In this document: positions 1 to 64,000 of the stretch, piece by piece
Position numbering within the stretch: the stretch's first letter is position 1
Layout of the letters: every line of letters begins with the position of its first letter
Assembly: GCF_003019035.1 (NCBI RefSeq)
Contig: NZ_CP027447.1
Length of the DNA stretch: 64,000 nucleotides
Direction: 5' to 3' (one strand)
From: Escherichia coli
GTDB taxonomy: Bacteria; Pseudomonadota; Gammaproteobacteria; Enterobacterales; Enterobacteriaceae
The notes under the pieces: model-generated
Told to the model about the DNA's origin: nothing
Database searches by the model: none
What the model saw: the letters and a program-made list of their open reading frames with translations, nothing else
Program-made: the position numbers and the translations under genes

Positions 1-19
1 CACGCAGAAAGAAAAGCGA

Positions 20-742
20 TCAAATTAAGCCAGTAGCGGCCGCGTAACAGGCCACCTGGGTCTTATTCGGTGCATTGATTTTTTTCTGCATGTTTTTCTG
101 ATGGAAATTGACCGTATTCTCAGAGATTGACAAAATCATCGCTATCTCTGCTGATGTCTTCCCTTCCGCCGTCCATTTCAGAATTTCTTTTTCGCGCTTG
201 CTGAAATTCATCTCTGGCGTCATCACTATTTCATCATTTAAACGCATTAGAGCCATCAGACTTTCGCGCACCAGTAACTGCATTTTTAATTGCAGTTCAT
301 CACTAAGAATGGGTATTTCGCGCGTGCTGCAACGGGAAAAGGACAAAAAGCCCAGCGCCCGATTTGGCAGCATTAAATACTGAGTGACACCGCGGCGTAA
401 ACCATGTGCGCGCGCAGCTTCCCATAACGGCTGTGCTTCGCTGAATAAGTCATCATTCCACATTAAATGGCCCTGACTAAAGTTTTCAGGGTTCAGCACA
501 GGATCAATTGCGAGAAAATTTTTTGCCTGATAATAACTAACCCACGACTCAGGGTAATTGGTGTAGAAAGCCACTTTAGGTCGCGTGAATGGTACCGGGT
601 GGCGAACACATAACGAATAGTAATCGTACTCCAGCTGCTGAGCCTGAAGCTCTATTTCATGGTAGACCTCTTCTGCGGCCTCCATCCTCTGAAAACGCAA
701 CAGCATCGTGCGAAGCCAGCTGAAAAAATCCGTATCCTGCAT
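20..742 (-). CDS. sdiA: LuxR-family quorum-sensing regulator SdiA
   Basis: ORF 20..754 translation recognised as SdiA; start trimmed to ATG at 742 (MQDTDFFSW), 240 aa. Confidence 0.93.
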   Translation of the reverse strand: MQDTDFFSWLRTMLLRFQRMEAAEEVYHEIELQAQQLEYDYYSLCVRHPVPFTRPKVAFYTNYPESWVSYYQAKNFLAIDPVLNPENFSQGHLMWNDDLFSEAQPLWEAARAHGLRRGVTQYLMLPNRALGFLSFSRCSTREIPILSDELQLKMQLLVRESLMALMRLNDEIVMTPEMNFSKREKEILKWTAEGKTSAEIAMILSISENTVNFHQKNMQKKINAPNKTQVACYAAATGLI

Positions 743-971
743 AGTAAACCGCAACGCCCCTGAGAGTGAGTATCATTTATAATGATAATTCAAACTATCA
801 CATAAATAAGATTTATATATAATTTATATTATTCAGGCAATGAATTACTTTTGCAAGCCATCGCATTCTCTTATGTTATTAATGAGTTATGCTGATTTGT
901 TAAGCAGTTTTATCACGTTTGAAGTGGCGCACCGCCCCGACTGGTGAATCGTCGGGGCTGATTTTTTCTTA

Positions 972-1724
972 TTATTGCAGCAGAAACTTCTCGAGGAACT
1001 GGCGGGTGCGAGGCTGCTGAGGATCGGCAAATAACGCTTTTGCTACCCCCTGCTCGACTATCCGCCCCTGGTCCATAAAAATCGCCCGGTCCGCAACATC
1101 CCGGGCAAAGCTCATTTCGTGCGTCACAATCACCATCGTGCGCTTTTCCTGCGCCAGCTGACGAATGGTGTTCAGGACTTCGCCCACCAGCTCTGGATCC
1201 AGCGCCGACGTTGGCTCATCAAACAAAATCACTTCAGGACGCATTGCCAGAGCACGCGCAATCGCAACGCGCTGCTGTTGACCGCCAGACAAACGACGTG
1301 GATAACTGGTTTCTTTACCGGCCAGCCCAACTTTCGCCAGCAGCTCGCGAGCGCGCGCCGTGGCCTCTTCTTTCGGTTCGCCTTTGACGATCACCGGCCC
1401 TTCAATAATGTTTTCCAGCACCGTACGATGCGGAAACAGATTAAAGTTCTGGAAGACAAACCCGACGTGCTGACGCAACTGGCGAATCAGCGATTTTTGC
1501 TGACTTAATGAACGTGCAGTATCAATAGTGATATCGCCAACGGTGATGGTTCCCGCTTCCGGTTGTTCCAGCAGATTTATGCTGCGTAGCAACGTGGTTT
1601 TGCCGGAACCACTTGGACCGATAATTGCCACTACTTCGCCAGGCTTTACCTCGAGGTCGATACCGTGCAGCACCGTCTGACCGTGGAATTTTTTCACCAG
1701 GTTCTTAACTTCAATGGCACTCAT
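972..1724 (-). CDS. tcyN: cystine ABC transporter ATP-binding protein
   Basis: 250 aa; Walker A GPSGSGKTT and ABC signature LSGGQQQR; adjacent to permease and dcyD. Confidence 0.93.
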   Translation of the reverse strand: MSAIEVKNLVKKFHGQTVLHGIDLEVKPGEVVAIIGPSGSGKTTLLRSINLLEQPEAGTITVGDITIDTARSLSQQKSLIRQLRQHVGFVFQNFNLFPHRTVLENIIEGPVIVKGEPKEEATARARELLAKVGLAGKETSYPRRLSGGQQQRVAIARALAMRPEVILFDEPTSALDPELVGEVLNTIRQLAQEKRTMVIVTHEMSFARDVADRAIFMDQGRIVEQGVAKALFADPQQPRTRQFLEKFLLQ

Positions 1725-2389
1725 TTGGGTTCCCTCTCCTGGCGATTAAGTTGATTCTCAAAATGGTTCTGCAACGTCGATAACACAGTCGCCATAATCC
1801 AGTAGATGAGCGAAGCCGCCAGGTACATGGTGAACACCTCCAGCGTGCGCGAGGTAATCAACTGCGCCTGACGGAACAGCTCCGGCACCTGGATTGTCGC
1901 GGCCAGCGACGTATCTTTTACCAGGCTGATAAAGCTGTTCGACAGCGGCGGCAACGCCACCCGCGCCGCCTGTGGCAAAATCGCGCGACGCATGGTCTGC
2001 CATGGCGTCATACCAATACTGGCTGCAGCTTCCCACTGACCTTTATCAATAGAAGAAATGGCGGCGCGCAGCGTTTCGGCAGCATAGGCGGCAGTGTTCA
2101 GCGACAGACCAATCATTGCTGACGGAATGGGATCTAGTTCGATGCCAAACTGCGGCAAGCCGTAATAGATCATAAACAGTTGTGCGATGAGTGGCGTACC
2201 ACGAAAAATAGAGATATAAAAACGCGCCAGCCAGCGCACGGGCCAGATTGGCGAAAGGCGCATCAGCGCGAGAATAAACCCTAGCAGTAAGCCAAAAAAC
2301 ATGCCGCCGATACTGAGTTGCAGCGTATACCCAGCCCCTTTCAGCAGGAACGGCAAGGAATCAATAACCAGTTGTATACTTTCTTGCAT
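1721..2389 (-). CDS. tcyL: cystine ABC transporter permease
   Basis: hydrophobic polar amino-acid permease-like protein; 4-nt overlap with tcyN; start trimmed to second ATG. Confidence 0.9.
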   Translation of the reverse strand: MQESIQLVIDSLPFLLKGAGYTLQLSIGGMFFGLLLGFILALMRLSPIWPVRWLARFYISIFRGTPLIAQLFMIYYGLPQFGIELDPIPSAMIGLSLNTAAYAAETLRAAISSIDKGQWEAAASIGMTPWQTMRRAILPQAARVALPPLSNSFISLVKDTSLAATIQVPELFRQAQLITSRTLEVFTMYLAASLIYWIMATVLSTLQNHFENQLNRQEREPK

Positions 2390-2403
2390 GAGCATTTCCG
2401 GAG

Positions 2404-4295
<1,892 letters not shown>

Positions 4296-4382
4296 ATTCA
4301 CCCCGAATGTTGTTATGTCTGTTTGCAGTGTAGAGCCATTGTTTGTAAACACAAAAACAACTCCGCTACATCTTATTCTTAT

Positions 4383-4934
4383 TTAATATATATCAGAAGC
4401 AGGCAGGCTGGAGGATTTCTGCACAAGTCCGGTACACGTTTGACGCTGATAGTGTTGATACTTCCGTAACGCGATGCGGTAATTGTTGGTGCTGGTGGAG
4501 GGCAGCCACGGGGCGAGGATTTCATCAAGGAAACCGTCCTGCAGCTGATCGAAGGAAATATTTTGCTCGTGTAGATGATTCCCCAAACGGCGCAGACGAA
4601 CGACATATTCACGCACCGTACCAGGGCTCATTTCAGTTTGCTCAAAAAGAAATTGCTTAAAGCCGATAATATCGAAAAAATCACTCTGCGTTTTGCAATG
4701 TAAATCACCGCAAAATCGGCACAATGCCGCCCATGATTGTTGTTCCACTTGCCAGCCGTTTTCATCAAGCAGCGTGTCCAGGCGGGAAATCTCGATTTTA
4801 TTCACTATCTTGCCGTCGCGAACGAGGGTAATGCGATCGAGTAATTTACGGCAATGCGCGCAATGGGTCTGGCTGTGTTTAAAGTCTTTAAGATAGCGGC
4901 TTAATGGCCGTCTTTTCAGGTGCTGCACCATCAT
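4383..4934 (-). CDS. fliZ: flagellar regulator FliZ
   Basis: translation recognised as FliZ; sits downstream of fliA; start trimmed to MMVQHLKRRPL. Confidence 0.9.
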   Translation of the reverse strand: MMVQHLKRRPLSRYLKDFKHSQTHCAHCRKLLDRITLVRDGKIVNKIEISRLDTLLDENGWQVEQQSWAALCRFCGDLHCKTQSDFFDIIGFKQFLFEQTEMSPGTVREYVVRLRRLGNHLHEQNISFDQLQDGFLDEILAPWLPSTSTNNYRIALRKYQHYQRQTCTGLVQKSSSLPASDIY

Positions 4935-4979
4935 TAAGAACTCCTGGTAGTCAAAATTAAAGTGCGGCATTTACTGACG

Positions 4980-5699
4980 TTATAACTTACCCAGTTTAGT
5001 GCGTAACCGTTTAATGGCCTGACTGTGTAACTGACTGACCCGCGATTCCCCGACCTCCAGCACCGCGCCAATCTCTTTGAGATTCAGCTCTTCCTGGTAA
5101 TAGAGGGTTAATACCAGTTTTTCGCGCTCCGGCAACGTTTCGATAGCTTCCATCACCCGCTGGCGCAGATTACTGTCCAGCAGTTGTTGTAGCGGGTTTT
5201 CTCGCTGATGATCATCAGTAACCAGTTCGATGCTATCGCCGTGCTCTTCGCGCCACTCATCGTAGGAGAAGAGCTGGCTGTTATTGGTGTCGAGCAACAT
5301 TTGGCGATAATCGGCAATATCGATCCCTAAACGTTCCGCAACCTCAGTTTCCGTGGCGTTGCGGCCAAGTTCCTGCTCCAGTTGCCCTATTGCCTGTGCC
5401 ACTTCACGCGCGTTGCGTCGCACGCTGCGCGGCACCCAGTCACGGCTGCGAAGTTCATCCAGCATAGCGCCACGGATACGCTGCACTGCGTAAGTTGTAA
5501 ATGCCGTTCCTTGTAGGGCGTCATAGCGTTCGACGGCATTAAGTAACCCAATGCCGCCCGCCTGTAGCAGATCGTCAAGTTCCACGCTCGCGGGCAGTCG
5601 AACCTGCAGGCGCAATGCTTCGTGACGCACCAGCGGGACATAACGCTGCCACAGCGAGTGTTTATCCATTACACCTTCAGCGGTATAGAGTGAATTCAC
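4980..5699 (-). CDS. fliA: RNA polymerase sigma-28 factor FliA
   Basis: 239 aa sigma-70-family protein recognised as FliA. Confidence 0.95.
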   Translation of the reverse strand: MNSLYTAEGVMDKHSLWQRYVPLVRHEALRLQVRLPASVELDDLLQAGGIGLLNAVERYDALQGTAFTTYAVQRIRGAMLDELRSRDWVPRSVRRNAREVAQAIGQLEQELGRNATETEVAERLGIDIADYRQMLLDTNNSQLFSYDEWREEHGDSIELVTDDHQRENPLQQLLDSNLRQRVMEAIETLPEREKLVLTLYYQEELNLKEIGAVLEVGESRVSQLHSQAIKRLRTKLGKL

Positions 5700-5821
5700 G
5701 ATAAACAGCCCTGCGTTATATGAGTTATCGGCATGATTATCCGTTTCTGCAGGGTTTTTAATCGGACGATTAGTGGGTGAAATGAGGGGTTATTTGGGGG
5801 TTATCGGTAAATTGCGGACAG

Positions 5822-5844
5822 AAAAAACCCCGCCGGTGGCGGGG
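5822..5844 (-). terminator. intrinsic terminator ending the fliC transcript
   Basis: GC hairpin ccccgccggtggcgggg followed by a T-run on the minus strand. Confidence 0.6.
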
Positions 5845-5876
5845 AAGCACGTTGCTGACAAATTACCATTCATGTT

Positions 5877-5977
<101 letters not shown>

Positions 5978-6018
5978 TTTGGCGTTGCCGTCAGTCTCAG
6001 TTAATCAGGTTACGACGA

Positions 6019-7299
6019 TTAACCCTGCAGCAGAGACAGAACCTGCTGCGGTACCTGGTTAGCTTTGGACAGCACGGAGTTACCTGCCTGCTGGATGATC
6101 TGCGCTTTCGACATGTTGGACACTTCGGTCGCATAGTCGGCGTCCTGAATACGGGACTGCGCTTCGGACAGGTTGGTAGTGGTGTTGTTCAGGTTGGTGA
6201 CTGCGGAATCCAGACGGTTTTGAACGGCACCGAGGGAGGAGCGGAAAGTATCAACCTGTGCAATAGCTTTGTCTAAAAGTGCCAGTGGATCAGCAGTGGA
6301 AGCCCCAGTAAATTCATCAGCCGTATCCAGATCAATGGTCTGAGCAATATCGGTTGGTGCAGCAGTGGACTGGTTTTTTACACCATCTGTAATTTCATAA
6401 TTCTTACCCTGAACGGTAGCGAAACCAACGGCCTCTCCGTCAGAATTAGCAGCAACTTTAATCAACGTATCATCTTTGGTAGCGCCGGTAATATCACCGC
6501 CTGAATAAGTAATATCCGTTTTATTAAGAGTTACAGTCCCGTCATCTGCAACAGATGCAGCGTAATTATCACTACCATAGCTAACAACATAGTTCTCAGT
6601 TGCCGCACCATCTTTGTCTAAGATATTGTGCAACGTTAAAGAACTTGCATTAACCTTTTGCCCCAAAGCAGTACCAATATCTGTTGCTGCTGCATCCAGA
6701 TCCACTTTAACTGGCGCGGCTGAACCATCGCCGACCTGCGTCACTGTATCGCTTAATTTTAGCGCCCCACCGGCAACACTAAAACCACTTAAACCAAGGG
6801 CAGAAGAGTCTATTTTCTGCAAATCGATAGAGATGGTCTGCCCATCATTCGCGCCAACCTGAATATTCAGAGAACCGTTTTTAGCCAGCACGTTCACGCC
6901 GTTGAACTGGGTCTGACCAGAGACACGATCGATTTCAGCCAAGCGGGATTTGATTTCGTCCTGGATTGAAGACAGGTCGGAATCAGAGTTGGTACCAGTG
7001 GTTGCCTGCACAGTCAATTCACGAACACGCTGCAGGTTGTTGTTGATTTCAGACAGTGCGCCTTCAGTGGTCTGCGCCAGAGAGATACCGTCGTTGGCGT
7101 TACGTGCGGCCTGAGTCAGACCTTTGATGTTAGAAGTGAAGCGGTTAGCAATCGCCTGGCCCGCAGCGTCATCTTTAGCGCTGTTAATGCGCAGACCAGA
7201 AGAGAGGCGCTCGATAGAAGTCGACAGCGCAGACTGGTTTTTGTTGATGTTGTTCTGAGTGATCAGCGAGAGGCTGTTGGTATTAATGACTTGTGCCAT
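6019..7299 (-). CDS. fliC: flagellin
   Basis: conserved flagellin N terminus MAQVINTNSLSLITQNN and C terminus SKANQVPQQVLSLLQG with a divergent central domain; 426 aa from ATG at 7299 (ORF-track start 7320 is TTG). Confidence 0.95.
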   Translation of the reverse strand: MAQVINTNSLSLITQNNINKNQSALSTSIERLSSGLRINSAKDDAAGQAIANRFTSNIKGLTQAARNANDGISLAQTTEGALSEINNNLQRVRELTVQATTGTNSDSDLSSIQDEIKSRLAEIDRVSGQTQFNGVNVLAKNGSLNIQVGANDGQTISIDLQKIDSSALGLSGFSVAGGALKLSDTVTQVGDGSAAPVKVDLDAAATDIGTALGQKVNASSLTLHNILDKDGAATENYVVSYGSDNYAASVADDGTVTLNKTDITYSGGDITGATKDDTLIKVAANSDGEAVGFATVQGKNYEITDGVKNQSTAAPTDIAQTIDLDTADEFTGASTADPLALLDKAIAQVDTFRSSLGAVQNRLDSAVTNLNNTTTNLSEAQSRIQDADYATEVSNMSKAQIIQQAGNSVLSKANQVPQQVLSLLQG

Positions 7300-7375
7300 G
7301 ATTTCTTTTCCTGTTTTCAAGTCTACGGTTTAAGTATTGGGCTTCCACCCTTCGGCTTCGTCGCCGTCAACCCTG

Positions 7376-7402
7376 TTATCGTCTGGTCACTCACAACCTT
7401 TA
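7376..7402 (-). promoter_or_regulatory. sigma-28 promoter of fliC
   Basis: minus-strand TAAAGGTT-N11-GACGATAA versus consensus TAAAGTTT-N11-GCCGATAA. Confidence 0.6.
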
Positions 7403-7475
7403 GAATTTTTTTCTAGCGGTCGAAATACTCCCCTTCCTCGTTGCTGTTCGTGTCATTAAACCAAAAAATAAATCG

Positions 7476-7502
7476 TAAACTTTGCCCCGCTTACGCCGAT
7501 AA
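7476..7502 (+). promoter_or_regulatory. sigma-28 promoter of fliDST
   Basis: TAAACTTT-N11-GCCGATAA about 45 nt upstream of fliD. Confidence 0.7.
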
Positions 7503-7544
7503 CCTCGATATTCGTTCTATACGTCGCATGATTAAGGAATCTAT

Positions 7545-8960
7545 ATGGCTAGTATTTCAACGCTTGGGGTTGGGTCGGGGCTGGACTTAAGCAGCATCCT
7601 TGACAGTCTGGAAGCGGCAGAAAAATCTACCCTGACGCCGATATCAAAACAGCAAAGCTCTTATACCGCGAAACTGAGCGCCTACGGGACGCTGAAAAGC
7701 GCACTAGAGAGCTTCCAGACAGCCAACACAGCACTGAACAAAGCCGATTTATTTACCGCCACCTCAACTACCAGCAGTTCATCGGCTTTCAGCGCCACCA
7801 CCACGGGCAGCGCGATTGCCGGGAAATACACCATTAGCGTTAGCCAACTGGCGCAGGCACAGACGCTGACCACCCAAAATAGTCAAAAAGACAGTAAAGC
7901 TGCCATCGCCACCAGCGATAGCGTACTAACCATCCAGCAAGGTGGCGGTAAAGATCCGGTCACGATTGATATCAGCGCGGCTAACTCGTCACTTTCCGGC
8001 ATTCGCGATGCCATTAACAACGCCAAAGCTGGTGTCAGCGCCAGTATCATCCATGTGGGTAACGGCGAGTATCGTCTGTCCATCACTGCTAACGATACGG
8101 GCAGCGATAACGCTATGAAACTTAGCGTCAGCGGCGACAGCGCCCTGGAAAGTTTTATGGGTTACAACGGAACGTCGGGTGATAGCAGCAATGGCATGAT
8201 TGAAAGCGTCACTGCGCAAAACGCCAAACTGACAGTCAATAACGTTGAGATTGAAAACAGCAGTAACACTATCAGCGACGCGCTGGAAGATATCACCCTC
8301 AACCTGAATGACGTCACCACCGGTAATCAGACACTGACCATCAGTAAAGACACATCCAAAGCTGAAAATGCGGTTAAAGCGTGGGTGGATGCCTATAACT
8401 CATTGCAGGATACGTTCAGCAGCTTAACCAAATACACCGCTGTCGATGCCGGAGCAGAGAGTCAGGACTCCAGCAATGGCGCATTACTCGGTGACTCCAC
8501 ACTGCGTACCATCCAGACTCAGCTTAAAACCTTGCTCGCCAATACTCACAGCAGTTCAAACTATAAAACGCTGGCACAGATTGGCATTACCAGCGATGCC
8601 AGTACCGGCAAGCTGGAAATCGCGACCGACAAACTGCAAACGGCGCTAAAAAAAGATGCCGCTGGCATCAGTGAAATGTTTATAGGTGACGGTAAAAGTA
8701 CAGGGGTAACCACCGGCATTAGTAGCAACCTAACCAGTTGGCTCTCTTCCACCGGGATAATCCAGGCCGCAAAAGATGGCGTCAGCAAAACGCTGAATAA
8801 TTTGACCGACCAGTACAACGCAGCCAGTGAGCGTATCGATACCTTAATGACGCGCTATAAAGCCCAGTTCACCCAATTAGATGTGTTAATGAACTCGCTT
8901 AACTCCACCAGTAGCTATCTGACACAGCAATTCGACACATCAAATAGCAACTCGAAATAA
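7545..8960 (+). CDS. fliD: flagellar filament cap protein
   Basis: 471 aa, recognised as FliD; divergent from fliC. Confidence 0.95.
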   Translation: MASISTLGVGSGLDLSSILDSLEAAEKSTLTPISKQQSSYTAKLSAYGTLKSALESFQTANTALNKADLFTATSTTSSSSAFSATTTGSAIAGKYTISVSQLAQAQTLTTQNSQKDSKAAIATSDSVLTIQQGGGKDPVTIDISAANSSLSGIRDAINNAKAGVSASIIHVGNGEYRLSITANDTGSDNAMKLSVSGDSALESFMGYNGTSGDSSNGMIESVTAQNAKLTVNNVEIENSSNTISDALEDITLNLNDVTTGNQTLTISKDTSKAENAVKAWVDAYNSLQDTFSSLTKYTAVDAGAESQDSSNGALLGDSTLRTIQTQLKTLLANTHSSSNYKTLAQIGITSDASTGKLEIATDKLQTALKKDAAGISEMFIGDGKSTGVTTGISSNLTSWLSSTGIIQAAKDGVSKTLNNLTDQYNAASERIDTLMTRYKAQFTQLDVLMNSLNSTSSYLTQQFDTSNSNSK

Positions 8961-8975
8961 TCTTCAGGAGAAACT

Positions 8976-9386
8976 ATGTACGCGGCAAAAGGCACCCAGG
9001 CCTATGCACAAATTGGCGTCGAAAGCGCCGTAATGAGCGCCAGCCAACAGCAGCTGGTCACCATGCTATTTGATGGAGTGCTGAGCGCACTGGTTAGAGC
9101 GCGCCTGTTTATGCAGGACAACAATCAGCAAGGCAAAGGCGTCTCTTTATCAAAAGCGATCAACATCATTGAGAACGGGCTGCGGGTGAGTCTTGATGAA
9201 GAGAGCAAAGACGAATTAACCCAAAACTTGATTGCTCTTTATAGCTATATGGTCAGGCGTTTGCTGCAAGCCAATTTACGCAACGATGTCTCCGCAGTCG
9301 AAGAAGTGGAAGCATTAATGCGCAATATTGCCGATGCCTGGAAAGAGTCTTTACTCTCCCCTTCTTTGATTCAGGACCCAGTCTGA
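8976..9386 (+). CDS. fliS: flagellin export chaperone
   Basis: 136 aa, recognised as FliS. Confidence 0.95.
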
Positions 9387-9751
9387 TGAACCACGCACCG
9401 CATTTGTATTTCGCCTGGCAACAACTCGTCGAAAAAAGCCAGCTCATGTTACGCCTGGCAACGGAAGAACAATGGGACGAACTCATCGCCAGCGAAATGG
9501 CGTATGTGAATGCGGTGCAGGAGATTGCACATCTGACTGAAGAGATTGACCCGTCCATCACGATGCAGGAGCAGCTCCGCCCGATGCTGCGCCTGATTCT
9601 CGACAACGAAAGCAAGGTAAAGCAGTTATTACAGATTCGGATGGATGAACTGGCGAAACTGGTCGGTCAGTCATCGGTGCAAAAATCGGTGTTAAGTGCC
9701 TATGGCGATCAGGGCGGCTTTGTGCTGGCTCCGCAAGATAACTTCTCGTGA
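9386..9751 (+). CDS. fliT: FliD chaperone / anti-FlhDC factor
   Basis: 121 aa; start overlaps fliS stop. Confidence 0.93.
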
Positions 9752-9828
9752 ATCTTAACGAGCTAATGGCTCGCGAATAATCCGATTACGGCTACGCTTC
9801 TAATGTTCCCCTTGAATGGAGTCGAAGA

Positions 9829-11316
9829 ATGCGTAATCCCACGCTGTTACAATGCTTTCACTGGTATTACCCGGAAGGAGGTAAGCTCTGGCCTGAACTG
9901 GCAGAGCGCGCCGACGGTTTTAATGATATTGGTATCAATATGGTCTGGTTACCGCCAGCCTATAAAGGCGCATCGGGCGGGTACTCGGTCGGCTACGACT
10001 CCTATGATTTATTTGATTTAGGCGAGTTTGATCAGAAAGGCAGCATCCCTACTAAATATGGCGATAAAGCACAACTGCTGGCCGCCATTGACGCCCTGAA
10101 ACGTAATGACATTGCGGTGCTACTGGACGTGGTAGTCAACCACAAAATGGGGGCGGATGAAAAAGAAGCTATTCGCGTGCAACGTGTAAATGCTGATGAC
10201 CGTACGCAAATTGACGAAGAAATCATTGAGTGCGAAGGCTGGACGCGTTACACCTTCCCCGCCCGTGCCGGGCAATACTCGCAGTTTATCTGGGATTTCA
10301 AATGTTTTAGCGGTATCGACCATATCGAAAATCCTGATGAAGATGGCATATTTAAAATTGTTAACGACTACACCGGCGAAGGCTGGAACGATCAGGTTGA
10401 TGATGAACTCGGTAATTTCGATTATCTGATGGGTGAGAATATCGATTTCCGCAATCATGCCGTGACGGAAGAGATTAAATACTGGGCGCGCTGGGTGATG
10501 GAACAAACGCAATGCGACGGTTTTCGTCTTGATGCGGTCAAACATATTCCGGCGTGGTTTTATAAAGAGTGGATCGAACACGTACAAGAAGTTGCACCAA
10601 AGCCGCTGTTTATTGTGGCTGAATACTGGTCGCATGAAGTCGATAAGCTGCAAACGTATATTGATCAGGTGGAAGGCAAAACCATGCTGTTTGATGCGCC
10701 GCTGCAGATGAAATTCCATGAAGCATCGCGCATGGGGCGCGACTACGACATGACGCAGATTTTCACGGGTACATTAGTGGAAGCCGATCCTTTCCACGCC
10801 GTGACCCTCGTCGCCAATCACGATACCCAACCGTTGCAAGCTCTCGAAGCGCCGGTCGAACCGTGGTTTAAACCGCTGGCGTATGCTCTAATTTTGTTGC
10901 GGGAAAATGGCGTTCCTTCGGTGTTCTATCCGGACCTCTACGGTGCGCATTACGAAGATGTCGGTGGTGACGGGCAAACCTATCCGATAGATATGCCAAT
11001 AATCGAACAGCTTGATGAGTTAATTCTCGCCCGTCAGCGTTTCGCCCACGGTGTACAGACGTTATTTTTCGACCATCCGAACTGCATTGCCTTTAGCCGC
11101 AGTGGCACTGACGAATATCCCGGCTGCGTGGTGGTCATGTCGAACGGGGATGATGGCGAAAAAACCATTCATCTGGGAGAGAATTACGGCAATAAAACCT
11201 GGCGTGATTTTCTGGGGAACCGGCAAGAGAGCGTAGTGACCGACGAAAACGGCGAAGCAACCTTCTTTTGCAACGGCGGCAGCGTCAGCGTGTGGGTTAT
11301 CGAAGAGGTGATTTAA
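9829..11316 (+). CDS. amyA: cytoplasmic alpha-amylase
   Basis: 495 aa glycoside hydrolase family 13 protein. Confidence 0.95.
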
Positions 11317-11349
11317 ATTCATCCCCGGCGGCAAGCCGGGGAGATTTCA

Positions 11350-11763
11350 TTACGGCAGTGGCGTCGGTAACGGCGCTTTATCCAGCGCGGCGGCACACTC
11401 TGCCGTCGGGCGATCCACACGCTCCATCGTCATACCATCGTACTCAATGGTGTTACCGTCACGCTCAACCTCGTACAGCTCACGTTTTACGGTAACGTTA
11501 GTGAGATCATCAGACATCAATGTCAACTTACCCGGCACAGCAATCACCCGCTGCCACTGACGGCAATCCAGAGTATCGCCCTCTTTAGTGACAATCAGGC
11601 TGCCTATCGCTTCCGGACTGACCAGCGCACGTTGCGGCCCTTTGGTCTGCCAGTAGCCCGCCAGCCAGTCCGGCGCGGGGGTTTTCACGACATTGTTATA
11701 GTTTTCGACTTCGGCACAGCCCGCCAGCAACATGAGCGCGCCTGCAATTGCGAGTTTTTTCAT
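11350..11763 (-). CDS. yedD: lipoprotein YedD
   Basis: lipobox LLAGC signal; start trimmed to MKKLAIAG. Confidence 0.9.
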   Translation of the reverse strand: MKKLAIAGALMLLAGCAEVENYNNVVKTPAPDWLAGYWQTKGPQRALVSPEAIGSLIVTKEGDTLDCRQWQRVIAVPGKLTLMSDDLTNVTVKRELYEVERDGNTIEYDGMTMERVDRPTAECAAALDKAPLPTPLP

Positions 11764-11949
11764 CATTCGTCCTGCATGAGAAGAAAAGAGGATTGTGGCA
11801 TTAAAGCCCTGATGTCGCCAGCCTTTCCAGGTTCAGAGAGAAATTTGATCTAACTATTATTTTTGTGAATTATTACCCCGAAAATAAATGTGCATGATGT
11901 ATGATTCGCGACTCTTGTTTCAAACCTTCTGAGTTCAGAGGCTACATTC

Positions 11950-13155
11950 ATGTCATGGCAGCAATTCAAACACGCCTGGTTGATTAAATTCTGGGCACCC
12001 ATCCCTGCGGTCATCGCGGCGGGTATTCTCTCCACTTACTATTTTGGCATTACTGGCACCTTTTGGGCTGTCACGGGTGAATTTACCCGTTGGGGCGGTC
12101 AGCTCCTGCAGCTGTTTGGCGTCCATGCTGAAGAGTGGGGTTATTTTAAAATTATCCATCTGGAAGGATCGCCATTAACCCGCATCGACGGGATGATGAT
12201 CCTCGGTATGTTTGGCGGCTGCTTTGCCGCAGCGCTGTGGGCCAACAATGTCAAACTACGCATGCCGCGCAGCCGTATCCGCATTATGCAGGCCATCATT
12301 GGCGGCATTATCGCCGGTTTTGGCGCGCGTCTGGCAATGGGCTGTAACCTGGCGGCGTTCTTTACCGGCATTCCTCAGTTCTCGCTGCATGCCTGGTTCT
12401 TTGCCATCGCCACTGCCATTGGTTCATGGTTTGGCGCGCGCTTTACCCTGCTGCCCATCTTCCGTATTCCCGTGAAAATGCAGAAAGTTTCTGCCGCCTC
12501 GCCGCTGACGCAAAAACCGGATCAGGCGCGGCGTCGTTTTCGTCTCGGGATGCTGGTCTTTTTCGGCATGCTGGGCTGGGCGCTGCTGACGGCGATGAAC
12601 CAGCCCAAACTGGGGCTGGCAATGCTGTTTGGCGTCGGCTTTGGTTTACTGATTGAACGTGCGCAAATCTGCTTTACTTCGGCGTTCCGCGATATGTGGA
12701 TCACCGGACGTACCCATATGGCGAAAGCAATCATTATCGGTATGGCGGTAAGTGCCATCGGGATCTTCAGTTACGTACAGTTAGGCGTTGAACCCAAAAT
12801 CATGTGGGCAGGACCAAACGCGGTAATTGGTGGTTTACTGTTTGGTTTTGGCATCGTGCTGGCAGGCGGCTGCGAAACCGGCTGGATGTACCGCGCGGTA
12901 GAAGGCCAGGTGCACTACTGGTGGGTCGGTCTGGGCAACGTGATCGGCTCAACGATTCTGGCGTATTACTGGGATGATTTCGCTCCGGCGCTGGCCACCG
13001 ACTGGGACAAAATCAACCTGCTAAAAACCTTTGGTCCGATGGGTGGCCTGCTGGTGACATATTTGCTGTTGTTTGCAGCTCTAATGTTGATTATCGGCTG
13101 GGAAAAACGCTTCTTCCGCCGTGCGGCACCGCAGACTGCTAAGGAGATCGCATGA
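11950..13155 (+). CDS. yedE: YedE/YeeE-family inner membrane transporter (selenium/sulfur-compound related)
   Basis: 401 aa polytopic membrane protein; followed by overlapping yedF. Confidence 0.93.
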   Translation: MSWQQFKHAWLIKFWAPIPAVIAAGILSTYYFGITGTFWAVTGEFTRWGGQLLQLFGVHAEEWGYFKIIHLEGSPLTRIDGMMILGMFGGCFAAALWANNVKLRMPRSRIRIMQAIIGGIIAGFGARLAMGCNLAAFFTGIPQFSLHAWFFAIATAIGSWFGARFTLLPIFRIPVKMQKVSAASPLTQKPDQARRRFRLGMLVFFGMLGWALLTAMNQPKLGLAMLFGVGFGLLIERAQICFTSAFRDMWITGRTHMAKAIIIGMAVSAIGIFSYVQLGVEPKIMWAGPNAVIGGLLFGFGIVLAGGCETGWMYRAVEGQVHYWWVGLGNVIGSTILAYYWDDFAPALATDWDKINLLKTFGPMGGLLVTYLLLFAALMLIIGWEKRFFRRAAPQTAKEIA

Positions 13156-13385
13156 AAAATATCGTTCCTGATTACCGTCTTGATATGGTGGGTGAACCCT
13201 GCCCTTATCCGGCAGTCGCCACCCTTGAGGCGATGCCGCAGTTAAAAAAAGGTGAGATCCTGGAAGTGGTGAGCGACTGTCCGCAGTCGATCAATAATAT
13301 TCCACTGGATGCGCGTAATCACGGCTATACGGTGCTGGATATTCAGCAAGACGGGCCGACCATTCGTTATTTAATTCAGAAGTAA
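13152..13385 (+). CDS. yedF: TusA-like sulfurtransferase family protein
   Basis: 77 aa with CPYP motif; 4-nt overlap with yedE. Confidence 0.93.
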   Translation: MKNIVPDYRLDMVGEPCPYPAVATLEAMPQLKKGEILEVVSDCPQSINNIPLDARNHGYTVLDIQQDGPTIRYLIQK

Positions 13386-13493
13386 TCCCTCATTCCCGCT
13401 GTGGCCCACAGCGGGAACATCGTTACCTCTGTATCACATAGATTTTACCCGCCCCCTCTCCTATTCTTTTCAGTATGATCTCAGGAGGTTTCT

Positions 13494-14162
13494 ATGTGTG
13501 GACGCTTTGCCCAATCCCAAACGCGTGAAGATTACCTTGCGCTTCTCGCGGAAGATATTGAACGCGATATTCCCTATGATCCCGAACCCATTGGCAGATA
13601 CAACGTCGCGCCGGGAACCAAAGTCCTTCTGCTCAGTGAACGTGATGAACACCTTCATTTGGATCCGGTTTTCTGGGGATATGCTCCCGGATGGTGGGAT
13701 AAACCGCCGCTGATTAATGCCCGCGTAGAAACTGCCGCAACCAGTCGCATGTTTAAGCCGCTCTGGCAACATGGTCGGGCAATCTGTTTTGCCGATGGCT
13801 GGTTTGAGTGGAAAAAAGAAGGCGACAAAAAACAGCCTTATTTTATCTATCGCGCTGACGGACAACCTGTTTTTATGGCCGCGATAGGTAGCACACCGTT
13901 TGAGCGTGGTGACGAAGCCGAAGGATTTTTGATCGTCACTGCGGCGGCAGATCAAGGTCTGGTAGATATTCATAACCGCCGCCCGCTGGTACTGTCGCCA
14001 GAAGCTGCACGGGAATGGATGCGGCAAGATATTGGCGGTAAAGAAGCCTCTGAAATCGCTACCAGTGGCTGTGTGCCAGCAAACCAGTTCACCTGGCACC
14101 CGGTATCGCGCGCGGTGGGTAATGTCAAAAACCAGGGCGCGGAGTTAATTCAACCTGTTTGA
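13494..14162 (+). CDS. yedK: SOS-response-associated peptidase (abasic-site processing)
   Basis: 222 aa starting MCGRFAQ, SRAP family with catalytic Cys2. Confidence 0.93.
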   Translation: MCGRFAQSQTREDYLALLAEDIERDIPYDPEPIGRYNVAPGTKVLLLSERDEHLHLDPVFWGYAPGWWDKPPLINARVETAATSRMFKPLWQHGRAICFADGWFEWKKEGDKKQPYFIYRADGQPVFMAAIGSTPFERGDEAEGFLIVTAAADQGLVDIHNRRPLVLSPEAAREWMRQDIGGKEASEIATSGCVPANQFTWHPVSRAVGNVKNQGAELIQPV

Positions 14163-14272
14163 TAAGCCTGGAGATTATTGATCAACAATACTGCGTCATA
14201 AGAAATCTCTATTAGACAAAGATTTCAGTACCTGTTGGCATATTGCAAAAATAATACCAATACGGAATCGTC

Positions 14273-14752
14273 ATGTTCACGATTAAAACAGATGATCTCA
14301 CCCATCCAGCAGTGCAAGCATTAGTGGCTTACCATATTTCCGGCATGCTGCAGCAGTCTCCCCCCGAAAGCAGTCATGCTTTAGATGTGCAAAAATTACG
14401 TAACCCGACAGTGACATTCTGGTCAGTATGGGAAGGCGAACAACTCGCAGGAATTGGTGCGCTGAAGTTGCTGGATGATAAACATGGCGAGCTGAAATCA
14501 ATGCGTACCGCGCCTAATTATTTACGTCGTGGTGTCGCCAGTCTGATTTTACGCCACATTTTGCAGGTCGCCCATGACAGATGCCTTCATCGCCTGAGCT
14601 TAGAAACGGGTACACAGGCTGGATTTACGGCCTGCCATCAACTTTATTTGAAGCATGGTTTCGTTGATTGCGAACCGTTTGCTGATTATCAACTTGATCC
14701 ACACAGTCGATTTTTGTCATTGACGCTATGCGAAAATAATGAATTGCCATGA
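14273..14752 (+). CDS. yedL: GNAT-family N-acetyltransferase
   Basis: 159 aa acetyltransferase fold. Confidence 0.9.
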   Translation: MFTIKTDDLTHPAVQALVAYHISGMLQQSPPESSHALDVQKLRNPTVTFWSVWEGEQLAGIGALKLLDDKHGELKSMRTAPNYLRRGVASLILRHILQVAHDRCLHRLSLETGTQAGFTACHQLYLKHGFVDCEPFADYQLDPHSRFLSLTLCENNELP

Positions 14753-15169
14753 GCCAGACGCAGCACATTCTTGCATTCGACGAGCTGCGCCTTTATTTAT
14801 TATCAGCCGCAAATGTCTTGTCCTTAGACGCTCTTTCCACATGCGCCACAAGAAACCTCTATTCCAGTGACACAATTATGCCTGATTATTTCCCTAGCCC
14901 GGAATATGAATAAAAACATCAAATAAGATGAAATTATCAAAATATTAATGTTGCGTCTGTGGTCGTAACAACAACCGACCTGGTGATGCGTGTTAAAGGA
15001 GACACTCTGATGTTCAGGGGGGTTATCACGTATACAGATCGTGGATGGCAGAAAACTTTCAGAATCAGGTTTCCATTTTAAACCAGAAATTGAGTGAGTT
15101 TGCCCCATCAATGCCCCACGCTGTGAGTTTGGATGTCATTAAACAAGCACAATCAACACGTAACACAAC

Positions 15170-15484
15170 CTACACCTGCATGCTCATCACTTCCTGATAC
15201 GCCGCTACCAGCTTATTACGCACCTGAATCCCCATTTGCATAGAAACTGAGGCTTTTTGCATATCGGTCATCACATCGTTTAGCGCCACGCCGGGCTCAC
15301 CGAGGGTGAATTTTTCTGCCTGGGTACGGGCGGCTGTTTGTGTATCGCTTATGCGATCGAGCGCGGCGTGCAGCTGCCAGGCAAAACTAATGGTCGGTTG
15401 CGGCAGTGATTCCTGCGCACGCGCACTCATCGCCGTGGTCTGTAACTGGCTGATAACCCCTTCAATCCCCTGTATCGCTGACAT
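15170..15484 (-). CDS. fliE: flagellar hook-basal body protein FliE
   Basis: ORF trimmed to [14 protein letters not shown], 104 aa. Confidence 0.93.
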
Positions 15485-15698
15485 TTTCATCTCCCGGATA
15501 ATTTCTGGTAGCAAAGCCTACCAGTAAGTCAATAAGACAAAGGCGCTAAATAGCAACAAAAAAACGGGTTTATTGGCGGATAGAAAAAAACGAAAGCACA
15601 AATAATGGGAGCGTCAATTTTTCGAGTTTGCTGACCCGGGAGTGAGTCTTGTTCCACTTTGCCAATAACGCCGTCCATAATCAGCCACGAGGTGCGCG
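15485..15698. promoter_or_regulatory. divergent fliE / fliF class-2 flagellar promoter region
   Basis: inferred from divergent gene arrangement and known FlhDC regulation; no motif mapped. Confidence 0.45.
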
Positions 15699-19023
<3,325 letters not shown>

Positions 19024-19024
<1 letters not shown>

Positions 19025-20397
19025 TGACCACGCGCCTGACTCGCTGGCTAACCACGCTGGATAACTTTGAAGCCAAAATGGCGCAGTTGCCTGCGGTACG
19101 TCGCTATGGGCGATTAACCCGCGCTACCGGGCTGGTGCTGGAAGCCACCGGATTACAATTGCCGCTCGGCGCAACCTGTGTCATTGAACGCCAGAACGGC
19201 AGCGAAACGCACGAAGTAGAAAGCGAAGTCGTTGGCTTTAACGGTCAACGGCTGTTTTTAATGCCGCTGGAGGAAGTGGAAGGTGTCCTGCCCGGCGCGC
19301 GTGTTTATGCCAAAAACATTTCGGCTGAAGGGCTGCAAAGCGGCAAGCAGTTGCCGCTCGGTCCGGCGTTATTAGGTCGCGTTCTGGACGGCAGCGGTAA
19401 ACCGCTCGATGGCCTCCCCTCCCCCGATACGACGGAAACCGGTGCGCTGATTACCCCGCCATTTAACCCATTGCAACGTACACCGATTGAACATGTGCTG
19501 GACACCGGCGTGCGCCCAATCAATGCCCTGCTTACCGTCGGGCGCGGGCAGCGCATGGGGCTGTTTGCCGGGTCCGGCGTTGGTAAAAGTGTGCTGCTGG
19601 GGATGATGGCCCGTTACACCCGCGCCGATGTCATTGTCGTGGGTTTGATTGGTGAACGAGGGCGCGAAGTAAAAGATTTTATTGAGAATATCCTCGGTGC
19701 CGAAGGACGTGCACGCTCCGTGGTGATTGCCGCTCCAGCGGACGTTTCTCCGCTCCTGCGAATGCAGGGTGCCGCCTATGCCACGCGCATTGCCGAAGAT
19801 TTTCGCGATCGTGGTCAGCATGTGTTGCTGATTATGGACTCCCTCACCCGCTACGCGATGGCCCAGCGTGAAATTGCGCTGGCGATTGGCGAACCCCCCG
19901 CCACCAAAGGTTATCCACCGTCGGTGTTTGCCAAATTACCGGCACTGGTCGAGCGTGCCGGAAATGGCATTAGCGGCGGAGGCTCGATTACCGCGTTTTA
20001 TACCGTGCTCACCGAGGGCGATGACCAGCAGGACCCCATTGCCGACTCCGCGCGGGCCATCCTCGACGGTCACATTGTGCTGTCTCGCCGACTGGCGGAA
20101 GCCGGGCACTATCCGGCTATCGATATTGAAGCGTCGATCAGCCGCGCAATGACGGCGTTGATCAGCGAGCAACATTATGCGCGAGTGCGCACCTTCAAAC
20201 AGCTGTTGTCGAGTTTTCAGCGTAACCGCGATCTGGTTAGCGTCGGTGCGTATGCCAAAGGCAGCGATCCAATGCTCGATAAAGCCATCGCCCTGTGGCC
20301 GCAGCTGGAGGGCTATTTGCAACAAGGCATTTTTGAACGCGCGGACTGGGAAGCGTCTCTCCAGGGGCTGGAGCGTATTTTCCCGACAGTGTCATAA
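19024..20397 (+). CDS. fliI: flagellum-specific ATPase FliI
   Basis: 457 aa; Walker A GSGVGKS. Confidence 0.95.
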
Positions 20398-20415
20398 CCC
20401 AGGAGATAACGGCAG

Positions 20416-20859
20416 ATGGCAGAACATGGTGCGCTGGCGACCCTGAAAGATCTGGCAGAAAAAGAGGTAGAGGATGCCGCGCGCCTGCTGGGTGAAATGC
20501 GTCGCGGATGTCAGCAGGCGGAAGAACAGCTCAAAATGCTGATCGATTATCAGAATGAATATCGCAATAACCTCAATAGCGATATGAGTGCCGGGATGAC
20601 CAGCAACCGCTGGATCAACTATCAGCAGTTTATCCAGACGCTGGAAAAAGCCATTACTCAGCATCGCCAGCAACTTAATCAGTGGACGCAGAAAGTTGAC
20701 ATTGCCCTGAACAGCTGGCGAGAAAAGAAACAACGTTTGCAGGCCTGGCAGACACTGCAGGAACGGCAATCCACGGCGGCACTGCTTGCAGAAAACCGCC
20801 TCGATCAGAAAAAGATGGATGAGTTCGCCCAGCGCGCCGCCATGAGGAAACCTGAATGA
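20416..20859 (+). CDS. fliJ: flagellar export protein FliJ
   Basis: 147 aa coiled-coil protein. Confidence 0.95.
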
Positions 20860-21983
20860 TTCGCATAGCGCCCTTGATTACCGCTGACGTTGATAACGCC
20901 ACATTGCCTGGCGGCAAAGCCAGCGATGCTGCACAAGATTTTCTCGCGTTGTTGAGCGAAGCATTAACAGGCGAGGCAACAACCGACAAAGCGGCCCCTC
21001 AGTTGCTGGTGGCAACAGATAAGCCCACGGCAAAAGGCGAGCCGCTGGTCAGCGATATTGTTTCCGACGCGCAACAAGCAGATTTACTGATCCCTGTGGA
21101 TGAAACACCGCCTGTCATCAACGACGAACAATCCACATTAACACCGTTAACCACCGCTCAGACGATAACGTTGGCTGCGGCGGCTGACAACAATACGGCA
21201 AAAGACGAAAAAGCGGATGATCTGAATGAAGACGTCACCGCAAGCCTGAGTGCCCTTTTTGCGATGTTGCCGGGTTTTGACAATACGCCCAAAGTGACTG
21301 ATGCACCGTCAACCGTGTTACCGACAGAGAAACCAACGCTTTTCACAAAACTGACTTCTGCGCAACTCACTACAGCACAGCCTGATGACGGCCCCGGCAC
21401 GCCAGCTCAGCCATTAACAGCGCTGGTAGCAGAAGCCCAGAGTAAAGCGGAAGTCATCAGCACACCTTCACCGGTGACCGCTGCCGCCAGCCCGCTAATC
21501 ACTCCACACCAGACACAGCCACTGCCCACCGTCGCCGCGCCTGTCTTGAGTGCACCGCTGGGTTCTCACGAATGGCAACAATCATTAAGCCAGCATATTT
21601 CGCTGTTCACCCGCCAGGGGCAACAAAGTGCAGAGTTGCGTCTGCACCCACAGGATTTAGGTGAAGTGCAAATTTCCCTCAAAGTGGATGATAACCAGGC
21701 GCAAATCCAGATGGTTTCACCGCATCAGCACGTACGCGCCGCCCTGGAAGCAGCGCTGCCGGTACTGCGTACGCAGTTGGCCGAAAGTGGCATTCAGTTA
21801 GGGCAAAGCAACATCAGTGGCGAAAGCTTTAGTGGTCAGCAGCAGGCCGCTTCCCAACAACAGCAAAGCCAACGCACAGCAAACCATGAACCTCTGGCGG
21901 GGGAAGACGACGATACGCTTCCGGTTCCCGTCTCTTTACAAGGGCGTGTAACAGGCAACAGCGGCGTTGATATTTTCGCCTAA
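20856..21983 (+). CDS. fliK: flagellar hook-length control protein
   Basis: 375 aa, Pro/Ala/Thr-rich. Confidence 0.95.
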
Positions 21984-22087
21984 CGTCAGAGGTAGCACCG
22001 TAATCCGCGTCTTTTCCCCGCTTTGTTGCGCTCAAGACGCAGGATAATTAGCCGATAAGCAGTAGCGACACAGGAAGACCGCAACAC

Positions 22088-22552
22088 ATGACTGATTACG
22101 CGATAAGCAAGAAAAGCAAGCGATCGCTTTGGATCCCGATTCTGGTATTCATTACCCTCGCGGCCTGTGCCAGCGCAGGTTACAGCTACTGGCATTCGCA
22201 TCAGGTTGCCGCTGAAGACAAAGCGCAGCAACGCGTCGTGCCCTCCCCGGTCTTCTATGCGCTGGATACCTTTACAGTCAATCTGGGCGATGCGGATCGC
22301 GTGCTTTATATCGGCATAACCCTGCGACTCAAAGATGAAGCTACCCGCTCGCGGCTGAGTGAGTATTTGCCGGAAGTCCGTAGCCGTTTGCTGTTACTGT
22401 TTTCGCGTCAGGATGCTGCCGTACTGGCGACAGAAGAAGGCAAGAAAAACCTGATTGCCGAGATTAAAACCACACTTTCCACCCCGCTTGTTGCCGGGCA
22501 ACCGAAACAGGATGTCACCGACGTGCTGTATACCGCTTTTATTCTGCGATAA
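22088..22552 (+). CDS. fliL: flagellar basal-body-associated protein FliL
   Basis: 154 aa with one N-terminal TM helix. Confidence 0.95.
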
Positions 22553-22556
22553 CGAC

Positions 22557-23561
22557 ATGGGCGATAGTATTCTTTCTCAAGCTGAAATTGATGCGCTGTT
22601 GAATGGTGACAGCGAAGTCAAAGACGAACCGACAGCCAGTGTTAGCGGCGAAAGTGACATTCGTCCGTACGATCCGAATACCCAACGACGGGTTGTGCGC
22701 GAACGTTTGCAGGCGCTGGAAATCATTAATGAGCGCTTTGCTCGCCATTTTCGTATGGGGCTGTTCAACCTGCTGCGCCGTAGCCCGGATATTACCGTCG
22801 GGGCCATCCGCATTCAGCCGTACCATGAATTTGCCCGCAACCTGCCGGTGCCGACCAACCTGAACCTTATCCATCTGAAACCGCTGCGCGGCACAGGGCT
22901 GGTGGTGTTCTCACCGAGTCTGGTGTTTATCGCCGTGGATAACCTGTTTGGCGGCGATGGACGCTTCCCGACCAAAGTGGAAGGTCGCGAGTTTACCCAT
23001 ACAGAACAGCGCGTCATCAACCGCATGTTAAAGCTGGCGCTTGAAGGCTATAGCGATGCCTGGAAGGCGATTAATCCGCTGGAAGTTGAGTACGTGCGTT
23101 CGGAAATGCAGGTGAAATTTACCAATATCACCACCTCGCCGAACGACATTGTGGTTAACACGCCGTTCCATGTGGAGATTGGCAACCTGACCGGCGAATT
23201 TAATATCTGCCTGCCATTCAGCATGATCGAGCCGCTACGGGAATTGTTGGTTAACCCGCCGCTGGAAAACTCGCGTAATGAAGATCAGAACTGGCGCGAT
23301 AACCTGGTGCGCCAGGTGCAGCATTCACAGCTCGAGCTGGTCGCCAACTTTGCCGATATATCGCTACGCCTGTCGCAGATTTTAAAACTGAAACCCGGTG
23401 ACGTCCTGCCGATAGAAAAACCCGATCGCATCATCGCCCATGTTGACGGCGTTCCGGTACTGACCAGTCAGTACGGCACCCTCAACGGTCAGTATGCGTT
23501 ACGGATAGAACATTTGATTAACCCGATTTTAAATTCTCTGAACGAGGAACAGCCCAAATGA
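22557..23561 (+). CDS. fliM: flagellar motor switch protein FliM
   Basis: ORF 22455..23561 trimmed to ATG at 22557 (MGDSILSQAEIDALL), 334 aa. Confidence 0.95.
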   Translation: MGDSILSQAEIDALLNGDSEVKDEPTASVSGESDIRPYDPNTQRRVVRERLQALEIINERFARHFRMGLFNLLRRSPDITVGAIRIQPYHEFARNLPVPTNLNLIHLKPLRGTGLVVFSPSLVFIAVDNLFGGDGRFPTKVEGREFTHTEQRVINRMLKLALEGYSDAWKAINPLEVEYVRSEMQVKFTNITTSPNDIVVNTPFHVEIGNLTGEFNICLPFSMIEPLRELLVNPPLENSRNEDQNWRDNLVRQVQHSQLELVANFADISLRLSQILKLKPGDVLPIEKPDRIIAHVDGVPVLTSQYGTLNGQYALRIEHLINPILNSLNEEQPK

Positions 23562-23971
23562 GTGACATGAATAATCCGGCCGATGACAACAACGGCGCAA
23601 TGGACGATCTGTGGGCTGAAGCGTTGAGCGAACAAAAATCAACCAGTGGCAAAAGCGCTGCCGACGCGGTGTTCCAGCAATTTGGCGGTGGTGATGTCAG
23701 CGGAACGTTGCAGGATATCGACCTGATTATGGATATTCCGGTCAAGCTGACCGTCGAGCTGGGCCGCACACGAATGACCATCAAAGAGTTATTGCGTCTG
23801 ACGCAAGGATCAGTCGTGGCGCTGGACGGTCTGGCGGGCGAACCGCTGGATATTCTGATCAACGGTTATTTAATTGCTCAGGGCGAAGTTGTCGTAGTCG
23901 CTGATAAATATGGCGTGCGGATCACCGATATCATTACTCCGTCTGAGCGGATGCGCCGCCTGAGCCGTTAG
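23558..23971 (+). CDS. fliN: flagellar motor switch protein FliN
   Basis: 137 aa. Confidence 0.95.
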   Translation: MSDMNNPADDNNGAMDDLWAEALSEQKSTSGKSAADAVFQQFGGGDVSGTLQDIDLIMDIPVKLTVELGRTRMTIKELLRLTQGSVVALDGLAGEPLDILINGYLIAQGEVVVVADKYGVRITDIITPSERMRRLSR

Positions 23972-23973
23972 TG

Positions 23974-24339
23974 ATGAATAACCACGCTACTGTGCAATCT
24001 CCCGCGCCGGTTTCTGCTGCGCCACTGCTGCAGGTGAGCGGCGCACTCATCGCCATTATTGCCCTGATCCTCGCTGCTGCCTGGCTGGTAAAACGGCTGG
24101 GATTTGCCCCGAAACGCACTGGCGTTAACGGTCTGAAAATTAGCGCCAGTGCTTCGCTGGGCGCGCGTGAACGGGTTGTGGTGGTCGATGTGGAAGATGC
24201 ACGGCTGGTGCTCGGCGTTACCGCAGGGCAAATCAATCTGCTGCATAAACTTCCCCCTTCAGCACCAACGGAAGAGATACCGCAGACCGATTTTCAGTCG
24301 GTCATGAAAAACTTGCTTAAGCGTAGCGGGAGATCCTGA
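23974..24339 (+). CDS. fliO: flagellar biosynthesis protein FliO
   Basis: ATG at 23974 (MNNHATVQ); ORF-track start 23971 is GTG. Confidence 0.9.
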
Positions 24340-25076
24340 TGCGTCGTTTGTTGTCTGTCGCACCTGTCCTTCTCTGGCTGGTTACGCCCCTCGCCTTCGC
24401 GCAACTACCGGGTATCACCAGCCAGCCGCTGCCTGGCGGTGGACAAAGCTGGTCGCTCCCGGTGCAGACGCTGGTGTTCATCACCTCGTTGACGTTTATT
24501 CCGGCAATTTTACTGATGATGACCAGTTTCACCCGCATCATCATTGTTTTTGGTTTATTGCGTAACGCGTTGGGAACACCCTCCGCGCCACCTAACCAGG
24601 TATTGCTGGGACTGGCGCTGTTTTTGACCTTTTTTATTATGTCGCCGGTGATCGATAAAATTTATGTCGATGCGTACCAGCCATTCAGCGAAGAGAAAAT
24701 CTCAATGCAGGAGGCGCTGGAAAACGGGGCGCAGCCGCTGCGTGAGTTTATGCTGCGTCAGACCCGTGAGGCGGATTTAGGGTTGTTTGCCAGACTGGCG
24801 AATACTGGCCCGTTGCAGGGACCTGAAGCTGTGCCGATGCGCATTTTGCTCCCGGCCTACGTGACCAGCGAGTTGAAAACCGCATTTCAGATAGGCTTCA
24901 CGATTTTCATTCCTTTTTTGATTATCGACCTGGTGATTGCCAGCGTGTTGATGGCATTGGGGATGATGATGGTTCCCCCAGCCACCATTGCTCTGCCCTT
25001 TAAACTGATGCTGTTTGTACTGGTGGATGGCTGGCAATTGCTGGTCGGTTCGCTGGCGCAGAGCTTTTACAGCTAG
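24339..25076 (+). CDS. fliP: flagellar export apparatus protein FliP
   Basis: 245 aa. Confidence 0.95.
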
Positions 25077-25085
25077 AGAGGCAAA

Positions 25086-25355
25086 ATGACACCTGAATCG
25101 GTCATGATGATGGGGACTGAAGCGATGAAAGTCGCGCTGGCACTGGCTGCCCCACTGTTGCTGGTGGCGCTGGTCACGGGTCTTATCATCAGTATTTTGC
25201 AGGCCGCCACCCAGATTAACGAAATGACGCTGTCGTTTATTCCGAAAATCATCGCCGTATTTATCGCCATTATTATTGCCGGACCGTGGATGCTCAATCT
25301 GTTGCTGGATTACGTCCGCACCTTGTTCACTAACCTGCCGTATATCATCGGGTAG
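25086..25355 (+). CDS. fliQ: flagellar export apparatus protein FliQ
   Basis: 89 aa. Confidence 0.95.
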
Positions 25356-25363
25356 GCCGTACA

Positions 25364-26149
25364 ATGATGCAGGTAACAAGCGATCAATGGCTTTCCTGGT
25401 TAAGCCTGTACTTCTGGCCGTTACTGCGCGTGCTGGCGCTCATTTCTACCGCACCAATTCTGAGCGAACGCAGCGTGCCGAAACGGGTAAAACTGGGTCT
25501 GGCAATGATGATCACGTTCGCTATTGCCCCATCATTACCTGCCAACGATGTTCCTGTTTTTTCGTTCTTTGCTCTGTGGCTGGCCGTGCAGCAGATCCTG
25601 ATCGGCATTGCGCTTGGTTTTACCATGCAATTTGCCTTTGCCGCTGTGCGAACCGCTGGTGAAATTATCGGTCTGCAAATGGGGCTGTCATTTGCGACGT
25701 TTGTCGATCCGGCCAGCCATCTCAATATGCCCGTTTTAGCGCGTATCATGGATATGCTGGCGTTACTGCTGTTCCTGACATTTAACGGTCATTTATGGTT
25801 GATTTCACTGCTGGTCGATACCTTTCACACCCTGCCAATTGGTGGCGAACCGTTGAACAGCAATGCGTTTCTGGCACTCACCAAAGCAGGGAGTTTGATT
25901 TTCCTTAACGGGCTGATGCTGGCATTACCGCTCATTACTCTGCTGCTGACCCTGAATCTGGCATTAGGCTTACTTAATCGTATGGCCCCGCAATTATCCA
26001 TTTTTGTTATTGGATTTCCATTAACTCTGACTGTCGGTATCTCTTTAATGGCGGCATTAATGCCGTTAATTGCGCCTTTTTGCGAACATTTATTCAGTGA
26101 AATATTTAATTTGCTGGCTGATATTATTAGCGAATTACCATTAATATAA
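25364..26149 (+). CDS. fliR: flagellar export apparatus protein FliR
   Basis: 261 aa. Confidence 0.95.
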
Positions 26150-26174
26150 TTCCGTAACGTTTATCATGTTATCC

Positions 26175-26188
26175 TAAGGATTATCCGA
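26175..26188 (+). promoter_or_regulatory. candidate RcsAB box upstream of rcsA
   Basis: TAAGGATTATCCGA resembles the RcsAB-box consensus; rcsA autoregulation is established knowledge. Confidence 0.45.
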
Positions 26189-26438
26189 AAAATAATACCT
26201 ACGAACATCTTCCAGGATACTCCTGCGGCGAAATATTTGTTTTAAGCTCACTCACATATCGCAACATTTACTTTACTTTAAGACAATTCCAGGCAAATTA
26301 TACAACACTTTACGGGATAGTAAGTCCGCCTGAAAAATCGCGAGAGTGGCGCATTAGGTGACCCATGTTGTTCCGTTTAGTCATGATGAAATATTCAGGT
26401 AAGGGGAATTATCGTTACGCATTGAGTGAGGGTATGCC

Positions 26439-27062
26439 ATGTCAACGATTATTATGGATTTATGTAGTTACACCCGACTAGGTTTAACCGGGTATCTGTT
26501 GAGTAGAGGGGTTAAAAAAAGAGAAATCAACGATATTGAAACCGTTGATGACCTTGCCATAGCTTGTGATTCACAGCGCCCTTCAGTGGTGTTTATTAAT
26601 GAGGACTGTTTCATCCACGATGCTTCTAACAGTCAGCGTATCAAGCTCATCATTAATCAACATCCCAATACGTTATTTATCGTTTTTATGGCAATTGCCA
26701 ATGTTCATTTTGATGAATATCTATTGGTCAGAAAAAATTTATTGATCAGTTCTAAATCGATCAAACCGGAATCTCTCGACGATATCCTTGGCGATATTCT
26801 GAAAAAAGAGACAACGATAACCTCGTTTTTAAATATGCCGACGTTATCATTGAGCCGAACCGAATCGAGTATGTTGCGAATGTGGATGGCAGGTCAGGGA
26901 ACCATTCAAATCTCTGACCAAATGAATATCAAAGCCAAGACCGTTTCATCGCATAAAGGTAATATTAAACGTAAGATCAAAACGCATAATAAACAGGTTA
27001 TCTACCATGTCGTCCGACTGACGGATAATGTGACTAATGGTATTTTTGTCAACATGCGCTAA
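26439..27062 (+). CDS. rcsA: capsule synthesis regulator RcsA (LuxR-type)
   Basis: 207 aa. Confidence 0.95.
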
Positions 27063-27105
27063 CACATTCTGACTGGTGGTTTCCCACCAGTCAGGCTGAA
27101 TTAGA

Positions 27106-27384
<279 letters not shown>

Positions 27385-27456
27385 CTATACTTAAGAGATG
27401 CCAGGCGGACTTAACGACTGGCGGCAACAACAGAGTAACGGTTGCGAGGAAAGATG

Positions 27457-27684
27457 ATGAAAACCGCAAAAGAGTACAGCGATACCGCAAAACGTGAGGT
27501 CAGCGTCGATGTCGATGCCCTGCTGGCGGCGATCAATGAAATTAGCGAAAGCGAAGTTCATCGCAGCCAGAACGATTCTGAACACGTTAGCGTCGATGGA
27601 CGTGAATATCATACATGGCGTGAATTGGCGGATGCCTTCGAACTGGATATTCATGACTTCAGCGTCTCTGAAGTGAATCGTTGA
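27457..27684 (+). CDS. yodD: small stress protein YodD
   Basis: ORF trimmed to MKTAKEYSDTAK, 75 aa. Confidence 0.88.
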   Translation: MKTAKEYSDTAKREVSVDVDALLAAINEISESEVHRSQNDSEHVSVDGREYHTWRELADAFELDIHDFSVSEVNR

Positions 27685-27697
27685 ATGCACAATAAAA

Positions 27698-27784
27698 AAA
27701 TCCCGACCCTGAGGGGGTCGGGATGAAACTTGCTTAAGCAAGAAGCACTTAAAAAATTCGTTACACCAGGAAATCTGATGTGTT
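27698..27784 (-). ncRNA. dsrA: DsrA small regulatory RNA
   Basis: minus-strand 87 nt AACACATCAGATTTCCTGGTGTAACG...CCCGACCCCCTCAGGGTCGGGATTT matches DsrA as I recall it, ending in its terminator hairpin. Confidence 0.92.
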
Positions 27785-27963
27785 CATCACCTTATCCGCA
27801 ATTTTTTTCGCTGACAAGAAAATATTCGTGATATGAATGATTAACGCTGCTTATGAATAGAAATGTGACGCGCGTCACCCCTTGGTGGCTCTGGTGTCAA
27901 CGGGATCGCTCCCGAAAAAATCATCTTTGATTATTTGTGCTGTTTTGAGAATCATCCTGGTAA

Positions 27964-30488
<2,525 letters not shown>

Positions 30489-30658
30489 CCTGACGACTCC
30501 CAACCTGCTTTTTTATGATTCTGGCATAACCCGGCGATAACGTACCGCAAAACAGCGATAATTTTATAATGGTGGCATGATAAGACGCGACTATCATTCA
30601 TTGCAGGCATTGGCACACCAGGCCGGATGTGATCCGGCCTGGTGTTAATGATACCCTT

Positions 30659-30841
30659 TCAAACTTCTTCCGCAGAACGACTCCCCTCCCCCGGAACAAG
30701 ATCGGTTTCATGAAAAGCTTCCCGCTTGACCCCGTAACCGTCATACCAACGACACTCAACCATACCGCTGGAGTATCCGGTGACAATCATCCGCGGGCCG
30801 CCCTCTTTAACCGTAACTTCCTCACTAACCATAAAGCTCAT
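30659..30841 (-). CDS. yodC: small protein YodC
   Basis: 60 aa. Confidence 0.85.
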   Translation of the reverse strand: MSFMVSEEVTVKEGGPRMIVTGYSSGMVECRWYDGYGVKREAFHETDLVPGEGSRSAEEV

Positions 30842-30919
30842 ACTCGCCTCCTTTTTTCGAGTGAAACTTGTTCACCTTAGTTGAAGATGGCGAATTTTGC
30901 ATAATAGCCAGTGCGAGTA

Positions 30920-31837
30920 TTAATGTGCATGACCGCGCATTTTCGCTACTGCTTTCACTCCCAGCACCACGATGCCGCCGATGATAAATCCAAGAATCAG
31001 ATTTAAAACAGTCGGTAATATCATCGCCACCACTGCACTTTGCTGCCCGGCGATATGTTCAATAGCGTGATGCAGCGGCGCAATACCATGTACCACAATC
31101 CCGCCGCCGACGAGGAACATCGCCAGCGTGCCGACAATCGATAATGCTTTCATCAGCCAGGGCGCGATAATCAATAACCCTTTACCTAATGCCTGCATCA
31201 GCGCGCTGGATTTTTCCGCCAGCCAATACCCCAGGTCATCAATCTTAACGATAACCCCTACCAGACCGTAGACGCCCACGGTCACTACCAGCGCGATGCC
31301 TGAAAGCACCAGCACCTGATTAAGCAACGGCGCCTCTGCCACAATCCCCAGCGTGATGGCGACGATTTCCGCAGACAAAATAAAATCGGTACGAATCGCC
31401 CCTTTAATTTTGTCCTTTTCAAACTTCAGCGGATCCTGCGCCGCCAGCTTCTCCAGACGCTGCTGGCTCTGCGCTGGATCTTCTTTATGTTTACGCGCCT
31501 CCAGCATATGCAGCACTTTCTCTACCCCTTCAAAGCAGAGAAACGCGCCACCAATCATCAACAGTGGCGTAATCGCCCACGGGATAAACGCACTGATGAT
31601 CAGCGCCAGCGGCACCAGAATCACTTTATTGATCAGCGATCCTTTCGCCACGCCCCAGACCACGGGAAGTTCCCGGTTGGCCCGCACGCCTGAAACTTGT
31701 TGCGCATTGAGCGATAAATCATCCCCTAATACACCGGCGGTTTTCTTCGCCGCCAGTTTGCCCATCACGGAGATATCGTCCAGCAGTGTGGCGATATCAT
31801 CGAGCAACGTCAGTAAACTACTCCCGGCCAAAAGCAT
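30920..31837 (-). CDS. yedI: DUF808-family inner membrane protein
   Basis: 305 aa. Confidence 0.92.
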
Positions 31838-32009
31838 TCCCTCTCATTTTTATTGTTGAAGGGTGTAAGTATGAAGCAAAAACGGCAGCTCTGATACTTG
31901 CTTCACAGATCAACATTTATTTAACAATCAAGTGCAATTATATCTCTCGCCAGCAGAATGATTTTCACGTTTACTATGACCCACCTTTTTATTTCCACCG
32001 TGAGGGATT

Positions 32010-32930
32010 ATGCGTTTCCGCCAGTTGTTACCGCTTTTTGGCGCGCTGTTTGCGTTGTATATCATTTGGGGCTCAACCTATTTTGTCATTCGGATTGGCG
32101 TGGAAAGCTGGCCGCCGTTAATGATGGCGGGCGTGCGATTCCTGGCAGCCGGTATTTTATTGCTGGCATTTTTGCTACTGCGCGGACACAAACTTCCCCC
32201 GCTACGTCCGCTGCTCAATGCCGCGCTGATTGGCCTGTTATTGCTGGCTGTCGGTAATGGCATGGTGACGGTTGCCGAACATCAAAATGTTCCTTCCGGC
32301 ATCGCCGCCGTTGTGGTTGCAACCGTGCCCCTCTTTACCCTGTGCTTCAGCCGCCTGTTTGGCATTAAAACGCGCAAACTGGAATGGGTGGGTATCGCCA
32401 TTGGGCTTGCCGGAATCATCATGCTCAATAGCGGTGGAAATTTAAGCGGCAATCCGTGGGGCGCGATTCTGATTTTAATCGGCTCGATTAGCTGGGCGTT
32501 TGGCTCGGTTTATGGCTCGCGCATTACATTACCTGTAGGGATGATGGCGGGTGCGATTGAGATGCTGGCGGCTGGCGTGGTGTTAATGATTGCGTCGATG
32601 ATTGCGGGTGAAAAACTAACGGCGCTCCCTTCCCTGTCAGGCTTCCTTGCGGTCGGCTATCTGGCGCTGTTTGGTTCGATTATCGCCATTAACGCTTATA
32701 TGTATTTAATCCGCAACGTCAGTCCGGCTCTCGCCACCAGCTACGCCTACGTTAACCCGGTGGTCGCGGTCTTGCTGGGTACGGGACTGGGTGGCGAAAC
32801 GCTGTCGAAGATTGAATGGCTGGCGCTCGGCGTAATTGTTTTCGCGGTGGTACTGGTCACGTTGGGAAAATATCTCTTCCCGGCCAAACCCGTTGTCGCG
32901 CCAGTTATTCAGGATGCATCAAGCGAGTAA
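32010..32930 (+). CDS. yedA: EamA/DMT-family transporter
   Basis: 306 aa, ten predicted TM helices. Confidence 0.93.
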   Translation: MRFRQLLPLFGALFALYIIWGSTYFVIRIGVESWPPLMMAGVRFLAAGILLLAFLLLRGHKLPPLRPLLNAALIGLLLLAVGNGMVTVAEHQNVPSGIAAVVVATVPLFTLCFSRLFGIKTRKLEWVGIAIGLAGIIMLNSGGNLSGNPWGAILILIGSISWAFGSVYGSRITLPVGMMAGAIEMLAAGVVLMIASMIAGEKLTALPSLSGFLAVGYLALFGSIIAINAYMYLIRNVSPALATSYAYVNPVVAVLLGTGLGGETLSKIEWLALGVIVFAVVLVTLGKYLFPAKPVVAPVIQDASSE

Positions 32931-33389
32931 ATGAATCCCCTGCGTGTCGATCTGCGCGCTGGCACCTTCGCCGCAGATCCACTCTTCCAGACGCTCGGTA
33001 AGCGCCGCATCCGTCAGCTTCTCGCGCCCACGTAACGCACACTCCCAGACAATCAGTACGCGCCAGCCGAGTTCCTGCAAGCGACTGATATCGCGGCGAT
33101 CGCGTTCAACATTTTTACCTATCTTCTCCAGCCAGAACTCGGTTCGAGTCGCTGGCACTTTAAACAGATAGCAGTGATGATGATGCCAGAAGCAGCCGTG
33201 GGTAAATATCACGCAGCGATATTCATCAACGACAAAATCCGGGCGTCCGGGGAGATCCGCGTCCTGAACGCGAAACGCCAGGCCCTGCCCGGTTAACAAA
33301 CTGGCGAGGCGCTTCTCAATCGCCGTATCACGCGTGGCAATCGCGCGCATATTTTTGCTACGAGTGGCCTTATCGTGAACGTCGGCCAT
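32919..33389 (-). CDS. vsr: very-short-patch-repair endonuclease
   Basis: ORF trimmed to [17 protein letters not shown], 156 aa; start overlaps 3-prime end of dcm. Confidence 0.93.
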
Positions 33390-34788
33390 GTTGTGCCTCT
33401 TGCTGACGCAACGCCACCGCCTGTTTGATTTTTGGCTCAAGCAGTTTTGCCACCGCGGCAAAGACCGGCACGACCACCGAGTTACCGAACTGGCGATAGG
33501 CCTGAGTGTCCGAAACCGGAATGCGGAATTTCACTTCTCCTGGCGCTTCAAAACCCATTAAGCGCGCACATTCCCGAGGCGTTAACCGACGTGGGCGATG
33601 TTGCTGATTCAGCGGATCGTCAAAGTCTTTCTCACCCGTTGCCATATCCCAGCCGCGGTCGATTAAAATTTCCGCGCCATCTTTGTAATAACGCGCAGAC
33701 AGTGTACGGGTGACGCTTTGCGGATTGTTCGGATAAACCATTCCATAGCCGAAGCCGTTACCGCGCGCCTGATGTTTTTTCGCATATCGATAGAGGTACT
33801 TCCACAGCACCGGCGTCAGGATATATTTCGCCTCGACCATCGGGTCCAGCAGCTGGGCCAGCGTCACTCGCTGCGCAGGGAAACATTCGCTGATATCACG
33901 CAGGGTAAAATCGGCTTTCAGATTCAGATCGCGACGAAAACCCACCAGCACGATGCGTTCACGGTGCTGCGGCAGGAAATGTTTGCCATCGATGATTTTC
34001 GGATCGTCCGGCCCGTTATCTTCTGCATCAGCCACGTCATAGCCCAGTTCGTCCAGCGTCTGCATGATGATGCGGAACGTTTTACCCTGGTCGTGACTTT
34101 TCAGGTTTTTGACGTTTTCGAGCACAAACATCGCCGGACGACGCGCGTCGATAATGCGCACCACATCAAAGAACAGCGTGCCCTGGGTATCGCAGGCAAA
34201 ACCGTGCGCCCGCCCGAGCGAGTTCTTTTTCGATACGCCAGCCAGCGAAAATGGCTGACAAGGAAAACCCGCCAGTAATACATCGTGTTCAGGAATGTGT
34301 TGACGAATATGTTCCGCCGCCGCCTCATCACTCACGCCTTCTTTATGGCTGAGGGTGATGTCGCGGATATCTTCATTAAAATGATGCGTCGCCGGGTCGC
34401 AATAATGATTGGCTTTATAAGTGCGTACCGCATGTTTGTTCCATTCGCTGGTAAAGACGCACTGTCCGCCAATCGATTCAAAACCGCGACGGATGCCGCC
34501 AATTCCGGCAAATAGATCGATAAAGCGAAACGCATAATGCGGATGATGTGCCGGTGGTTTGGGTAACAACGTTTGCAGATGGGCGAACTCTTTCTCACTT
34601 AAACGGTGCCATACCGAGTCATTCGCCAGCGCACGTTTTAAAATTGCCGCGCTCCAGTGATTCTCACCCACACCATTAAGCTGCGCCACCAGCGTTTTAA
34701 CATCATAAATTTGCAGCAGTTTCTCCAGCATTGCCTGTGCGGCATTCCCGGTGCTGTATGAATCGGTTACTGATATATTTTCCTGCAT
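33370..34788 (-). CDS. dcm: DNA-cytosine C5 methyltransferase
   Basis: 472 aa with PC catalytic motif (GFPCQPFS) and ENV motif. Confidence 0.95.
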
Positions 34789-34854
34789 AGATTTAACCGG
34801 CCATCTGAGATGGCCGACAGGTTAACATAATTACAGCCATTTAGGGCCACGCGC

Positions 34855-35550
34855 TCAGCCCGCGGGTGAAAACGCATCTATCACCTTGTGATCGACACCT
34901 TCATTCTCCCCCGCCAGTTCGGCACTGAGCTTCGCCATAAACTCGACTAAAAATTGCGCGTTGTGCTGCGCCAGCTGCTTGCCTCTTGCGGTTTGCATGG
35001 TTTGCGGTAGCTTCAGCAACTTAGTCTGGAAATGATCCAGCGCGTAGCGTTTATCATCAAGCGGACGATGCTGTGCGAACGGATCTTCACCATCAAACAG
35101 CGCCACGCCCAATGCCCCTGAAACGGCAAACACGCGCGCCAGGCCAATCGCCCCCAGGGCTTCCAGCCGATCCGCATCCTGGACGATTTTAGCTTCCGTT
35201 GTTAAGGGGGCGATTTGCGCGCTGAAACTGTGAGCGGCAATGGCATGACAAACGGCCTCGATTTTCTCCGCCGGAAATTGCACGAACTCTTCACGGAGCA
35301 GGCGACGCGTCTCTTCTGCCGCCAGGATTGAAGAACGCTGCCGTTGTGGATGATCTTTCGCCAGGCTCACAATATCGTGAAAATAACAGGCGGTTAAAAT
35401 CACCAGCATATCGACATCGTCATCTGCCGCCAGCTTCTGTGCCGTAGCCCAGACGCGGCGAAAATGACATACGTCATGGGCCGCGTCCTGGTGCTGATGA
35501 TGGTTTTTTAACCAGTTTTCGAACTGTGCCTGCCAGTGTTGTAAGTCCAT
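34855..35550 (-). CDS. yedJ: HD-domain phosphohydrolase
   Basis: ORF trimmed to ATG at 35550 ([10 protein letters not shown]); HD motif present. Confidence 0.9.
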
Positions 35551-35589
35551 ACGCGCTCCGTTGCCAAAGAGTCGCAACCTTAGCAGTTT

Positions 35590-35955
35590 TTATTCATAGC
35601 GTCTGCTACGTGCGGGACGAGGTCGGGTGTACCAGGCAATGCTGCCTAACAATGCCCCGACCAGAGCCATAAATAAAAAGCCGACCAGTGCCCCTAACCA
35701 CTTTCCCGCGGTAGAGCCTAAATCGCTTTCAAATCCCGACACGGGGGCATCGGGGATCCGGCTCATCACCCAGATGTAACGCGCCATTGCCCAGACGAAA
35801 TAGCCACACCATGTATAGAAAGCCCACAAAGCCAGTTTGCCACCAGGACTGCGAGAGAGTCTCTCTTCCATCTTTGTCGAACCGTATTCCATTTTGAGAT
35901 AACCCGGAAAATTCAGACTTAGTACTATTATGTGATAAAAGTCACATTTTTCCAC
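35590..35955 (-). CDS. yedR: inner membrane protein YedR
   Basis: two predicted TM helices; start uncertain (GTG 35955 chosen, TTG 35973 possible). Confidence 0.8.
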   Translation of the reverse strand: MEKCDFYHIIVLSLNFPGYLKMEYGSTKMEERLSRSPGGKLALWAFYTWCGYFVWAMARYIWVMSRIPDAPVSGFESDLGSTAGKWLGALVGFLFMALVGALLGSIAWYTRPRPARSRRYE

Positions 35956-36185
35956 ATTGGATGAGCCAGTCAAGACTCAATCATTTTTTGAACAAATAGA
36001 TAATTTTTGCGCAACGGCAATAATTACCGGAAAAACAGCAATAAAGATTTATTATTATCTATGGTAATGGTTTTATTAATTCACCTAAACAATATATTAG
36101 CACCGAATTCAATTATACCTTTTTTGATTTCTGTGTCATGATAACCCCGTTATTAGCCTTTTATCGTCTTGTTTATATTTTTTGG

Positions 36186-36209
36186 GCCGGCATGATGCCG
36201 GCTTTTTTT
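36186..36209 (+). terminator. orphan intrinsic terminator-like hairpin
   Basis: gccggcatgatgccggc followed by seven T on the plus strand; no annotated plus-strand gene upstream. Confidence 0.4.
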
Positions 36210-36371
36210 ATGTCTTCATTAATGTGCGCGTGATCACATCAGCCGTTTAGCGCAGCAATCATTGATACTTCCTATCTTTCCAATCAACTCATAACATATT
36301 GATATATATTCATAATCTTCATGAATATTTATATCTAGAATTCATAATTTTGAATTATATTAAATAGATTA

Positions 36372-36412
36372 GAAACATTTTGAAATCTTTTAAATACATT
36401 TGTTACATGTAA
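36372..36412 (+). promoter_or_regulatory. OmpR-box-like AT-rich repeats upstream of the porin gene
   Basis: gaaacattttgaaatcttttaaatacatttgttacatgtaat resembles ompC/ompF OmpR sites (TTTACATTTTGAAACATCTA-type); by eye only. Confidence 0.35.
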
Positions 36413-36520
36413 TCCTTAAAATAAAATGAACTTCATAGAATAGTATCCAAATGTGCTTTTTTTTGGATAACGGCACTTATTGATATATTCATGAAGATTA
36501 TAATCACAAGGGAATACATA

Positions 36521-37636
36521 ATGAAAAGAAAAGTTCTGGCAATGCTGGTCCCGGCGTTATTAGTTGCTGGCGCAGCAAATGCGGCTGAAATTTATAATAA
36601 AGATGGCAATAAAGTTGATTTCTACGGCAAGATGGTTGGCGAACGCATCTGGTCAAATACTGATGATAATAACAGCGAAAACGAAGATACATCCTATGCT
36701 CGTTTCGGTGTTAAAGGTGAAACCCAAATCACCAGCGAACTGACTGGTTTCGGTCAGTTTGAATACAACCTCGACGCCAGCAAACCTGAAGGTGAAAACC
36801 AGGAAAAAACCCGTTTAACCTTCGCCGGTTTGAAATATAACGAGTTAGGATCATTTGACTATGGCCGTAACTACGGTGTTGCTTATGATGCCGCAGCTTA
36901 TACCGATATGTTAGTTGAATGGGGTGGCGATTCCTGGGCTTCCGCTGACAACTTCATGAATGGTCGTACCAACGGTGTTGCAACCTACCGTAACTATGAT
37001 TTCTTTGGCCTGGTTGATGGTCTTGATTTTGCGATTCAGTACCAAGGCAAAAACAGCAACCGTAGCACTAAGAAACAAAATGGTGACGGCTATGCGTTGT
37101 CTGTAGACTATAACATCAATGGTTTTGGTATCGTTGGTGCATATAGCAAATCTGATCGCACCAACGATCAAGTTGCCGATGGAAACGGTTCAAATGCTGA
37201 ACTGTGGTCATTGGCTGCAAAGTATGACGCGAACAATGTCTACGCAGCTGTAATGTACGGTGAAACTCGTAATATGACTCCGGGTTCTATTGATACAGGT
37301 GTTGCCGATCGAGAAGGCAATACAATAATGCGTGATCAACTTATCAATGAAACCCAGAACTTTGAAGCGGTTGTTCAGTATCAATTCGACTTTGGTCTGC
37401 GTCCGTCCTTAGGTTATGTGTATTCTAAAGGTAAAGATATCAAAGGTGTACCTGGACATAGATATGTTGACGCTGACCGTGTGAACTACATTGAAGTTGG
37501 TACCTGGTACTACTTCAATAAGAACATGAACGTTTATACTGCATACAAATTCAACATGCTGGATAAAGATGACGCCGCCATTACTGGCGCAGCAGCTGAT
37601 GACCAGTTTGCAGTTGGTATCGTCTACCAGTTCTAA
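36521..37636 (+). CDS. yedS: OmpC/OmpF/PhoE-family general porin (yedS position, intact)
   Basis: signal peptide [22 protein letters not shown]-terminal ...VGIVYQF; 371 aa from ATG 36521 with SD aaggga. Confidence 0.88.
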
Positions 37637-37678
37637 TCAGCCAACGCGCCGCGGCGTGTTACTGTAAAACTTAACAAT

Positions 37679-37716
37679 AGCCTGAGTTCGTCCCTCATCG
37701 AACTCAGGCTTTTTTA
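37679..37716 (+). terminator. intrinsic terminator of the porin gene
   Basis: 12-bp stem agcctgagttcg / cgaactcaggct followed by a T-run. Confidence 0.65.
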
Positions 37717-38227
37717 TTGGCATTTCATCTCGATCTGCGGCGCACGCAATTGCCAAAGCATATCGATACAGCACCTTACCCCGCCCCCCTGGCTCAATAA
37801 AATCTACCAGCGTCTCTTCCAGCCAACACCCAAATGCATTTCTTTATAAATTTAATCTGTAACAAAACCGCTTCCCATATAGAAATATTTGCAAAAATAG
37901 TGCATGAAAAAAGCTTTTTCTCTGCCAATCCGGGATATAAATATTCATCCGTACCACAATATTCCACAGCACTAAATCTCTCCCCGCCCCCCCGGACTTC
38001 TGATAATGGTCTAAAATCATTGAGGCCACTTGCGACGACGTTGCTCAATAAGGAAAATTTGGCGTGAATAATATTCAACACCAGTGCAGCATCATCATTA
38101 CATACTTACACCCGCCGACTACCGCTTTCGATATATTGACTCAATTTTCCAGCCTGGTTAAAAATAGCGACCAGCTCAGTCGCAAATATAGTGACTACCC
38201 TAACTAAGCAACAATAAGGAATACACT

Positions 38228-39079
38228 ATGACTGTTCAAAAAAGTAAAAATCCGCAGGTCGATATTGCTGAAGATAATGCATTCTTCCCTTCAGAATATT
38301 CGCTTAGCCAATATACCAGTCCTGTCTCTGATCTTGATGGCGTGGACTATCCAAAACCGTATCGCGGTAAACATAAAATTCTGGTGATCGCCGCGGACGA
38401 ACGTTATTTGCCGACCGATAACGGCAAACTGTTTTCGACCGGTAACCATCCGATTGAAACGTTGCTGCCGTTGTATCATCTCCATGCTGCAGGTTTCGAA
38501 TTCGAAGTGGCGACCATTTCCGGTCTGATGACCAAGTTTGAATACTGGGCTATGCCGCACAAAGATGAAAAAGTAATGCCATTCTTTGAGCAGCATAAAT
38601 CGTTGTTCCGCAATCCGAAGAAACTCGCGGATGTTGTCGCCAGCCTCAACGCTGACAGCGAATATGCAGCAATCTTTGTTCCTGGTGGTCATGGCGCACT
38701 TATTGGTTTACCTGAAAGCCAGGACGTAGCTGCCGCTTTACAGTGGGCAATCAAAAATGACCGTTTTGTTATCTCCCTTTGCCACGGCCCGGCGGCATTT
38801 CTGGCGCTTCGCCACGGCGATAACCCACTGAATGGTTATTCCATTTGCGCATTCCCAGACGCCGCAGACAAACAAACGCCAGAGATAGGCTATATGCCGG
38901 GTCATCTCACCTGGTACTTCGGCGAAGAGCTGAAGAAAATGGGCATGAACATCATTAATGACGACATCACCGGGCGAGTACATAAGGACCGTAAAGTTCT
39001 CACCGGCGACAGTCCTTTCGCAGCGAATGCGTTGGGTAAACTGGCGGCGCAGGAAATGCTGGCCGCTTACGCGAGTTAA
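38228..39079 (+). CDS. hchA: Hsp31 glyoxalase / chaperone (DJ-1/PfpI family)
   Basis: 283 aa. Confidence 0.95.
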   Translation: MTVQKSKNPQVDIAEDNAFFPSEYSLSQYTSPVSDLDGVDYPKPYRGKHKILVIAADERYLPTDNGKLFSTGNHPIETLLPLYHLHAAGFEFEVATISGLMTKFEYWAMPHKDEKVMPFFEQHKSLFRNPKKLADVVASLNADSEYAAIFVPGGHGALIGLPESQDVAAALQWAIKNDRFVISLCHGPAAFLALRHGDNPLNGYSICAFPDAADKQTPEIGYMPGHLTWYFGEELKKMGMNIINDDITGRVHKDRKVLTGDSPFAANALGKLAAQEMLAAYAS

Positions 39080-39186
39080 TCCCTGTTACATTGTAATGTA
39101 AGCGCATAATCAATCGCAGCCACGTTAATACTCACGACGTGGCTGCGTTTTTTCATGGTTAATTTATGGCGTACTGAAGCCCTATG

Positions 39187-40545
39187 TTAATTTCTTTGCG
39201 GTAACGTAATCCGGAACACATTATGCTTATTGAGATAGTGATACGTAGCACTTCCCCCATGCAATTCGGCAATCGCTTTGACTAAAGAAAGACCAAGTCC
39301 CTGACCTACGGAATGACGCGAATTATCTCCCCGCCAAAATCTACGGAAGAGTTTTTCAGGCTCATGAATTTTCGTTCCAGGACTGGCGATATCAATATTA
39401 AGAGAACCGTTGGTATCAAGAAAACTGGTTATCTGAATACGCGATTTTTCTGGCGAATATCGAATAGCGTTAACAATAAGATTCGATAACATTCGTTGCA
39501 GTAAAATTTTATCCGCAAAGATTTGCTGATTGCACTCGACCTTAAAGCAAATCTCTTTCTCGTCTGAAAGGTATTCAAGATAGTCCAACAAATTTTCGAC
39601 TTCCTTATTGAGAGAAAGCGAGTCCAGTTTCACCAAAACATTATTTTTATCTGCCCTGGCAAGAAACAGTATGTTCTCTGTTAACCGCGAAATATTTTCC
39701 AGCTCTTCAATGTTTCCGGCAATTGTTTTTTGATATTCAGCGATACTTCTGGTTTGACTGAGCGTAACCTGATTCTGACCCAGTAATGCATTAATTGGCG
39801 TTCTAAGTTCATGAGCGAGATCGTCAGCAAACTGACTTAGACGCTCAAAATCTTTGACTAAAGCTTGGTGCATTTTATTCAACGCCTGCCCAAGAGGTTT
39901 TAGTTCTCTCGGTAATGCGCTAACCTCAACAGGCTCCCGGTTATCGTTATAATTCAGCGCTTCCGTTACACCACTCAACTTTTTGATCTCTCGTAACCCC
40001 GTTCTGATTAACAACGGACTTAATACTGAGCACAGTATAATGGCAACAATGCAAATTATAATGCTATTAATTTTATACTGTTCAAGCATGTTATGTCTGG
40101 CTGAAGCCAATTTAGCCACAGTAACCGTTAATGATGGCGAAACTTCATCAATATTAATTCGTAAAGCATCTATCTCTGTGTCATTAATAATGCTTCTGTA
40201 AATGCCAGCTGCGCTGATTGTCTCACTAGCAGGTATGTTATTTAACATGCCATCACTGACATTTGTCCGGTTAACAATTTTATTGATGCCATCACCATGA
40301 ATGAGCAAGATATCCTGACTAACATCCATCATCCGGTTAAAGTACACAGGTAACGTATCTGGATTTACCCCATCAATTAACAACTGCTTGATCTGCGCTG
40401 TCCGGTTAATGAGTGTTGTATCATCGCGCCATTTCAACTCACTTGCCAGGCCATTATAGAGAGTCCAGACAATTCCAGCGCCAGCAACAGACAGCAGCAA
40501 TATAAAAAGCAAGGTTAAACGGACGGTTATAGATAATCTTTTCAT
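39187..40545 (-). CDS. hprS: two-component sensor histidine kinase
   Basis: 452 aa; His-kinase H-box HELRTP. Confidence 0.93.
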   Translation of the reverse strand: MKRLSITVRLTLLFILLLSVAGAGIVWTLYNGLASELKWRDDTTLINRTAQIKQLLIDGVNPDTLPVYFNRMMDVSQDILLIHGDGINKIVNRTNVSDGMLNNIPASETISAAGIYRSIINDTEIDALRINIDEVSPSLTVTVAKLASARHNMLEQYKINSIIICIVAIILCSVLSPLLIRTGLREIKKLSGVTEALNYNDNREPVEVSALPRELKPLGQALNKMHQALVKDFERLSQFADDLAHELRTPINALLGQNQVTLSQTRSIAEYQKTIAGNIEELENISRLTENILFLARADKNNVLVKLDSLSLNKEVENLLDYLEYLSDEKEICFKVECNQQIFADKILLQRMLSNLIVNAIRYSPEKSRIQITSFLDTNGSLNIDIASPGTKIHEPEKLFRRFWRGDNSRHSVGQGLGLSLVKAIAELHGGSATYHYLNKHNVFRITLPQRN

Positions 40546-41216
40546 TATTTTTTTACCGCTACGAATGAATAGCCCATCCCCCGGATTGTGGCGATTAGCT
40601 TTTCAGGAAAAGGATCATCAACTTTTGCGCGGAGCCTGCGAATGGCGACGTCCACCGTATTGGTATCACTATCAAAGTTGATTCCCCAAATTTCACTCGC
40701 AATAACCGTTCTGGGGATAATCTCGCCAGCTCTGGAGGCCAGTAGCCAAAGTAACTGAAACTCCTTGCGCGTCAGTGTAATACTGATATTGTCCCTGCTC
40801 ACACTTTGACTAACAGAGTCCATTCTTAAGCCGCTGATTTCTAATGATGAATTCAGAGCGTGATGTTGCCTTAATTGTGCCCGAACCCTTGCCAGCAACT
40901 CAGAAAATGAAAAAGGTTTTACCAGATAATCATTTGCTCCACTGTCCAGCCCTCTGACTCTGTCATCGACAGAATCCCTTGCAGTAAGGCAAATAACAGG
41001 GGTTTGCTTTGCTGTTCTTAACGTTTGTAAGATCTGCCAGCCATCCATACCCGGAAGCATAATATCCAGAATGATCAATGCATAATCATCCTTCAGCGCA
41101 AGATAAAGCCCATCTCTGCCATCTGAAACGGCATCAATGACATAACCCGCTTCGGAAAGCCCCTGCGTTACCCATTCCTGGGTCCTTTGATTATCTTCAA
41201 TAAGTAGAATCTTCAT
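40545..41216 (-). CDS. hprR: OmpR-family response regulator
   Basis: ORF trimmed to MKILLIEDN, 223 aa. Confidence 0.93.
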   Translation of the reverse strand: MKILLIEDNQRTQEWVTQGLSEAGYVIDAVSDGRDGLYLALKDDYALIILDIMLPGMDGWQILQTLRTAKQTPVICLTARDSVDDRVRGLDSGANDYLVKPFSFSELLARVRAQLRQHHALNSSLEISGLRMDSVSQSVSRDNISITLTRKEFQLLWLLASRAGEIIPRTVIASEIWGINFDSDTNTVDVAIRRLRAKVDDPFPEKLIATIRGMGYSFVAVKK

Positions 41217-41348
41217 GAAAATAATATGCCATAAATCATATGTTATAGAAACAGCCTGGTTCATTACAAAATTGTAATGCTGCTGTAAGGTTACCCTGGA
41301 CGTTTTTTCGCTATCCTCAAAACTCATTCACATGACAAGGATATAAAC

Positions 41349-41762
41349 ATGTTAAAGCGTTATTTAGTACTCTCCGTAGTAACGGCTGCATTTTCATTAC
41401 CTTCTTTGGTCTATGCTGCACAACAAAACATTCTTAGCGTGCACATTTTGAACCAGCAAACAGGAAAACCCGCTGCCGACGTGACAGTCACTCTTGAAAA
41501 GAAAGCGGATAACGGCTGGTTACAACTTAATACCGCCAAAACAGATAAGGATGGACGAATTAAGGCACTGTGGCCCGAGCAAACTGCGACTACGGGCGAT
41601 TACCGTGTCGTATTTAAAACCGGGGACTATTTCAAGAAACAAAATCTTGAAAGTTTCTTCCCTGAGATCCCCGTTGAATTTCATATTAATAAAGTGAACG
41701 AGCATTATCATGTGCCTTTGTTACTCAGCCAATATGGGTATTCAACCTATCGTGGCAGTTAA
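41349..41762 (+). CDS. hiuH: 5-hydroxyisourate hydrolase (transthyretin-like)
   Basis: 137 aa with signal peptide and YRGS C terminus. Confidence 0.93.
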
Positions 41763-41864
41763 TGCGTAAATATGTAAAAGCTGATCTCTGCTACTGTTAG
41801 GGAGGTGACTCCCTGACAGATTAACAGTAAACGGCTCTTGTTGGCTAACGACAAAAAAGTGTGA

Positions 41865-42875
<1,011 letters not shown>

Positions 42876-43511
42876 ATGCGTCTGACAGCAAAACAGGTGA
42901 CATGGCTGAAAGTTTGCCTGCATCTTGCCGGATTGTTGCCGTTTCTCTGGCTGGTCTGGGCGATTAATCACGGTGGACTGGGTGCCGATCCGGTGAAAGA
43001 TATTCAGCATTTTACCGGTCGCACTGCACTGAAATTTTTGCTGGCGACCTTGTTAATCACACCTCTGGCACGCTACGCAAAACAGCCGTTATTGATACGC
43101 ACTCGCCGCCTGTTAGGATTATGGTGCTTTGCCTGGGCGACACTGCATTTAACCAGTTACGCATTGCTGGAGCTGGGCGTGAATAATCTGGCGTTATTAG
43201 GTAAGGAGTTAATTACCCGGCCTTATTTAACGTTAGGTATTATCAGCTGGGTAATTTTGCTTGCGTTAGCGTTCACTTCAACCCAGGCGATGCAGCGAAA
43301 ACTCGGCAAACACTGGCAACAGTTGCATAACTTCGTCTATCTTGTCGCGATCCTGGCCCCAATACATTATCTGTGGTCAGTGAAGATTATTTCACCGCAG
43401 CCACTCATCTACGCTGGGCTGGCTGTACTGCTTTTAGCCTTACGGTATAAGAAGTTGCTTTCCCTTTTCAACCGGTTACGCAAGCAGGTTCACAACAAAT
43501 TATCTCTATAA
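42876..43511 (+). CDS. msrQ: methionine sulfoxide reductase heme-binding membrane subunit
   Basis: 211 aa. Confidence 0.93.
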
Positions 43512-43544
43512 CTTGATATTGCCGACAAAGTACGCGTTATCCCT

Positions 43545-43577
43545 GCCGGATGCGGCGCGAGCGCCTTATCCGGCCCA
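43545..43577. repeat. REP element
   Basis: gccggatgcggcgcgagcgccttatccggcc. Confidence 0.7.
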
Positions 43578-43708
43578 CACAGATCGCATCAGGTTATGTT
43601 TCGTTTGTCATCAACCTCAAATCATCGACATAATTTATGTCATTTCAATAAGATAGGAAAATATACCTGAGGTAACTTTGCACTCGTTTCCTAAGAGTTG
43701 TTGCATTT

Positions 43709-43732
43709 TGTTATATGTTACAATATAACATT
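43709..43732 (+). promoter_or_regulatory. Zur box in the zinT promoter
   Basis: palindrome tgttatatgttacaatataacatt versus Zur consensus GAAATGTTATAWTATAACATTTC. Confidence 0.6.
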
Positions 43733-43767
43733 ACACATCATGTACATTAACTCTGGAGGAAACTGTT

Positions 43768-44418
43768 TTGGCGATTCGTCTTCATAAACTGGCTGTTGCT
43801 TTAGGTGTCTTTATTGTTAGCGCTCCTGCCTTTTCGCATGGTCATCACTCACACGGCAAACCCTTAACAGAGGTCGAACAAAAAGCTGCTAATGGTGTTT
43901 TTGATGATGCCAATGTACAAAACCGAACACTAAGTGACTGGGATGGAGTCTGGCAATCCGTTTATCCTTTACTGCAAAGTGGCAAACTTGACCCCGTCTT
44001 TCAGAAGAAAGCGGATGCAGATAAAACCAAAACATTTGCTGAAATTAAAGATTATTATCACAAAGGTTATGCGACAGATATCGAGATGATTGGCATTGAG
44101 GACGGCATTGTTGAATTTCATAGAAATAATGAAACAACATCCTGTAAATATGATTACGATGGATACAAAATACTCACCTATAAATCAGGTAAGAAAGGCG
44201 TTCGTTACTTATTCGAATGTAAAGATCCTAAAAGCAAAGCCCCTAAATATATTCAATTTAGCGATCATATAATTGCACCACGAAAATCATCTCATTTTCA
44301 CATTTTTATGGGTAATGATTCACAGCAATCTTTATTAAATGAAATGGAAAACTGGCCAACGTATTATCCCTATCAGTTGAGTAGCGAAGAAGTGGTCGAG
44401 GAAATGATGTCTCATTGA
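43768..44418 (+). CDS. zinT: periplasmic zinc/cadmium-binding protein
   Basis: 216 aa; TTG start with SD ggagga; His-rich N terminus HGHHSHGK. Confidence 0.93.
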
Positions 44419-44506
44419 TTTTTTTGCGCTGACTTCAATTATTTAACAGAACAGTGCCTGGTAGTAACGACAATAATTTACCAAGACAAATAAATAAGAC
44501 AAACTC

Positions 44507-44538
44507 AGACACGCTCATGCTTGAGACGTGTCTTTTTT
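44507..44538 (+). terminator. intrinsic terminator downstream of zinT
   Basis: stem agacacg / cgtgtct followed by a T-run. Confidence 0.6.
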
Positions 44539-45087
44539 ATTATGTCTGTAGAATAAAACTGAGAAAACGGCGAACAATAAATACACAACTCACCAATACA
44601 GACTGGCTGCGCCAATGTCTCCAGGAGCAAGTCATCTGTCATGGTAAAGCTAACCAGAAATATAGGTTAATTTTGGTATTTAAACCTTTTTTACTTGTTA
44701 GTATGATACAAAGGCTTTCAAAAAAGCTGGGAAATTCAACAACTCTTGGAAATTATGGACTTTGTCCCGCGGCTTTAATCTGACGGCCGCGTTCCTTTTT
44801 TTGCTCAATTATTGACCCCTTCTCTACGCAACTTCAGTTCCCACCACCAACTTTGCGGCAGCTTTGTAGGATCAATGTCTAAAAGAATAATGGTGACCGA
44901 TAAGAAAACGACTGAATAATTGCAGATTTTCGCTCGAAACCTTCCTGTCAGATCCATAGCGAATCAAGTGCTGAATGTCACAGTATCGAACAGAAAACAG
45001 TGACGATCTAACCCTTCAAGAATATTCTACGATTGTTCTGTTTAGGAAAAGCAAGGCGGGAAGTCGGGAGATAAGTCATTGATAAAG

Positions 45088-45149
45088 TGGCGGAGAGAGG
45101 GGGATTTGAACCCCCGGTAGAGTTGCCCCTACTCCGGTTTTCGAGACCG
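45088..45149 (-). other. 3-prime 62 nt of tRNA-Ser(CGA) (serU-type): prophage att junction
   Basis: minus strand reads CGGTCTCGAAAACCGGAGTAGGGGCAACTCTACCGGGGGTTCAAATCCCCCTCTCTCCGCCA (anticodon loop to CCA end); tRNA 5-prime half absent, match stops at 45150. Confidence 0.8.
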
Positions 45150-45494
45150 ATGATACAGAGTCGAAAAATCAAAGAGTTAAAAATTTTTCTTGGAATAAAT
45201 GTCTTAAAATCGTACACGAAAAATCAATGAATTACATAAATTAAAGAAGAATATTCCAAGCCTTCTTAAGTCCACCACCTGTTTTCAGGTGTCATTCAGA
45301 CGTGATTTGCCCCATATTGGGAAAGCACGCTTTTTTCTCAGCTTATTCCGTTTTGCCTGTGTGTTGAATAATTCCACTGCAGTTATATAAAATCGGTAAC
45401 GGCTGGAAATCATTCAATACTCGCACTATCGGAAGTTCACCAGCCAACCGCAGCACGTTCTTGCATACGACGTGCTGCGGCATAATCCCAATGA

Positions 45495-46079
45495 TTACTC
45501 CCTGACAGGGTTCGTAGGCCACTCAATATCAGGTGCAGTTGATGTATCAACACGGTTCAGCAACACCCGATACTTCTTCCAGGCTTCCAGCAACGAGTTT
45601 TCTTCCTCCGTTGCAATTTCCAGATCTACAGCATCCTGAAGCGGCGCAATATGCTCACTGGCTACCTGCATCAGGCTTTTTTTTGTTTCTTCCGCCTCCC
45701 GGATCCGGAACAGTTTTTCTGCTTCCGTATCCTTCACCCAGGCTGTGCCGTTCCACTTCTGATATTCCCCTCCCGGCGATAACCAGGTAACATTTTCCGG
45801 TAACGGACCGAGTTCAGAAATAAATAACGCGTCGCCGGAAGCCACGTCATAGACGGTTTTACCCCGATGGTCTTCAACGAGATGCCACGATGCCTCATCA
45901 CTGTTGAAAACAGCCACAAAGCCAGCCGGAATATCTGGCGGTGCAATATCGGTACTGTTTGCAGGCAGACCGGTATGAGGCGGAATGTATGCATCACCTT
46001 CACCAATAAATTCACTGGTTCCGGCCAGCAGATTATAAATTTTTATGGTCCGTGGTTGTTCACTCATTCTGAATGCCAT
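45495..46079 (-). CDS. tfa: tail fiber assembly protein (lambda Tfa-like)
   Basis: 194 aa, matches lambda Tfa as I recall it. Confidence 0.9.
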
Positions 46080-48403
46080 TATGCAAGCCTCACAATATAG
46101 TTAAATGCGATGTTTTTGACGGTGTTTTCCGCGTTACCAGCAGCGTTAACGGTGATGGTGTGTCCGTGTGAACCAATACTGAAAGAATGGGCATGAGCAC
46201 CGATAACAACCGGATGCTGGTGCGCACCAATACCAACTGTATGCGCATGTGCACCGGCACTCACAGCTGTACCGGACAATGAGTGACTGTGGTTGCCCTG
46301 ACTGTCCGTTTTCGATAAATAAGCAATACCCTGTGTGTTGGTTCCTTTAACTGTGGATAAACTTCCTGTAATGGTTGCTGTTCCATACTGACTCCAGCCA
46401 GAACTGTTCATCCTTAAACCACTTGTGTGGGCATGAGCACCCGCGGCCCCTGTTGAACCGCTCAGACTGTGAGCATGAGCCCCCGTGTTATTCGTCGATT
46501 TGGTGCCGTAATCGAAACTGCCTGTTGTTTTCGTCCCGTAATCAAACGACGATGTGGTTTTCGTCCCCAAATCCGTACCGGATGCACTGGCACTGTGGGT
46601 GTGCGACTTAATTCCATCCTGTTCCTGAGACAATACAGCACGACCGCTGGCGGGTTTCCCCTTGATTGTCCAGCCTCGCATATCAGGAAGCACACCCGAT
46701 GGATACGCGACAGCAAGTTTTGGGTAGGCTGATTTGTCAAACGCCTGCCCCTGCATCAGGACGTAGCCAGACGGAACGATATCTGATGGCCACGGGATCG
46801 GCGCACCTGCCGGAAAGGCCGAATTCTCTCCGGCTCCAAGGTATTCAAGAACATCTGCAACAGAATTTTTTGCCAGAATATCCCTGCCAACCTGAGTCAG
46901 TTCAGTCAGGCTGGCGGCATCATTTTCCGCAAAATACGGTAATTTATTTTTCGCCGTGGAAAGCCCTGCCAGCGCCGTCAGTGTCGCATTCTTCGGTTGT
47001 TTACCCGCAAGCGCGTTAGTCATGGTGGTAGCAAAATCTGGATCATTCCCGAGCGCTGCGGCCAGTTCATTCAGCGTATTCAGTGCGTCAGGTGACGCGT
47101 CGATAACATCTGCAATCGCGGCCAGTACAAAAGCGGTGTTCGCAATCTGGGTATTGTTTGTTCCCCTGAGCGCGGTTGGTGCTGTTGGCGTTCCGGTCAG
47201 TGCCGGACTATCCAGTGGGGCTTTTCTGTTCGTTTCATCCATTACCACCTTAACCGCCTTTGGCGTTGCAGCAAGCGTTTCAGACGTGCTGTTGGTTGCA
47301 CTGCTGAGCTGCACTATCCCCTTTCTCGTTGTGTCCGCATCCTCAAGCGCGACAGCTGAAGCTATATCTTCTGCACGTTTTGCCGAGTTTTCTGCACGTA
47401 TTGCCGCCGCTTCTGCCGCACTTTTGCTCTGCGATGCTGATACCGCACTTCCCGCAGCCTCTGTCGCCTTCGTGGATGCCGTTGACGCACTCCCCGCCGC
47501 CGCTGTTTTTGCGTCTGCCGCGGCAGAGGCGCTCCGTTCCGCTGCTGTTTCAGATGACCTGGCATTCGTCTCGGACGTTTTTGCCGCCCTGGCAGAATTT
47601 TCTGCCGCCGTTGCCGAGGAAGCTGCACGACCGGCACTTGATGATGCGTTCGTTTCTGATGATTTTGCTGCCTCTTTTGAGGCCACCGCATCTCGTGCTG
47701 AAGTGGCGGCCTCTGACGCTTTAGTGGTCGCGGTGGAGGCAGACGTGGCGGCTGATTGTTGTGACGCTGCAGCATTCGTTTCTGACGTTTTCGCCGCACC
47801 GGCACTGGTGGCCGCCGCGCTTTTTGAGGACTCTGCAGCGGCAGCACTTTTTTCCGCTTCAGTGGCCTTTGTTGATGCCGTTCCTGCGCTGGAAGACGCT
47901 GACTGAGCCGACGAAGCGGCCTGTCCGGCTGACGTGCTGGCTGCGCGTGCTGAGCCTGCAGCATCAGTCGCATGGGTTGCCGCCTCACGGGCTGATGTGC
48001 TGGCATCGCCGGCTGACTTCTTCGCGGCTGCCGTGTTCTGTGCCACCACGGACGCGTTACGCGCCACCTCTTCCACCATCAGTTCAAAACGGCGCAGTGC
48101 CTCAGGACGGGCATCATCCTCCGTCATGGCACCGAGAAAATCATTCAGCGTACCGGGTCGGGAATCTTCATACACGGTGATGGTCCCGGCATGTGACGGC
48201 GGGAATCCTTCCACCAACAGAATAACGCTGTACTGACCGTACTCAACGTCCATGCTGTAACGCCCGGCTTCATCCGGATTTTCTGAGGCCAGCGTGTTCA
48301 CCACCACCGTGGTACTGTTACGTTTTGCTTTCAGCTGGATTGTGCAGTTCTGTACCGGTTTTCCTGTGCCGTCTTTCAGTACACCTGAAATCTTTACTGC
48401 CAT
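46079..48403 (-). CDS. stf: side tail fiber protein (lambda Stf-like, full length)
   Basis: N terminus [20 protein letters not shown]; Ala/Ser-rich repeats; C-terminal GAHAH repeats; ATG at 48403 (ORF-track start 48409 is GTG). Confidence 0.9.
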
Positions 48404-48414
48404 ATTCACCCCAC

Positions 48415-48440
48415 AAAAAAGCCCGCCTGAACCGGCGGGC
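48415..48440 (-). terminator. intrinsic terminator after lom
   Basis: gcccgcc/ggcgggc hairpin followed by a T-run on the minus strand. Confidence 0.6.
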
Positions 48441-48467
48441 TGTCATAACACTGTGTTACCTGGCTAA

Positions 48468-49067
48468 TCAGAATTTATAACCGACACCCACGATGAAACC
48501 GTCAGTGCGCCAGTCGCCACTGCCGGAACCTTCATAAGCGACATCAACGGCCACGGATTCGGTCGGGTTAAACTGCACGCCAGCCCCCCACGCCAGAGAC
48601 GTGTTGCTGTGGCGACCGTCATCACTTCCGATCAGCACATCGTGCGTTTTCCCCGTATTGTCGGTCACCTGCAGATAATCCCCGGAGAAAGTCGACACAC
48701 GGCTGTAAGCCACACCCGCCATCGCATACGCGCTGAACCATTCATTCACGCGCACAGACGGCCCCGCCATCACGCTGAACCAGCGGTTACGCACGGAATC
48801 TTCATGCCAGCGGGTATCGCTGTAATGCGTTTTTTGCTCATCTTCAGCGTTGGCATAACTGAATGACGTAATCAGCCCCAGCGTGTCCGTAAACTCATAA
48901 CGGTATTTCACGTTAATCCCGTTCAGATTATCGCTGCCGGGAGCGTTCGTACGGGCATGAAGATACCCTGCGCTCAGTGTGGCCTGCTGCTCAGACGCCC
49001 ATGCAGGCGCACCGGATACGGCCAGACAGATGGCTGCGGACAAAATGGCTGCACAAACTTTACGCAT
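48468..49067 (-). CDS. lom: Lom-family outer membrane beta-barrel protein (Ail/OmpX-like)
   Basis: 199 aa with signal peptide and C-terminal GVGYKF. Confidence 0.9.
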
Positions 49068-49091
49068 AATTACCTCTCGCTTTTCTGCAAT

Positions 49092-49115
49092 AAAAAAGGC
49101 GCCATTTCTGGCGCC
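49092..49115 (-). terminator. intrinsic terminator after J
   Basis: ggcgcc atttct ggcgcc hairpin followed by a T-run on the minus strand. Confidence 0.55.
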
Positions 49116-49134
49116 CGTATATGGGTTATAAAAT

Positions 49135-52100
49135 TCAGCTGATACTGATGCCTGCGGTGGCTTTCTTCATCACCACAACCAGCAAATCGCTGATACTTGC
49201 TGTGGGATACCAGTCATTTACCAGCCATGCTGACACCGAAAACTCCAGCGTCATGTGGCCGTGACCAGCTGGCATATCAATAACACCACTGTAAATCAGC
49301 GTATTATCCAGCGCGGTACGGTTATAAATTTCAGCACCATTTTTCTTCACTATCAGGCGGCATGACGAATAAATATCGTTATTCTCCCGCTCATGTTTAG
49401 CGCCGCAGAATGCCACCGCCGGAATAACAATTTGCCTGTCAAAAGGCTGATCGTCATAAATCCTGACGGTAATGGTCCCTGATGGCCACCGCTCCGGTGC
49501 CCGGGAGTCCCGCGGGAAAGCCTTACCCACTGTTTTGACAATATCGCCTTCAATCTGGTTGGCTGACAGTTTCCCTTTAATCTGACAGTTCTCATTTATC
49601 GTAACGTTGTTGAGCGTCCCGGAGTTCGCATTCACACTGCCACTGATATCCGCATTTTTAGCGGTCAGCTTTCCGTCTGATGTCAGGGAAAATACCGGAG
49701 GACTGCCTCCGCTGGTAATGGTGGGTGCCGTCAGGCGTTTCAGGAACACGTCGTTCATGAATATCTGGTTGCCCTGCGCCACAAACATCGGCGTTTCATT
49801 CCCGTTTGCCGGGTCAATAAACGCGATACGGTTAGCGGCAACCAGAAACTGGCTCAGTTTGCCTTCCTCCGTGTCCTCCATGCTGAGGCCAATACCCGCG
49901 ACATAATGTTTGCCGTCTTTGGTCTGCTCAATTTTGACAGCCCACATGGCATTCCACTTATCGTTGGCGTCCTTCCACTCTTTCGAAAACTCCTCCAGTC
50001 TGCTGGCGTTATCCTCCGTCAGCTCGACTTTTTCCAGCAGCTCCTTGCCGAGATGGGATTCGGTTATCTTGCCTTTGAAAAAATCCAGGTAACCTTCCGC
50101 ATCATCGCTCGCCCGACCGACGGCCTCCACGAATGCCGATTTGCCAACGGTGTTCACACTGCGGATATAAAAGTAATAATCATGGCCCGGTTTGATATTG
50201 ATACTGGCGGCTATCCAGTACAGCCCCGTGCCAAGATAGCGGGCTGTGGTTTCAACCTGCCTGATATCAGTAATCCGCGTTTCCGAGAACCAGAACTCAA
50301 ACTGTACCGTCGGATCGTAAACCGCAAGATGCGGCGTGGCGGTTATCTGAAAATAGCCCGGCGTCAGCTCAATCCGCGACGGCGCTGCCGGTGCGGCAAT
50401 CCGGAACGATACCGACGCCGGATCGCCCTGCTGTCCCCACGCATTTACCGCCCGGACTGTCAGCCTGTAGTTCCCTGGCGCCAGTTGCGTGAAGCGGTAT
50501 GTGGTTTCCGTCGTCCGGGCCGTGCTGACCAGCCGCTCACTGCCGTCATCCGCTGCCACGGTCAGGCGAAGCAGGAAGCTCACGCCCTTCACCACTTTCG
50601 GCGTGTCCCAGCGGGCCAGCACCTGATATTCTCCGCTGTCTGCGGTGACTTCGGCAGTCAGGTGCTGCACCGCTGGCGGCGTGACACCATTCACCGTGCC
50701 GCTCTGGTCGCCGTCAAAGTGCGCCCCGTTATCCACGATGGCCTCTTTTTCCGGCACATGCTGCACGGCGGTGATGGCATACGTGCCGTCATCGTTCTCA
50801 CGGATACTCACGCAGCGGAACAGTCGCTGGCGCAGCGTCGGCAGCTTCAGCCCCCATACGCTGTATTCAGCAACACCGTCAGGAACACGGCTCACTTTTA
50901 CCTTCACGCCGTCGGTGACGGACTGAACCTCCACGCTGACCGGATTGCCACTTCCGTCAACCAGGCTTATCAGCGCGGTACCGGAGGATGGCAGCGTGAT
51001 TTCACGGTCGAGCGTCAGCGTCCGGGTCTGGCTGTTCACCGCCAGCACGCGACCACCGGTACTGATACCGGCATAGTCATCATCGCAGACTTCAATGACG
51101 TCACCCGGTACATGGCGAAGCCCTTCTGCACCCACGCTGAAGTCCACCGTCTGCGTCTCCAGCAGTTCCGTTTTAATCAGCCACAGCCCGGCGCGGTGCG
51201 CCTGCCCCCGGCTGGTACAGCCAAAGGCATCCATCTTCGTGACGTTACGACCGTAACGGGCAATAGCCTGCGTATCTTCAACCAGCTCCGTCGCCGTCTC
51301 CCAGCCGTTGTTCGGGTCAATCCAGTTCACCTCAACGGCATTATGGCGGTCCTTCAGGGCGCTGAAGCTGTAGCGGAACGGCGCGCCATCATCCGGCATC
51401 ACCACATTACTGCGGTTATAGGTCCACACCTTATCTGATGGTCGGTCCTGCACGAACGTCAGCGTCTGCCCGTTCCATACCGGCATACAGCGCATCGCCG
51501 AGCAGAAATCACTGAGCACATCCCACGCCTTGCGCTGCGTGGTCAGGTACGCATTACAGGTGATGCGCGGCTCCGTGCCGCCAAAGCCGTCCGGCACTGA
51601 CTGGTCGCAGTACTGGCCGATGACATACAGCGCCCATTTATCCACATCCGCCGCACCAAGACGTTTCCCCATGCCGTAGCGCGGATGGGTCAGCATATCC
51701 CACAGACACCAGGCCATGTTGTTGCTGTATGCCGGTTTAAACGTTCCGTCCCAGATACCGCTGTATTGCCGCGTCTGCGGGTTATAGTTCGACGGCACCT
51801 GCAGAATGCGCCCGCGAAGATGATAATTACGACTCACCTGCTGGCTGCCGAACTGCTCCGAGTCCACCTGTACACCGACCAGTGCCGTGTTCGGGTAGCC
51901 CTGTTTCACATCGATGATTTCGGTGTATGACGACCAGAGCGTTTTGTTCTGCAGCTGGTCTGTAGTGCTGTCCGGCGTCATCCTGCGCATCCGGATACTG
52001 AACGGGCGCGGCGGCAGGTTACCCACCACCACCGAGGCCAGATACTGCGAGGTGGTTTTACCCTTAATGGTGATGTCTTTTTCTGTCACCCAGGCACCGT

Positions 52101-52530
52101 TACGCTGTATCTGAACCAGCAGGCGGACTTCCGACGGATTCCGGTCACCCTTTGAGGTGGTTTCCACCAGAGCCTGCACACCGAAGGTAAAGCGCAGTCG
52201 GTCGATGTTTGCCGACGTGATGGTCCGGGTGATCGGCGTGTCATATTTCACTTCCGTACCCAGCACCGTCTCGGAGCCGGAGGATTCAAACCCCTCCGGC
52301 GGTGTCTGCTCCTGCTCACCTGCCCGGAACACCACCGTGACACCGGAGATGTTGGTATTCCCCTCAGTGTCCAGCACCGGCGTACTGTTCAGCAGCACGC
52401 TTTTTAATCCATCCACCGGACCTTCAATCGGTCCTTCACTGATGGCATCAATCACACTCAGCAACTGCGTGGACTTCAGGTTGTCCTTCGCTTCGCGCGG
52501 GGTATGCCCCTTACTGCTGCCTTTACCCAT
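49135..52530 (-). CDS. J: tail tip / host specificity protein J
   Basis: 1131 aa; N terminus [24 protein letters not shown] matches lambda J; C-terminal ~150 aa diverge. Confidence 0.93.
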
Positions 52531-52590
52531 TCGTCATGCTCCATAAACGACAAAACCGCCCTGAGGCGGTTTCACATAAAACGTTTTTCA

Positions 52591-53238
52591 TCATCGACCA
52601 ATCACCACAACCTGACCACCGTCCCCTTCGTCTGCCGTGCTGATTTCCTGAGAAACCACACGAGACCCCACACGCATTTCACCGTACAGAACAGGCAGAA
52701 CATTGCCCTGGGCAACCATGTTATCCAGTGATGAAAAATAGGTGTTCTGCTTACCGTTATCCGTGCTGGTCGCTGTGGGCGTCCGGGCTTTCGGTGCCAG
52801 CATCTGGGCCACACCACCCAGGATCATACTGGCCCCTGCCGCATACATGCCCGATACAGCCGCGGCACCCAGCCAGCCCACAGGGTTCCACCATGCCACA
52901 GCAATCAGCGCCGCCCCCAGCACCACCTGAAACACACCGCCACTTTTAGCTCCCGCCAGACGCGGCACGATGTGGATCACGGCACCATTTGCCAGCGGCT
53001 CATTAAGACGGGCAGATAATTCGGTTTCACCTGCATCACGCCCGGCAATGCGCACCTGATACCAGCCGTCATTCAGTTTCTGACGAAACGCCGGGAGCTG
53101 TGTGGACAACGCCAGGATGGCTTCAGCCCCCGTTTTTACACGAAGGTCGATGCGGCGGCCAAATCGTTGTAAATCCCCGTAAAGGCAGATGCGTGCCATG
53201 CCCGGTGACGCCAGAGGGAGTGTGTGCGTCGCTGCCAT
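52591..53238 (-). CDS. I: tail assembly protein I
   Basis: 215 aa, lambda I-like. Confidence 0.9.
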   Translation of the reverse strand: MAATHTLPLASPGMARICLYGDLQRFGRRIDLRVKTGAEAILALSTQLPAFRQKLNDGWYQVRIAGRDAGETELSARLNEPLANGAVIHIVPRLAGAKSGGVFQVVLGAALIAVAWWNPVGWLGAAAVSGMYAAGASMILGGVAQMLAPKARTPTATSTDNGKQNTYFSSLDNMVAQGNVLPVLYGEMRVGSRVVSQEISTADEGDGGQVVVIGR

Positions 53239-53879
53239 TTGTCGGTATACCTCTCTCGTTTGCTCAGTTGTTCAGGAATATGGTGCAACAGCTCACCGTC
53301 GCCGCAGTAAATGGCGGCATGATTCGGCACCGATGAACCAAAACAGCACAACAGCACATCGCCCGGTTGTGCTGATGACAACGGCACCTGATACAGCCCC
53401 GTGGCCTCCAGATTATCCAGATAGAGATTCTGACCGTGACGCCACCAGTCATCCCCGCGATGAAAATCCGGCATCTCAATCCCCGCCAGATGATAAGCAT
53501 CCCGGAACAGCGTGTAACAGTCCGTCACCCCGTGATCAAAGCGCCTTCCGGTCAGATGTGGCACGCAGCGGAATTTATGGAGAGCCCCCCGACAGACCAG
53601 CCACCACGGCAAATCACTCTGTACCTGCAGCTGACGGTCGGCTTCACTCAGCCAGGGCAGACCACCGGGATGGCTGTGGACCAGCGCCACCACCTCGCCC
53701 TGTATTTGTGCCCGCAGCCAGTCTTCCGGTACCATCCGGAAACACGCCTCCGGAGTACCGGAGATATTCACGCAGGGAAGATACCTTTCCCCCTCCGGCG
53801 TTCTCACCACGAAGCCGCACGACTCCGCTGGCGCACATCGCCGGGCGTGCGCCAGAATCGCTGATTCAGTCTCTGTCAT
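53136..53879 (-). CDS. K: tail tip assembly protein K (NlpC/P60 + JAB/MPN)
   Basis: ORF trimmed to MTETESAIL; lambda K-like; overlaps start of I. Confidence 0.88.
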   Translation of the reverse strand: MTETESAILAHARRCAPAESCGFVVRTPEGERYLPCVNISGTPEACFRMVPEDWLRAQIQGEVVALVHSHPGGLPWLSEADRQLQVQSDLPWWLVCRGALHKFRCVPHLTGRRFDHGVTDCYTLFRDAYHLAGIEMPDFHRGDDWWRHGQNLYLDNLEATGLYQVPLSSAQPGDVLLCCFGSSVPNHAAIYCGDGELLHHIPEQLSKRERYTDKWQRRTHSLWRHRAWHASAFTGIYNDLAAASTFV

Positions 53880-53883
53880 GGAT

Positions 53884-54582
53884 TTACTGCGAAAGTTTGT
53901 TAATGGAAAGGAAGCCGCCAAAGTTGCCGACGTTATTGCGAAACTTACAGCCACTCAGGCATTTGCTGCATTTATCCTTCGTGATATCGGACGTCGGCTG
54001 GTCATATTCATCCGCGACCGCCGGACCGTTATAACCGCACTCATCGCCTCGATAGGTCCAGGTGCAGGTGTTGGCCAGCATGATACGGCCCGGAAAAACA
54101 GCGCCATCCGTTTCCGTCGGTGTGGACAGTACAAAAGAGGCACTGACCGCACTCAGTTCGCTGCACTGCTCGATGCGCCAGCGGCTGATCACCTCCTGCT
54201 CCGGATCGGCGTCACTGTTTCCGTTGACGAAGTTCACCGCATCCAGAAAACGGGCGTAAACCTTACGCCGGACCACCGTTCCGCCGACCAGACTCTGCAG
54301 ATCTTCCGCCATCCCGGTGACCATGCCGTGCAGATTAGAGACTTTCAGCGTTGGCCTTGCACTGGCTCCTTTGCCGTTCATCTCAAATCCACTTCCCTGA
54401 ATGGGATAGGCCTGATACTGCCGCCCCTGCCAGGTGACTGGTTCACCTTTTTCGTTCTGCTCATTACAGAAGAAATAACGATCTCCGCCGACCTCTGTCA
54501 GATCAATTTCCCAGAGCACGACCAGCGCGGATTGCTCCGCTTTTGTACACTCATTCAGTGTTTCCTGCTGTATATCCTGCAT
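53884..54582 (-). CDS. L: minor tail protein L
   Basis: 232 aa, lambda L-like. Confidence 0.92.
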   Translation of the reverse strand: MQDIQQETLNECTKAEQSALVVLWEIDLTEVGGDRYFFCNEQNEKGEPVTWQGRQYQAYPIQGSGFEMNGKGASARPTLKVSNLHGMVTGMAEDLQSLVGGTVVRRKVYARFLDAVNFVNGNSDADPEQEVISRWRIEQCSELSAVSASFVLSTPTETDGAVFPGRIMLANTCTWTYRGDECGYNGPAVADEYDQPTSDITKDKCSKCLSGCKFRNNVGNFGGFLSINKLSQ

Positions 54583-54881
54583 CAGTGAGTGACCTCTTCA
54601 AAGGTACAGTTAAAATCGGTATACATGGCATTATCCGAAATACTCCACTCCCTGCAGACAACCCGGACGATTCTGTTGTGTTTTGGCGGACGCCACAAAA
54701 AAGCACGTATCCCGGCATGACGGGATAAAAAACTGTCCAGCGCAGCACGGGAATATTCATCTGTGACACGAAACACCGGTTTAAACGTTTTCAGATCCGC
54801 ATTCAGACCACCAGCCCGTCGCTGTTCATATCCGTCACCGAACTTTACCGTAATAACAGATGGCTTTCGTGTCGTCTCCAT
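54582..54881 (-). CDS. M: minor tail protein M
   Basis: lambda M-like motif VKFGDGYEQRRAGGLNADLKTF; start trimmed to ATG 54881, downstream of the H stop. Confidence 0.85.
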   Translation of the reverse strand: METTRKPSVITVKFGDGYEQRRAGGLNADLKTFKPVFRVTDEYSRAALDSFLSRHAGIRAFLWRPPKHNRIVRVVCREWSISDNAMYTDFNCTFEEVTH

Positions 54882-54915
54882 CCCCTCGCGGGGGATCCAG
54901 TTAAAAACTTCAGGC

Positions 54916-57900
54916 TCAGGCACTGTATAATCCTCCGTCCCGACGTGATGACTGCATAATTGACACAACCCTGCTGTCGATCAGATCCACCAGCCCCCTG
55001 GCTGACTGCGTATCTATCTCGCCATTGCTCCCTTTATTCTGAATACTGATGTGATACACGGGAGAATAGACAAATCCGCCGCCACCATTCACATTGCCAA
55101 TGGCTCTGACCCCAAGAGAGCCGTCCGCTGCCCGCGTCAGTGGCATGATAGCTTCAGGCCCGGCCTCGCCCATCAGTCCGGCACCTTTCGCAAAAGCAAA
55201 ATACGTCGGCGTATCCACAATAGTGTTACTGTAAGCACTCAGATTTGCCGATGTGTAAACACCACCTTTTGCGTTTGCTACTGCCCCCGAAATCCATCCG
55301 CCTACCGTACCAAGCCACCCTCCGGCGCCGGAGAGTGATTTCAGTCCGTTAACAATGGCCGCATTCATCAGAATTTTTGAAACTTCCTGGAGAACTGAAC
55401 TCCCCCAGTTCCTCCAGTCAACAACATTCCCGGCCAGTGCATCGGAAATATTTGATACCAGCCCGTCCATGGTGGAAACGACAGCATCTGCCGCCTGCGA
55501 AGCATAATCAGTGGCACTGTCTGCCCAGTTCGTCAGCCCCTCCTGGAGTCCGGCATTCCAGTTACTGCGTAAAGCATCAGCCTTTGCATAATAATCCTGC
55601 TGATCGCTGAGACGCTCTTCCAGATATTTTTTATTCAGTTCTTTCTCCTGTTTCCACAGGGCTTCTTCAATTTCTCCGGCCTGATACTGTCTCAGCAGCT
55701 CGTTATTTTTCTGCTCAAACGTCTGCCGGATACTCCACATTTCCTGGAGTCGTTCACGCATCCGTGAGCCTTCACCATATCCCAGCAACTGCGCGTCGTC
55801 AGATGCCCGGGCACTGGCATTACTGTCCGCCAGACTGCTCTCATACGCAGCAAGCTGCTCACGAATCTTTTTCTGGTCGATGAGTGCTGCATTCTGCAAA
55901 AGCGTTTTTTTCTGCGCTTCTGACAGGGTTGATAATTCGCCCTGACTGACCTGATATTTCATCTTAGCCAGTTCAGTATTCTGCCCTGCCAGTGCTATCT
56001 GCTCTTTCTGCTGTTTAATCAGCCGTTTATAAATATCTTCTGTTTTTTCCGCCTCGGTCTTTTTATGCGCTTTGGGTTTATTTGCCTGATTATTTCGCCA
56101 TGCATCCAGTGAGTTATTTATATAATTCAGTCTTGCTGTCTGATATGCCTCTCCCACAAAGCCGAGATCATCCGCAGCATAACCCAGGCGGGCACGCTCA
56201 CGGGCTTCCCCCTTCAGGCGGGACAGAGCCAGTTCGCGCTCGCTGTTATTCAGTGCGGTCTGCTGTTTATCATCCAGGGTTGCCTGTGGCAGCCGTAACG
56301 GTACATTCACCAGCCCCTGACGCTGCTGAAGTAACTCATTACCAAGCCCGAGAAGGCGATTAAACTCGGTATGCTGCCCATTCATGATCAACAGGGACTG
56401 ATACGCTTTGTTTTGTTCCGCTGCCTGTTGACGGATCAACGCAACCCGCCGCTCCTCCAGCCCGGCAAGCACATCCTGAATGGATTGCGCTTTGCCCTGC
56501 ATTTGTGTGAGGCGAGACTGTTCAACTGCCAGTTGATTTGTTGCTTCGGCAAGCCCTTCTGTGACAGTTTTTACCGACGTCATGTGGTTAATCATAAAAC
56601 CGTTATCGGTTGTCCAGCCCGGGTTTGCCAGCACGTACTGATAGCCAGCAATTTTTTCCTGTAAGGATTTAATCTTACTTTTCTGCTCGTCAATTAACCT
56701 GTTCTGCTCCTTCAGTGCCTGCCGCGTCTTTTCCTCATTATCTGACGCTTCAGGAAGCGACATTGCCGACGTTTTCTGGCGAATTTCGTCGATTGTTGCG
56801 GCATACTGGCGTGCAGATTCTCTGGCCTGCTCCTGATTCTGATACATCGTGTACCAGGCCGCGGCCCCCAGCATGACAAGCCCCGGCACACCCCCAACCA
56901 GTCCCAGTGCTCCACTTAACAGACGACTCCCCGCTGACGTGACAGTATTCAGCGTTGTCTGTGCTGCTGTTCTGGCCGCAATATTACGGGTAAGTGATGC
57001 CTGGGCAGCAGCCAGTTTCGCTTCTGCGGCTGCCTGCCTTTCGGTACCGCGAGCAGCAACAACCGCCTGTTGCGCACGATAAACCGCCGCACGCGCCCTG
57101 GCTGTTGCTATCTGTGTCCCCCGAAGTTGCGCTTCCGCAAGAGCCACTTCGTTTCTGGCTGCAGTAATTAATCCGGCAGTTGCAGATCCAGCAGAAGACG
57201 CCATATTGCCAAAATATCGGGCTACCCCGACGGCAACCAGAGCACCGGCAGCGGTTGCCACAGTGTCAATATTGCCTGCAATACCATTCAGCACACCAGA
57301 GAGCGTCTTTGTCACTCCGCTTGCCTCGTTCGCACCACCAACCCAGGCCATAAAGGCGTTTTCAACTTTGGTTGCAGAGGATGAAACAGTATCAGGCATT
57401 GCTGCATATTCATCACGTAACGCCCCAAGCTGACTAATCAGTGCAGGAACAACCTTATCGGCGGTCAGTTTTCCGTTATCCGCCATGGCCTTCAGATCCT
57501 TACGGGCAACACCCATTCCCGCAGCCAGCGCACGAATAACACGATCGCCGTTCTCATTCACAGAGTTAAATTCTTCACCGCGCAGCACTCCCTGCGCCAG
57601 TGCCTGACTGAACTGCGTGATCACCGAACTGGCTTCTGCTGTACTGGCACCGGATAATTTCAGCCCCGTGGAGATCGCCTCGGTGACTTTCAGTACCTCC
57701 TCAGAACTGTAGCCATACTCCCGCATGGAAGCTGCAGAGCGGGCAAAAAGGCTGGCGTTATCCGAAAACGCCGTCCCCGTTCTCTGGCTGATTGCCATTA
57801 ATTCACGTTGTGATGCCTGAAAATCATCACTGGACTGCGTGGCCTGCTTCAGACGGGCATTGACTGAATTCCACTCATCGGCGAGAGAAATAAGATGACC

Positions 57901-58149
57901 GGTAGCAAAAGCCCCGGCAAATGCCTCCGCCATATTCAGTGCCGAAGACTTAGCTGTATTTATCTGATCCGTCACTTCTACCAGTGCACGCCGCATTTCA
58001 CGGGATGCTGCAGCGGACTGTCGGCCTCCGTTCTGCATGGTGCGGTAGTAATCCTGCCCCATGCGCGAAGCCCGGGCGATCTCTGACTGGAATGACCGGG
58101 AGTTTGCCGAGATTTTAATAATCAGTTCACGTAATGTCGCCACACTCAT
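54916..58149 (-). CDS. H: tail tape measure protein
   Basis: 1077 aa, Ala/Gln-rich coiled-coil, position between GT and M. Confidence 0.92.
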   Translation of the reverse strand: MSVATLRELIIKISANSRSFQSEIARASRMGQDYYRTMQNGGRQSAAASREMRRALVEVTDQINTAKSSALNMAEAFAGAFATGHLISLADEWNSVNARLKQATQSSDDFQASQRELMAISQRTGTAFSDNASLFARSAASMREYGYSSEEVLKVTEAISTGLKLSGASTAEASSVITQFSQALAQGVLRGEEFNSVNENGDRVIRALAAGMGVARKDLKAMADNGKLTADKVVPALISQLGALRDEYAAMPDTVSSSATKVENAFMAWVGGANEASGVTKTLSGVLNGIAGNIDTVATAAGALVAVGVARYFGNMASSAGSATAGLITAARNEVALAEAQLRGTQIATARARAAVYRAQQAVVAARGTERQAAAEAKLAAAQASLTRNIAARTAAQTTLNTVTSAGSRLLSGALGLVGGVPGLVMLGAAAWYTMYQNQEQARESARQYAATIDEIRQKTSAMSLPEASDNEEKTRQALKEQNRLIDEQKSKIKSLQEKIAGYQYVLANPGWTTDNGFMINHMTSVKTVTEGLAEATNQLAVEQSRLTQMQGKAQSIQDVLAGLEERRVALIRQQAAEQNKAYQSLLIMNGQHTEFNRLLGLGNELLQQRQGLVNVPLRLPQATLDDKQQTALNNSERELALSRLKGEARERARLGYAADDLGFVGEAYQTARLNYINNSLDAWRNNQANKPKAHKKTEAEKTEDIYKRLIKQQKEQIALAGQNTELAKMKYQVSQGELSTLSEAQKKTLLQNAALIDQKKIREQLAAYESSLADSNASARASDDAQLLGYGEGSRMRERLQEMWSIRQTFEQKNNELLRQYQAGEIEEALWKQEKELNKKYLEERLSDQQDYYAKADALRSNWNAGLQEGLTNWADSATDYASQAADAVVSTMDGLVSNISDALAGNVVDWRNWGSSVLQEVSKILMNAAIVNGLKSLSGAGGWLGTVGGWISGAVANAKGGVYTSANLSAYSNTIVDTPTYFAFAKGAGLMGEAGPEAIMPLTRAADGSLGVRAIGNVNGGGGFVYSPVYHISIQNKGSNGEIDTQSARGLVDLIDSRVVSIMQSSRRDGGLYSA

Positions 58150-58160
58150 TCTCCGGACGA

Positions 58161-58185
58161 AAAAAAACCGCCGAAGCGGTTTTTG
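58161..58185 (-). terminator. intrinsic terminator closing the moron, immediately upstream of the tape measure start
   Basis: minus strand aaccgc ttcg gcggtt hairpin followed by seven T. Confidence 0.65.
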
Positions 58186-58191
58186 TATTCT

Positions 58192-58344
58192 TTAAAGAAG
58201 TCCGGCCTTACGCCTTGCTTCCTGAAGATATTCATCATCCGTTTTTTGTGAAACGGAACTATCTGCATTGCAAATTAAATCACTACCGCAATGCTTACAT
58301 TTAATCACCTCTTCTTTGTTCGGGTCTGCACAGGGATTCTTCAT
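58192..58344 (-). CDS. hypothetical small Cys-rich protein (50 aa), moron gene
   Basis: MKNPCADPNKEEVIKCKHCGSDLICNADSSVSQKTDDEYLQEARRKAGLL; starts 8 nt after the upstream ORF stop; no clear SD. Confidence 0.4.
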   Translation of the reverse strand: MKNPCADPNKEEVIKCKHCGSDLICNADSSVSQKTDDEYLQEARRKAGLL

Positions 58345-58352
58345 GTCATTGT

Positions 58353-58526
58353 TTACCATTTGTTATTCATATGGCTTCTCATTTCCAGGATTACAAGTGA
58401 ATGGATCAGAGCAACAATAAAGATCATCGAGCCATATATCCACCACCTTAAAAATGAGCAACCTTTGCTTTTCGTGATAATCGCCGGAATCAGCCCTAAA
58501 ATTATTGAAATAAGTACGAATTCCAT
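58353..58526 (-). CDS. hypothetical small membrane protein (57 aa), moron gene; candidate superinfection-exclusion protein
   Basis: SD AAGGAGG 5 nt before ATG; product MEFVLISIILGLIPAIITKSKGCSFLRWWIYGSMIFIVALIHSLVILEMRSHMNNKW with two hydrophobic segments. Confidence 0.55.
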   Translation of the reverse strand: MEFVLISIILGLIPAIITKSKGCSFLRWWIYGSMIFIVALIHSLVILEMRSHMNNKW

Positions 58527-58583
58527 CGATGCCTCCTTACTTACTCAATAAAACGGGAATAATAATTCAGTTATGTGGAAAAT

Positions 58584-58874
58584 TCATCGGGATGCAACAA
58601 ATAACGCCCTCTCAATCTCAGCAAGTGGATCGCCCATATTATTTTCACAGGCGCATTCCCACTGAAGAAGTGCATCATTCAGTGGAACTTTAACCCCCTG
58701 CGCACCGTAAACAGCTGAAACAATCTGGGCAGCACGGATATCAGCCCGTTCGTCCCCCAGCGGGCTGAACCTGTCAAATTCTGCCCACATCATGATTTCT
58801 GATGCGGACATTTCCCGGCGTAATTCTGACAATGTACGCCCCATCCTGAGTGCCAGCATCATCAGAAAACGCAT
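58584..58874 (-). CDS. T: tail assembly chaperone T segment (made as G-T fusion by -1 frameshift)
   Basis: ORF in the -1 frame relative to G, open from the slippery site; lambda G/GT paradigm. Confidence 0.8.
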   Translation of the reverse strand: MRFLMMLALRMGRTLSELRREMSASEIMMWAEFDRFSPLGDERADIRAAQIVSAVYGAQGVKVPLNDALLQWECACENNMGDPLAEIERALFVASR

Positions 58875-58885
58875 CCCCGGAAGCG

Positions 58886-59272
58886 CTACTTTTTTTTAAC
58901 CTCGCCGGCATCACTGATCAGTTCCAGAGACTGCCGAAGAAGCCGCGCATGCACCGGGCCATACACGGCAATCACCTGTTCACGATCATCCTCTGAAAAT
59001 ACAGGTTGCAGTCCGGTATCACACAGAACATCAATGAACAGTTCAACATCTGCCTCCAGATTTCGGCGGGCGCGCTCCGCAACGGATAACGGTGTCTCAT
59101 CATCTTTTGCTTTAACGATCTCCTGCCAGCGCAACCAGGCTTCTGCAGAAGGTTCCCGTAATACAACCGTTGCTCCTTCCCATTCAGGCACATCAACAGT
59201 TTTATGGCGAAACCCCGACATCGTTGCCAGTGCCAGATTACGGATATTTTTAGTCATCACACCCATCCTCAT
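58886..59272 (-). CDS. G: tail assembly chaperone G
   Basis: 128 aa acidic protein between the major tail gene and T. Confidence 0.85.
   Translation of the reverse strand: MRMGVMTKNIRNLALATMSGFRHKTVDVPEWEGATVVLREPSAEAWLRWQEIVKAKDDETPLSVAERARRNLEADVELFIDVLCDTGLQPVFSEDDREQVIAVYGPVHARLLRQSLELISDAGEVKKK
58889..58895 (-). promoter_or_regulatory. programmed -1 ribosomal frameshift slippery heptamer A AAA AAG
   Basis: G frame ends GAG GTT AAA AAA AAG TAG; shifting back one nt reads AAA GTA GCG CTT CCG GGG ATG into the T ORF. Confidence 0.75.
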
Positions 59273-59976
59273 TAACTGACGGTTACAGTGCAGGAAGTGG
59301 AGGTCACTTTGTTAACCGGGCTTGCTGAATCAGAAATCTCGCAGGTATATGCGCCCGCATCACCGGATACTGCCAATGCCTTACTGAACGTTGCCGCCGT
59401 CTGTCCGGAAACAGGAGAACTACCTTTCTTCCAGACATAAGAATAAGGCGGCACACCTCCGGCAGCCTCAACCACCATTTCGAGTTTCGCTCCGGCAGAA
59501 ACCTGCAGCGTGCTGTTTAAATCGACCTTCACTTTCAGCGGCTCTGTCGCCAGCACAGGTTTACCTTTCAGGCGCAGGGAAAACGTTGCAGCCACAACAC
59601 CATTGGTTCCTGCAGACCAGGTATGCTGACGCACCTCTGCCATAAAGGTAAATCCGTTTCCTGACGGAAAAATAACTTTAAAGCCATACGTGGTGTCATT
59701 GTCATAGGCACTGCGCAACGCGTTCTGGGCAGCATTGAGGTAAAAGTTGCCTGACATGGAAATCTCTGACGCGGCACCAAGACCGTTAATATTTTCCTGC
59801 TCAACAGAACACAGCGTGGTGACATCAATATCCTGCTTTTGTCCTGCGGTAAACTGCACCTCTTTGATTGTACAGCTCAGGCCAAGATAGCTGGCAGAAT
59901 CCAGGGTTTCTGCTGTTACCGGTGCAGACGAAATCATAATTTTCGTCAGTTGCGAACGCTCAAAATTAGAGGACAT
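59272..59976 (-). CDS. major tail protein with C-terminal Ig-like domain
   Basis: 234 aa; position upstream of G/GT; Ig-like assignment is by eye. Confidence 0.8.
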   Translation of the reverse strand: MSSNFERSQLTKIMISSAPVTAETLDSASYLGLSCTIKEVQFTAGQKQDIDVTTLCSVEQENINGLGAASEISMSGNFYLNAAQNALRSAYDNDTTYGFKVIFPSGNGFTFMAEVRQHTWSAGTNGVVAATFSLRLKGKPVLATEPLKVKVDLNSTLQVSAGAKLEMVVEAAGGVPPYSYVWKKGSSPVSGQTAATFSKALAVSGDAGAYTCEISDSASPVNKVTSTSCTVTVS

Positions 59977-59993
59977 ACTCGTCTCCTGAAAAT

Positions 59994-60015
59994 AAAAAAA
60001 CCCGCCAGCGGCGGG
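59994..60015 (-). terminator. terminator-like hairpin upstream of the major tail gene
   Basis: cccgcc agcg gcggg hairpin followed by a T-run on the minus strand. Confidence 0.45.
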
Positions 60016-60036
60016 TGGGTAAAATCATTAACGACC

Positions 60037-60381
60037 TCAGGCTATTACCTGAAATTCAAGCGTGGCTCTGCTCAGACGGGAATCAGGATCATAACCCTGA
60101 GTTTTAGAAATAACGGAGGGTACAAGTTGCCTTACCGCATCAAGCGCCTGTTCCCGGATATCATCTGCGTCATCAGGCACCGTTGCCCAGACATCGATCT
60201 GCACGGTAATTCTGGATTCAGCCTGACCATCAAGCACATCAGACGCCGTGTCAGACACCACAGAAAACACCAGCCACGGCGGAGATACCGCAGGCTTTCC
60301 CTCCGTCAGCGGGACCACATAAGGATAAACCTGTCCTCCGGCCAACTGAGACAGCAGGGAATACAGTGTGGCTTCCCTCAT
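60037..60381 (-). CDS. tail terminator / tail completion-like protein
   Basis: 114 aa; call is positional (immediately upstream of major tail gene). Confidence 0.6.
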   Translation of the reverse strand: MREATLYSLLSQLAGGQVYPYVVPLTEGKPAVSPPWLVFSVVSDTASDVLDGQAESRITVQIDVWATVPDDADDIREQALDAVRQLVPSVISKTQGYDPDSRLSRATLEFQVIA

Positions 60382-60827
60382 TTACTTAAGACCTCATCAA
60401 TAGCCTGATTCATTCGCTGTATGGCAACCTGCGCCGCCAGCTCCTCTGTCGTATCGAAAGCCGGGCGAATGAATGGATGCGCGGGCATGTTTATCGTTCC
60501 CAGCTCCACAAAGCGCCAGTAAAACGCATTTCGGGGATCGCTGGCTTTCATGCTGTTATCACTGTTTCCGGTTCGTAGGTTCCGTCCGCGAATGTGGACA
60601 CCCGAGATAATTTCCCCCCGACGCTTTGAACGCTGCGTGAGAACAACCACATTTTTCTTCAGTTTCCCGGTTCGCTCCGGCGCACGTTCAACAACTGCAT
60701 CCCGCATAACTTCAGCACCTGCACGGGTGGCATCGCGCAGAACCTTATTGTTTTCTGCCCTGCTGAGCGTCTCCAGATCCCGTGCAATATCCGCCAGGCC
60801 TGAAAAATCAAGACTGAAATCCATCAC
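60378..60827 (-). CDS. HK97 gp10-like head-tail joining protein
   Basis: 149 aa; position and size in an HK97-type module. Confidence 0.6.
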   Translation of the reverse strand: MMDFSLDFSGLADIARDLETLSRAENNKVLRDATRAGAEVMRDAVVERAPERTGKLKKNVVVLTQRSKRRGEIISGVHIRGRNLRTGNSDNSMKASDPRNAFYWRFVELGTINMPAHPFIRPAFDTTEELAAQVAIQRMNQAIDEVLSK

Positions 60828-61162
60828 ACATTCCCCTTCAGGCTGCAGAGTATTTCAAGCCGGGTGGCGCGTGCATCCGGTATTGGTGGCCCTTCTATAC
60901 CAAGAGTGGCCCCTTTAAATGCACCGGTCAGCACTTTCAGACGTGAAGTCGCTGTCACATCGTGCCGAAATCGCATCCAGACTCTGACCGTAGCCTGAGC
61001 GGTTTCTGCACCTCCTGATATTCTCTCCCTCCCGCTGATACCCTTAACTTCTGCCCATACGGTAGCTCCCTCCGTCACCGTCTCCACCGGATGCCCTGAC
61101 GGAGAGCGGGCGGTGGTGACATTCAGAATAGTTACGCGATCACGTAATCTGCCCGCCTGCAT
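60824..61162 (-). CDS. head-tail adaptor / head closure protein
   Basis: 112 aa; positional call. Confidence 0.6.
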   Translation of the reverse strand: MQAGRLRDRVTILNVTTARSPSGHPVETVTEGATVWAEVKGISGRERISGGAETAQATVRVWMRFRHDVTATSRLKVLTGAFKGATLGIEGPPIPDARATRLEILCSLKGNV

Positions 61163-61170
61163 GGTTCCTC

Positions 61171-61533
61171 CTACAAAGGAATAAAACGATAAGGCTCCAG
61201 CAGAGAAGAAAAACCAAACGGGACTGGTGCCTTGCTGACATCTGAGGAATTTTCCCGGTTTTCGTACCAGTGTCCGACCAGCAACATGAGCGCCAACAAA
61301 ACATCATCAGCTATAAGCACCCCTTCAGGATCACCTTCCGGCACCATCTCCTCATAAAGCTTACGGTTGATAAAATTTTCTGCCTTGCGGCAGGCAGCCC
61401 GGAAATACAGCATCAGTAACTCATCATCAGTTGCATCATCTGTATCAATACGGCACTGCGCCCTGAGTTTTTCCACTATTGCTGCCATCAGAAACTCCTG
61501 CCCGTAACACTGTGCGGGCATAAAAAACTGCAT
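61171..61533 (-). CDS. gp6-like head-tail connector protein
   Basis: 120 aa directly downstream of the capsid gene; start may be an internal Met. Confidence 0.6.
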   Translation of the reverse strand: MQFFMPAQCYGQEFLMAAIVEKLRAQCRIDTDDATDDELLMLYFRAACRKAENFINRKLYEEMVPEGDPEGVLIADDVLLALMLLVGHWYENRENSSDVSKAPVPFGFSSLLEPYRFIPL

Positions 61534-62756
61534 TACGCAGCGGCTTTCTGGCGGGTTGCAGCACCGATCTTCATCAGCTTAATCGCCTGAGAATCCACCA
61601 GCATACCGCCGGTTCGTTTGGTTGTATAAAAGCCCACAAACGGTTTGTTGGTGTAAGGATCGCGCAGGATGCGGGTGCCGATACGATCAACGATGGTATA
61701 GCCGCGTTTGAAGTTACCAAACGCAATAGCTTTTGCATCGGCAGCAATATCCGGCATCTGCTCATTCTCAACGATGCCATACCCCGCCAGTGAAGAAGGC
61801 TGACCCAGCTCAATGCCCGGACGCCACAGATAATTTCCGTCGTTATCCTTCAGCAGGCGAATGGCAAACAGGCTGCTGTTATTCATCATGAACTTCGCGC
61901 CGCTGCGATGCGCCTTGCGCAGGGTGTAAATCAGTTTAATGATCGCATCGGCAGTCGCGCCAGAAGCCACACCGGAAGCGATGTGCTGAAGTTTGCCAAA
62001 CGCACGGGTCTTGTCATCTTCATCGGTGGACTCATAAGCCAGAAAACCTTTTGGTTTTTTGCTGCCGTCGCCACTGGTAAAGGCAATTTCTTCCTGTTCG
62101 GCAAATTCCAGCGCCAGCTCACTGTTGATCCAGTCTTCCACATTGAAGAAAGCGTCATCGAGCATTTTCTGGGTGGCCTGCGGGTTGCCGTAGATTTCCC
62201 CCATAAAGGGTTCAATCAGCCCCAGTTTTGAGGTGGCGGTTTCCGGACGTGCATCCGTTTCCCCCACCCATCCGGACGTTGTGCCGCCCAGATTCACCAG
62301 TTTTTTATAATCCGAGCCCCCGAGGGTGATCACAGTGGCTTCCTGGCGCATCACCACCTCATCTTTCAGTAGCGTCAGAATGGTGCGATCCAGTTCTTCC
62401 GGAATGGCATAACCGCCATCTTCATCATTGCCCACCTGCAGCGCCTTACGCTCCAGCTCACGCAGGCCGTCTTCACGCCCCTTGCGCATAAATCCGATAA
62501 ACGCTTCTTTGTGTTCACTGGCAACTTTATTTTGCGTGCCGCCTGCCGGACGCTTGATGTCTGCCAGCTCTTTTTCCAGGTCGCTTTTCAGGTTCTCCAG
62601 CTCGCTGATTTGCCCGTTCAGGCTTTCCACCTGTTCGGCCAGCTTGCCTTTTTCCTGTTCGATCGCGTCAATGCGCTTGTCGTTTTTTGCCTTAAAATCG
62701 TCAAACTTCTGCTGCAGCTCCTGCGCGACCTGCTCCACATCTTTAATGTCAGCCAT
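61533..62756 (-). CDS. HK97-family major capsid protein
   Basis: 407 aa with N-terminal coiled-coil delta domain then HK97-fold-like body. Confidence 0.88.
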   Translation of the reverse strand: MADIKDVEQVAQELQQKFDDFKAKNDKRIDAIEQEKGKLAEQVESLNGQISELENLKSDLEKELADIKRPAGGTQNKVASEHKEAFIGFMRKGREDGLRELERKALQVGNDEDGGYAIPEELDRTILTLLKDEVVMRQEATVITLGGSDYKKLVNLGGTTSGWVGETDARPETATSKLGLIEPFMGEIYGNPQATQKMLDDAFFNVEDWINSELALEFAEQEEIAFTSGDGSKKPKGFLAYESTDEDDKTRAFGKLQHIASGVASGATADAIIKLIYTLRKAHRSGAKFMMNNSSLFAIRLLKDNDGNYLWRPGIELGQPSSLAGYGIVENEQMPDIAADAKAIAFGNFKRGYTIVDRIGTRILRDPYTNKPFVGFYTTKRTGGMLVDSQAIKLMKIGAATRQKAAA

Positions 62757-62770
62757 TATTTTTCTCCTGG

Positions 62771-63451
62771 TTAAAATTTAAGATTTTTCAGTGCATTCAG
62801 TGCGGCATCCACATCCTCAGCATCACGCAGGGATAAAGCGCCATATCCCCCGGCCATGAATGCTTTGGCCTGGGTTCGCGAGAGTCCAACATCGCGCAGG
62901 ACTCGCTCAATAATTTTCTGATCAGGGATCTCCCCACGCGCCAGCGCATTTTTCACATCGCTGATGCGTGCCTCATCATTGGAAGGAAACGTCACCAGAC
63001 TGACCTCCCACAGGTCGATCTCTTTCAGCAGGAATACCCCTTTTTCACGGTCGTACTCCCAGTCTTTCAGGATGTAGCCAATAGAAAGGCCGGTTAAAGA
63101 ACCGGCCTTCATATGAGCATGTGCACGTTTTGCCAGGGGATCATCATCAACGAGTAATCGCCCCCTGACATAAAGCCCGACATCATCTTCTTTCATTTCG
63201 GTGTACACACCGATGGGCTCATCCATGCGGTGCTGCCAGAGCAACGCAGGCAGCGCCTTTTTTTCGCTCCATTTCTGGAGTGTTGTGGTAAAGGCACCGG
63301 GGACCACCACATCATCATGGCTGTCCTTAACACCAAAAACAGAGCCGTAACCTTCAAACTCCCCGGAATCACTGACTGATTTCAGGTTCAGCGGTATATC
63401 AAGACGCTGTTTTGTCTGCATCTCCACTCTCCTTTTTCTTACCGTTGCCAT
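62771..63451 (-). CDS. HK97-family prohead maturation protease
   Basis: 226-aa ORF between portal and capsid genes; true start may be ATG at 63421. Confidence 0.8.
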   Translation of the reverse strand: MATVRKRRVEMQTKQRLDIPLNLKSVSDSGEFEGYGSVFGVKDSHDDVVVPGAFTTTLQKWSEKKALPALLWQHRMDEPIGVYTEMKEDDVGLYVRGRLLVDDDPLAKRAHAHMKAGSLTGLSIGYILKDWEYDREKGVFLLKEIDLWEVSLVTFPSNDEARISDVKNALARGEIPDQKIIERVLRDVGLSRTQAKAFMAGGYGALSLRDAEDVDAALNALKNLKF

Positions 63452-64000
63452 TGCCAGCAGAGGGACTGGTGGTCATGTTCATCGGTGTCAGATACACATC
63501 ACCACCCGGTCGGGGATTCATATCCTCCAGATCACGGCAGTCATTAGGGGAATAAATCCCCCAGTTGATCCCCGTGGCATACGCTTCAAAGCGGGATTTC
63601 ATGTCACCACGCAACAACGCCCCGGCATTAAATTTGGCGTAAAATTTTCCCTTTTTATTCTCCCTCACCAGCCCTGTATTGATCCGCTGTTCAATACGGG
63701 TCAGATACGGCACAAGGGAATAGTTAATGAAGCCAAGCCCCAGCTCTTCAATATTGTTGAAGGTGGCGCGGTCAGTGTTCTGCACCATATGCAGTGGCAC
63801 GCGGAAAAGACGACAGATTTCTTCCAGCTGAAACTTGCGGGTTTCCAGGAACTGGCTGTCCTCGGCATTTAGTGCCACCGGCTTCCAGTCCAGCCCCATT
63901 TCCAGAATCATCGGACGGTGCGCATTACCCAGCCCAAGATGACGCTCCTCAAAATCCCTCTTCATGCGCTCATAAGCATCCGGCGTGAGCTTTTGTTCCG
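63399..64000 (-). CDS. portal protein, C-terminal part (5-prime end beyond window)
   Basis: HK97-type portal C-terminal region; frame appears open to position 64000. Confidence 0.75.
   Translation of the reverse strand, partial: EQKLTPDAYERMKRDFEERHLGLGNAHRPMILEMGLDWKPVALNAEDSQFLETRKFQLEEICRLFRVPLHMVQNTDRATFNNIEELGLGFINYSLVPYLTRIEQRINTGLVRENKKGKFYAKFNAGALLRGDMKSRFEAYATGINWGIYSPNDCRDLEDMNPRPGGDVYLTPMNMTTSPSAGNGNGKKKESGDADKTAS

Follow-up and report, generated by a model that had tools for sequence, protein, structure and literature searches.

What is the DNA that separates the porin gene from hchA in Escherichia coli, and why does it carry two nearly identical C-rich patches? In the window analysed here, that is, the whole stretch of 64,000 nucleotides, the same spacer also contains a minus-strand open reading frame (ORF) of 95 amino acids. 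These features could be read as the borders of an inserted element, as a phase-variable switch, as a small protein gene, as regulatory DNA of hchA or as the remains of a gene that is intact elsewhere in the genus. We compared the spacer across E. coli strains and Escherichia species and weigh these readings against each other below.

Genomic context of the porin-hchA spacer

The spacer (37637-38227, 591 bp) lies between an intact porin gene of the yedS/OmpC-like locus (36521..37636, plus strand; ORF list and SCU-301 RefSeq annotation) and its right neighbour hchA, the gene for glyoxalase III/Hsp31 (38228..39079, plus strand; ORF list and SCU-301 annotation). It is 100% identical to the spacer of E. 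coli SCU-301 and was found in 4,870 of the 5,426 complete E. coli genomes searched. Farther out, the local gene order places drpB and, beyond it, yedJ to the left of the porin gene, and hprS to the right of hchA, all three on the minus strand. In the annotations of K-12 and O157, the porin locus is a pseudogene (yedS). The alleles of the porin gene are highly diverse, and the rseX small RNA sits before this gene.

Immediately downstream of the porin gene, a terminator scan and an inverted repeat define an intrinsic terminator (37679..37718, plus strand), with a hairpin at 37679-37710 that consists of a 12-bp stem and an 8-nt loop, followed by a T run to 37718. This terminator is kept in all E. 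coli alleles compared, in the cryptic clades and in E. albertii. Apart from it, the scan for promoters and terminators yielded one weak sigma-70-like site by hchA and a small hairpin; it returned nothing at either C-rich patch, and no promoter-like hexamers lie near them. A covariance-model scan against Rfam detected no family in 37400-38400 up to E = 1, and across 35000-40600 the sole family at the gathering score was rseX (36120-36209), outside the spacer. A full-text literature search on the hchA promoter, its transcription starts and the yedS-hchA region returned no paper that treats this spacer.

Two C-rich patches that resemble each other in one lineage

The first patch, site 1, reads CCCCG-C6-TGG (CCCCGCCCCCCTGG; 37779..37792, plus strand) and the second, site 2, CCCCG-C7-GG (CCCCGCCCCCCCGG; 37982..37995, plus strand), both verified against the sequence. 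The two are identical at 13 of 14 positions, are in direct orientation and start 203 nt apart. A first-pass annotation, made from the sequence alone, had located site 1 exactly and had described C tracts of 6-7, which correspond to uninterrupted runs of C6 at 37784-37789 and C7 at 37987-37993; site 2, which it placed at 37983..37996, begins one base lower.

The resemblance between the sites does not convincingly exceed chance. With at most one mismatch, the 11-nt core occurs twice in the 64 kb, compared to a mean of 1.05 in shuffled sequences, and 26 of 100 shuffles contained two or more copies; when the spacer (591 nt) was resampled with a first-order Markov model, 16 of 300 sequences (~5%) contained a direct 14-mer repeat matching at 13 or more positions. 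At the corresponding positions, K-12 reads CCCTGCCCCTCC and CCCCGCCACCCC (in the fuller reading, CCCTGCCCCTCCTGG at site 1 and CCCCGCCACCCCGT at site 2), and its spacer allele contains no pair of 14-mers that agree at 13 or more positions. Among strains, the two sites vary independently and, in alleles other than that of the window, are far less alike.

The 13/14 direct match around ~190 bp is what would be expected if the 14-mers were target-site duplications or recombination sites around an inserted element, such as a MITE, an IS remnant or a pair of att sites, and IS insertions do occur in this spacer in some strains. The enclosed segment, however, is single-copy (a median of one per genome, with 4,741 places in 4,730 records), and the 14-mers enclose no terminal inverted repeats. 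No empty-site allele was seen: at least 80% of the segment is covered in 4,718 of the 4,730 matching genomes, and the partial matches examined turned out to be one IS-interrupted allele and one IS-replaced allele. Neither precise excision that leaves a single 14-mer nor copies of the 190-bp segment elsewhere were found. Together with the match rate expected by chance, the loss of similarity between the sites in other alleles and the orthology of the enclosed DNA to the ends of a gene (see below), these observations make an inserted element extremely unlikely. The pair that the first-pass annotation had described as direct repeats flanking ~190 bp is no true repeat around an element. A G-quadruplex was also considered and was dropped on inspection, given that the minus strand offers only two G runs per site and that ~190 nt separate the sites.

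An intact Usp-family gene in other Escherichia species

The key to the spacer comes from other species of the genus, for which we compared hchA loci with one genome per species. In four non-coli Escherichia species, namely, E. whittamii, Escherichia sp. E1V33 and two that are classed as separate species although their genomes bear the title E. coli, the porin-hchA spacer spans 1064-1190 bp, compared to 591 bp in the window. In all four, it contains an intact minus-strand ORF that encodes a 134-aa protein, and this protein scores above the cut-off of the Usp family in Pfam (PF00582; 38.4 versus 24 bits, E 2e-9); hereinafter, we denote this gene usp. The four copies show no frame disruptions, and the pairwise dN/dS values among them are 0.18-0.38; thus, usp is a real gene that is subject to purifying selection.

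Among the NCBIfam models, those nearest to the 134-aa protein are UspG and UspF (NF012000, NF011581). Both score below their cut-offs, with 62.9 versus 189 bits for UspG and 36 versus 166 bits for UspF, and the alignment with the UspG profile covers positions 1-114 of 142. Because these scores fall far under the equivalog cut-offs, the protein is a separate short Usp paralogue rather than the UspG or UspF equivalog. The paralogue has eight matching clusters in a collection of 5.8 billion proteins, and the organism is Escherichia wherever one is named.

When the intact usp region of the cryptic clades was compared by megablast to the 5,426 complete E. coli genomes, no match was obtained. A more distant blastn search of these genomes with usp found no intact gene either, and yielded a 96-nt match alone, which, as described next, belongs to a relic.

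A usp relic in the E. coli spacer

Both ends of usp can be traced in the E. coli spacer, with the order of the blocks and the strand preserved. The 3' (C-terminal) part of the relic, approximately codons 99-134 with the stop codon, occupies 37726..37829 on the minus strand and holds site 1. Window positions 37637-37768 align at 81% identity with positions 1816-1949 of the compared locus L023, through the porin end, the terminator and the last usp codons, and this alignment reaches into the terminal part of usp, which is intact in L023 (1904-2308). In the minus-strand alignment, the 3' relic appears as degraded versions of the peptides LADVIV, LGATQELG, F and IDMLRQFSVP, and it carries stop codons, for example, TAA within site 1. 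The 96-nt match mentioned above, obtained with L023 1908-2003 as the query, is present in 69 E. coli genomes at 74-75% identity (E 1e-5 in a search of 28 Gb), and the one of these 69 matches that was checked lies in the porin-hchA spacer.

The 5' (N-terminal) part, codons 1 to ~38, maps to 37866..37972 on the minus strand by blastn, tblastn and multiple alignment. Blastn aligned window positions 37881-37963 with positions 2212-2295 of locus L021, which comprise the first ~30 usp codons (77.6% over 85 nt, E 2e-10), and in a tblastn comparison to the window, amino acids 4-26 of the protein matched with 48% identity (E 5e-5). Relative to the intact gene, this part has one insertion and two deletions, each of 1 nt, and the old ATG start has become GTG (37970-37972). 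The multiple alignment continues into a relic of the Shine-Dalgarno sequence at 37978..37985 (minus strand), where GGGGAGAG of the minus strand aligns to CAGGGAAT of the cryptic clades, 7-8 nt before the start codon; the alignment of this region (CAGGGAATACCTATG in the cryptic clades and CGGGGAGAGATTTAGTG in E. coli) extends to about codon 38.

Between the two parts, approximately codons 40-98 (~180 nt) are lost, with the junction in the global alignment at roughly 37830..37865 (minus strand); tblastn of amino acids 39-102 against the window gave no match. The central part of usp aligns only loosely, and therefore the boundaries of this deletion are approximate. On the far side of the gene, the global alignment shows that the ~450 bp preceding usp are absent from the E. 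coli spacer, and homology restarts at 37992, with CCGGACTTCTGA in the window against ATCCTGATTTCTGA in the cryptic clades. Altogether, ~70 of the 134 usp codons are traceable in the relic.

No Pfam family, PF00582 included, was detected with either the 95-aa ORF or a 70-aa ORF that the PGAP pipeline calls over the relic in strain L002. Its frameshifts and short length keep the translations of the relic from matching PF00582, and the family assignment therefore rests on the intact orthologue. None of the records examined annotates the relic as a pseudogene, and we found no earlier description of it.

The segment between the patches, which the first-pass annotation had left unassigned, is the relic of a minus-strand Usp-family gene that had escaped its reader. 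We consider it probable, with good confidence, that the E. coli spacer as a whole is a colinear, frameshifted and internally deleted usp relic, and that the C-rich patches and the variable tract described below are outcomes of its ordinary decay. The ancestral locus would have contained a small UspG/UspF-like gene on the minus strand, divergent from hchA. In the E. coli lineage, decay would have proceeded through a deletion of the central ~60 codons, a deletion of ~450 bp before the usp start, and the accumulation of frameshifts and substitutions in the remaining ends. The ~450-bp deletion may have occurred via short CC(C)TGA microhomologies. The situation in E. albertii counts against this explanation: its 516-bp spacer contains neither the usp gene nor a detectable relic.

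The 95-aa ORF

The first-pass annotation had also pointed out the 95-aa minus-strand ORF (37794..38081 in the ORF list, with a GTG start at 38081) and noted that it belonged to no recognised family. The ORF is indeed there and, as mentioned above, a Pfam search with it comes out empty. In a protein search of the kind that annotation had proposed, nearly all matches were Escherichia hypotheticals: the collection of 5.8 billion proteins contains 59 relatives, all of 52-136 aa, designated 'hypothetical protein' and devoid of domains, that come from Escherichia or from unlabelled metagenomic fragments, except for one partial entry labelled Pseudomonas aeruginosa.

These ~59 matching protein clusters, the existence of the frame with its GTG start and the fact that, in several genomes, the NCBI pipeline calls the same frame a hypothetical protein (WP_157698605.1) are compatible with a real gene for a small protein, either lineage-specific or newly emerging, with the C/G runs within or just downstream of its coding sequence. 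The comparison of alleles speaks against such a gene. Among 17 alleles, the frame that opens at the shared GTG stops after 95, 78, 76, 58 or 36 aa, as a result of 1-nt indels and stop codons. The RefSeq/PGAP annotation at this position is inconsistent accordingly, with no product in SCU-301 and K-12 and with products of 95, 78, 76 or 70 aa, of differing extent, in other genomes. Furthermore, the frame runs across the frameshifted pieces of the usp relic. We regard a genuine gene here as hardly credible. Given the variable end and the lack of a family match, the ORF is classified as spurious; it is a chance frame that begins antisense within the block upstream of hchA and extends across the usp pieces.

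The conserved block upstream of hchA

The part of the spacer next to hchA differs from the remainder. The conserved, putatively regulatory hchA-proximal block (37992..38227, plus strand), delineated by alignments and the promoter scan, contains the sigma-70-like match TTGACT-18-AAAAAT (38136-38165), an inverted repeat (38167-38183) and a TATAGT motif (38187-38192). In its aligned part, the block is 79-87% identical to the cryptic clades and E. albertii, and in a comparison of nine E. coli alleles, the proximal ~220 bp are far less variable than the distal spacer; the comparison of 17 alleles covers just the first ~100 bp of the block. The functional control region of hchA thus probably begins near 37992.

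A broader reading would make the whole spacer functional hchA regulatory DNA, for example, an H-NS silencing region bounded by the C patches. The hchA gene is reportedly silenced by H-NS and dependent on sigma-S, the relic core (37837-37936) is AT-rich (26-36% GC), and the distal segment, 37720-38020, is kept in ~87% of E. coli genomes. Within this segment, however, variation is extensive: identity to the window reaches 95% in only 56 of the 4,730 matching genomes and lies at 80-90% in 997, with several indels across strains. Conservation is concentrated in the proximal ~220 bp, and E. albertii keeps the terminator and the proximal block, with unrelated DNA in the distal part. Regulatory function of the entire spacer is therefore unlikely in our assessment. 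The AT-rich core of the relic could have been co-opted, for instance, for H-NS binding. The suggestion in the first-pass annotation that the region may simply be the hchA promoter holds for ~37992-38227, the part that is conserved across Escherichia, and fails for the remaining spacer.

Origin of the C-rich patches

The alignment with the intact gene assigns the two patches to different parts of the old usp locus. Site 1 is orthologous to the usp codons L-G-A-T-Q-E-L-G. On the minus strand, the cryptic clades read CTGGGAGCTACGCAGGAATTGGG at this position, E. coli O158:H23 reads CCAGGTGGTGCAGGATAAGGGG, K-12-type alleles CCAGGAGGGGCAGGGTAAGG and the window CCAGGGGGGCGGGGTAAGG. This series suggests that the glycine-rich codons drifted to GGAGGGGCAGGG (the coding strand in K-12) and that, in one group of haplotypes, the interrupting base was then lost, which would have produced an unbroken poly-G/C run. 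Site 2 would have a separate history: the old ribosome-binding site, now GGGGAGAG, was apparently abutted to a C-rich stretch by the ~450-bp deletion, and a single G/A-to-C substitution in the lineage of the window would have completed the C7 run. Only the window and strain 980-2 show this run; most alleles read CC[G/A]CCCC.

An origin of the two sites by duplication is ruled out because the orthologous positions, coding codons in one case and the 5' leader in the other, are unrelated. Given their independent origins, the resemblance of the sites is coincidental; as far as the alignments can tell, they are unrelated C-rich patches that happen to be alike in the lineage of the window.

Length variation of the site 1 tract

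The comparison of tract lengths across strains that the first-pass annotation had proposed revealed length polymorphism at site 1. We read the lengths directly in 18 alleles and inferred the remainder from BLAST match spans. Among the alleles read directly, the run is C6 in the window, 042, CFSAN061771, MEI003 and UID2309220041, C7 in M160133, C8 in NCTC86, C9 in MB20 and ZJ3920, C10 in N66 and C13 in GPEC128-620. With the C13 allele and its exact flanks as the query, match spans point to C13 in one record (GPEC128-620 itself), C12 in three records, C11 in 22 records (including UTI89, NU14 and PMV-1) and C10 in at least 34 records (including the type strain DSM 30083, S88, IHE3034, UM146, APEC O18 and H10407); these counts include repeat deposits of a strain, such as UTI89, which is present four times. 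Across the 5,426 genomes searched, 179 records match the query with an identity of 95% or more, equivalent to C9 or longer, and ~717 further records at 90-95% represent C6-C8 or alleles that share these flanks and have the T interruption. Tracts of C10-C12 are carried by ST95-type ExPEC strains.

The length can differ between alleles with identical flanks, namely, between CFSAN061771 (C6) and M160133 (C7), and among NCTC86 (C8), ZJ3920 (C9) and GPEC128-620 (C13). One-base differences among some assemblies could be homopolymer sequencing errors; for NCTC86, two independent assemblies give the same span. In the T-interrupted alleles (CCCCTCC; K-12, O157 and ST131 strain 4224), which account for roughly half of the E. 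coli genomes, the length is constant. At site 2, alleles differ by base substitutions and by a single 1-nt indel that is specific to one clade, and no homopolymer slippage was observed across the compared alleles. The idea, raised in the first-pass annotation, that the C tracts might slip during replication is thus borne out for site 1, with its range of C6-C13, and not for site 2. Variability by slippage beyond a threshold length is the classic behaviour of mononucleotide repeats, and the run at site 1, once uninterrupted at six or more bases, would have become prone to replication slippage that generated the C6-C13 range. The tract is probably a neutral hypermutable repeat devoid of function.

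Hypermutable tracts of this kind invite comparison to contingency loci, which often accompany genes for surface proteins in Neisseria, Haemophilus and Campylobacter. If site 1 were such a phase-variation locus, it would tune hchA or the porin gene through promoter geometry, through binding of H-NS or other nucleoid proteins, or through read-through of the terminator. The hypervariability of the tract even with identical flanks, the 179 genomes with C9 or longer, and the adjacent gene for a surface-exposed porin with diverse alleles all fit this scheme. The position of the tract does not: it lies outside conserved ORFs, 66 nt past the hairpin of the porin terminator and 436 nt before the hchA ATG, with no promoter-like hexamers flanking it. 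About half of the genomes carry the interrupted, non-slipping allele, so that no conserved need for variability is visible, and the glycine codons of the dead gene explain the sequence of the tract. When examined, the tract proved to lie neither within a functional ORF nor within a core promoter, and for this reason we do not count it among the contingency loci; a role in phase variation appears very unlikely. It is slightly less probable still that the length of the poly-C run, or its T-locked state, has been co-opted as a knob that sets hchA or porin expression differently between lineages, by way of local DNA structure, nucleoid-protein binding or read-through of the porin terminator.

Relation to known systems and implications

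The relic described here combines two objects of known kinds, a gene relic and a polymorphic mononucleotide repeat. As a gene relic, it follows the pattern familiar from enterobacteria, for example, yedS in K-12: it is syntenic with an intact gene, retains colinear ends, and has accumulated frameshifts and internal deletions. Like other gene relics, it is skipped or called inconsistently by annotation pipelines. Its erosion has gone much further than that of yedS, and annotation pipelines do not mark it as a pseudogene. The relic is fixed: it occurs in the ~87-90% of the 5,426 genomes in which the spacer is retained, and the intact gene occurs in none. With respect to its family, the protein of the cryptic clades resembles UspG and UspF in that it passes the PF00582 cut-off, but differs from them in that it does not include the last ~25 profile positions, is very rare and is dead in E. 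coli.

Polymorphic mononucleotide repeats have reportedly been found in noncoding E. coli DNA, and such repeats are said to have been used for strain typing. The tract at site 1 is similar to these, being a noncoding homopolymer with a length that differs between close strains and with stable interrupted alleles; with as many as 13 bases, its G/C run is a long one for this species. The tract shares with the contingency loci of Neisseria, Haemophilus and Campylobacter the hypermutability of a poly-C/G run and the proximity to a gene for an outer-membrane protein, but in contrast to those loci, it is located outside any functional frame and outside the spacing between -35 and -10 elements.

The usp relic accounts for an unannotated, unusually variable spacer in a well-studied genome, and the 'hypothetical proteins' of 52-136 aa that are called here are artefacts on a gene relic. 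The locus also provides an example of a hypermutable homopolymer that apparently arose from glycine codons after selection was lifted. For fine-scale typing of strains, the C6-C13 tract could provide a marker, and the biology of hchA and of the porin would be unaffected unless the tract alters their expression. For the genus, the small Usp paralogue separates E. coli, in which it is dead wherever the spacer is kept, from several cryptic lineages, in which it is intact.

Variable and conserved parts of the porin-hchA spacer

Within Escherichia coli, the spacer between the porin gene and hchA (37637-38227) falls into two parts that contrast sharply in variability. In the distal, porin-side part, which carries the decayed relic of usp, a minus-strand gene of the Usp family, most E. 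coli genomes are only 80-95% identical (37720-38020), whereas the proximal block of ~220 bp adjoining hchA (38010-38227) is far less variable. The distal haplotypes are mosaic among E. coli genomes, a pattern that suggests recombination. In some strains, the spacer also contains insertion sequences (Res13-Lact-ER02-39, locus L010, and TUM2820, locus L011): in one of these two strains, IS600 and IS30 occupy the place of the porin side, and in the other, an ISKpn26 insertion has removed the spacer and cut off part of the 5' end of hchA.

The proximal block includes a perfect inverted repeat, GCGACcagctcaGTCGC (38167-38183), located directly upstream of a -10-like TATAGT (38187-38192) that lies ~35 nt 5' of the hchA ATG. 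The repeat is invariant among the 9 E. coli alleles compared and is also retained in the cryptic Escherichia clades and in E. albertii. It may act as an operator or form an RNA hairpin in the core promoter or leader of hchA.

The porin locus itself is highly diversified. The gene in the window (36521-37636) is intact and encodes 371 aa. Among the E. coli loci compared with it (L002-L019), those of K-12 and O157 have a pseudogene with a frameshift, and in other strains the alleles, named either 'porin' or 'OmpC', have annotated lengths of 1059, 1116, 1179, and 1194 nt. The gene for the small RNA RseX (36120-36209, plus strand; Rfam RF01401, 97.8 bits), a down-regulator of porin mRNAs, lies immediately 5' of this intact, variable gene, in the interval that separates it from drpB.

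The locus in other Escherichia and in a metagenomic bin

In the cryptic clades (loci L021-L024), usp is intact (about positions 1900-2430) and is paired divergently with hchA. The 134-aa protein aligns only to the first ~114 of the 142 positions of the UspG profile, so the C-terminal segment usual in the family is missing. The protein is extremely rare, being represented by 8 protein clusters, all from Escherichia where the source names the organism. E. marmotae has a 55%-identical variant (P0064, P0065).

Two short contigs (L032 and L054) from a metagenome-assembled genome labelled Collinsella sp. encode HchA proteins 99-100% identical to that of E. coli, and one of these contigs also contains the spacer, with 96.6% nucleotide identity. 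These contigs almost certainly represent E. coli contamination of the bin.

In the E. albertii locus (L020), neither usp nor its relic was found in the spacer. The HchA protein of E. albertii is 97% identical to that encoded in the window, compared with 93-95% for the cryptic clades, an order opposite to that usually seen in the distances between these species. Taken together, the reversed order of HchA identities and the spacer devoid of usp or its relic are a hint that this locus has undergone recombination or transfer.

What the first reader, a model, noticed from the sequence alone, without database searches (positions are those of the whole stretch)
44419..45087. zinT-to-att region lacks an expected yodB; possible small transcript
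From memory, K-12 order is zinT-yodB-serU. Here the 670 bp between zinT and the tRNA-Ser fragment has no ORF that could encode a ~176-aa cytochrome b561; the only long ORF (44454..44783) runs through the zinT terminator and looks non-coding. The region does contain a second terminator-like hairpin (cgcggc...gccgcg plus T-run, 44768..44802) preceded ~90 nt upstream by a sigma-70-like TTTAAA-17-TATGAT match (44679..44707), compatible with a ~90-nt small RNA. AT-rich DNA gives such promoter matches by chance, so this is weak.
Basis: inference. Interest (0 to 1): 0.4.

Follow-up and report, generated by a model that had tools for sequence, protein, structure and literature searches.

The report
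Unannotated phage-derived small RNA beside serU
The stretch between zinT and the tRNA-Ser fragment lacks yodB, as it does in about four in ten E. coli genomes, and it holds a conserved, never-named gene for a small RNA of about 89 nt that is related to small-RNA genes of lambda-like phages and whose 3' end and Hfq binding already appear in published K-12 data.

Summary
All four observations are real. yodB is absent (tblastn finds nothing). This is a common natural allele, not a lesion. The 669-bp zinT-serU spacer is full length in 2281 of 5420 complete E. coli genomes, and E. albertii has the same yodB-less type.

The hairpin plus U-run (44768-44802) and the TTTAAA-17-TATGAT match (44679-44707) belong to one conserved module, about 44645-44805. 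It is at least 95% identical in 5417 of 5426 E. coli genomes and is unannotated, including in K-12.

Published K-12 data place an RNA 3' end exactly at the U-run (Term-seq, 2043181 +). An Hfq CLASH hybrid ends at the same base. Hfq RIL-seq chimeras are labelled 'yodB.serU.IGR'.

The module has homologues in 117 viral contigs and about 200 E. coli prophages. These lie between Q/tRNAs and the holin gene, antisense to the late operon. Across 46 distinct versions the -35, the -10 and the +1 G are conserved, the middle varies, and two helices covary.

Best reading: an independently transcribed, Hfq-binding sRNA of about 89 nt, of lambdoid-phage origin, fixed next to the serU att site. The 5' end and the targets are not established. 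It is a new member of a known kind, of moderate interest.

The parts
43768..44418 (+). zinT (metal-binding protein ZinT), left neighbour
   Evidence: ORF list. RefSeq annotation of the identical locus in strain SCU-301.
44507..44539 (+). zinT intrinsic terminator (hairpin 44507-44533 plus T-run)
   Evidence: Folding of 44419-44560 gives z = -3.35. The hairpin alone is -15.3 kcal/mol. E. albertii and K-12 keep a hairpin at the same distance from the zinT stop, and the E. albertii sequence has changes on both arms, read by eye as compensatory.
44419..44640 (.). Allele-specific 222 bp that stand where K-12-type genomes have 995 bp containing yodB
   Evidence: Alignment to K-12. blastn and tblastn. 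Full-length spacer in 2281 of 5420 genomes. Alignable to E. albertii.
44645..44707 (+). Conserved upstream block and promoter of the small-RNA module: -35 TTTAAA at 44679-44684, 17-bp spacer, -10 TATGAT at 44702-44707
   Evidence: Promoter scan. The block is homologous to phage copies. In 46 distinct versions the -10 is invariant at TAnnAT and the spacer varies.
44714..44802 (+). Predicted sRNA of about 89 nt. It has a 5' hairpin (44714-44727), a single-stranded variable middle (44728-44756), a small hairpin GGAC-UUU-GUCC (44757-44767), a terminator stem-loop (44768-44791) and a U-run (44792-44802).
   Evidence: Fold. Covariation counts and RNAalifold. The covariance model hits window 44678-44812 at 111.6 bits. 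K-12 Term-seq 3' end at 2043181 (+), which corresponds to the end of the U-run. Hfq CLASH fragment. The 5' end is inferred, not measured.
44810..45087 (.). 278 bp downstream of serU that a few serU-integrating lambdoid phages also carry next to attP
   Evidence: 98-99% identity to phages mEp332, ev099 and PhiR70_1 and to three records of the plasmid collection. The boundary at 44810 is seen in the alignment. The part nearest serU is 84% identical in E. albertii.
45088..45149 (-). Displaced 3' part (62 nt) of tRNA-Ser(CGA) serU, which is the attL core
   Evidence: Identical to K-12 serU up to 45149 and then identical to phage DNA. ARAGORN finds no intact tRNA in the window. The same 62-nt pseudo-tRNA is annotated in the prophage SerU-LTIIb.
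45150..48409 (-). Start of the lambdoid prophage (tail-fibre assembly gene tfa 45495-46079, side tail fibre 46079-48409)
   Evidence: ORF list. The same junction is present in 603 genomes, annotated as tail fibre assembly protein. A complete example at serU is in strain RM8082.

Best explanation
Window 44645-44805 is a self-contained small-RNA gene. A sigma-70-type promoter (-35 at 44679-44684, -10 at 44702-44707) would start transcription at about 44714. The RNA has four parts: a 5' stem-loop, a single-stranded region of about 30 nt, a small GGAC/GUCC hairpin, and a Rho-independent terminator ending in a U-run at 44802. That makes about 89 nt. The 3' module (hairpins plus poly-U) binds Hfq. 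The single-stranded middle is the likely seed for base-pairing with mRNAs in trans.

The gene descends from a family of small-RNA genes of lambdoid phages. Those genes sit between Q/tRNAs and the holin gene, antisense to the late operon. A copy became fixed beside the serU phage-attachment site before E. coli diversified, and E. albertii later lost the transcribed part.

The missing yodB is a separate, ordinary presence/absence polymorphism immediately to the left of this gene.

Shown: the sequence features, their conservation, the covariation, and, in K-12, the 3' end and Hfq association. Inferred: the promoter activity and 5' end, the trans-acting mechanism, the targets, and the direction of transfer (phage to chromosome).
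For: Conservation within E. coli:
- Window 44670-44815 is at least 95% identical in 5417 of 5426 complete genomes, in both yodB+ and yodB- backgrounds.
- It is unannotated, including in NC_000913.3.

Experiments in K-12, taken from the literature:
- Term-seq gives a 3' end at 2043181 (+), class 'orphan', in LB at OD 2.0 (PMC7815308).
- Hfq CLASH gives a hybrid fragment 2043157-2043181 (+) (PMC7213987).
- Hfq RIL-seq has a node 'yodB.serU.IGR' with 39 and 33 chimeric fragments. It is always second in the chimera (SIC = 1 - 1/k) and has a U-tract of 6 (PMC8175672).

Homologues:
- Phage vB_EcoS-683R6 and prophage SerU-LTIIb carry one.
- About 200 E. coli genomes carry a phage-type copy.
- 117 IMG/VR viral contigs match.

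Alignment of 46 distinct versions:
- The -35 TTTAAA, the -10 TAnnAT and the G at the predicted +1 are conserved, while the spacer and the RNA middle vary.
- 95.9% of cells are paired, against 39-53% when the partners are slid.
- Covariation: UA 23 / CG 21 in the 5' hairpin and CG 32 / UA 14 in the terminator.
- RNAalifold finds the same three helices on its own.
- G-U pairs (for example UG in 23 sequences) fit the + strand only.

Coding and orientation:
- The only ATG in the RNA opens a 7-codon ORF and is ACG in many homologues.
- The phage copy and the chromosomal copy have the same orientation in a serU prophage.
- E. albertii keeps the promoter part but lacks the body.
Against: - No TSS or 5'-end data could be reached. 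The Thomason 2015 paper is not held, and other supplements held nothing.
- The promoter match alone is at chance level.
- In K-12 the same hairpin is the first credible terminator after yodB. So the K-12 3' end and the Hfq reads could come from a yodB 3' UTR.
- The Term-seq signal is weak (2241 reads) and appears in one of three conditions.
- The RIL-seq authors' classifier scored the node 0.010 and 0.046, below their 0.1 cut-off.
- The RIL-seq label carries no strand.
- Predicted pairing with the inferred partner ompF is no better than for shuffled sequences.
- There are no expression data for a yodB-less strain.
- Part of the invariance in the family alignment is forced by the search pattern used to collect it.
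- The direction of transfer rests on diversity and distribution only.
Confidence: 0.65

Rival explanations
1. The hairpin is simply the terminator of the upstream gene: yodB in K-12, or zinT read-through in this strain. It also shields serU from convergent transcription. The Hfq-bound fragments would then be 3' UTR ends or decay products, and the promoter-like hexamers would not be used.
For: In K-12 no other obvious terminator lies between the yodB stop (2042898) and 2043181 (reading). The 3' end class 'orphan' includes long 3' UTRs. The promoter score is at chance level. The RIL-seq classifier score is low.
Against: Homologues in phages have no yodB or zinT upstream. The module there points away from the adjacent holin gene, yet it keeps the same -35 and -10 spacing, the invariant TAnnAT and a 5' hairpin starting about 7 nt after the -10. 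A bare terminator would not need a conserved 5' hairpin with covariation 50 nt upstream. In this window zinT has its own strong terminator at 44507-44539.
Confidence: 0.2
2. The module is an inert fossil of an old prophage. Its sequence is kept only by low divergence within E. coli, and any transcription is noise without function.
For: It is restricted to E. coli, and E. albertii has lost the body. Identity within E. coli (about 98-100%) is not clearly above that of the flanking spacer (95-99%). No target has been validated.
Against: It is present in 5417 of 5426 genomes with no decay. A defined 3' end and Hfq association appear in three independent data sets. In RIL-seq it always takes the chimera position typical of sRNAs.
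Confidence: 0.12
3. The region encodes a small protein: the 109-aa ORF at 44454-44783, the 36-aa minus-strand ORF at 44698-44808, or the ATG at 44754.
For: ORFs of these sizes exist. The phage record annotates a hypothetical protein that starts at the homologous ATG.
Against: There are no Pfam matches. The 109-aa ORF crosses the zinT terminator and the allele junction. The ATG opens only 7 codons here and is ACG in many homologues, and the sequence after it falls into three unrelated types.
Confidence: 0.02

Closest known systems
Hfq-dependent base-pairing sRNAs of enterobacteria, including ones of prophage origin such as DicF
   Same: About 90 nt. Own promoter-like elements. A 5' stem-loop, a single-stranded middle, and a Rho-independent terminator with at least 6 U that Hfq binds. 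Second position in RIL-seq chimeras. Phage ancestry.
   Different: No mapped 5' end, no validated target and no name. Few interactions were recorded. It is restricted to E. coli.
Convergent sRNA pairs at the lambdoid 'moron' site downstream of PR', including the anti-sRNAs AgvB and AsxR (Tree et al. 2014, PMC4104026)
   Same: The phage homologues sit in the same slot, between Q/tRNAs and the lysis genes. They are antisense to the late transcript and convergent with an STnc100-like element. The 3' part is conserved and the 5' part varies.
   Different: No match to Rfam AgvB, AsxR, Esr41 or STnc100 on this strand. The predicted RNA is about 89 nt with about 42 nt before the conserved 3' part, not 51-60 nt with a 14-18 nt variable 5' end. 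An O157:H7 genome has only the chromosomal copy.
PasA/PasC prophage sRNAs of EPEC (Pearl Mizrahi 2021, PMC8550237; Zhu et al. 2026 preprint)
   Same: They lie directly next to the holin-lysozyme operon of lambdoid prophages, as the phage copies of this family do.
   Different: The sequence in the PasC slot of phage 2B8 does not align convincingly and is not hit by the covariance model. Pas sRNAs are reported absent from K-12, whereas this module is in nearly all E. coli.
3' UTR-derived sRNAs (for example CpxQ and SdhX)
   Same: In K-12 the RNA shares the likely terminator of yodB and lies 283 nt after its stop codon.
   Different: In this window there is no upstream gene to derive it from, and the phage homologues are free-standing.

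Membership tests
Hfq-dependent trans-acting sRNA | Rho-independent terminator with a 3' U-run that yields a defined 3' end | tested here: met
   A 7-bp GC-rich stem plus UUCCUUUUUUU. K-12 Term-seq 3' end at 2043181 (+) at the U-run.
Hfq-dependent trans-acting sRNA | Association with Hfq in vivo | tested here: met
   From published K-12 tables only: a CLASH hybrid 2043157-2043181 (+), and the RIL-seq node yodB.serU.IGR with 39 and 33 chimeric fragments. Not tested in this strain.
Hfq-dependent trans-acting sRNA | Own transcription start (a primary transcript) | tested here: inconclusive
   The -35, the -10 and the +1 G are conserved across 46 versions. The hexamer score alone is at chance level, and no TSS data set could be read.
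Hfq-dependent trans-acting sRNA | Base-pairing with defined mRNA targets through a seed | tested here: inconclusive
   The RIL-seq partner is inferred to be ompF from matching table values. The CLASH partner is mreC. Duplex prediction with ompF is no better than with shuffled sequences.
Hfq-dependent trans-acting sRNA | Non-coding | tested here: met
   The longest in-RNA ORF is 7 codons. Its ATG is not conserved. There are no Pfam hits.
Anti-sRNA group AgvB/AsxR (Rfam RF02702, RF02703) | Match to the family covariance models | tested here: not met
   cmscan at E up to 10 gives no AgvB or AsxR hit on the module strand in the window or in phage L090. There are none at gathering score in 15 phage loci.
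Anti-sRNA group AgvB/AsxR (Rfam RF02702, RF02703) | Location at the lambdoid moron site, antisense to the PR' transcript | tested here: met
   True of the phage homologues. The chromosomal copy itself lies outside any prophage.
Pas sRNAs (PasA/PasC) | Sequence or structure similarity to PasA/PasC | tested here: not met
   The holin-proximal sRNA slot of phage 2B8, the paper's PasC/PasD representative, does not align convincingly and is not found by model R1. The PasA and PasC sequences themselves were not available.
yodB (cytochrome b561 homologue) | An ORF homologous to YodB between zinT and serU | tested here: not met
   tblastn gives no hit. The alignment shows that the yodB segment is absent.
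3' UTR-derived sRNA | Co-transcription with, or processing from, an upstream mRNA | not testable with these tools
   This needs RNA data. In this window the nearest upstream gene, zinT, has its own terminator.

The most novel reading that the evidence does not exclude
The chromosomal RNA is a domesticated phage antisense RNA that still acts on phages. Its 3' part of about 45 nt is nearly identical to that of the phage copies, and those copies lie antisense to the late transcript just upstream of the holin gene. The host RNA could therefore pair in trans with the late mRNA of any incoming or resident lambdoid phage that carries the module. With Hfq, this could alter holin expression, lysis timing or induction. 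That would be a core-genome sRNA serving as a built-in modulator of a class of prophages, alongside its host targets.
Probability: 0.08. Interest if true: 0.65.

Novelty: new member of a known kind. Interest (0 to 1): 0.48.

Why it matters
E. coli K-12 has the most intensively catalogued sRNA set of any bacterium. Even so, this locus is unnamed in the K-12 RefSeq record and absent from Rfam 15, and it appears only as anonymous rows in three supplementary tables. Linking those rows to a conserved promoter, a covarying structure and a phage gene family turns a weak candidate into a testable gene. It also gives a clear example of how a phage 'moron-site' sRNA can become part of the core genome next to a tRNA attachment site. 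On the practical side, the absence of yodB here should not be read as a deletion caused by the prophage.

Tried and rejected
- Rfam scans of the window region and of the phage homologues gave no family for the module.
- Looking for the module in other genera through 80 mtfA loci gave nothing. Only E. coli has the 447 bp, and E. albertii has only the 129 bp nearest serU by blastn. Model R1 found nothing in E. albertii, cryptic-clade Escherichia, Salmonella or Citrobacter loci.
- TSS look-ups failed. Thomason 2015 is not held. The Cappable-seq supplement has no entry. The Rend-seq paper holds no supplements. The ROSE supplement has no entry.
- Melamed 2016 has no supplements held.
- 'yodB.serU' appears in no main text. 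'yodB' together with sRNA and Hfq gives nothing relevant. The sequence motif appears in no relevant paper.
- Duplex prediction against ompF with the whole RNA and with the middle region was no better than with shuffles.
- I considered a MITE-like insertion with a target duplication (a CCTTTTTT repeat flanking the E. albertii gap). I rejected it because E. albertii keeps the upstream promoter part, so the gap is a deletion of the RNA body.
- I looked for phage relatives of the 278-bp segment near the phage module. There were none beyond the attP-flank copies.
- The Stx1d prophage of RM8082 at serU has no phage-type copy of the module, and its integrase lies 27 bp from serU with no 278-bp stretch annotated between them.

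Full report
**Context.** The window is E. coli chromosome. It carries msrP (41871-42875), msrQ (42876-43511) and zinT (43768-44418), then a 669-bp spacer (44419-45087). After that come 62 nt identical to the 3' part of tRNA-Ser(CGA) serU on the minus strand (45088-45149), followed at once by lambdoid prophage DNA with tfa and stf on the minus strand. ARAGORN finds no intact tRNA in the window. This end is therefore attL, and the rebuilt serU lies beyond the window, as in the complete example in strain RM8082.

**The missing yodB.** tblastn with K-12 YodB finds nothing in the window.
- Aligned to K-12, the two sequences are identical through the zinT stop codon and then differ. K-12 has 995 bp that include yodB, and the window has 222 bp (44419-44640). 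From 44641 to serU they are 96% identical.
- This is not a lesion made by the prophage. The whole 669-bp spacer is found full length in 2281 of 5420 complete E. coli genomes, with an intact serU and no prophage in the examples inspected. The rest, including K-12 and O157:H7, match only from 44641 on.
- E. albertii, the only other species in which zinT adjoins serU among 80 mtfA loci, has the yodB-less type, and its spacer aligns with the window's 222 bp.
- A published ST410 study uses yodB presence or absence as a clone marker (PMC10786849).
- Whether yodB was gained or lost is not settled. The E. albertii state suggests gain, which is an inference.
It is not a gene.

**The hairpin and the hexamers.**
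- The hairpin has 7 bp, six of them G-C, with a 10-nt loop, and is followed by UUCCUUUUUUU. The stock scan skips it only because of its loop limit.
- A relaxed scan finds 35 such sites in the window against 1.75 in block shuffles, so a site of this kind is unlikely to arise by chance.
- The hexamer match alone is at chance level.

**Conservation.** Window 44670-44815 is at least 95% identical in 5417 of 5426 complete E. coli genomes, in both yodB+ and yodB- backgrounds. It is annotated in none of the records looked at, including NC_000913.3. The 447 bp next to serU have no match in other Enterobacteriaceae. In E. albertii only the 129 bp nearest serU match by blastn.

**Published K-12 data.** Window 44641 corresponds to K-12 2043021, so the U-run ends at 2043181.
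- Term-seq (Adams 2021) lists a 3' end at 2043181 (+), 2241 reads, class 'orphan', in the LB OD 2.0 sheet. No such entry turned up in the LB 0.4 or M63 sheets.
- Hfq CLASH (Iosub 2020) lists a hybrid whose intergenic half is 2043157-2043181 (+), ATCTGACGGCCGCGTTCCTTTTTT, joined to mreC.
- The Hfq RIL-seq data of Melamed 2016, as tabulated by Bar 2021, contain a node 'yodB.serU.IGR' with 39 fragments and one partner in exponential phase, and 33 fragments and two partners in a second condition.
- The RIL-seq SIC values (0 and 0.5, equal to 1 - 1/k) mean that this RNA was always second in the chimera, which is the position typical of sRNAs. The U-tract is 6.
- The single exponential-phase partner has k = 15 and SIC 0.094324, identical to the ompF row, so I infer ompF.
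- The authors' classifier gave the node 0.010 and 0.046, below their 0.1 cut-off, so it was never called an sRNA.
- No main text mentions it.

**Phage relatives.** A sensitive search of phage genomes gave a 46-bp match to the hairpin in phage vB_EcoS-683R6.
- Reading the locus shows homology over the whole module. The upstream block AAGACTTATC..AGGT.AATTT..ATTTAAACC and the -10 region are similar. A 5' hairpin of different sequence sits at the same place, the middle has diverged, and ATGGACTTTGTCCCGCGG..TTAATC.GACG.CCGCG plus a T-run follows.
- Phage-type copies occur in the prophage SerU-LTIIb, in about 200 of 5426 E. coli genomes and in 117 IMG/VR viral contigs.
- In every case inspected they lie between the Q/tRNA region and the holin gene, on the strand opposite to the late genes. 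This is the 'moron-site' slot where Tree et al. 2014 described convergent prophage sRNAs, and where PasA and PasC are reported to lie next to holin.
- No Rfam family covers the module.
- Model R1, built from the family, does not hit phage 2B8, which is the PasC/PasD representative.
- An O157:H7 genome has only the chromosomal copy.

**Family alignment.** The alignment holds 46 distinct versions: 40 phage-type and 6 chromosomal-type, the latter including the window and K-12 (A7).
- The -35 TTTAAA(CC) is conserved, and the -10 is invariant at TAnnAT. The 17-bp spacer varies.
- The G at the predicted +1, which is the first base of the 5' hairpin, is invariant.
- For the structure I specified, 95.9% of cells pair, against 39-53% when the partners are slid. 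Clean covariation is seen at UA 23 / CG 21 in the 5' hairpin and CG 32 / UA 14 in the terminator.
- RNAalifold predicts the same three helices.
- The G-U pairs fit only the + strand.
- Caveat: the stretch GGACTTTGTCCCGCGG..TTAATC is invariant by construction of the search pattern. The informative columns lie outside it.
- The middle region differs between the chromosomal version (GGGAAAUUCAACAACUCUUGGAAAUUAU) and the phage versions (for example CAAUACUUAUUAUUCUUCA), as expected for a seed that retargets.

**Origin.** The evidence favours transfer from phage to chromosome.
- The phage versions are diverse and hold a fixed place in phage genomes, whereas the chromosomal version is almost uniform and limited to E. 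coli.
- It lies about 300 bp from a phage attachment site. It has the orientation that a phage copy has in a serU prophage.
- E. albertii keeps the upstream part (..GTATTTAAACC..TTAGTTCATAG) but lacks the RNA body. This points to loss in E. albertii and to an origin before the two species split.
- I therefore read the module as a fixed remnant of an old prophage, which is an inference.
- The adjoining 278 bp (44810-45087) are also carried by phages mEp332, ev099 and PhiR70_1 next to attP. They have no relatives near the phage copies of the module.

**Mechanism and confidence.** Most likely (about 0.65) the module makes an independently transcribed, Hfq-binding sRNA of about 89 nt that pairs with mRNAs through its single-stranded middle.
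- The main rival (about 0.2) is that the 3' end and the Hfq reads come from the yodB or zinT 3' UTR and the promoter is unused. The free-standing phage homologues, with conserved promoter geometry and a covarying 5' hairpin, argue against this.
- The targets are open. Pairing with ompF is no better than with shuffled sequences.

**Verdict.** The locus is a new member of a known kind, a prophage-derived Hfq-associated sRNA. Interest is moderate: an unnamed core-genome sRNA candidate in E. coli, with a traceable phage ancestry and direct experiments that could test it.

Noticed in passing
window 45538-45736 (-): A full-length match to Rfam IS009 (RF02111; 223 bits against a gathering score of 117) lies inside the prophage tail-fibre-assembly gene tfa (45495-46079). 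This 'sRNA family' overlaps coding sequence here.
   Followed up: no
window 44810-45149; L085 2051-2328; L086 2501-2778: Phages mEp332, ev099 and PhiR70_1, and three records of the plasmid collection, carry the 278 bp that lie downstream of serU in the chromosome. In the phages these are contiguous with the 62-nt tRNA part, which gives about 340 bp of identity between attP and attB. In mEp332 and ev099 an AraC-family regulator gene and a transposase gene lie beside this stretch, and in ev099 an integrase gene is annotated beyond them. The Stx1d prophage at serU in RM8082 differs: its integrase gene lies 27 bp from serU.
   Followed up: partly
L090 1572-1610 (+) and 1629-1825 (-): Phage vB_EcoS-683R6 has a second tandem unit (GGACTTTGTCCC, another hairpin, T7) right after the first terminator. 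It also has a sub-threshold STnc100-like match (22.9 bits, E 0.009) converging on the other strand.
   Followed up: no
window 43709-43730: A near-palindrome, tgttatatgttacaatataaca, lies upstream of zinT. From memory it resembles a Zur box, which would fit zinc-regulated zinT. This was not tested.
   Followed up: no
window 43510-43575: A partial naRNA4/REP-like match (37 bits, below gathering score) lies on both strands between msrQ and zinT.
   Followed up: no
L005, L007: Two metagenome-assembled genomes, labelled Bacteroides sp. and Bacillota bacterium, contain contigs that are 99-100% E. coli yodB-serU-mtfA. These look like contaminant contigs in the MAGs.
   Followed up: no
L008 637-3509: In Escherichia sp. 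E1V33 the genes next to serU look like shiA (a transporter) and amn rather than zinT. In that locus and in the E. whittamii and SCPM-O-B-8794 loci no zinT, yodB or msrQ is found within 4 kb of serU. The zinT-serU adjacency is therefore limited to E. coli and E. albertii among the 80 loci.
   Followed up: partly
L002 4488-5669; L003 4488-5669: In the two yodB-less genomes inspected, a tyrosine integrase gene follows asnT directly, whereas K-12 has yeeJ there. The ST410 paper pairs yodB absence with fyuA presence, which suggests that the yodB-less allele often travels with an asnT island.
   Followed up: no

Follow-up and report, generated by a model that had tools for sequence, protein, structure and literature searches.

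A displaced serU fragment marks the right-hand junction of a lambda-like prophage in Escherichia coli

Here we describe a 62-nt piece of a serine tRNA gene, located on the minus strand at positions 45088–45149 of the window (the whole 64-kb stretch of DNA that was analysed). It marks an ordinary attR, where the right-hand end of a lambda-like prophage in serU meets the chromosome. The prophage spans from 45150 to past the end of the window. To the left of the fragment lies native E. coli chromosome, and to the right lie a short arm particular to serU-integrating prophages and a block of phage late genes that begins with the tail fibre assembly gene tfa.

The minus-strand letters of 45088–45149, CGGTCTCGAAAACCGGAGTAGGGGCAACTCTACCGGGGGTTCAAATCCCCCTCTCTCCGCCA, cover positions 29–90 of tRNA-Ser(CGA) and form the B′ side of attR. 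Compared with serU of E. coli K-12 (NC_000913.3), the reverse complement of this segment agrees with bases 29–90 of the gene in 62 of 62 nucleotides. Leftward of 45088 the match runs on, free of mismatches, through at least 137 bases of the K-12 serU downstream flank, and on the 5′ side it stops exactly at 45149/45150, with not one further identical base. Because the 62-nt perfect identity is contiguous with the native flank, a chance match is ruled out. An ARAGORN search of all 64 kb detected no complete tRNA, which identifies 45088–45149 as a tRNA fragment. The program placed the anticodon of K-12 serU at tRNA position 35, and the first base of the fragment is therefore the second of the anticodon stem. 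As is expected of an attR in a tRNA gene, an exact copy of the tRNA 3′ part is joined to native downstream chromosome, and phage DNA lies directly 5′ of it, with tfa at a distance of 345 bp and late genes over 18.9 kb. A preliminary description of this DNA had recognized the last 62 nt of a serU-type tRNA-Ser followed by divergence, and had proposed a prophage/chromosome junction at a displaced serU 3′ piece; the identity, the position of the break, the contiguous K-12 flank and the late genes beyond it bear out both points.

The bacterial flank (43768–45087, plus strand) comprises zinT (43768–44418) and serU-distal intergenic DNA. The chromosomal order on this left side is hprS/R, msrP, msrQ and zinT, at 96–99% identity to many complete genomes. 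A REP-like palindromic element occupies 43510–43575 between msrQ and zinT and gives a weak match to the Rfam family naRNA4, below the family cut-off. The gene yodB is missing: between zinT and the serU flank, a 222-bp segment (44419–44640) stands in place of 995 bp of K-12 sequence. We considered a tie between this loss and the prophage and rejected it, since the same yodB-less allele is present in 2302 of 5426 complete genomes (42%), including CFT073; the absence of yodB is thus a lineage polymorphism and no effect of the prophage.

The open reading frame of tfa ends at 45495, which leaves a gap of 345 bp to the end of the fragment at 45149, in agreement with the earlier estimate of about 345 bp. 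This gap contains no open reading frame longer than 59 amino acids, and genomes with the same junction have no annotated gene within it. Rfam searches of the 345 bp returned just tRNA-like partial matches, no terminator pattern was detected in it and promoter matches there were at chance level. With only short frames and tRNA-like Rfam scraps to consider, we rejected the presence of a credible gene or known RNA in the gap.

The portion of the gap next to the fragment (45150–45383, minus strand) is particular to the serU-integrating lineage. It has no homology to lambda or HK97, and the attR of strain RM8082 is 100% identical to that of the window over 358 nt. This arm holds the only two copies of CTTGGAAT in the 64-kb window, one at 45189–45196 (plus strand) and the other, inverted relative to the first, at 45253–45260 (minus strand), which we regard as candidate arm-type integrase sites. 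Three further copies stand in tandem in the P′ arm of RM8082, between the restored serU and int. The window has five matches to the IHF consensus (WATCAANNNNTTR), where about 2.9 are expected, and three of the five fall within 163 bp of the junction: two on the plus strand at 45167–45179 and 45222–45234, each within one copy of an 18-nt direct repeat, and one at 45072–45084 (minus strand) on the bacterial side, close beyond the 3′ end of the tRNA. Both the arm-type and the IHF sites were assigned from sequence pattern and position alone. In lambda, attP has two arm-type sites on one arm and three on the other, with IHF sites interleaved. The two plus three copies of CTTGGAAT and the IHF matches interleaved with them repeat this layout, and it is by this likeness that 45150–45383 looks like the P arm of attP, with candidate Int and IHF sites.

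The tfa-proximal portion of the gap resembles known lambdoid phages. A conserved 94-nt element lies downstream of tfa (45388–45480, minus strand) and includes an 11-bp perfect hairpin at 45448–45480; it is 97.9% identical to HK97 20946–21039 and 90.9% identical to lambda 24161–24259. Homology to lambda extends 51 bp from tfa into the gap, up to lambda position 22608. The element may be left over from the b region, may mark a boundary between modules or may be terminator sequence. The region after tfa folds better than shuffled sequences (z = −3.2 and −4.1), a signal that shows only the hairpin after tfa. As the annotated sib of HK97 lies just outside the shared 94 nt, we make no claim of a sib-like retroregulator in the gap. 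The lambda b region had been described as absent here, without b-region cargo. The second half of that statement stands, as the gap is without a credible gene and the lambda b-region genes ea47, ea31 and ea59 are absent from the window prophage; the first half goes too far, as about 100 bp of lambda b-region sequence remains at 45384–45481. Missing cargo is not unusual, because the interval between tfa and att in HK97 is likewise compact, at 416 bp. A copy of this junction was also found elsewhere: within the b region of phage Lambda_ev099 (L008, NC_049953.1), positions 5370–5904 match window positions 44810–45343 at 98%. Besides 340 bp of host chromosome, the matching segment includes the 62-nt fragment of serU and the P arm of the serU prophage, and it looks like a fossil attR acquired via aberrant excision or recombination with a prophage.

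Beyond the gap, all genes visible in the 18.9 kb of prophage lie on the minus strand and are intact and collinear, with full-length frames (the portal gene is cut by the window end) and the expected Pfam families. The module nearest the junction is lambda-like. DNA homology to lambda covers 45446–48595 and 49574–54602 at 92–96% identity and ends at 54602. The tail fibre assembly protein Tfa (45495–46079, 194 amino acids, Pfam Caudo_TAP) is 95.9% identical to lambda Tfa. The following gene, stf (46079–48403), encodes a full-length side tail fibre of 774 amino acids with phage_tail_N, Collar and fibre-repeat Pfam matches; its single uninterrupted frame is 93–99% identical to lambda orf-401 and orf-314, the two ORFs into which this gene is divided in the lambda reference record. 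Further along are J (49135–52530), a tail tip and host specificity protein of 1131 amino acids with Pfam J domains, and the tail tip genes I (52591–53238), K (53136–53879) and L (53884–54582), whose products are 78%, 80% and 94% identical to those of lambda and carry the corresponding Pfam families. The first approximately 1000 residues of J are 87–100% identical to lambda J per 100-residue block. An Rfam match to IS009 (RF02111) at 45538–45736 on the minus strand scores 223 bits against a cut-off of 117; it lies wholly within tfa, in the sense direction, and this 'RNA family' may be simply conserved tfa mRNA.

Three parts of this module depart from lambda. The last approximately 130 residues of J, its receptor-binding domain (49135–49573), are only about 41% identical to lambda J. 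The lom gene (48468–49067) encodes an Ail/Lom family outer-membrane protein (Pfam Ail_Lom, E = 4e-125) at 43–45% identity to lambda Lom, and is not the lambda allele. The M-type minor tail protein gene (54582–54923, Pfam Phage_min_tail) forms a mosaic boundary, its product sharing 40% identity with lambda M and 39% with HK97 M. From the divergence of lom and of the J C-terminal end, host receptor use probably differs from that of lambda.

The tail shaft that follows is akin to that of HK97. The tape measure protein (54916–58149, Pfam Phage_HK97_TLTM) matches HK97 gp16 from end to end at 55% identity, and its likeness to lambda H is confined to the C-terminal part, at 26%. The tail shaft and head–tail joining genes, for which Pfam families were found, occupy 58584–61533 and include G and T (64% and 60% amino acid identity to HK97), the major tail protein gene V (59272–59976, 71%), the tail completion or tail terminator gene U (60037–60381, 51%), a gp10-like gene (60378–60827, 80%), the head closure gene Hc1 (60824–61162, 65%) and a connector gene (61171–61533) without an HK97 match. 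V, G/T, H, the tail terminator and gp10 are thus of the HK97 lineage, at 51–80% amino acid identity over full lengths. Between T and the tape measure gene is a moron slot (58150–58583) with a 57-aa hydrophobic ORF at 58353–58526. Related contigs have a 57-aa gene called at this position, and the segment is absent from locus L018, which is otherwise 99.4–99.8% identical. The slot is in the same place as HK97 gp15; the translations, viewed by eye and unaligned, have no evident resemblance.

The head genes belong to the same Pfam families as those of HK97, but by their identities they represent another lineage. The major capsid protein (61533–62756, Phage_capsid) is 26% identical to HK97 gp5, the S78 prohead protease (62771–63421, Peptidase_S78) 35% to gp4, and the portal protein (63399 to 64000, truncated by the window end, Phage_portal) 33% to gp3, which falls short of close kinship. 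The 216-aa form of the protease occurs in 4187 blocks of the genome collection, whereas the 226-aa protease ORF and the tape measure protein had no exact counterpart there. An identical major capsid protein is found only on contigs shorter than 50 kb, which are 99.8–99.9% identical to the window and end in the antiterminator region; relatives followed via a neighbouring DUF5677 protein to the immunity region become increasingly mosaic.

These per-gene identities to lambda and HK97 refine the preliminary description, in which the prophage was a mosaic of a lambda tail and an HK97 head. Mosaic architecture is indeed present, yet that formula is too coarse for the head module, for lom and M and for the end of J. 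Of the genes listed as close to lambda (tfa, stf, lom, J, I, K, L and M), tfa, stf, L, K, I and the first approximately 1000 residues of J deserve the label (78–99% amino acid identity), but lom, M and the receptor-binding end of J do not. Similarly, the HK97-like character assigned to the tape measure, major tail and head genes applies to the first two and fails for portal, protease and capsid. As judged by these comparisons, the tail tip and side fibres of the mosaic are those of lambda, its tail shaft is HK97-like and its head module represents another lineage.

The far end of the prophage is outside the window, and its probable content can be read from relatives. In strains CUVET21-1780, whose flank is the closest to that of the window (99.1% identity), and RM8082, the order is mtfA, intact tRNA-Ser(CGA), integrase, DUF4224, approximately 38–46 kb of prophage, the same fragment and the yodB/zinT-side flank. 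Two 'phage' records, ON470583 and ON470580, are prophage predictions that include host flank; they start at asnT–mtfA–serU, and their integrases are 99% and their structural genes 92–96% identical. Intact serU and integrase are therefore present at the far end of four related prophages, and an intact serU and int likely lie beyond the window for the present one as well. No free-phage attP of the serU-integrase lineage was found, the near-identical database matches being only prophage predictions.

Comparison of the two tRNA halves indicates where strand exchange may occur. The restored serU of CUVET21-1780 and RM8082 carries A48G and T59C, two changes in the variable arm that compensate each other and leave the pairing intact. 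Both substitutions are absent from the window fragment and from K-12, from which it follows that the 3′ half at attL is phage-donated. The window match ends at tRNA position 29 and the first phage-donated substitution in the relatives is at position 48; these bounds would confine the crossover to tRNA positions 29–47, in the anticodon stem-loop (45131–45149, minus strand). The restored serU of RM8082 is also one G short in the T stem, giving a length of 89 nt.

The integrase of the relatives has an uninterrupted frame of approximately 338–339 codons that ends inside the arm sites, and scores above the Pfam cut-offs for Phage_integrase and Phage_int_M. PGAP labels it 'frameshifted' in two unrelated strains, CUVET21-1780 and RM8082 (L029 46755–47805 and L005 10081–11131). 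Given the uninterrupted frame and the Pfam match, this label seems to reflect an error of annotation at the 3′ end.

We consider it highly probable that the site is the attR (P-O-B′) of a lambdoid prophage integrated in serU by a tyrosine integrase, with crossover in the anticodon stem-loop. In this model, the phage attP would bear its own copy of the last approximately 62 nt of the tRNA. On integration, the attP copy would complete serU at the integrase end (attL), and the original 3′ part of the bacterial serU would be displaced by approximately 40 kb to a place beside the tail-fibre end, where it would now be seen as 45088–45149. The 345 bp would consist of a short b-region vestige and then the P arm with two candidate arm-type and two IHF sites, in what may be the same order as in lambda (H2-P2-H1-P1 outward from the core). 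Excision would be expected to require Int, IHF and the small DUF4224 protein that is encoded beside int in relatives.

The main competitor to this model accepts the attR as genuine and takes the prophage behind it for a compound or hybrid array, in which a second phage, a satellite or recombination between prophages separates the tail end from the serU-type integrase. We think this improbable; on that supposition, the unit in the window would not be one element able to excise between serU and the fragment. The supposition draws on strain JNEC-KY180 (NZ_AP045177.1; L004 and L030), the best whole-module match to the late genes of the window (98.4%). It has the same attR, and yet the integrase of its Stx1d prophage is a different one, in an att region that looks intact and holds a fragment of ompW; further upstream a Mu-like prophage sits inside a lambda-like one, and no serU was seen in the approximately 95 kb read upstream of its attR. 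As this compound array shows, an attR of the same type can occur without a simple serU–int partner. In the same direction point the contigs with an identical major capsid protein, in which an integrative element, equipped with an integrase and capsid genes of its own, interrupts the terminase gene, and the reported integration of a prophage into the prophage at serU (PMC8767318). Against it, of five related prophages that were examined, four run as simple units from serU–int to attR, JNEC-KY180 being the exception, and the structural genes in the window are all intact and collinear. Were the compound array real, the attR would pair with a distant or different integrase, and what excises would differ from a simple 40-kb phage.

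The element that splits the terminase large-subunit gene is an observation in its own right. It was seen in loci L020, L021, L023 and L025 (at about 1–7200) and in L032 (15839–20861), carries integrase, AlpA, primase-like, capsid, protease, portal, HNH, TerS and TerL genes, and looks like a capsid-forming satellite.

That the prophage is instead a decayed remnant, its integrase end lost and the fragment a fossil scar of an element unable to excise, is scarcely credible: the PGAP label on the serU-type integrase and the location of the far end beyond the window speak for it, but the late genes in the 18.9 kb have full-length frames matching annotated homologues, the integrase frame is uninterrupted in relatives and matches the catalytic-domain family of Pfam, and the P-arm motifs are intact.

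With the preferred reading of a single lambdoid prophage in serU, the element can be placed among known phages. The serU prophages of RM8082 and CUVET21-1780 share its att site, tRNA fragment, P arm (100% in RM8082) and tail-tip and tail-fibre genes, and CUVET21-1780, ON470583 and ON470580 also share its HK97-like shaft and head module. RM8082 differs in having a fully lambda-type head and in carrying stx1d, neither of which is found in the visible part of the window prophage. Lambda itself has the same gene order L-K-I-J-lom-stf-tfa-att and, as far as the motifs suggest, a similar att arm with two arm-type sites interleaved with IHF sites, whereas its att is the gal–bio attB rather than serU, its lom allele and J receptor-binding end differ and its head and tail shaft are unrelated. 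HK97 is similar in its tail shaft and head–tail joining genes (51–80%), in the moron slot between T and H and in the compact stretch after tfa with the 94-nt element, but it has the lambda att site and integrase, and its tail tip genes are only 33–39% identical, in addition to the divergent portal, protease and capsid. Integrases 55–61% identical to the serU-type integrase over nearly the full length are encoded by Salmonella phage ST64B, whose att site we take to be serU, and by Klebsiella and Citrobacter phages.

Among 5426 complete E. coli genomes, the attL module (serU and integrase) is present in 1093, and an attR of the window type in 602, counted where 80% or more of the 358 nt of arm and fragment was present. 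The attR of serU prophages is thus already known and, because the same insertion site is used in hundreds of sequenced strains, the junction is real but not new. In Shiga-toxin-producing E. coli (STEC) O121:H19 and O145:H28, serU is reported as a prophage integration site, and comparisons of STEC strains describe frequent replacements there (PMC8767318, PMC7067040). The STEC serU prophages described in one of these studies (PMC7067040) carry type III secretion effector genes, none of which is found in the visible part of the window prophage.

Together, these results leave current understanding unchallenged. The serU gene is a documented prophage hot spot whose occupants include carriers of Shiga toxin and effectors, and the prophage part within the window has no such cargo downstream of tfa. 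The value of the finding is chiefly for annotation: the prophage boundary is fixed to the base, at 45149/45150, the module assignments are corrected, and the tRNA-like piece beside the boundary is a scar, not a gene.

Follow-up and report, generated by a model that had tools for sequence, protein, structure and literature searches.

The locus considered here, which lies within a window of 64,000 nucleotides from Escherichia coli (contig NZ_CP027447.1), raises the question of whether its side tail fibre gene, stf, is complete, what kind of fibre it would build, and whether the two long open reading frames that overlap it are genes in their own right. It is very probable that an intact stf of the Ur-lambda form, accompanied by tfa, is carried by a lambdoid prophage, is built as a gp37-tipped coiled-coil fibre and has a recombinant history, and that the overlapping frames are not genes. 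The gene itself is a complete lambda-type Stf in an E. coli prophage, which is ordinary and already well known; the stf gene, its splitting in laboratory lambda, the gp37-like tip and the coiled-coil shaft have all been published.

The gene stf occupies 46079..48403 on the minus strand as one unbroken frame of 774 codons, which starts with the ATG at 48403 and contains zero internal stops. The mechanical open reading frame begins at the GTG at 48409, 6 nt 5' of this ATG, and encodes 776 aa, while the ATG at 48403 is the annotated start in lambda and corresponds to residue 1 of the cryo-EM chain 9e7m. The assignment as a side tail fibre is carried by an alignment to lambda stf that spans the full gene at 96.4% nucleotide identity, four Pfam domains (PF08400, PF03406, PF07484 and PF03335) and matches to PHROG tail-fibre families (best E=4.6e-187). 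An identical Stf protein is already held by NCBI (EFI3812085.1 and others) and is carried on 17 contigs.

Intactness was examined in a three-way alignment of the window, laboratory lambda PaPa (NC_001416, 96.3% DNA identity) and the intact-stf lambda record KT232076, in which stf shows a sole gap column, a C at stf nt 1184. CCCC is read at stf nt 1181-1184 (47217..47220, minus strand, GGGG on the plus strand) in both the window and KT232076, whereas PaPa has CCC, and the annotations of NC_001416 and KT232076 show that the missing C splits stf into orf-401 and orf-314. The frameshift site of PaPa is codon 395, in the hinge of Stf, and the frame of the window runs open across it, which is the Ur-lambda state. 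A reading made from the sequence alone had described an intact, Ur-lambda-like Stf of 774 aa, and the alignment with lambda stf that it proposed bears this out, since the internal frameshift or stop that was sought is not present. Compared with the Ur-lambda Stf (KT232076, ALA45720.1, 774 aa), the window protein is alike in length, domain order, the base at the frameshift site, the downstream tfa and its place after J and lom; the two proteins agree at 746 of 774 positions, with a single difference (S704N) in the C-terminal 548 residues, and 27 of the 28 amino-acid differences fall within aa 27-226. The Ur-lambda Stf was reportedly described by Hendrix and Duda in 1992.

The surroundings of the gene, all on the minus strand, follow the order J-lom-stf-tfa, the same as in lambda. 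J (49135..52530) lies 5' of lom (48468..49067), and between lom and stf stands a terminator-like hairpin with a T-run (48420..48441), which is followed by GGGGTGA and then by the ATG. Downstream, the tail fibre assembly chaperone gene tfa (45495..46079, 194 aa; Pfam PF02413, E=2.4e-44) is identical to lambda orf-194 at 186 of 194 residues, and its start overlaps the stop of stf in a TAATG junction. Unlike Ur-lambda, the prophage is HK97-like in its head and tape measure and has another J tip and another lom. A tRNA scan across the entire window found none.

The N-terminal part of Stf, aa 1-91 (48131..48403, minus strand), is the StfN collar domain of fibre-to-tail attachment, which matches the Stf chain 1-94 of PDB 9e7m/9mgh (E=8.5e-52) and the whole PF08400 profile (E=5.5e-72, positions 1-134 of 134). 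In the published structure, gpStfN 1-91 constitutes a dodecameric collar at the gpV/gpM junction, and the anatomy of the Ur-lambda Stf, established from cryo-EM/ET and AF3, places a coiled-coil domain at 102-393 and a hinge at 394-422 (PMC12617516).

Between the attachment domain and the hinge of the window protein, 33 uninterrupted heptads of the form A-x-x-A-x-x-S extend over aa 117-347 (47363..48055, minus strand), a stretch composed of 38% Ala, 21% Ser and 11% Thr; within aa 117-345 there are no Tyr and only five V/L/I/M/F residues. The periodicity of Ala peaks at exactly 3.50 residues with a power of 7.24, a value reached by none of 300 shuffles, whose 95th percentile is 1.87, and a further peak stands at 7.0, while the self-identity at lags of 7, 14 and so on up to 56 amounts to 0.38-0.41 against 0.21 expected. 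Ala occupies heptad position 3 in 32 of 33 heptads and position 0 in 23 of 33, Ser occupies position 6 in 25 of 32, and zero register shifts were found. An AF2 monomer model likewise gives helix at aa 98-207 and 213-378 (mean pLDDT 78.5), so that a long helical shaft in one register is present, for which the trimeric state is a prediction. The helix of this model turns back at aa 208-212, which is probably an artefact of the monomer, in agreement with a comment in the literature that AF3 models of the full-length protein fold back, contrary to cryo-ET evidence (PMC12617516); the model does not, however, speak for a straight trimer. The array corresponds to the proximal shaft, a trimeric coiled coil, of the published anatomy. 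At its end, a Phage_fiber_2 repeat (aa 358-396; 47216..47332, minus strand; Pfam PF03406, E=2e-19), which resembles the phage tail fibre S structures 5yvq/8ju3, covers the end of the proximal shaft and the start of the hinge.

An Ala/Ser/Thr-rich low-complexity block had been placed at 47416..48031 by the sequence-only reading; the block exists and has that composition, but it is slightly larger, and its sequence is an orderly succession of heptads, not a diffuse low-complexity tract. The tandem-repeat analysis suggested in the same place detected only two short arrays in the DNA, with a 21-nt period at 47368..47416 and a 27-nt period at 46187..46255; the 33-heptad array escaped this search and is visible only as a protein periodicity.

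The distal tip, aa 518-774 (46082..46852, minus strand), is gp37-like and comprises a collar domain, an HxH needle and a presumed receptor-binding head. It aligns end to end with residues 17-242 of the chain of T4 gp37 2XGF (E=2.4e-73), the collar and the C-terminal strand included, and Pfam Collar PF07484 is found at aa 533-580 (E=8.3e-11). Eight HxH motifs, starting at aa 601, 643, 657, 705, 719, 728, 737 and 746, lie within aa 601-748 (46160..46603, minus strand), and the exact 9-aa spacing of the last four is the 27-nt tandem repeat seen in the DNA. All 16 His residues of aa 521-774 fall within these motifs, while 20,000 shuffles gave 0.95 motifs on average and never more than 5. The C-terminal His-containing repeats had earlier been noticed at 46123..46456 and worded as GAHAH; they are real, although their start in the gene lies about 150 nt further 5', and the literal GAHAH applies to only four of the eight motifs. 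The structure of the T4 gp37 distal tip (2XGF) is reportedly due to Bartual and colleagues in 2010.

Seven of the eight Stf motifs align with all seven HxH motifs of T4 gp37, which shares with Stf the collar region and a conserved 15-residue C-terminal sequence as well. In the Stf tip the returning strand is 9 aa longer, by the eighth HxH, the outgoing strand gains 10 aa through a further GTKTTxSFDY unit, and the head stretch is 11 residues longer and largely dissimilar; outside the tip Stf is unrelated to gp37. In T4 gp37 the HxH motifs bind seven iron ions (PMC11705849), and metal binding by Stf is predicted accordingly from the aligned motifs. The stretch between the third and fourth HxH, aa 660-704 (46292..46426, minus strand), which is the same as in lambda save for S704N, is the presumed receptor-binding head by analogy with the head domain of gp37 and with the published model of Ur-lambda Stf and OmpC; OmpC is the named receptor of the Ur-lambda Stf (PMC12617516). 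From that report and the near-identity of the tip to lambda, with S704N as the only difference, we infer that the window fibre may bind OmpC and speed adsorption.

Taken together, these parts suggest a fibre in which three Stf chains, by homology, would come together, the residues 1-91 would dock on the tail at the junction of tube and tip, and the 33 heptads would wind into a trimeric coiled coil, a slender shaft with an Ala core and a length of about 34 nm. The shaft would be followed by a hinge, and the C-terminal 257 residues would fold into a T4-gp37-like tip. Within this tip a column of metal ions is predicted to be coordinated by the eight HxH motifs, and the small head domain is expected to make contact with OmpC. 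The trimer, the metal ions, the receptor and the role in adsorption are all drawn from homology and remain predictions.

The gene is a recombinant. As a search for near-identical (at least 97.5%) long DNA matches among 80 IMG/VR loci found none, identity profiles in 150-nt bins were used, which place an approximate junction within the heptad array at 47800..47950 (minus strand). On its 5' side, stf is 96-100% identical to the L013/L025-type stf of IMG/VR and 84-93% to lambda, whereas on its 3' side the identity to lambda rises to 97-100% and that to L013 drops from 92% to 77%; for the locus L083 the comparison gave 99.7% identity. By these profiles the 5' part of about 500 nt comes from another Stf lineage, and the rest, with most of tfa, is of lambda type. 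This 5' part matches the prophage's own tail module. The DNA adjoining stf upstream is of the same lineage, and the attachment domain is identical (100% of the protein) to alleles in many other prophages. Longer PF08400 Stf proteins of prophages (among them IMG/VR L013, L015 and L027; 964-1258 aa) have the same type of heptad array and an N-terminus that matches over 110 aa at identities of up to 100%; they differ from the window Stf in the length of the array, the distal parts and the tips.

Two long frames overlap stf, and the coordinates given for them by the sequence-only reading, 46956..47906 on the plus strand and 47362..48006 on the minus strand, are exact. The former is antisense to stf and encodes 316 aa, and its first 400 nt or so (46956..47362) lie beyond the heptad block, opposite stf aa 348-483; the latter lies in the +1 frame and encodes 214 aa rich in Arg, Gln and Pro. 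Antisense stops are possible only opposite Tyr, His or Gln codons and a +1 stop requires a codon with T in second position, and codons of both kinds are nearly absent from the heptad array. The stops that bound the antisense frame lie at GCT-CAG and ACT-CAG sense codons, that is, at Gln after a codon ending in T. Among synonymous-codon shuffles of stf, antisense frames measured 269±101 aa and reached the observed length in 34% of trials, and +1 frames measured 219±49 aa and did so in 68%. Across 75 distinct homologues, the stop-free runs in the two alternative frames follow the length of the block (rho 0.81 and 0.92).

Since the third positions of stf and of the antisense frame coincide, GC3 and codon-position composition are blind here, and constraint was assessed by conditional counts of synonymous and non-synonymous changes in 320 natural variants, counted as unique variants rather than independent tree events. 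The stf frame is strongly constrained (omega about 0.25, p from 1e-7 to 1e-22). Of 210 variants that are silent in stf, 180 leave the antisense protein unchanged as well, where 172.9 would be expected (p=0.24), and in the orf206b part the count is 139 against 138.2; the antisense omega is 0.78 (95% CI 0.51-1.15), a value of 0.4 or less being rejected and values of 0.5-1 being compatible at the low power that coinciding third positions leave. Variants synonymous in the +1 frame number 42 against 43.0 expected, and all of the 173 variants (out of 280) that are silent in stf alter the sequence of the +1 frame, which has zero matches in Pfam and PHROG. Both overlapping frames are by-products of the Ala-rich repeat and not genes, as the sequence-only reading had considered very likely: the shuffles match their lengths and neither is significantly constrained.

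It might nevertheless be proposed that the plus-strand frame represents a genuine gene nested antisense to stf, with a product rich in Ala, Ser, Val and Phe. Its counterpart in lambda, orf206b (47286..47906 in the window), is an annotated CDS of the lambda reference genome (NP_040603.1), with 206 aa against 316 aa, the frame and the stop codon being common and the greater length here being due to an in-frame GTG available upstream; the plus-strand frame matches PHROG family 560 (E=2.8e-62), and many homologues keep the frame open. The family could stem merely from repeated annotation of one shadow frame, however, and the open length among homologues ranges from 79 to 386 codons in step with the repeat. 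No Shine-Dalgarno sequence was found before GTG 46956 or GTG 47286, nor a promoter-like site near the starts, Pfam gave zero matches, and the exact sequence is absent as a called protein among about 15 billion proteins. Lambda orf206b was scored non-essential by CRISPRi, and a search of the literature on it for functional evidence found none. With a length expected from the Stf protein itself and no excess of antisense-synonymous change, such a gene is extremely improbable, and it is just as hard to credit that an orf206b-type frame nested in the coiled-coil region is translated at a low level with a function.

A different objection would make stf an intact-looking relic without function, either in a prophage remnant or as a fibre unable to mount on a non-lambda tail. 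Side fibres are dispensable for plaque formation (PMC12617516), the end of the window falls inside the prophage, and its head, tape measure, J tip and lom are not those of lambda. Against this stand the purifying selection on the stf frame, the intact tfa with its translational coupling to stf, a complete tail module M-L-K-I-J and the occurrence of the identical protein on 17 contigs, while the attachment domain shared with other prophages and the upstream DNA of the same lineage fit co-adaptation to the tail type. A relic is very unlikely, and the intact stf with its tfa would fit the HK97-like tail with its non-lambda J tip.

The scientific stake of the gene is small, for its parts have been described before and NCBI already has the identical protein. 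For annotation, the frames at 46956..47906 (plus) and 47362..48006 (minus) should not be called genes, and lambda orf206b and PHROG 560 look like a shadow-frame annotation that has been passed along. The crossover in the heptad array illustrates cleanly how tail attachment and receptor-binding modules can be exchanged at a repetitive shaft. As for host range, the prophage is predicted to produce side fibres that target OmpC and end in what is essentially the tip of lambda, in addition to a non-lambda tip of the central fibre.

The stf gene, which encodes the side tail fibre, lies on the minus strand at 46079..48403, within a single ORF (46079..48409) that yields 774 aa without internal stops when read from the ATG at 48403. 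The mechanical ORF list starts the gene at a GTG 6 nt upstream, but the ATG is the better start, because it is preceded by GGGGTGA, is the annotated lambda start and matches the residue at which the Stf chain begins (residue 1) in 9e7m, the cryo-EM model of Ur-lambda. The lambda gene order J (49135..52530), lom (48468..49067), stf and tfa (the tail fibre assembly chaperone gene, 45495..46079) is found on the minus strand, with the start of tfa overlapping the stop of stf (TAATG). In the lom/stf gap, 17 nt ahead of the stf ATG, a GC-rich hairpin of 8 bp runs into TTTTTT (48420..48441, minus strand), forming a terminator-like site within the late operon. Wholly within the tfa coding sequence and on its strand, 45538..45736 (minus strand) matches RF02111 'IS009', an Rfam family for a candidate sRNA, at 223 bits, and this RNA family therefore coincides with the tail-fibre-assembly gene.

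The window stf shares 96.3-96.4% identity at 100% coverage with lambda and lambda hybrids (megablast). It was aligned with laboratory lambda PaPa (NC_001416), whose stf is broken into orf-401 and orf-314, and with the lambda record KT232076, where a single 774-aa tail fibre is annotated. The sole gap column of this three-way alignment is stf nt 1184, where PaPa has AAAAGCCCACTGG against AAAAGCCCCACTGG in both the window and KT232076, and the gene is therefore in the Ur-lambda state. The sequence-only reading had described Stf as an intact 774-aa protein of the Ur-lambda form rather than the split one, which was borne out by the stop-free frame and by AAAAGCCCCACTGG at the PaPa site; the alignment with lambda stf that it proposed as a check covered the full gene with one gap column and disclosed no frameshift or stop in the window copy. 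An identical protein is already present in NCBI (e.g. EFI3812085.1; 17 contigs), and among 5,426 complete genomes of E. coli there are 77 that carry at least 80% of the window stf, including K-12 lambda lysogens such as J53, NCM3722 and CV601, the best match being strain RM8082 (99.7%). Several NCBI records of the identical protein are named 'short-chain dehydrogenase', and a 30-aa cluster member in public databases is named 'homoserine acetyltransferase, partial', which are evident misannotations of a tail fibre protein.

Structurally, Stf begins with the N-terminal tail fibre domain PF08400 (aa 1-134, E=5.5e-72), which overlaps the match to the Ur-lambda StfN structure 9e7m (aa 1-94, E=8.5e-52), followed by a Phage_fiber_2 repeat (PF03406, aa 358-396, E=2e-19), a Collar domain (PF07484, aa 533-580, E=8.3e-11) and a region matching the T4 gp37 tip 2XGF (aa 518-774, E=2.4e-73). 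In the published model of Ur-lambda, whose virion bears four trimeric Stf fibres, residues 1-91 form a collar domain and 102-393 the proximal coiled coil, with 92-101 as the linker between them; after the hinge (394-422) come a distal portion and a gp37-like tip for receptor binding, placed in the OmpC trimer in that model (PMC12617516). The PaPa frameshift falls at codon 395, at the start of the hinge.

The Ala/Ser/Thr-rich block is a perfect heptad array, in which aa 117-347 (47363..48055) form 33 consecutive heptads in a single register without skips. Within aa 117-345, Ala, Ser and Thr account for 38%, 21% and 11%, while Tyr is absent and V/L/I/M/F residues number just five. The Fourier spectrum of the Ala indicator peaks at exactly 3.50 residues and again at 7.0; the power of the former, 7.24 where the 95th percentile of shuffles is 1.87, was reached by none of 300 shuffles, and self-identity at lags 7 to 56 is 0.38-0.41 versus 0.21 expected. 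Ala occupies heptad position 3 in 32 of 33 repeats and position 0 in 23 of 33, and Ser fills position 6 in 25 of 32. For aa 96-400, AF2 run on the single sequence (mean pLDDT 78.5) predicts helix throughout, at 98-207 and 213-378 with one fold-back, which is taken to be a monomer artefact. As a coiled coil rises by about 0.148 nm per residue, the 231 residues would span roughly 34 nm. The sequence-only reading had placed this block at 47416..48031, a range that lies inside the array and falls about 75 nt short in total. The tandem-repeat analysis it suggested detected a 27-nt repeat at 46187..46255, while the heptad array, mostly invisible in DNA, is seen as protein periodicity: Tandem Repeats Finder, for which the array is too diverged at the DNA level, recovers no more than 2.3 copies of a 21-nt unit there.

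The tip carries eight His-x-His (HxH) motifs at aa 601, 643, 657, 705, 719, 728, 737 and 746 (46160..46603), which account for every one of the 16 His residues in the last 254 aa; 20,000 shuffles gave a mean of 0.95 and a maximum of 5 motifs. The last four are spaced by exactly 9 aa, corresponding to the 27-nt repeat. The His repeats had been assigned to 46123..46456 as GAHAH, and they are indeed present, although that range omits the first two motifs and only four of the eight read literally GAHAH. When Stf is aligned with T4 gp37, the seven HxH motifs of gp37 coincide with seven of the eight in Stf, which is further extended, relative to gp37, by one HxH unit of 9 aa on the returning strand, by one GTKTTxSFDY unit of 10 aa on the outgoing strand and by 11 residues in the head stretch between HxH 3 and HxH 4. 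The motifs of crystalline gp37 hold seven iron ions, according to PMC11705849, where that structure is cited. By analogy, the Stf needle is probably one repeat longer than that of T4 with eight metal sites, and the same would apply to lambda itself.

Two long ORFs overlapping stf, 46956..47906 (plus strand, 316 aa) and 47362..48006 (minus strand, 214 aa), had been pointed out and judged very unlikely to be genes; both occur at exactly these coordinates in the ORF list. Third codon positions of the antisense frame lie opposite those of stf, and a stop can occur there only opposite a Tyr codon preceded by a codon with a final T or C, or opposite a His or Gln codon preceded by one with a final T. 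GCT-CAG at aa 166-167 and ACT-CAG at aa 503-504 delimit the open stretch exactly, and each Gln or Tyr codon between them comes after a codon whose last base is "wrong" for a stop. The other ORF lies in the stf +1 frame, where a stop needs a second-position T (a V/L/I/M/F codon); such codons are nearly absent from the heptad array, and the limits of the run are Leu108 and Ile347. Among 2,000 synonymous-codon shuffles that preserved both the encoded protein and the codon usage of stf, the antisense run measured 269+-101 aa and the +1 run 219+-49 aa, and 34% and 68% of shuffles, respectively, were at least as long as observed. Across 75 distinct IMG/VR Stf homologues, the antisense run varies from 79 to 386 codons, and run length follows that of the Ala/Ser/Thr block (Spearman 0.81 for antisense, 0.92 for +1). 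Elsewhere, a 510-aa ORF (49906..51438, plus strand) lies in the frame directly opposite J, where stops need sense TTA, CTA or TCA; its 585-codon stop-free run was reached by only 1.4% of synonymous shuffles of J (317+-93 codons), uncorrected for five frames.

That the antisense ORF might nevertheless be a gene is suggested by annotation, since it shares frame and stop with the lambda CDS orf206b (NP_040603.1, complement 20147..20767; equivalent to 47286..47906 here) and matches PHROG family 560, of "unknown function" (E=2.8e-62). Natural variation argues otherwise. Among 320 unique variants in the antisense-ORF region, from in-frame alignments at 80% identity or more, 210 are silent in stf, of which 180 are also antisense-silent against 172.9 expected (p=0.24); for the orf206b part the figures are 139 and 138.2. 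The antisense omega is 0.78 (95% CI 0.51-1.15), and values of 0.4 or below are rejected (p=0.0012), while the stf-frame omega, conditioned on antisense class, is about 0.25 (p=5e-7 and 5e-9). The +1 frame shows 42 synonymous variants versus 43.0 expected, and its sequence is altered by all 173 of 173 stf-silent variants. Neither ORF has a Pfam match, the exact sequences of both are absent among about 15 billion predicted proteins, and neither a Shine-Dalgarno sequence nor a promoter-like site was found near candidate antisense starts. A CRISPRi screen scored orf206b as non-essential, and the literature searched lists it without functional evidence. Most simply, the orf206b annotation and PHROG 560 are shadow-ORF artefacts, although a weak constraint may exist. 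The overlapping ORFs are by-products, mechanistically and statistically, and the earlier judgement held on shuffles, homologue run lengths and natural variants alike.

The gene is also a mosaic. Against KT232076 it differs at 83 nt, 72 of them within the first 600 nt, and Stf differs at 28 aa, 27 of them within aa 27-226; the sole C-terminal change, S704N, adjoins HxH 4, where T4 likewise has Asn. In 150-nt bins, the sequence from 48550 to about 47800 is 84-93% identical to lambda and 96-100% to two IMG/VR loci with longer Stf homologues (L013 and L025), whereas from about 47800 to about 45550, covering the rest of stf and most of tfa, lambda identity is 97-100% and that to the two loci declines from 92% to 77%. 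This puts the crossover within the heptad array, around stf nt 450-600. Exchange of tail fibre modules is reportedly well known from Haggard-Ljungquist et al. in 1992 and Sandmeier in 1994. Upstream, most of lom (48596..49067) and the last ~440 nt of J (49135..49574), which encode the C-terminal receptor-binding domain PF12421, lack lambda-like DNA within flanks that are about 95% lambda-like; this implies a different central-fibre specificity as well as a different Lom allele (199 aa). Since the head and tape measure are moreover HK97-like, the phage is distinct from lambda: a lambdoid prophage adjoining zinT, in which its own attachment half of stf is joined to the lambda receptor-binding half and to tfa.

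Directly after tfa, 45384..45481 matches lambda 24161-24259 at 91%, and the lambda ea47 region (~22608-24161) is therefore missing here. The zinT gene (43768..44418) lies about 1 kb from tfa, no yodB ORF intervening in 43768..45494; RM8082, the closest complete genome, harbors the same kind of prophage after zinT-yodB. ARAGORN found no tRNA genes in the window. The sRNA genes dsrA (27698..27784, minus strand) and rseX (36120..36209, plus strand) upstream of the prophage assign the window to the dsrA-rseX-zinT region in a chromosome of E. coli type.

The original finding on stf is thus correct and its object already known, and nothing in its refinement would surprise a phage specialist. What has been added comprises the boundaries of block and motifs, the heptad register, the eight HxH motifs, the mechanistic and statistical evidence showing the overlapping ORFs to be by-products, the connection with orf206b and PHROG 560, and the recombination junction.

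Follow-up and report, generated by a model that had tools for sequence, protein, structure and literature searches.

In phage lambda, the tip attachment protein gpJ contacts its receptor with four loops, L1-L4 (PMC11101478). The gain of function leading from LamB to OmpF depends on residues 1012 and 1107; natural variation and indels accumulate at positions 1048-1051 and 1077, at the former also in experiments (PMC6646904). Brodel et al. (Nature 2024; PMC11338833) exchanged everything downstream of residue 964 of lambda J for C termini of J proteins from natural prophages and screened the resulting chimeras on a lamB deletion strain. For the two that were characterised, A8 and 1A2, delivery of DNA into strains lacking both lamB and ompC was seen only with ompC supplied in trans; 1A2 worked efficiently with OmpC from EDL933 but not with the K-12 protein, whereas A8 accepted both variants (PMC11338833). 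The 1A2 tip is also that of the anti-STEC vector EB003 (bioRxiv 10.1101/2025.02.28.640725). Phage 21, on the other hand, has LamB as native receptor, to which a single J mutation adds OmpC and further ones OmpF (PMC11336670), and J of Gifsy-1, with a C terminus reported to be 18% identical to that of lambda, binds Salmonella OmpC. Exchange of the J tip as a module is known, is widespread and has been characterised functionally. Besides J, the side tail fibre Stf of Ur-lambda is reported to bind OmpC and, though dispensable, to speed adsorption 10-30 fold (PMC12617516), and Stf was swapped out of the vectors of Brodel et al. to prevent competition for OmpC (PMC11338833).

The window analysed here, a stretch of 64,000 nucleotides from Escherichia coli contig NZ_CP027447.1, includes about 20 kb of a prophage, namely its tail end, which adjoins the chromosome beside zinT (43768..44418). 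Within this portion, a J gene with two clearly different parts is encoded:

49135..52530, minus strand: J (tip attachment/host specificity protein), 3396-nt ORF, 1131 aa plus stop
49585..52530, minus strand: lambda-like body of J, residues 1-982, 97.8% amino acid identity to lambda J
49138..49584, minus strand: divergent receptor-binding region of J, residues 983-1131, 42.7% identity to lambda J

Over its full length, the deduced protein is 91% identical to lambda J (J02459, 1132 aa). Residues 1-982 differ from the lambda protein by 22 substitutions only (960/982 identical), whereas identity in residues 983-1131 falls to 64/150 in a global alignment and to 43.3% over the last 150 residues in a multiple alignment. 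The division into about 980 lambda-like and about 150 divergent residues, as proposed in the initial annotation, is borne out with a change from 97.8 to 42.7% about residue 982; the break is placed at window position ~49574-49585, in agreement with the interval of 49138-49580 proposed for the divergent region, and the protein strings quoted in that annotation are found in the translation of ORF 49135..52530. The further claim that the C terminus differs from that of lambda holds with respect to the low identity, but the two sequences align from end to end with a single one-residue gap, caused by an extra residue of lambda in the last loop. The alignment to J02459 rules out that this region is lambda's own version, and the C terminus appears as a diverged homologue of the lambda domain, not as an unrelated sequence.

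Six Pfam domains are found in J, each above its curated cutoff and all in the order known from lambda (from N to C terminus FNIII-A_GpJ, Phage-tail_3, Ig_J, Ig_J_second, Phage_Tail_Tip and Ig_GpJ_C). The tail gene order I - J - lom - stf - tfa is likewise that of lambda, as deduced from the ORF map and from collinearity with lambda 15435-22608. By domain architecture, operon position and the tip fold described below, the protein is a member of the lambda gpJ tip attachment protein family.

At the nucleotide level, the transition in J is abrupt. The megablast match to lambda and its laboratory derivatives ends at nt 2946 of the gene. A scan in 60-nt windows gives 88-100% identity to lambda as far as nt ~2920 and 44-71% from nt ~2980 onwards. 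In blastn comparisons, window positions 49574..52600 are matched without gaps by lambda 15435-18461 at 95.8% identity, and homology is back from 48595 to 45446 (lambda 19458-22608, 95.7% identity). Between these blocks, the following elements are located:

48596..49573, minus strand: non-lambda cassette, from the 3' end of J across the intergenic region into lom (5' two-thirds), delimited by blastn against lambda
49097..49116, minus strand: terminator-like hairpin and T-run between J and lom, from a consensus scan only
48468..49067, minus strand: lom (Ail/Lom outer-membrane protein), 199 aa, non-lambda allele (Pfam Ail_Lom, 415 bits)

The cassette holds the last ~146 J codons, and blastn against lambda finds one 58-nt match (86%) inside it and nothing else. 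It is collinear with phage 2G7b, at 92.7% identity over window 48054..52600. The encoded Lom shares only 43% identity with that of lambda, consistent with a cassette spanning the 5' two-thirds of lom. The candidate J-lom terminator has an 8-bp stem with six GC pairs followed by TTTTTT, which is a match to the consensus and not functional evidence; in phage 21, a terminator is annotated at the corresponding place.

Judged from these alignments, J is a mosaic gene and the break represents a recombination boundary, being too abrupt and too large for chance. A lambda-type body consisting of hub, FNIII/Ig domains and fibre shaft is joined at about residue 983 to an Ig-like tip of another allelic class, and this junction forms one edge of a recombination cassette of about 1 kb also bearing most of lom. 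The junction itself is finely mosaic, as the polymorphisms of the window J at residues 943-985 agree with h434 and A8 and not with lambda or 2G7b.

The divergent stretch is still the receptor-binding domain of J, as follows from Pfam, from a PDB search and from a structural model. The match of residues 1001-1131 (window 49138..49530) to Ig_GpJ_C scores 128 bits (cutoff 26.2). When searching the PDB with phmmer, gpJ of A8 (9wca/9wcb) was retrieved with an E-value of 2e-83 and lambda gpJ (8xcj/8xck, 8iyk) with values from ~4e-61 to ~1e-60. An AlphaFold2 model calculated from a 35-sequence alignment reaches pLDDT values of 82-97 over most of the tip, and the four best Foldseek matches to it are 9wca, 9wcb, 8xck and 8xcj (E-values of 7e-22 to 7e-20), with TM-scores of ~0.6 that suffer from the poor modelling of the monomeric shaft. 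The entries 9wca and 9wcb represent A8 gpJ in the closed state and in the open state with EDL933 OmpC, respectively, and 8xck and 8xcj the corresponding states of lambda gpJ, the open one with LamB. In the model, residues 1049-1050 form the tip of a hairpin and 1105-1115 a loop. From the strand order and published descriptions, the loops 1004-1017, 1049-1050, 1074-1076 and 1105-1115 are predicted to lie together at one end of the domain, where they would correspond to L1-L4 of lambda.

For assigning the tip to one of the known classes, it was compared with those of characterised phages and chimeras. Identity to 2G7b amounts to 92.6% in the global alignment of residues 983-1131 and to 92.7% over the last 150 residues in the multiple alignment, in both cases free of gaps. 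The sequence of gpJ 1A2 had to be taken from a noisy, machine-read supplement by a frameshift-tolerant dynamic-programming alignment, so that the exact identity is uncertain; 125 of the 142 readable positions in the last 150 residues are identical (88%), without indels. When OCR damage is discounted, about 12 real differences are left, corresponding to an estimated identity of about 92%. These differences, written from the window to 1A2, are Q983R, I984V, K985L, I997L, I1024V, C1042S, R1048K, N1050H, N1051T, K1062R, D1106N and S1129T, three of them being situated in predicted loops. From 2G7b, the window tip differs at Q983, I984, K985, I997, I1024, C1042, N1050, N1051, K1062, D1106 and S1129, and the noisy 1A2 alignment can be read as showing only two clear differences between 2G7b and 1A2. 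Plain tblastn against the machine-read 1A2 and A8 sequences gave identities of 40-62%, which are misleading because of frameshifted pieces. For A8, a clean sequence from the PDB was used, with an identity to the window tip of 66.4% over the last 150 residues in the multiple alignment; the frameshift-tolerant alignment with the machine-read A8 sequence gave 63%.

By high identity and equal loop lengths, the tip of the window J is assigned to the 1A2 class. Phage 21, with 63.6% identity to the window tip over residues 983-1131 (global) and 67.8% over the last 150 residues (multiple alignment), shares with A8 a first loop shortened by 4 residues and a second loop lengthened by 5. Both indels are absent from the window tip, which at 64-68% identity falls outside the class of A8 and phage 21, albeit A8 matches it exactly at residues 983-1001. 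A lambda-type LamB tip is not found either, considering the identity of 42.7% and a proline at the position of lambda S1012, with D1106 being the equivalent of lambda D1107. Nor is the tip of the 434 type, as identity to h434 is only 41.9% over residues 983-1131 (global) and 45.6% over the last 150 residues (multiple alignment), with several indels, although the J body of h434 is 98.7% identical to that of the window and matches its polymorphisms at residues 943-982 exactly. As h434 carries the classical OmpC-binding lambdoid tip, the two would represent separate solutions if both bind OmpC. The EHEC siphophage phi330, which needs OmpC (PMC12502783), was also considered as a guide via its closest sequenced relative WGPS6. 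This comparison is uninformative on the 1A2 class, since the WGPS6 tip is 434-like and only 50% identical to that of the window. The combination of a lambda-type body with a tip of the same class is present in the 1A2 chimera as well as in its natural counterparts 2G7b, PhiR55_1 and many Stx1a/Stx2a long-tailed phages, and the natural J of the window is in effect the configuration engineered in the chimera.

With the tip falling into the 1A2 class, OmpC is the best-supported receptor, and an OmpC-binding tip acquired by recombination is the best reading. We assign a probability of about 0.7 to OmpC itself; a higher value is not warranted because receptor choice is labile among J tips. In the manner known from lambda, a trimeric porin would receive the loops of the three tips in which the central fibre ends, and this binding would trigger opening of the tail. 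For a tip of the 1A2 class, the porin would most likely be OmpC, and likely particular OmpC alleles. By analogy with the chimera, recognition by the window tip is probably allele-specific, too; the ompC gene of the host lies outside the window. The initial annotation had predicted an outer-membrane receptor other than LamB from the divergence to lambda. This prediction is likely correct in view of the ~92% identity to the OmpC-dependent 1A2, but the divergence alone is insufficient as an argument, because the tip of phage 21 is only ~49% identical to that of lambda and nevertheless uses LamB. More precisely, in the multiple alignment the phage 21 tip is 48.6% identical to lambda and 81.5% to the OmpC-using A8, on the assumption that the phage studied in PMC11336670 has the J of record OL657228. 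It is conceivable that also the window tip binds LamB by a solution different from that of lambda, all the more as phage 21 does so with a tip 67.8% identical to that of the window and as single mutations shift it between LamB and OmpC (PMC11336670). We regard this as improbable, since 1A2, at ~92% by far the closest relative with a functional test, came out of a selection on a lamB deletion strain and is OmpC-dependent, and since the window tip lacks the indel pattern common to phage 21 and A8. A literature search on the closest isolated phages (PhiR55_1, PhiR47_1 and 2G7b) yielded one paper on the PhiR panel reporting dependence on ManYZ and no outer-membrane receptor, and a large receptor-screen preprint contains no lambdoid tips of the window's class.

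Some of the differences from 1A2 are located where specificity is expected to be set, in particular at these codons:

49378..49383, minus strand: N1050-N1051 at the predicted beta-hairpin tip, H-T in 1A2 and 2G7b (alignment, AlphaFold2)
49213..49215, minus strand: D1106 in the last predicted loop, aligned with lambda D1107 (position mapping)

The N1050-N1051 site aligns with lambda 1048-1051 and belongs to the most polymorphic positions of the class. Among 28 cluster representatives, mostly partial proteins, variation is concentrated at positions 983-985, 1042, 1045-1053, 1090-1092 and 1103-1106; at 1106, the representatives have G (13), N (8) or D (7). Each residue of the window J at the variable sites recurs in other representatives, and the window allele thus appears ordinary in spite of the placement of its differences. 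Binding of OmpC as proposed above might have been modified at these positions, with N1050, N1051, D1106 and C1042 having retuned the tip to OmpC alleles other than those of 1A2 or to another porin such as OmpF. It is at these sites that polymorphism within the class is concentrated, they align with the natural and experimental specificity hot spots 1048-1051 and 1107 of lambda, and 1A2 and A8 already accept different OmpC alleles. Such retuning is nevertheless improbable, as the residues recur in several representatives, identical copies of the allele occur in many genomes with nothing being unique to this locus, and no data tie these residues to a change of receptor in the 1A2 class.

Downstream of lom, the side tail fibre genes are encoded:

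46079..48403, minus strand: stf, intact side tail fibre gene, single ORF, 774 aa from ATG
45495..46079, minus strand: tfa, tail fibre assembly protein, 194 aa (Pfam Caudo_TAP; 96% identity to lambda orf-194)

An alternative GTG start of the stf ORF is present at 48409 (776 aa). In lambda PaPa, stf is split into orf-401 and orf-314 by a single-base difference, the sequence at ~20835 being CCC; at window position ~47217, CCCC is found instead and the extra C restores the frame. The C-terminal 314 aa of the window Stf are nearly those of lambda orf-314 (312/314 identical, 99%), the N-terminal 395 aa share 93% with orf-401, with substitutions mainly in the alanine-rich region, and Tfa is identical to lambda orf-194 at 186 of 194 positions. 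Like the window, Ur-lambda has an uninterrupted Stf with a lambda-type distal part and the cognate Tfa. From the 99% identity to the Ur-lambda type, the window Stf is expected to bind OmpC. Intact Stf/Tfa had been put forward as a second adhesin, and the undisturbed frame and the identities of 99 and 96% agree with this; the fibres probably address the same porin as the tip, however, and would not add a second receptor. They would hasten reversible adsorption, probably also via OmpC. In contrast to Ur-lambda, which pairs Stf with a LamB-binding J, the window would pair it with a J that probably binds OmpC. It seems unlikely that the two adhesins read different OmpC alleles or surfaces, or that N1050, N1051 and D1106 have shifted the set of porins or alleles of the tip relative to 1A2. 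If the adhesins do recognise different OmpC alleles or surfaces, entry would depend on a single porin and still cover a broad range of alleles.

OmpC as the present receptor presupposes a tip in use. If the prophage were defective, the receptor specificity of its tip would be a historical trace only, and two observations are compatible with this, as the window holds nothing but the tail end of the prophage and tail-fibre remnants beside zinT are common, with 2816 genomes covering at least 80% of a zinT-tfa junction query. Decay of this kind is unlikely here, considering that J, lom, stf and tfa as well as I, K, L and the tape-measure gene upstream of J are all open, with the stf frame intact, and that the window lacks the IS110 insertion present between L and K in its closest relative RM8082. 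This cattle isolate is the closest complete genome for the tip-lom-stf-tfa block, and its J gene bears the PGAP name "host specificity protein J". With respect to annotation, a lambda-like J in this context does not mean LamB. For the host range of this prophage and of related long-tailed Stx phages, OmpC would be the likely receptor, in an allele-specific manner. Hence, assays in K-12, including the mutant panel proposed in the initial annotation, may give false negatives because 1A2 uses K-12 OmpC inefficiently. As the precedent of phage 21 illustrates, receptor calls from similarity below ~80-90% identity are unreliable among J tips.

Tips of this type are widely distributed. In a phage collection, 56 records are 90-95% identical to the window tip, including many Stx1a/Stx2a long-tailed phages, the PPompW prophages, 2G7b, PhiR55_1 and PhiR47_1, whereas 89 records of the phage 21/A8 type are at 60-80% and 97 of the lambda and 434 types below 60%. 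Of 5426 complete E. coli genomes, 3572 are hit by the last 450 nt of J in megablast; identity is 99% or higher for 103 records, many of them at 100%. The equivalent 450 nt of lambda match in only 98 of the 5426 genomes, and the five of these listed are laboratory strains of the K-12, B and DE3 types. Going by these matches, the tip of the window represents the commonest type in E. coli prophages, and that of lambda is the unusual one. Mildly novel are only the loop differences between alleles and the fact that two probable OmpC binders are paired. The latter, a tip of this class next to an OmpC-binding side fibre, is a small curiosity that bears on delivery vectors engineered from lambda. Natural association of an OmpC-class tip with a Ur-lambda-type Stf is uncommon; the tip-lom-stf-tfa block is covered to at least 80% in 61 of the 5426 genomes and to at least 93% in three of them, namely RM8082 (99.8%), C311 and JNEC-KY180.

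Three features are located in the J 3' end and in lom, the gene that follows it:
49585-49700: codons for J residues ~943-985, directly upstream of the main break
49405-49407: codon C1042 of J, a cysteine in the tip allele of the window
48468-49067, minus strand: lom, overlapping the exchanged cassette (48596-49573)

Judged from its polymorphisms, the J junction is a fine mosaic, as S943, V946, S951, N974, N979 and Q983-I-K985 of the window protein agree with h434 (the J protein of phage 434) and A8 gpJ, not with lambda or with phage 2G7b. Within the tip, position 1042 is a cysteine in the window, whereas serine is found in most class members (19 representatives with S, five with C and four with R). 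The recombination cassette that carries the J tip (48596-49573) has also replaced the 5' two-thirds of lom; the encoded Lom is of the 2G7b/434 type and shows only 43% identity to lambda Lom. J tip and lom appear to move as one unit. Each of the two genes is directly followed by a terminator-like GC hairpin with a T-run:
49097-49116, minus strand: hairpin directly 3' of J
48420-48441, minus strand: hairpin directly 3' of lom

Both are consensus matches only, the two observed comparing with 0.8 expected in shuffled sequences.

Tail mosaicism looks to extend past J, as indicated by the length of the ORF in the tape-measure position:
54916-58149, minus strand: ORF of 1077 aa

This length is close to that of the annotated tape measure of the Stx phage WGPS6 (1080 aa), while lambda H is far shorter (853 aa). 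In lambda relatives, the tape-measure clade has been tied to ManYZ dependence (recent preprint). In contrast to the cattle isolate RM8082, where an IS110-family element is inserted between tail genes L and K, the window does not bear this insertion (53039-54120), and its tail operon is thus uninterrupted there.

At the tail-proximal end, the prophage meets the following chromosomal segment:
40000-44418: flank hprR-msrPQ-zinT

ARAGORN did not find any tRNA or tmRNA gene across window positions 1-64000; accordingly, no complete tRNA gene marks this junction. When querying 5426 complete E. coli genomes with positions 40000-46200, comprising the flank and the prophage end up to tfa, the top full-length match was no more than about 97-98% identical; the source strain is without a close representative in this collection. 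The distance from zinT to the prophage end is about 220 bp in the window (44419-44640), compared with about 1 kb including yodB (cytochrome b) in RM8082, and yodB appears to be missing from the window at this position. Such a yodB-less zinT-tfa junction seems to be common among E. coli genomes; the junction query was covered to at least 80% in 2816 genomes.

Follow-up and report, generated by a model that had tools for sequence, protein, structure and literature searches.

The window analyzed here is a 64,000-nucleotide stretch of Escherichia coli DNA, and on its minus strand the sequence reads as one unbroken ORF from an ATG at 58149 to a stop codon at 54916-54918, lying between the frameshifted tail assembly chaperone genes G/G-T and the gene for the distal tail protein M (Table 1). 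A chance ORF is unlikely in view of its length and its tape measure matches in Pfam, NCBIfam and PHROG (E about 1e-13 or lower; 1e-13 to 9e-92 for Pfam), and the agreement of the three collections bears out the sequence-only reading of the product as a tape measure protein (TMP). In PHROG the hit is to phrog_339 ('tail length tape measure protein'), with 1329 bits across residues 1-1074. The true start is probably the GTG at 58143, which would give a product of 1075 aa, because relatives of the protein all open with (M)ATLRELIIKISANS, codon 3 is the PGAP start for the 99.9% identical gene of E. coli JNEC-KY180, and the GGAG at 58154-58151 stands 7 nt from GTG 58143 and only 1 nt from ATG 58149.

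Table 1. Features of the tape measure gene and its surroundings, in the direction of transcription (window coordinates).
Feature	Coordinates	Strand	Details
HK97-like shaft and neck genes	59272..61162	minus	Head closure to major tail protein
Head closure	60824-61162	minus	HK97-like
gp10-like	60378-60827	minus	HK97-like
Tail terminator/completion	60037-60381	minus	HK97-like
Major tail protein, Ig-like C-terminus	59272-59976	minus	71% to HK97 gp12
Tail assembly chaperones G (58886-59272) and G-T	58584..59272	minus	G 64% aa to HK97 gp13
Low-GC moron	58150..58583	minus	RBS and ATG 58526; frameshifted gene, membrane protein with zinc ribbon
Tail tape measure protein ORF	54916..58149	minus	1077 codons from first ATG
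N-terminal domain, Pfam TMP_3	57328..57897	minus	Residues 85-274 of 1077-aa ORF; TIGR02675 within
Central helical ruler segment, Pfam Phage_HK97_TLTM	56086..56961	minus	307.9 bits
Strongly hydrophobic Gly-rich membrane-like segment	56851..56925	minus	Residues 407-431, RLLSGALGLVGGVPGLVMLGAAAWY
Lambda-type C-terminal tape measure domain, TIGR01541	55030..55974	minus	Residues 724-1038; 222 bits
Predicted terminal helix	54940..55011	minus	Residues 1045-1068; followed by RDGGL[Y/F]S motif
M, distal tail protein	54582..54923	minus	113 aa; GTG 54923, GGAGG 7 nt upstream
Mosaic joint	54586..54602	minus	High identity to lambda DNA starts in last ~5-25 nt of M, before L
Lambda-like tail tip genes L, K, I, J	49135..54582	minus	92% nt identity to lambda down to 49574
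L	53884-54582	minus	Start ATG 54582; 94% aa to lambda
K	53136-53879/53954	minus	93% aa to lambda
I	52591-53238	minus	78% aa to lambda
J	49135-52530	minus	91% aa to lambda

The tail operon around the gene is intact. Its shaft genes are HK97-like, a −1 slippery heptamer (A AAA AAG, 58895-58889) lies in G/G-T with the T frame continuing to 58584, and the TMP/M and M/L overlaps are coupled, M overlapping the tape measure stop by 8 nt. The whole tail module, M and lambda-like L included, is collinear with those of phi467 (Stx2f), Evi, vB_EcoS-689R5 and the Stx1d prophage of E. coli JNEC-KY180, whose TMPs are 96.5-99.9% identical to that of the window and, through small indels, 1079-1081 aa long instead of 1075; phi467 and JNEC-KY180 share the TMP-M-L arrangement at 94-98% identity. 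Of 5426 complete E. coli genomes, 887 (about one in six) carry a nearly unchanged tape measure, and TMP, M and lambda-like L are contiguous in ~890. A published account calls the structural module of Evi and phi467 frequent among E. coli prophages (PMC6969025). The frameshift in the adjoining moron gene and the fact that the window spans only part of a prophage would suit a decaying remnant of a defective prophage that makes no functional tail. This is quite unlikely, since every gene from head closure to J is open, with RBSs, coupled overlaps and frameshift signal preserved, and TMPs 96.5-98% identical to that of the window are present in sequenced phage records (phi467, Evi, vB_EcoS-*), one of which, Evi, was isolated as a coliphage (PMC6969025).

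Three Pfam domains follow one another along the protein. The match to PF06120 (Phage_HK97_TLTM), for which the curated threshold is 24 bits, spans profile positions 1-292 of 295 (E = 8.7e-92), and the C-terminal region matches both PF09718 (Tape_meas_lam_C; E = 1.3e-13) and TIGR01541, whose cutoff is 104.75 bits. Residues 407-431 are the sole strongly hydrophobic, membrane-like segment, kept at 424-447 in HK97 gp16. Inside the C-terminal domain, a Gly-rich stretch at 55240-55353, spanning residues 931-968, parallels the Gly-rich cleavage region of lambda gpH (PMC12617516). The terminal helix corresponds to gpH 818-849, a coiled coil gripped by the gpI tripod (PMC10721106; PMC12617516), the RDGGL[Y/F]S motif is common to both proteins, and the window protein aligns to residues 510-849 of chain H in PDB 8iyk. 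An AlphaFold2 model built on an 8-sequence alignment, from which we used secondary structure alone because confidence was low (mean pLDDT 45.7), has 77% helix overall and 85% over residues 1-937. With a Pro content of 1.1%, the protein is thus predicted to be long, mostly alpha-helical and Pro-poor, as ruler proteins are in general. An enzymatic insert (lysozyme or peptidase) was rejected, there being no such Pfam or NCBIfam matches.

Judged by its sequence, the tape measure belongs to the HK97 gp16 family (PF06120/PHROG 339) and is not a lengthened lambda H. HK97 gp16 (1089 aa) has the identical domain order, TMP_3, Phage_HK97_TLTM and Tape_meas_lam_C at matching positions, and is 55% identical over its full length (BLASTP; residues 3-1077 against 1-1084). 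Identity is 84-96% in the first 250 aa, merely 18-30% across residues ~350-700 and 26-60% over the C-terminal 275 aa. Gene order is also alike in HK97 (major tail protein, G/G-T with −1 frameshift, moron slot, TMP, M), whereas its tip genes are unlike the lambda-type L-J of the window, which are 34-35% identical to HK97 L, K and I and 33% to J. Other members are of similar size (HK544, 1085 aa; BP-4795, 1080 aa; phi467, 1079 aa), and among over 6000 protein clusters that carry the name tape measure the best 120 have lengths of 1066-1081 aa.

Lambda gpH has the same role and the same operon position, and its length of 853 aa, as given in the sequence-only reading, is confirmed by NC_001416 (10542..13103). 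The surplus of about 225 aa reported there also holds, at 224 aa for the 1077-codon ORF and 222 for the 1075-aa product; the protein is not a longer version of H, kinship with which, at 26% identity, is confined to the C-terminal ~320 aa. Where the window protein carries TMP_3, lambda H has the unrelated TMP_2 (PF06791, 2.4e-69) followed by Tape_meas_lam_C, and Pfam gave no TMP_2 match in the window tape measure. The N-terminal ~470 aa of gpH thus face a sequence-unrelated, HK97-type ~720 aa, and the C-terminal docking domain (~315 aa) is common to both. Because TIGR01541 lies at 724-1038 here and at 472-813 in lambda H, all of the surplus precedes the shared domain, most of it in the Phage_HK97_TLTM segment, of which lambda H has no counterpart. 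Since the upstream neighbors, from head closure to G/G-T, are HK97-like, 1075 aa is a normal length for the module, and the excess over H is not unusual, as the two proteins come from different, well-known families.

By analogy with lambda gpH, the G and G-T chaperones would hold several mostly alpha-helical copies of the TMP extended, with their C-termini anchored in the tip complex (M ring, L, I and J), and the major tail protein would polymerize around them. Because polymerization would run until the N-terminal end of the TMP is reached, tube length would scale with protein length. After adsorption the TMP would be expelled and help to build a DNA channel across the cell envelope, as lambda gpH* forms a trans-envelope channel. 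We infer this ruler and channel role for the window protein, in which the HK97-type N-terminal ~720 aa replace the ~470 aa of lambda and the docking domain is the one shared with lambda. The C-terminal helix of gpH docks on the gpI trimer (PMC10721106; PMC12617516), and in the window a gpI tripod region nearly identical to that of lambda, together with the RDGGL[Y/F]S end of the TMP, speaks for compatibility with a lambda-type tip.

By the ruler rule, the tail is likely to be longer than that of lambda. With a ruler constant of 0.145-0.15 nm per aa (PMC5099701) and a lambda tube of 32 rings of 4.28 nm (PMC8718954), the tube works out at about 156-173 nm (~40 rings), compared with ~137 nm (32 rings) for lambda. 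This estimate is reasonable because the helical ruler part, ahead of the C-terminal domain shared with lambda, accounts for every extra residue. The literature searched yielded no measured tail length for HK97, phi467, BP-4795 or the lineage of the window. Juhala et al. 2000 reportedly noted longer HK97 tails, and this forms no part of the estimate. The added residues might instead serve injection or the channel and contribute no length, leaving a tail about as long as that of lambda: tape measures are multifunctional, the HK97 TMP sets the PtsG and FkpA dependence of DNA entry (work cited in PMC5099701), and in TP901-1 ~810 residues of the tape measure, not all of them, count towards length (PMC5099701). 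We regard this as improbable, however, as the surplus falls within sequence with ~85% predicted helix and little Pro or Gly, which is typical of a ruler, and family lengths stay within 1066-1089 aa though segments are only 18-30% identical, a narrow range that is expected if length is under constraint.

Alignment, which had been proposed for locating recombination joints, placed the joint with lambda within the final ~5-25 nt of M. BLAST found 92% nt identity to lambda across 54602-49574, whereas upstream of 54602 it found no similarity to lambda at the nucleotide level. As had been suggested, there is a mosaic joint with lambda, but it lies at the M/L boundary and not at the tape measure. Of the flanking genes described as lambda-like, L, K, I and J are so; M has no nucleotide similarity to lambda, and its protein shows 40% identity with lambda M and 39% with HK97 M. 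The abrupt change in lambda identity near the gene could suggest that a recent, unusual recombination put a foreign TMP into an otherwise lambda-like cluster, with joints at both gene ends. Such an event is very improbable: the upstream genes are HK97-like, no lambda-like V, G and T are present immediately upstream of the TMP in the window, M travels with the TMP, the sole lambda joint is at M/L, and the same TMP-M-L order recurs in ~890 genomes, phi467 and JNEC-KY180. That lambda H itself gained ~225 aa through an internal insertion or duplication, as its shared C-terminal domain and the lambda-like L-J downstream might suggest, has next to no likelihood and is refuted by the alignments, with similarity to lambda H undetectable ahead of residue ~724-755, different N-terminal Pfam families (TMP_3 and HK97_TLTM against TMP_2) and no lambda-like DNA preceding the M/L joint.

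The slot between T and the TMP is occupied by a moron that is found in 17 of the 5426 complete E. coli genomes and is lacking in phi467, in which 81 nt stand in place of the 475 nt of the window. It fits the definition of a moron made for HK97 gene 15, being extra DNA between tail genes with a deviant GC content (41-45%, against ~52% in the flanks) and an intrinsic terminator of its own (58160-58184). A search for a promoter gave at best 9-of-12 consensus matches, not above shuffled expectation. The frame is broken between ORFs at 58353-58526 and 58192-58359; the intact protein, WP_000394908.1, is 113 aa long and combines two membrane helices with a zinc ribbon, and the moron protein had no meaningful match in PADLOC. 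HK97 gp15 sits in the same slot as a different cargo, and identity with it was rejected because the PHROGs differ, the second ORF matching phrog_5031 of gp15 only weakly (E = 0.0013, residues 37-54). We suggest, as a rather doubtful proposal, that the slot has repeatedly taken up genes for small inner-membrane proteins that would hinder tape-measure-mediated DNA entry, the 113-aa protein being a second superinfection exclusion protein unrelated to HK97 gp15; equally doubtful, and separate from this, is the idea that the divergent M and the TMP C-terminus act as adaptors seating an HK97-type tube on a lambda-type tip.

The gene thus very probably encodes the tail length tape measure protein of an HK97-type siphovirus shaft with a lambda-type tip, from a common E. 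coli lambdoid prophage lineage. The protein is already known, as a member of a curated family that is correctly annotated in thousands of genomes and is present in sequenced phage records, and what the analysis usefully adds is a correction, namely that a length comparison with lambda H sets two different families side by side. With the true lambda/non-lambda joint at M/L, the tail of these common E. coli prophages, Stx prophages included, combines an HK97-type shaft with a lambda-type tip. Hybrid tails of this kind could help to map the contacts that need to match for assembly, between the M ring and the tube and between the TMP C-terminus and gpI.

[quoted passage not shown] BLASTP aligns it with HK97 gp16 (1089 aa) across its whole length at 55% identity and with lambda H over the last ~320 residues only, at 26% identity. 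HK97 gp16 has the same three Pfam domains at matching positions, whereas lambda H combines Tape_meas_lam_C with TMP_2. We found that TMP agrees with the HK97-type family on every criterion tested, and that it shares the C-terminal domain of the lambda gpH family while failing on the N-terminal one. PHROG 339, "tail length tape measure protein", also matches it with 1329 bits. The sequence-only reading had the length right, the open reading frame being as it described and exceeding the 853 aa of lambda H (NC_001416) by ~225 residues, but the implied oddity of that length disappears within a family whose members span 1066-1089 aa. Because NCBIfam TIGR01541 covers residues 724-1038 of TMP and 472-813 of lambda H, the non-homologous N-terminal part is ~723 aa in the former and ~471 aa in the latter; the common C-terminal domain is slightly shorter in TMP. 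The entire length surplus is located N-terminal to the shared domain.

Features of the tail region and of TMP (nucleotide positions in window coordinates, domains in TMP residues)
Feature	Position	Strand	Details
Gene order, head part		minus	prohead protease, major capsid protein, head-tail connector
Gene order, continued		minus	head closure, gp10-like, tail terminator/completion
Gene order, further continued		minus	major tail protein (Ig-like C-terminus), G, G-T, ~430-nt low-GC insert
Gene order, tape measure and tip		minus	TMP, M, L, K, I, J
Moron	58150-58583	minus	434 nt, GC 41-45%, between T frame and TMP
Moron RBS and start	ATG 58526	minus	AAGGAGG, strong RBS
Moron intrinsic terminator	58160-58184	minus	abuts TMP RBS
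TMP ORF	ATG 58149 to stop 54916-54918	minus	uninterrupted, 1077 codons
TMP_3	residues 85-274		Pfam
Phage_HK97_TLTM	residues 397-688		Pfam, 307.9 bits
Tape_meas_lam_C	residues 863-934		Pfam

The product is most likely 1075 aa long, starting at GTG 58143, since every relative compared begins (M)ATLRELIIKISANS, PGAP places the start of the 99.9% identical gene in E. coli JNEC-KY180 at codon 3, and the GGAG at 58154-58151 is spaced 7 nt from this GTG and only 1 nt from ATG 58149.

TMP is no new protein, and public records already list it with the correct annotation. Of 5426 complete E. coli genomes, 887 match at least 80% of the length of its DNA, in most cases with 95-99% identity, and more than 6000 clusters of the protein database match its product at E <= 1e-20. 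Each of the top 120 bears the name "phage tail tape measure protein" and measures 1066-1081 aa; two of these clusters comprise 2478 and 3723 members. Copies 96.5-98% identical occur in the phage records of vB_EcoS-689R5 and relatives, phi467, Evi and PhiR49_2; the phi467 record aligns collinearly with the window from 61173 until it ends, with 94-96% identity. The structural module has been described as "frequently encountered in prophages of E. coli" in the Evi paper (PMC6969025). The closest complete-genome match to the tail module is a prophage of JNEC-KY180 (NZ_AP045177.1 2092519-2119752), collinear at 97.7% across all 18 kb compared and 99.9% in TMP; it encodes Stx1d, belongs to a clinical isolate and is integrated beside yodB/zinT. 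The window's prophage end (~45495) adjoins a zinT-like ORF and, given this match, the part of the prophage past position 64000 may carry stx.

The lambda-like appearance of the flanking genes extends to L, K, I and J (94, 93, 78 and 91% protein identity), as had been proposed, but not to M, whose protein identity is 40% with lambda M and 39% with HK97 M. For the proteins from head closure to G, BLASTP (E <= 1e-3) detects no similarity to those of lambda, and their identity with HK97 is 51-80%. At the DNA level, similarity to HK97 is 65-74% over 61135-58672 and in patches of TMP, and identity to lambda is 92% from 54602 to 49574 and absent upstream. The predicted mosaic joint with lambda is therefore real, but it had been placed at TMP and is located at the M/L gene boundary: in the three-way alignment, lambda identity begins within the last ~25 nt of M, and in the population search ~3300 genomes match solely from query position 665 (window 54586, 4 nt short of the start codon of L) onward, in addition to 890 that have the 3' end of TMP followed without a break by M and L. 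M thus goes with TMP, not with lambda.

The head genes at 61533-63451 (minus strand), for prohead protease and major capsid protein, belong to the HK97 fold family but share only 25-35% identity with HK97; downstream of them, the neck and shaft genes reach the higher values given above, and this points to a further module boundary near 61170-61530. The DNA identity to lambda ends at 49574, within the 3' end of J (49135-49574, minus strand); compared with lambda J, the whole protein is ~91% identical and its last 199 aa are 55% identical, most of the difference falling in the final ~140 aa. J contains a second mosaic joint, by which the receptor-binding domain was probably exchanged. For K (53136-53954), the ORF and its PGAP homologue (247 aa, JAB/MPN and NlpC/P60) begin far upstream of the 199-aa K annotated in lambda (NC_001416), and the N-terminal JAB domain falls within the portion that carries no annotation there.

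The moron, the extra DNA upstream of TMP, was found in only 17 of the 5426 genomes and is lacking in phi467. In 16 of the 17, all other E. coli, the slot holds an intact 113-aa protein (WP_000394908.1) with two membrane-like helices and a CxxC...CxxC zinc ribbon; in the window and in JNEC-KY180, 1-nt and 6-nt deletions split the gene, leaving frameshifted ORFs of 57 and 55 aa in the window. The first moron to be described, HK97 gene 15, encodes a superinfection exclusion protein (PMC3594210). It occupies the same slot, but gp15 belongs to a different PHROG. The moron protein has no meaningful match in PADLOC, and its homologues in Salmonella, Klebsiella, Pseudomonas, Microcystis and Marinomonas phages are named "hypothetical protein".

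In the assembly model, which is that of lambda (PMC8718954), the tape measure, carried by the G and G-T chaperones, would anchor in the tip initiator complex, and the major tail protein would polymerise round it until it is covered. The window has several of the features that this model requires. At 58895-58889, G/G-T contains A AAA AAG, the heptamer for a -1 slip that leads to the T frame; TMP overlaps M by 8 nt and M overlaps L by 1 nt. TMP contains 1.1% Pro, and a low-confidence model, used for secondary structure only, predicts residues 1-937 to be ~85% helical, then a Gly-rich stretch without helix and, at 1045-1068, a terminal helix. Residues 818-849 of lambda gpH make up a coiled coil gripped by the gpI tripod (residues 134-222), and gpH is cleaved near its Gly-rich region to gpH*, the trans-envelope channel (PMC10721106, PMC12617516). 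Since the gpI tripod region here is almost identical to that of lambda and the TMP end keeps the motifs N.G.NG.I and RDGGL[Y/F]S, a non-lambda TMP would be able to dock in a lambda-type tip. M forms the distal tail protein ring joining tube and hub (PMC10721106, PMC12617516), and its divergence from both reference phages would be expected of a protein that must fit an HK97-type tube and a lambda-type hub.

The tail is probably longer than that of lambda. With ruler constants of 0.145-0.15 nm per residue (PMC5099701) and the lambda geometry (32 rings, each of 4.28 nm, making ~137 nm with an 853-aa ruler; PMC8718954), 1075 aa correspond to 156-173 nm, or ~40 rings, a value that stays a calculation since no measured tail length for HK97 or the TMP lineage was found in the literature searched.

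Sequence has been exchanged within the TMP gene. Against HK97, residues 1-250 are 84-96% identical, most stretches of 50 residues from 350 to 700 only 18-30%, the part around a conserved hydrophobic segment (401-450) 64%, and residues 700-800 70-80%; against HK544, identity is mostly 90-100% in residues 100-750 (46% at 501-550) and 26-60% in residues 800-1077. A comparison of TMP (54916-58143) with HK97, HK544 and BP-4795 shows blocks of 84-100% identity interspersed with others of 18-50%. Family lengths keep to 1066-1089 aa despite this exchange, the pattern that a constraint on length would produce.
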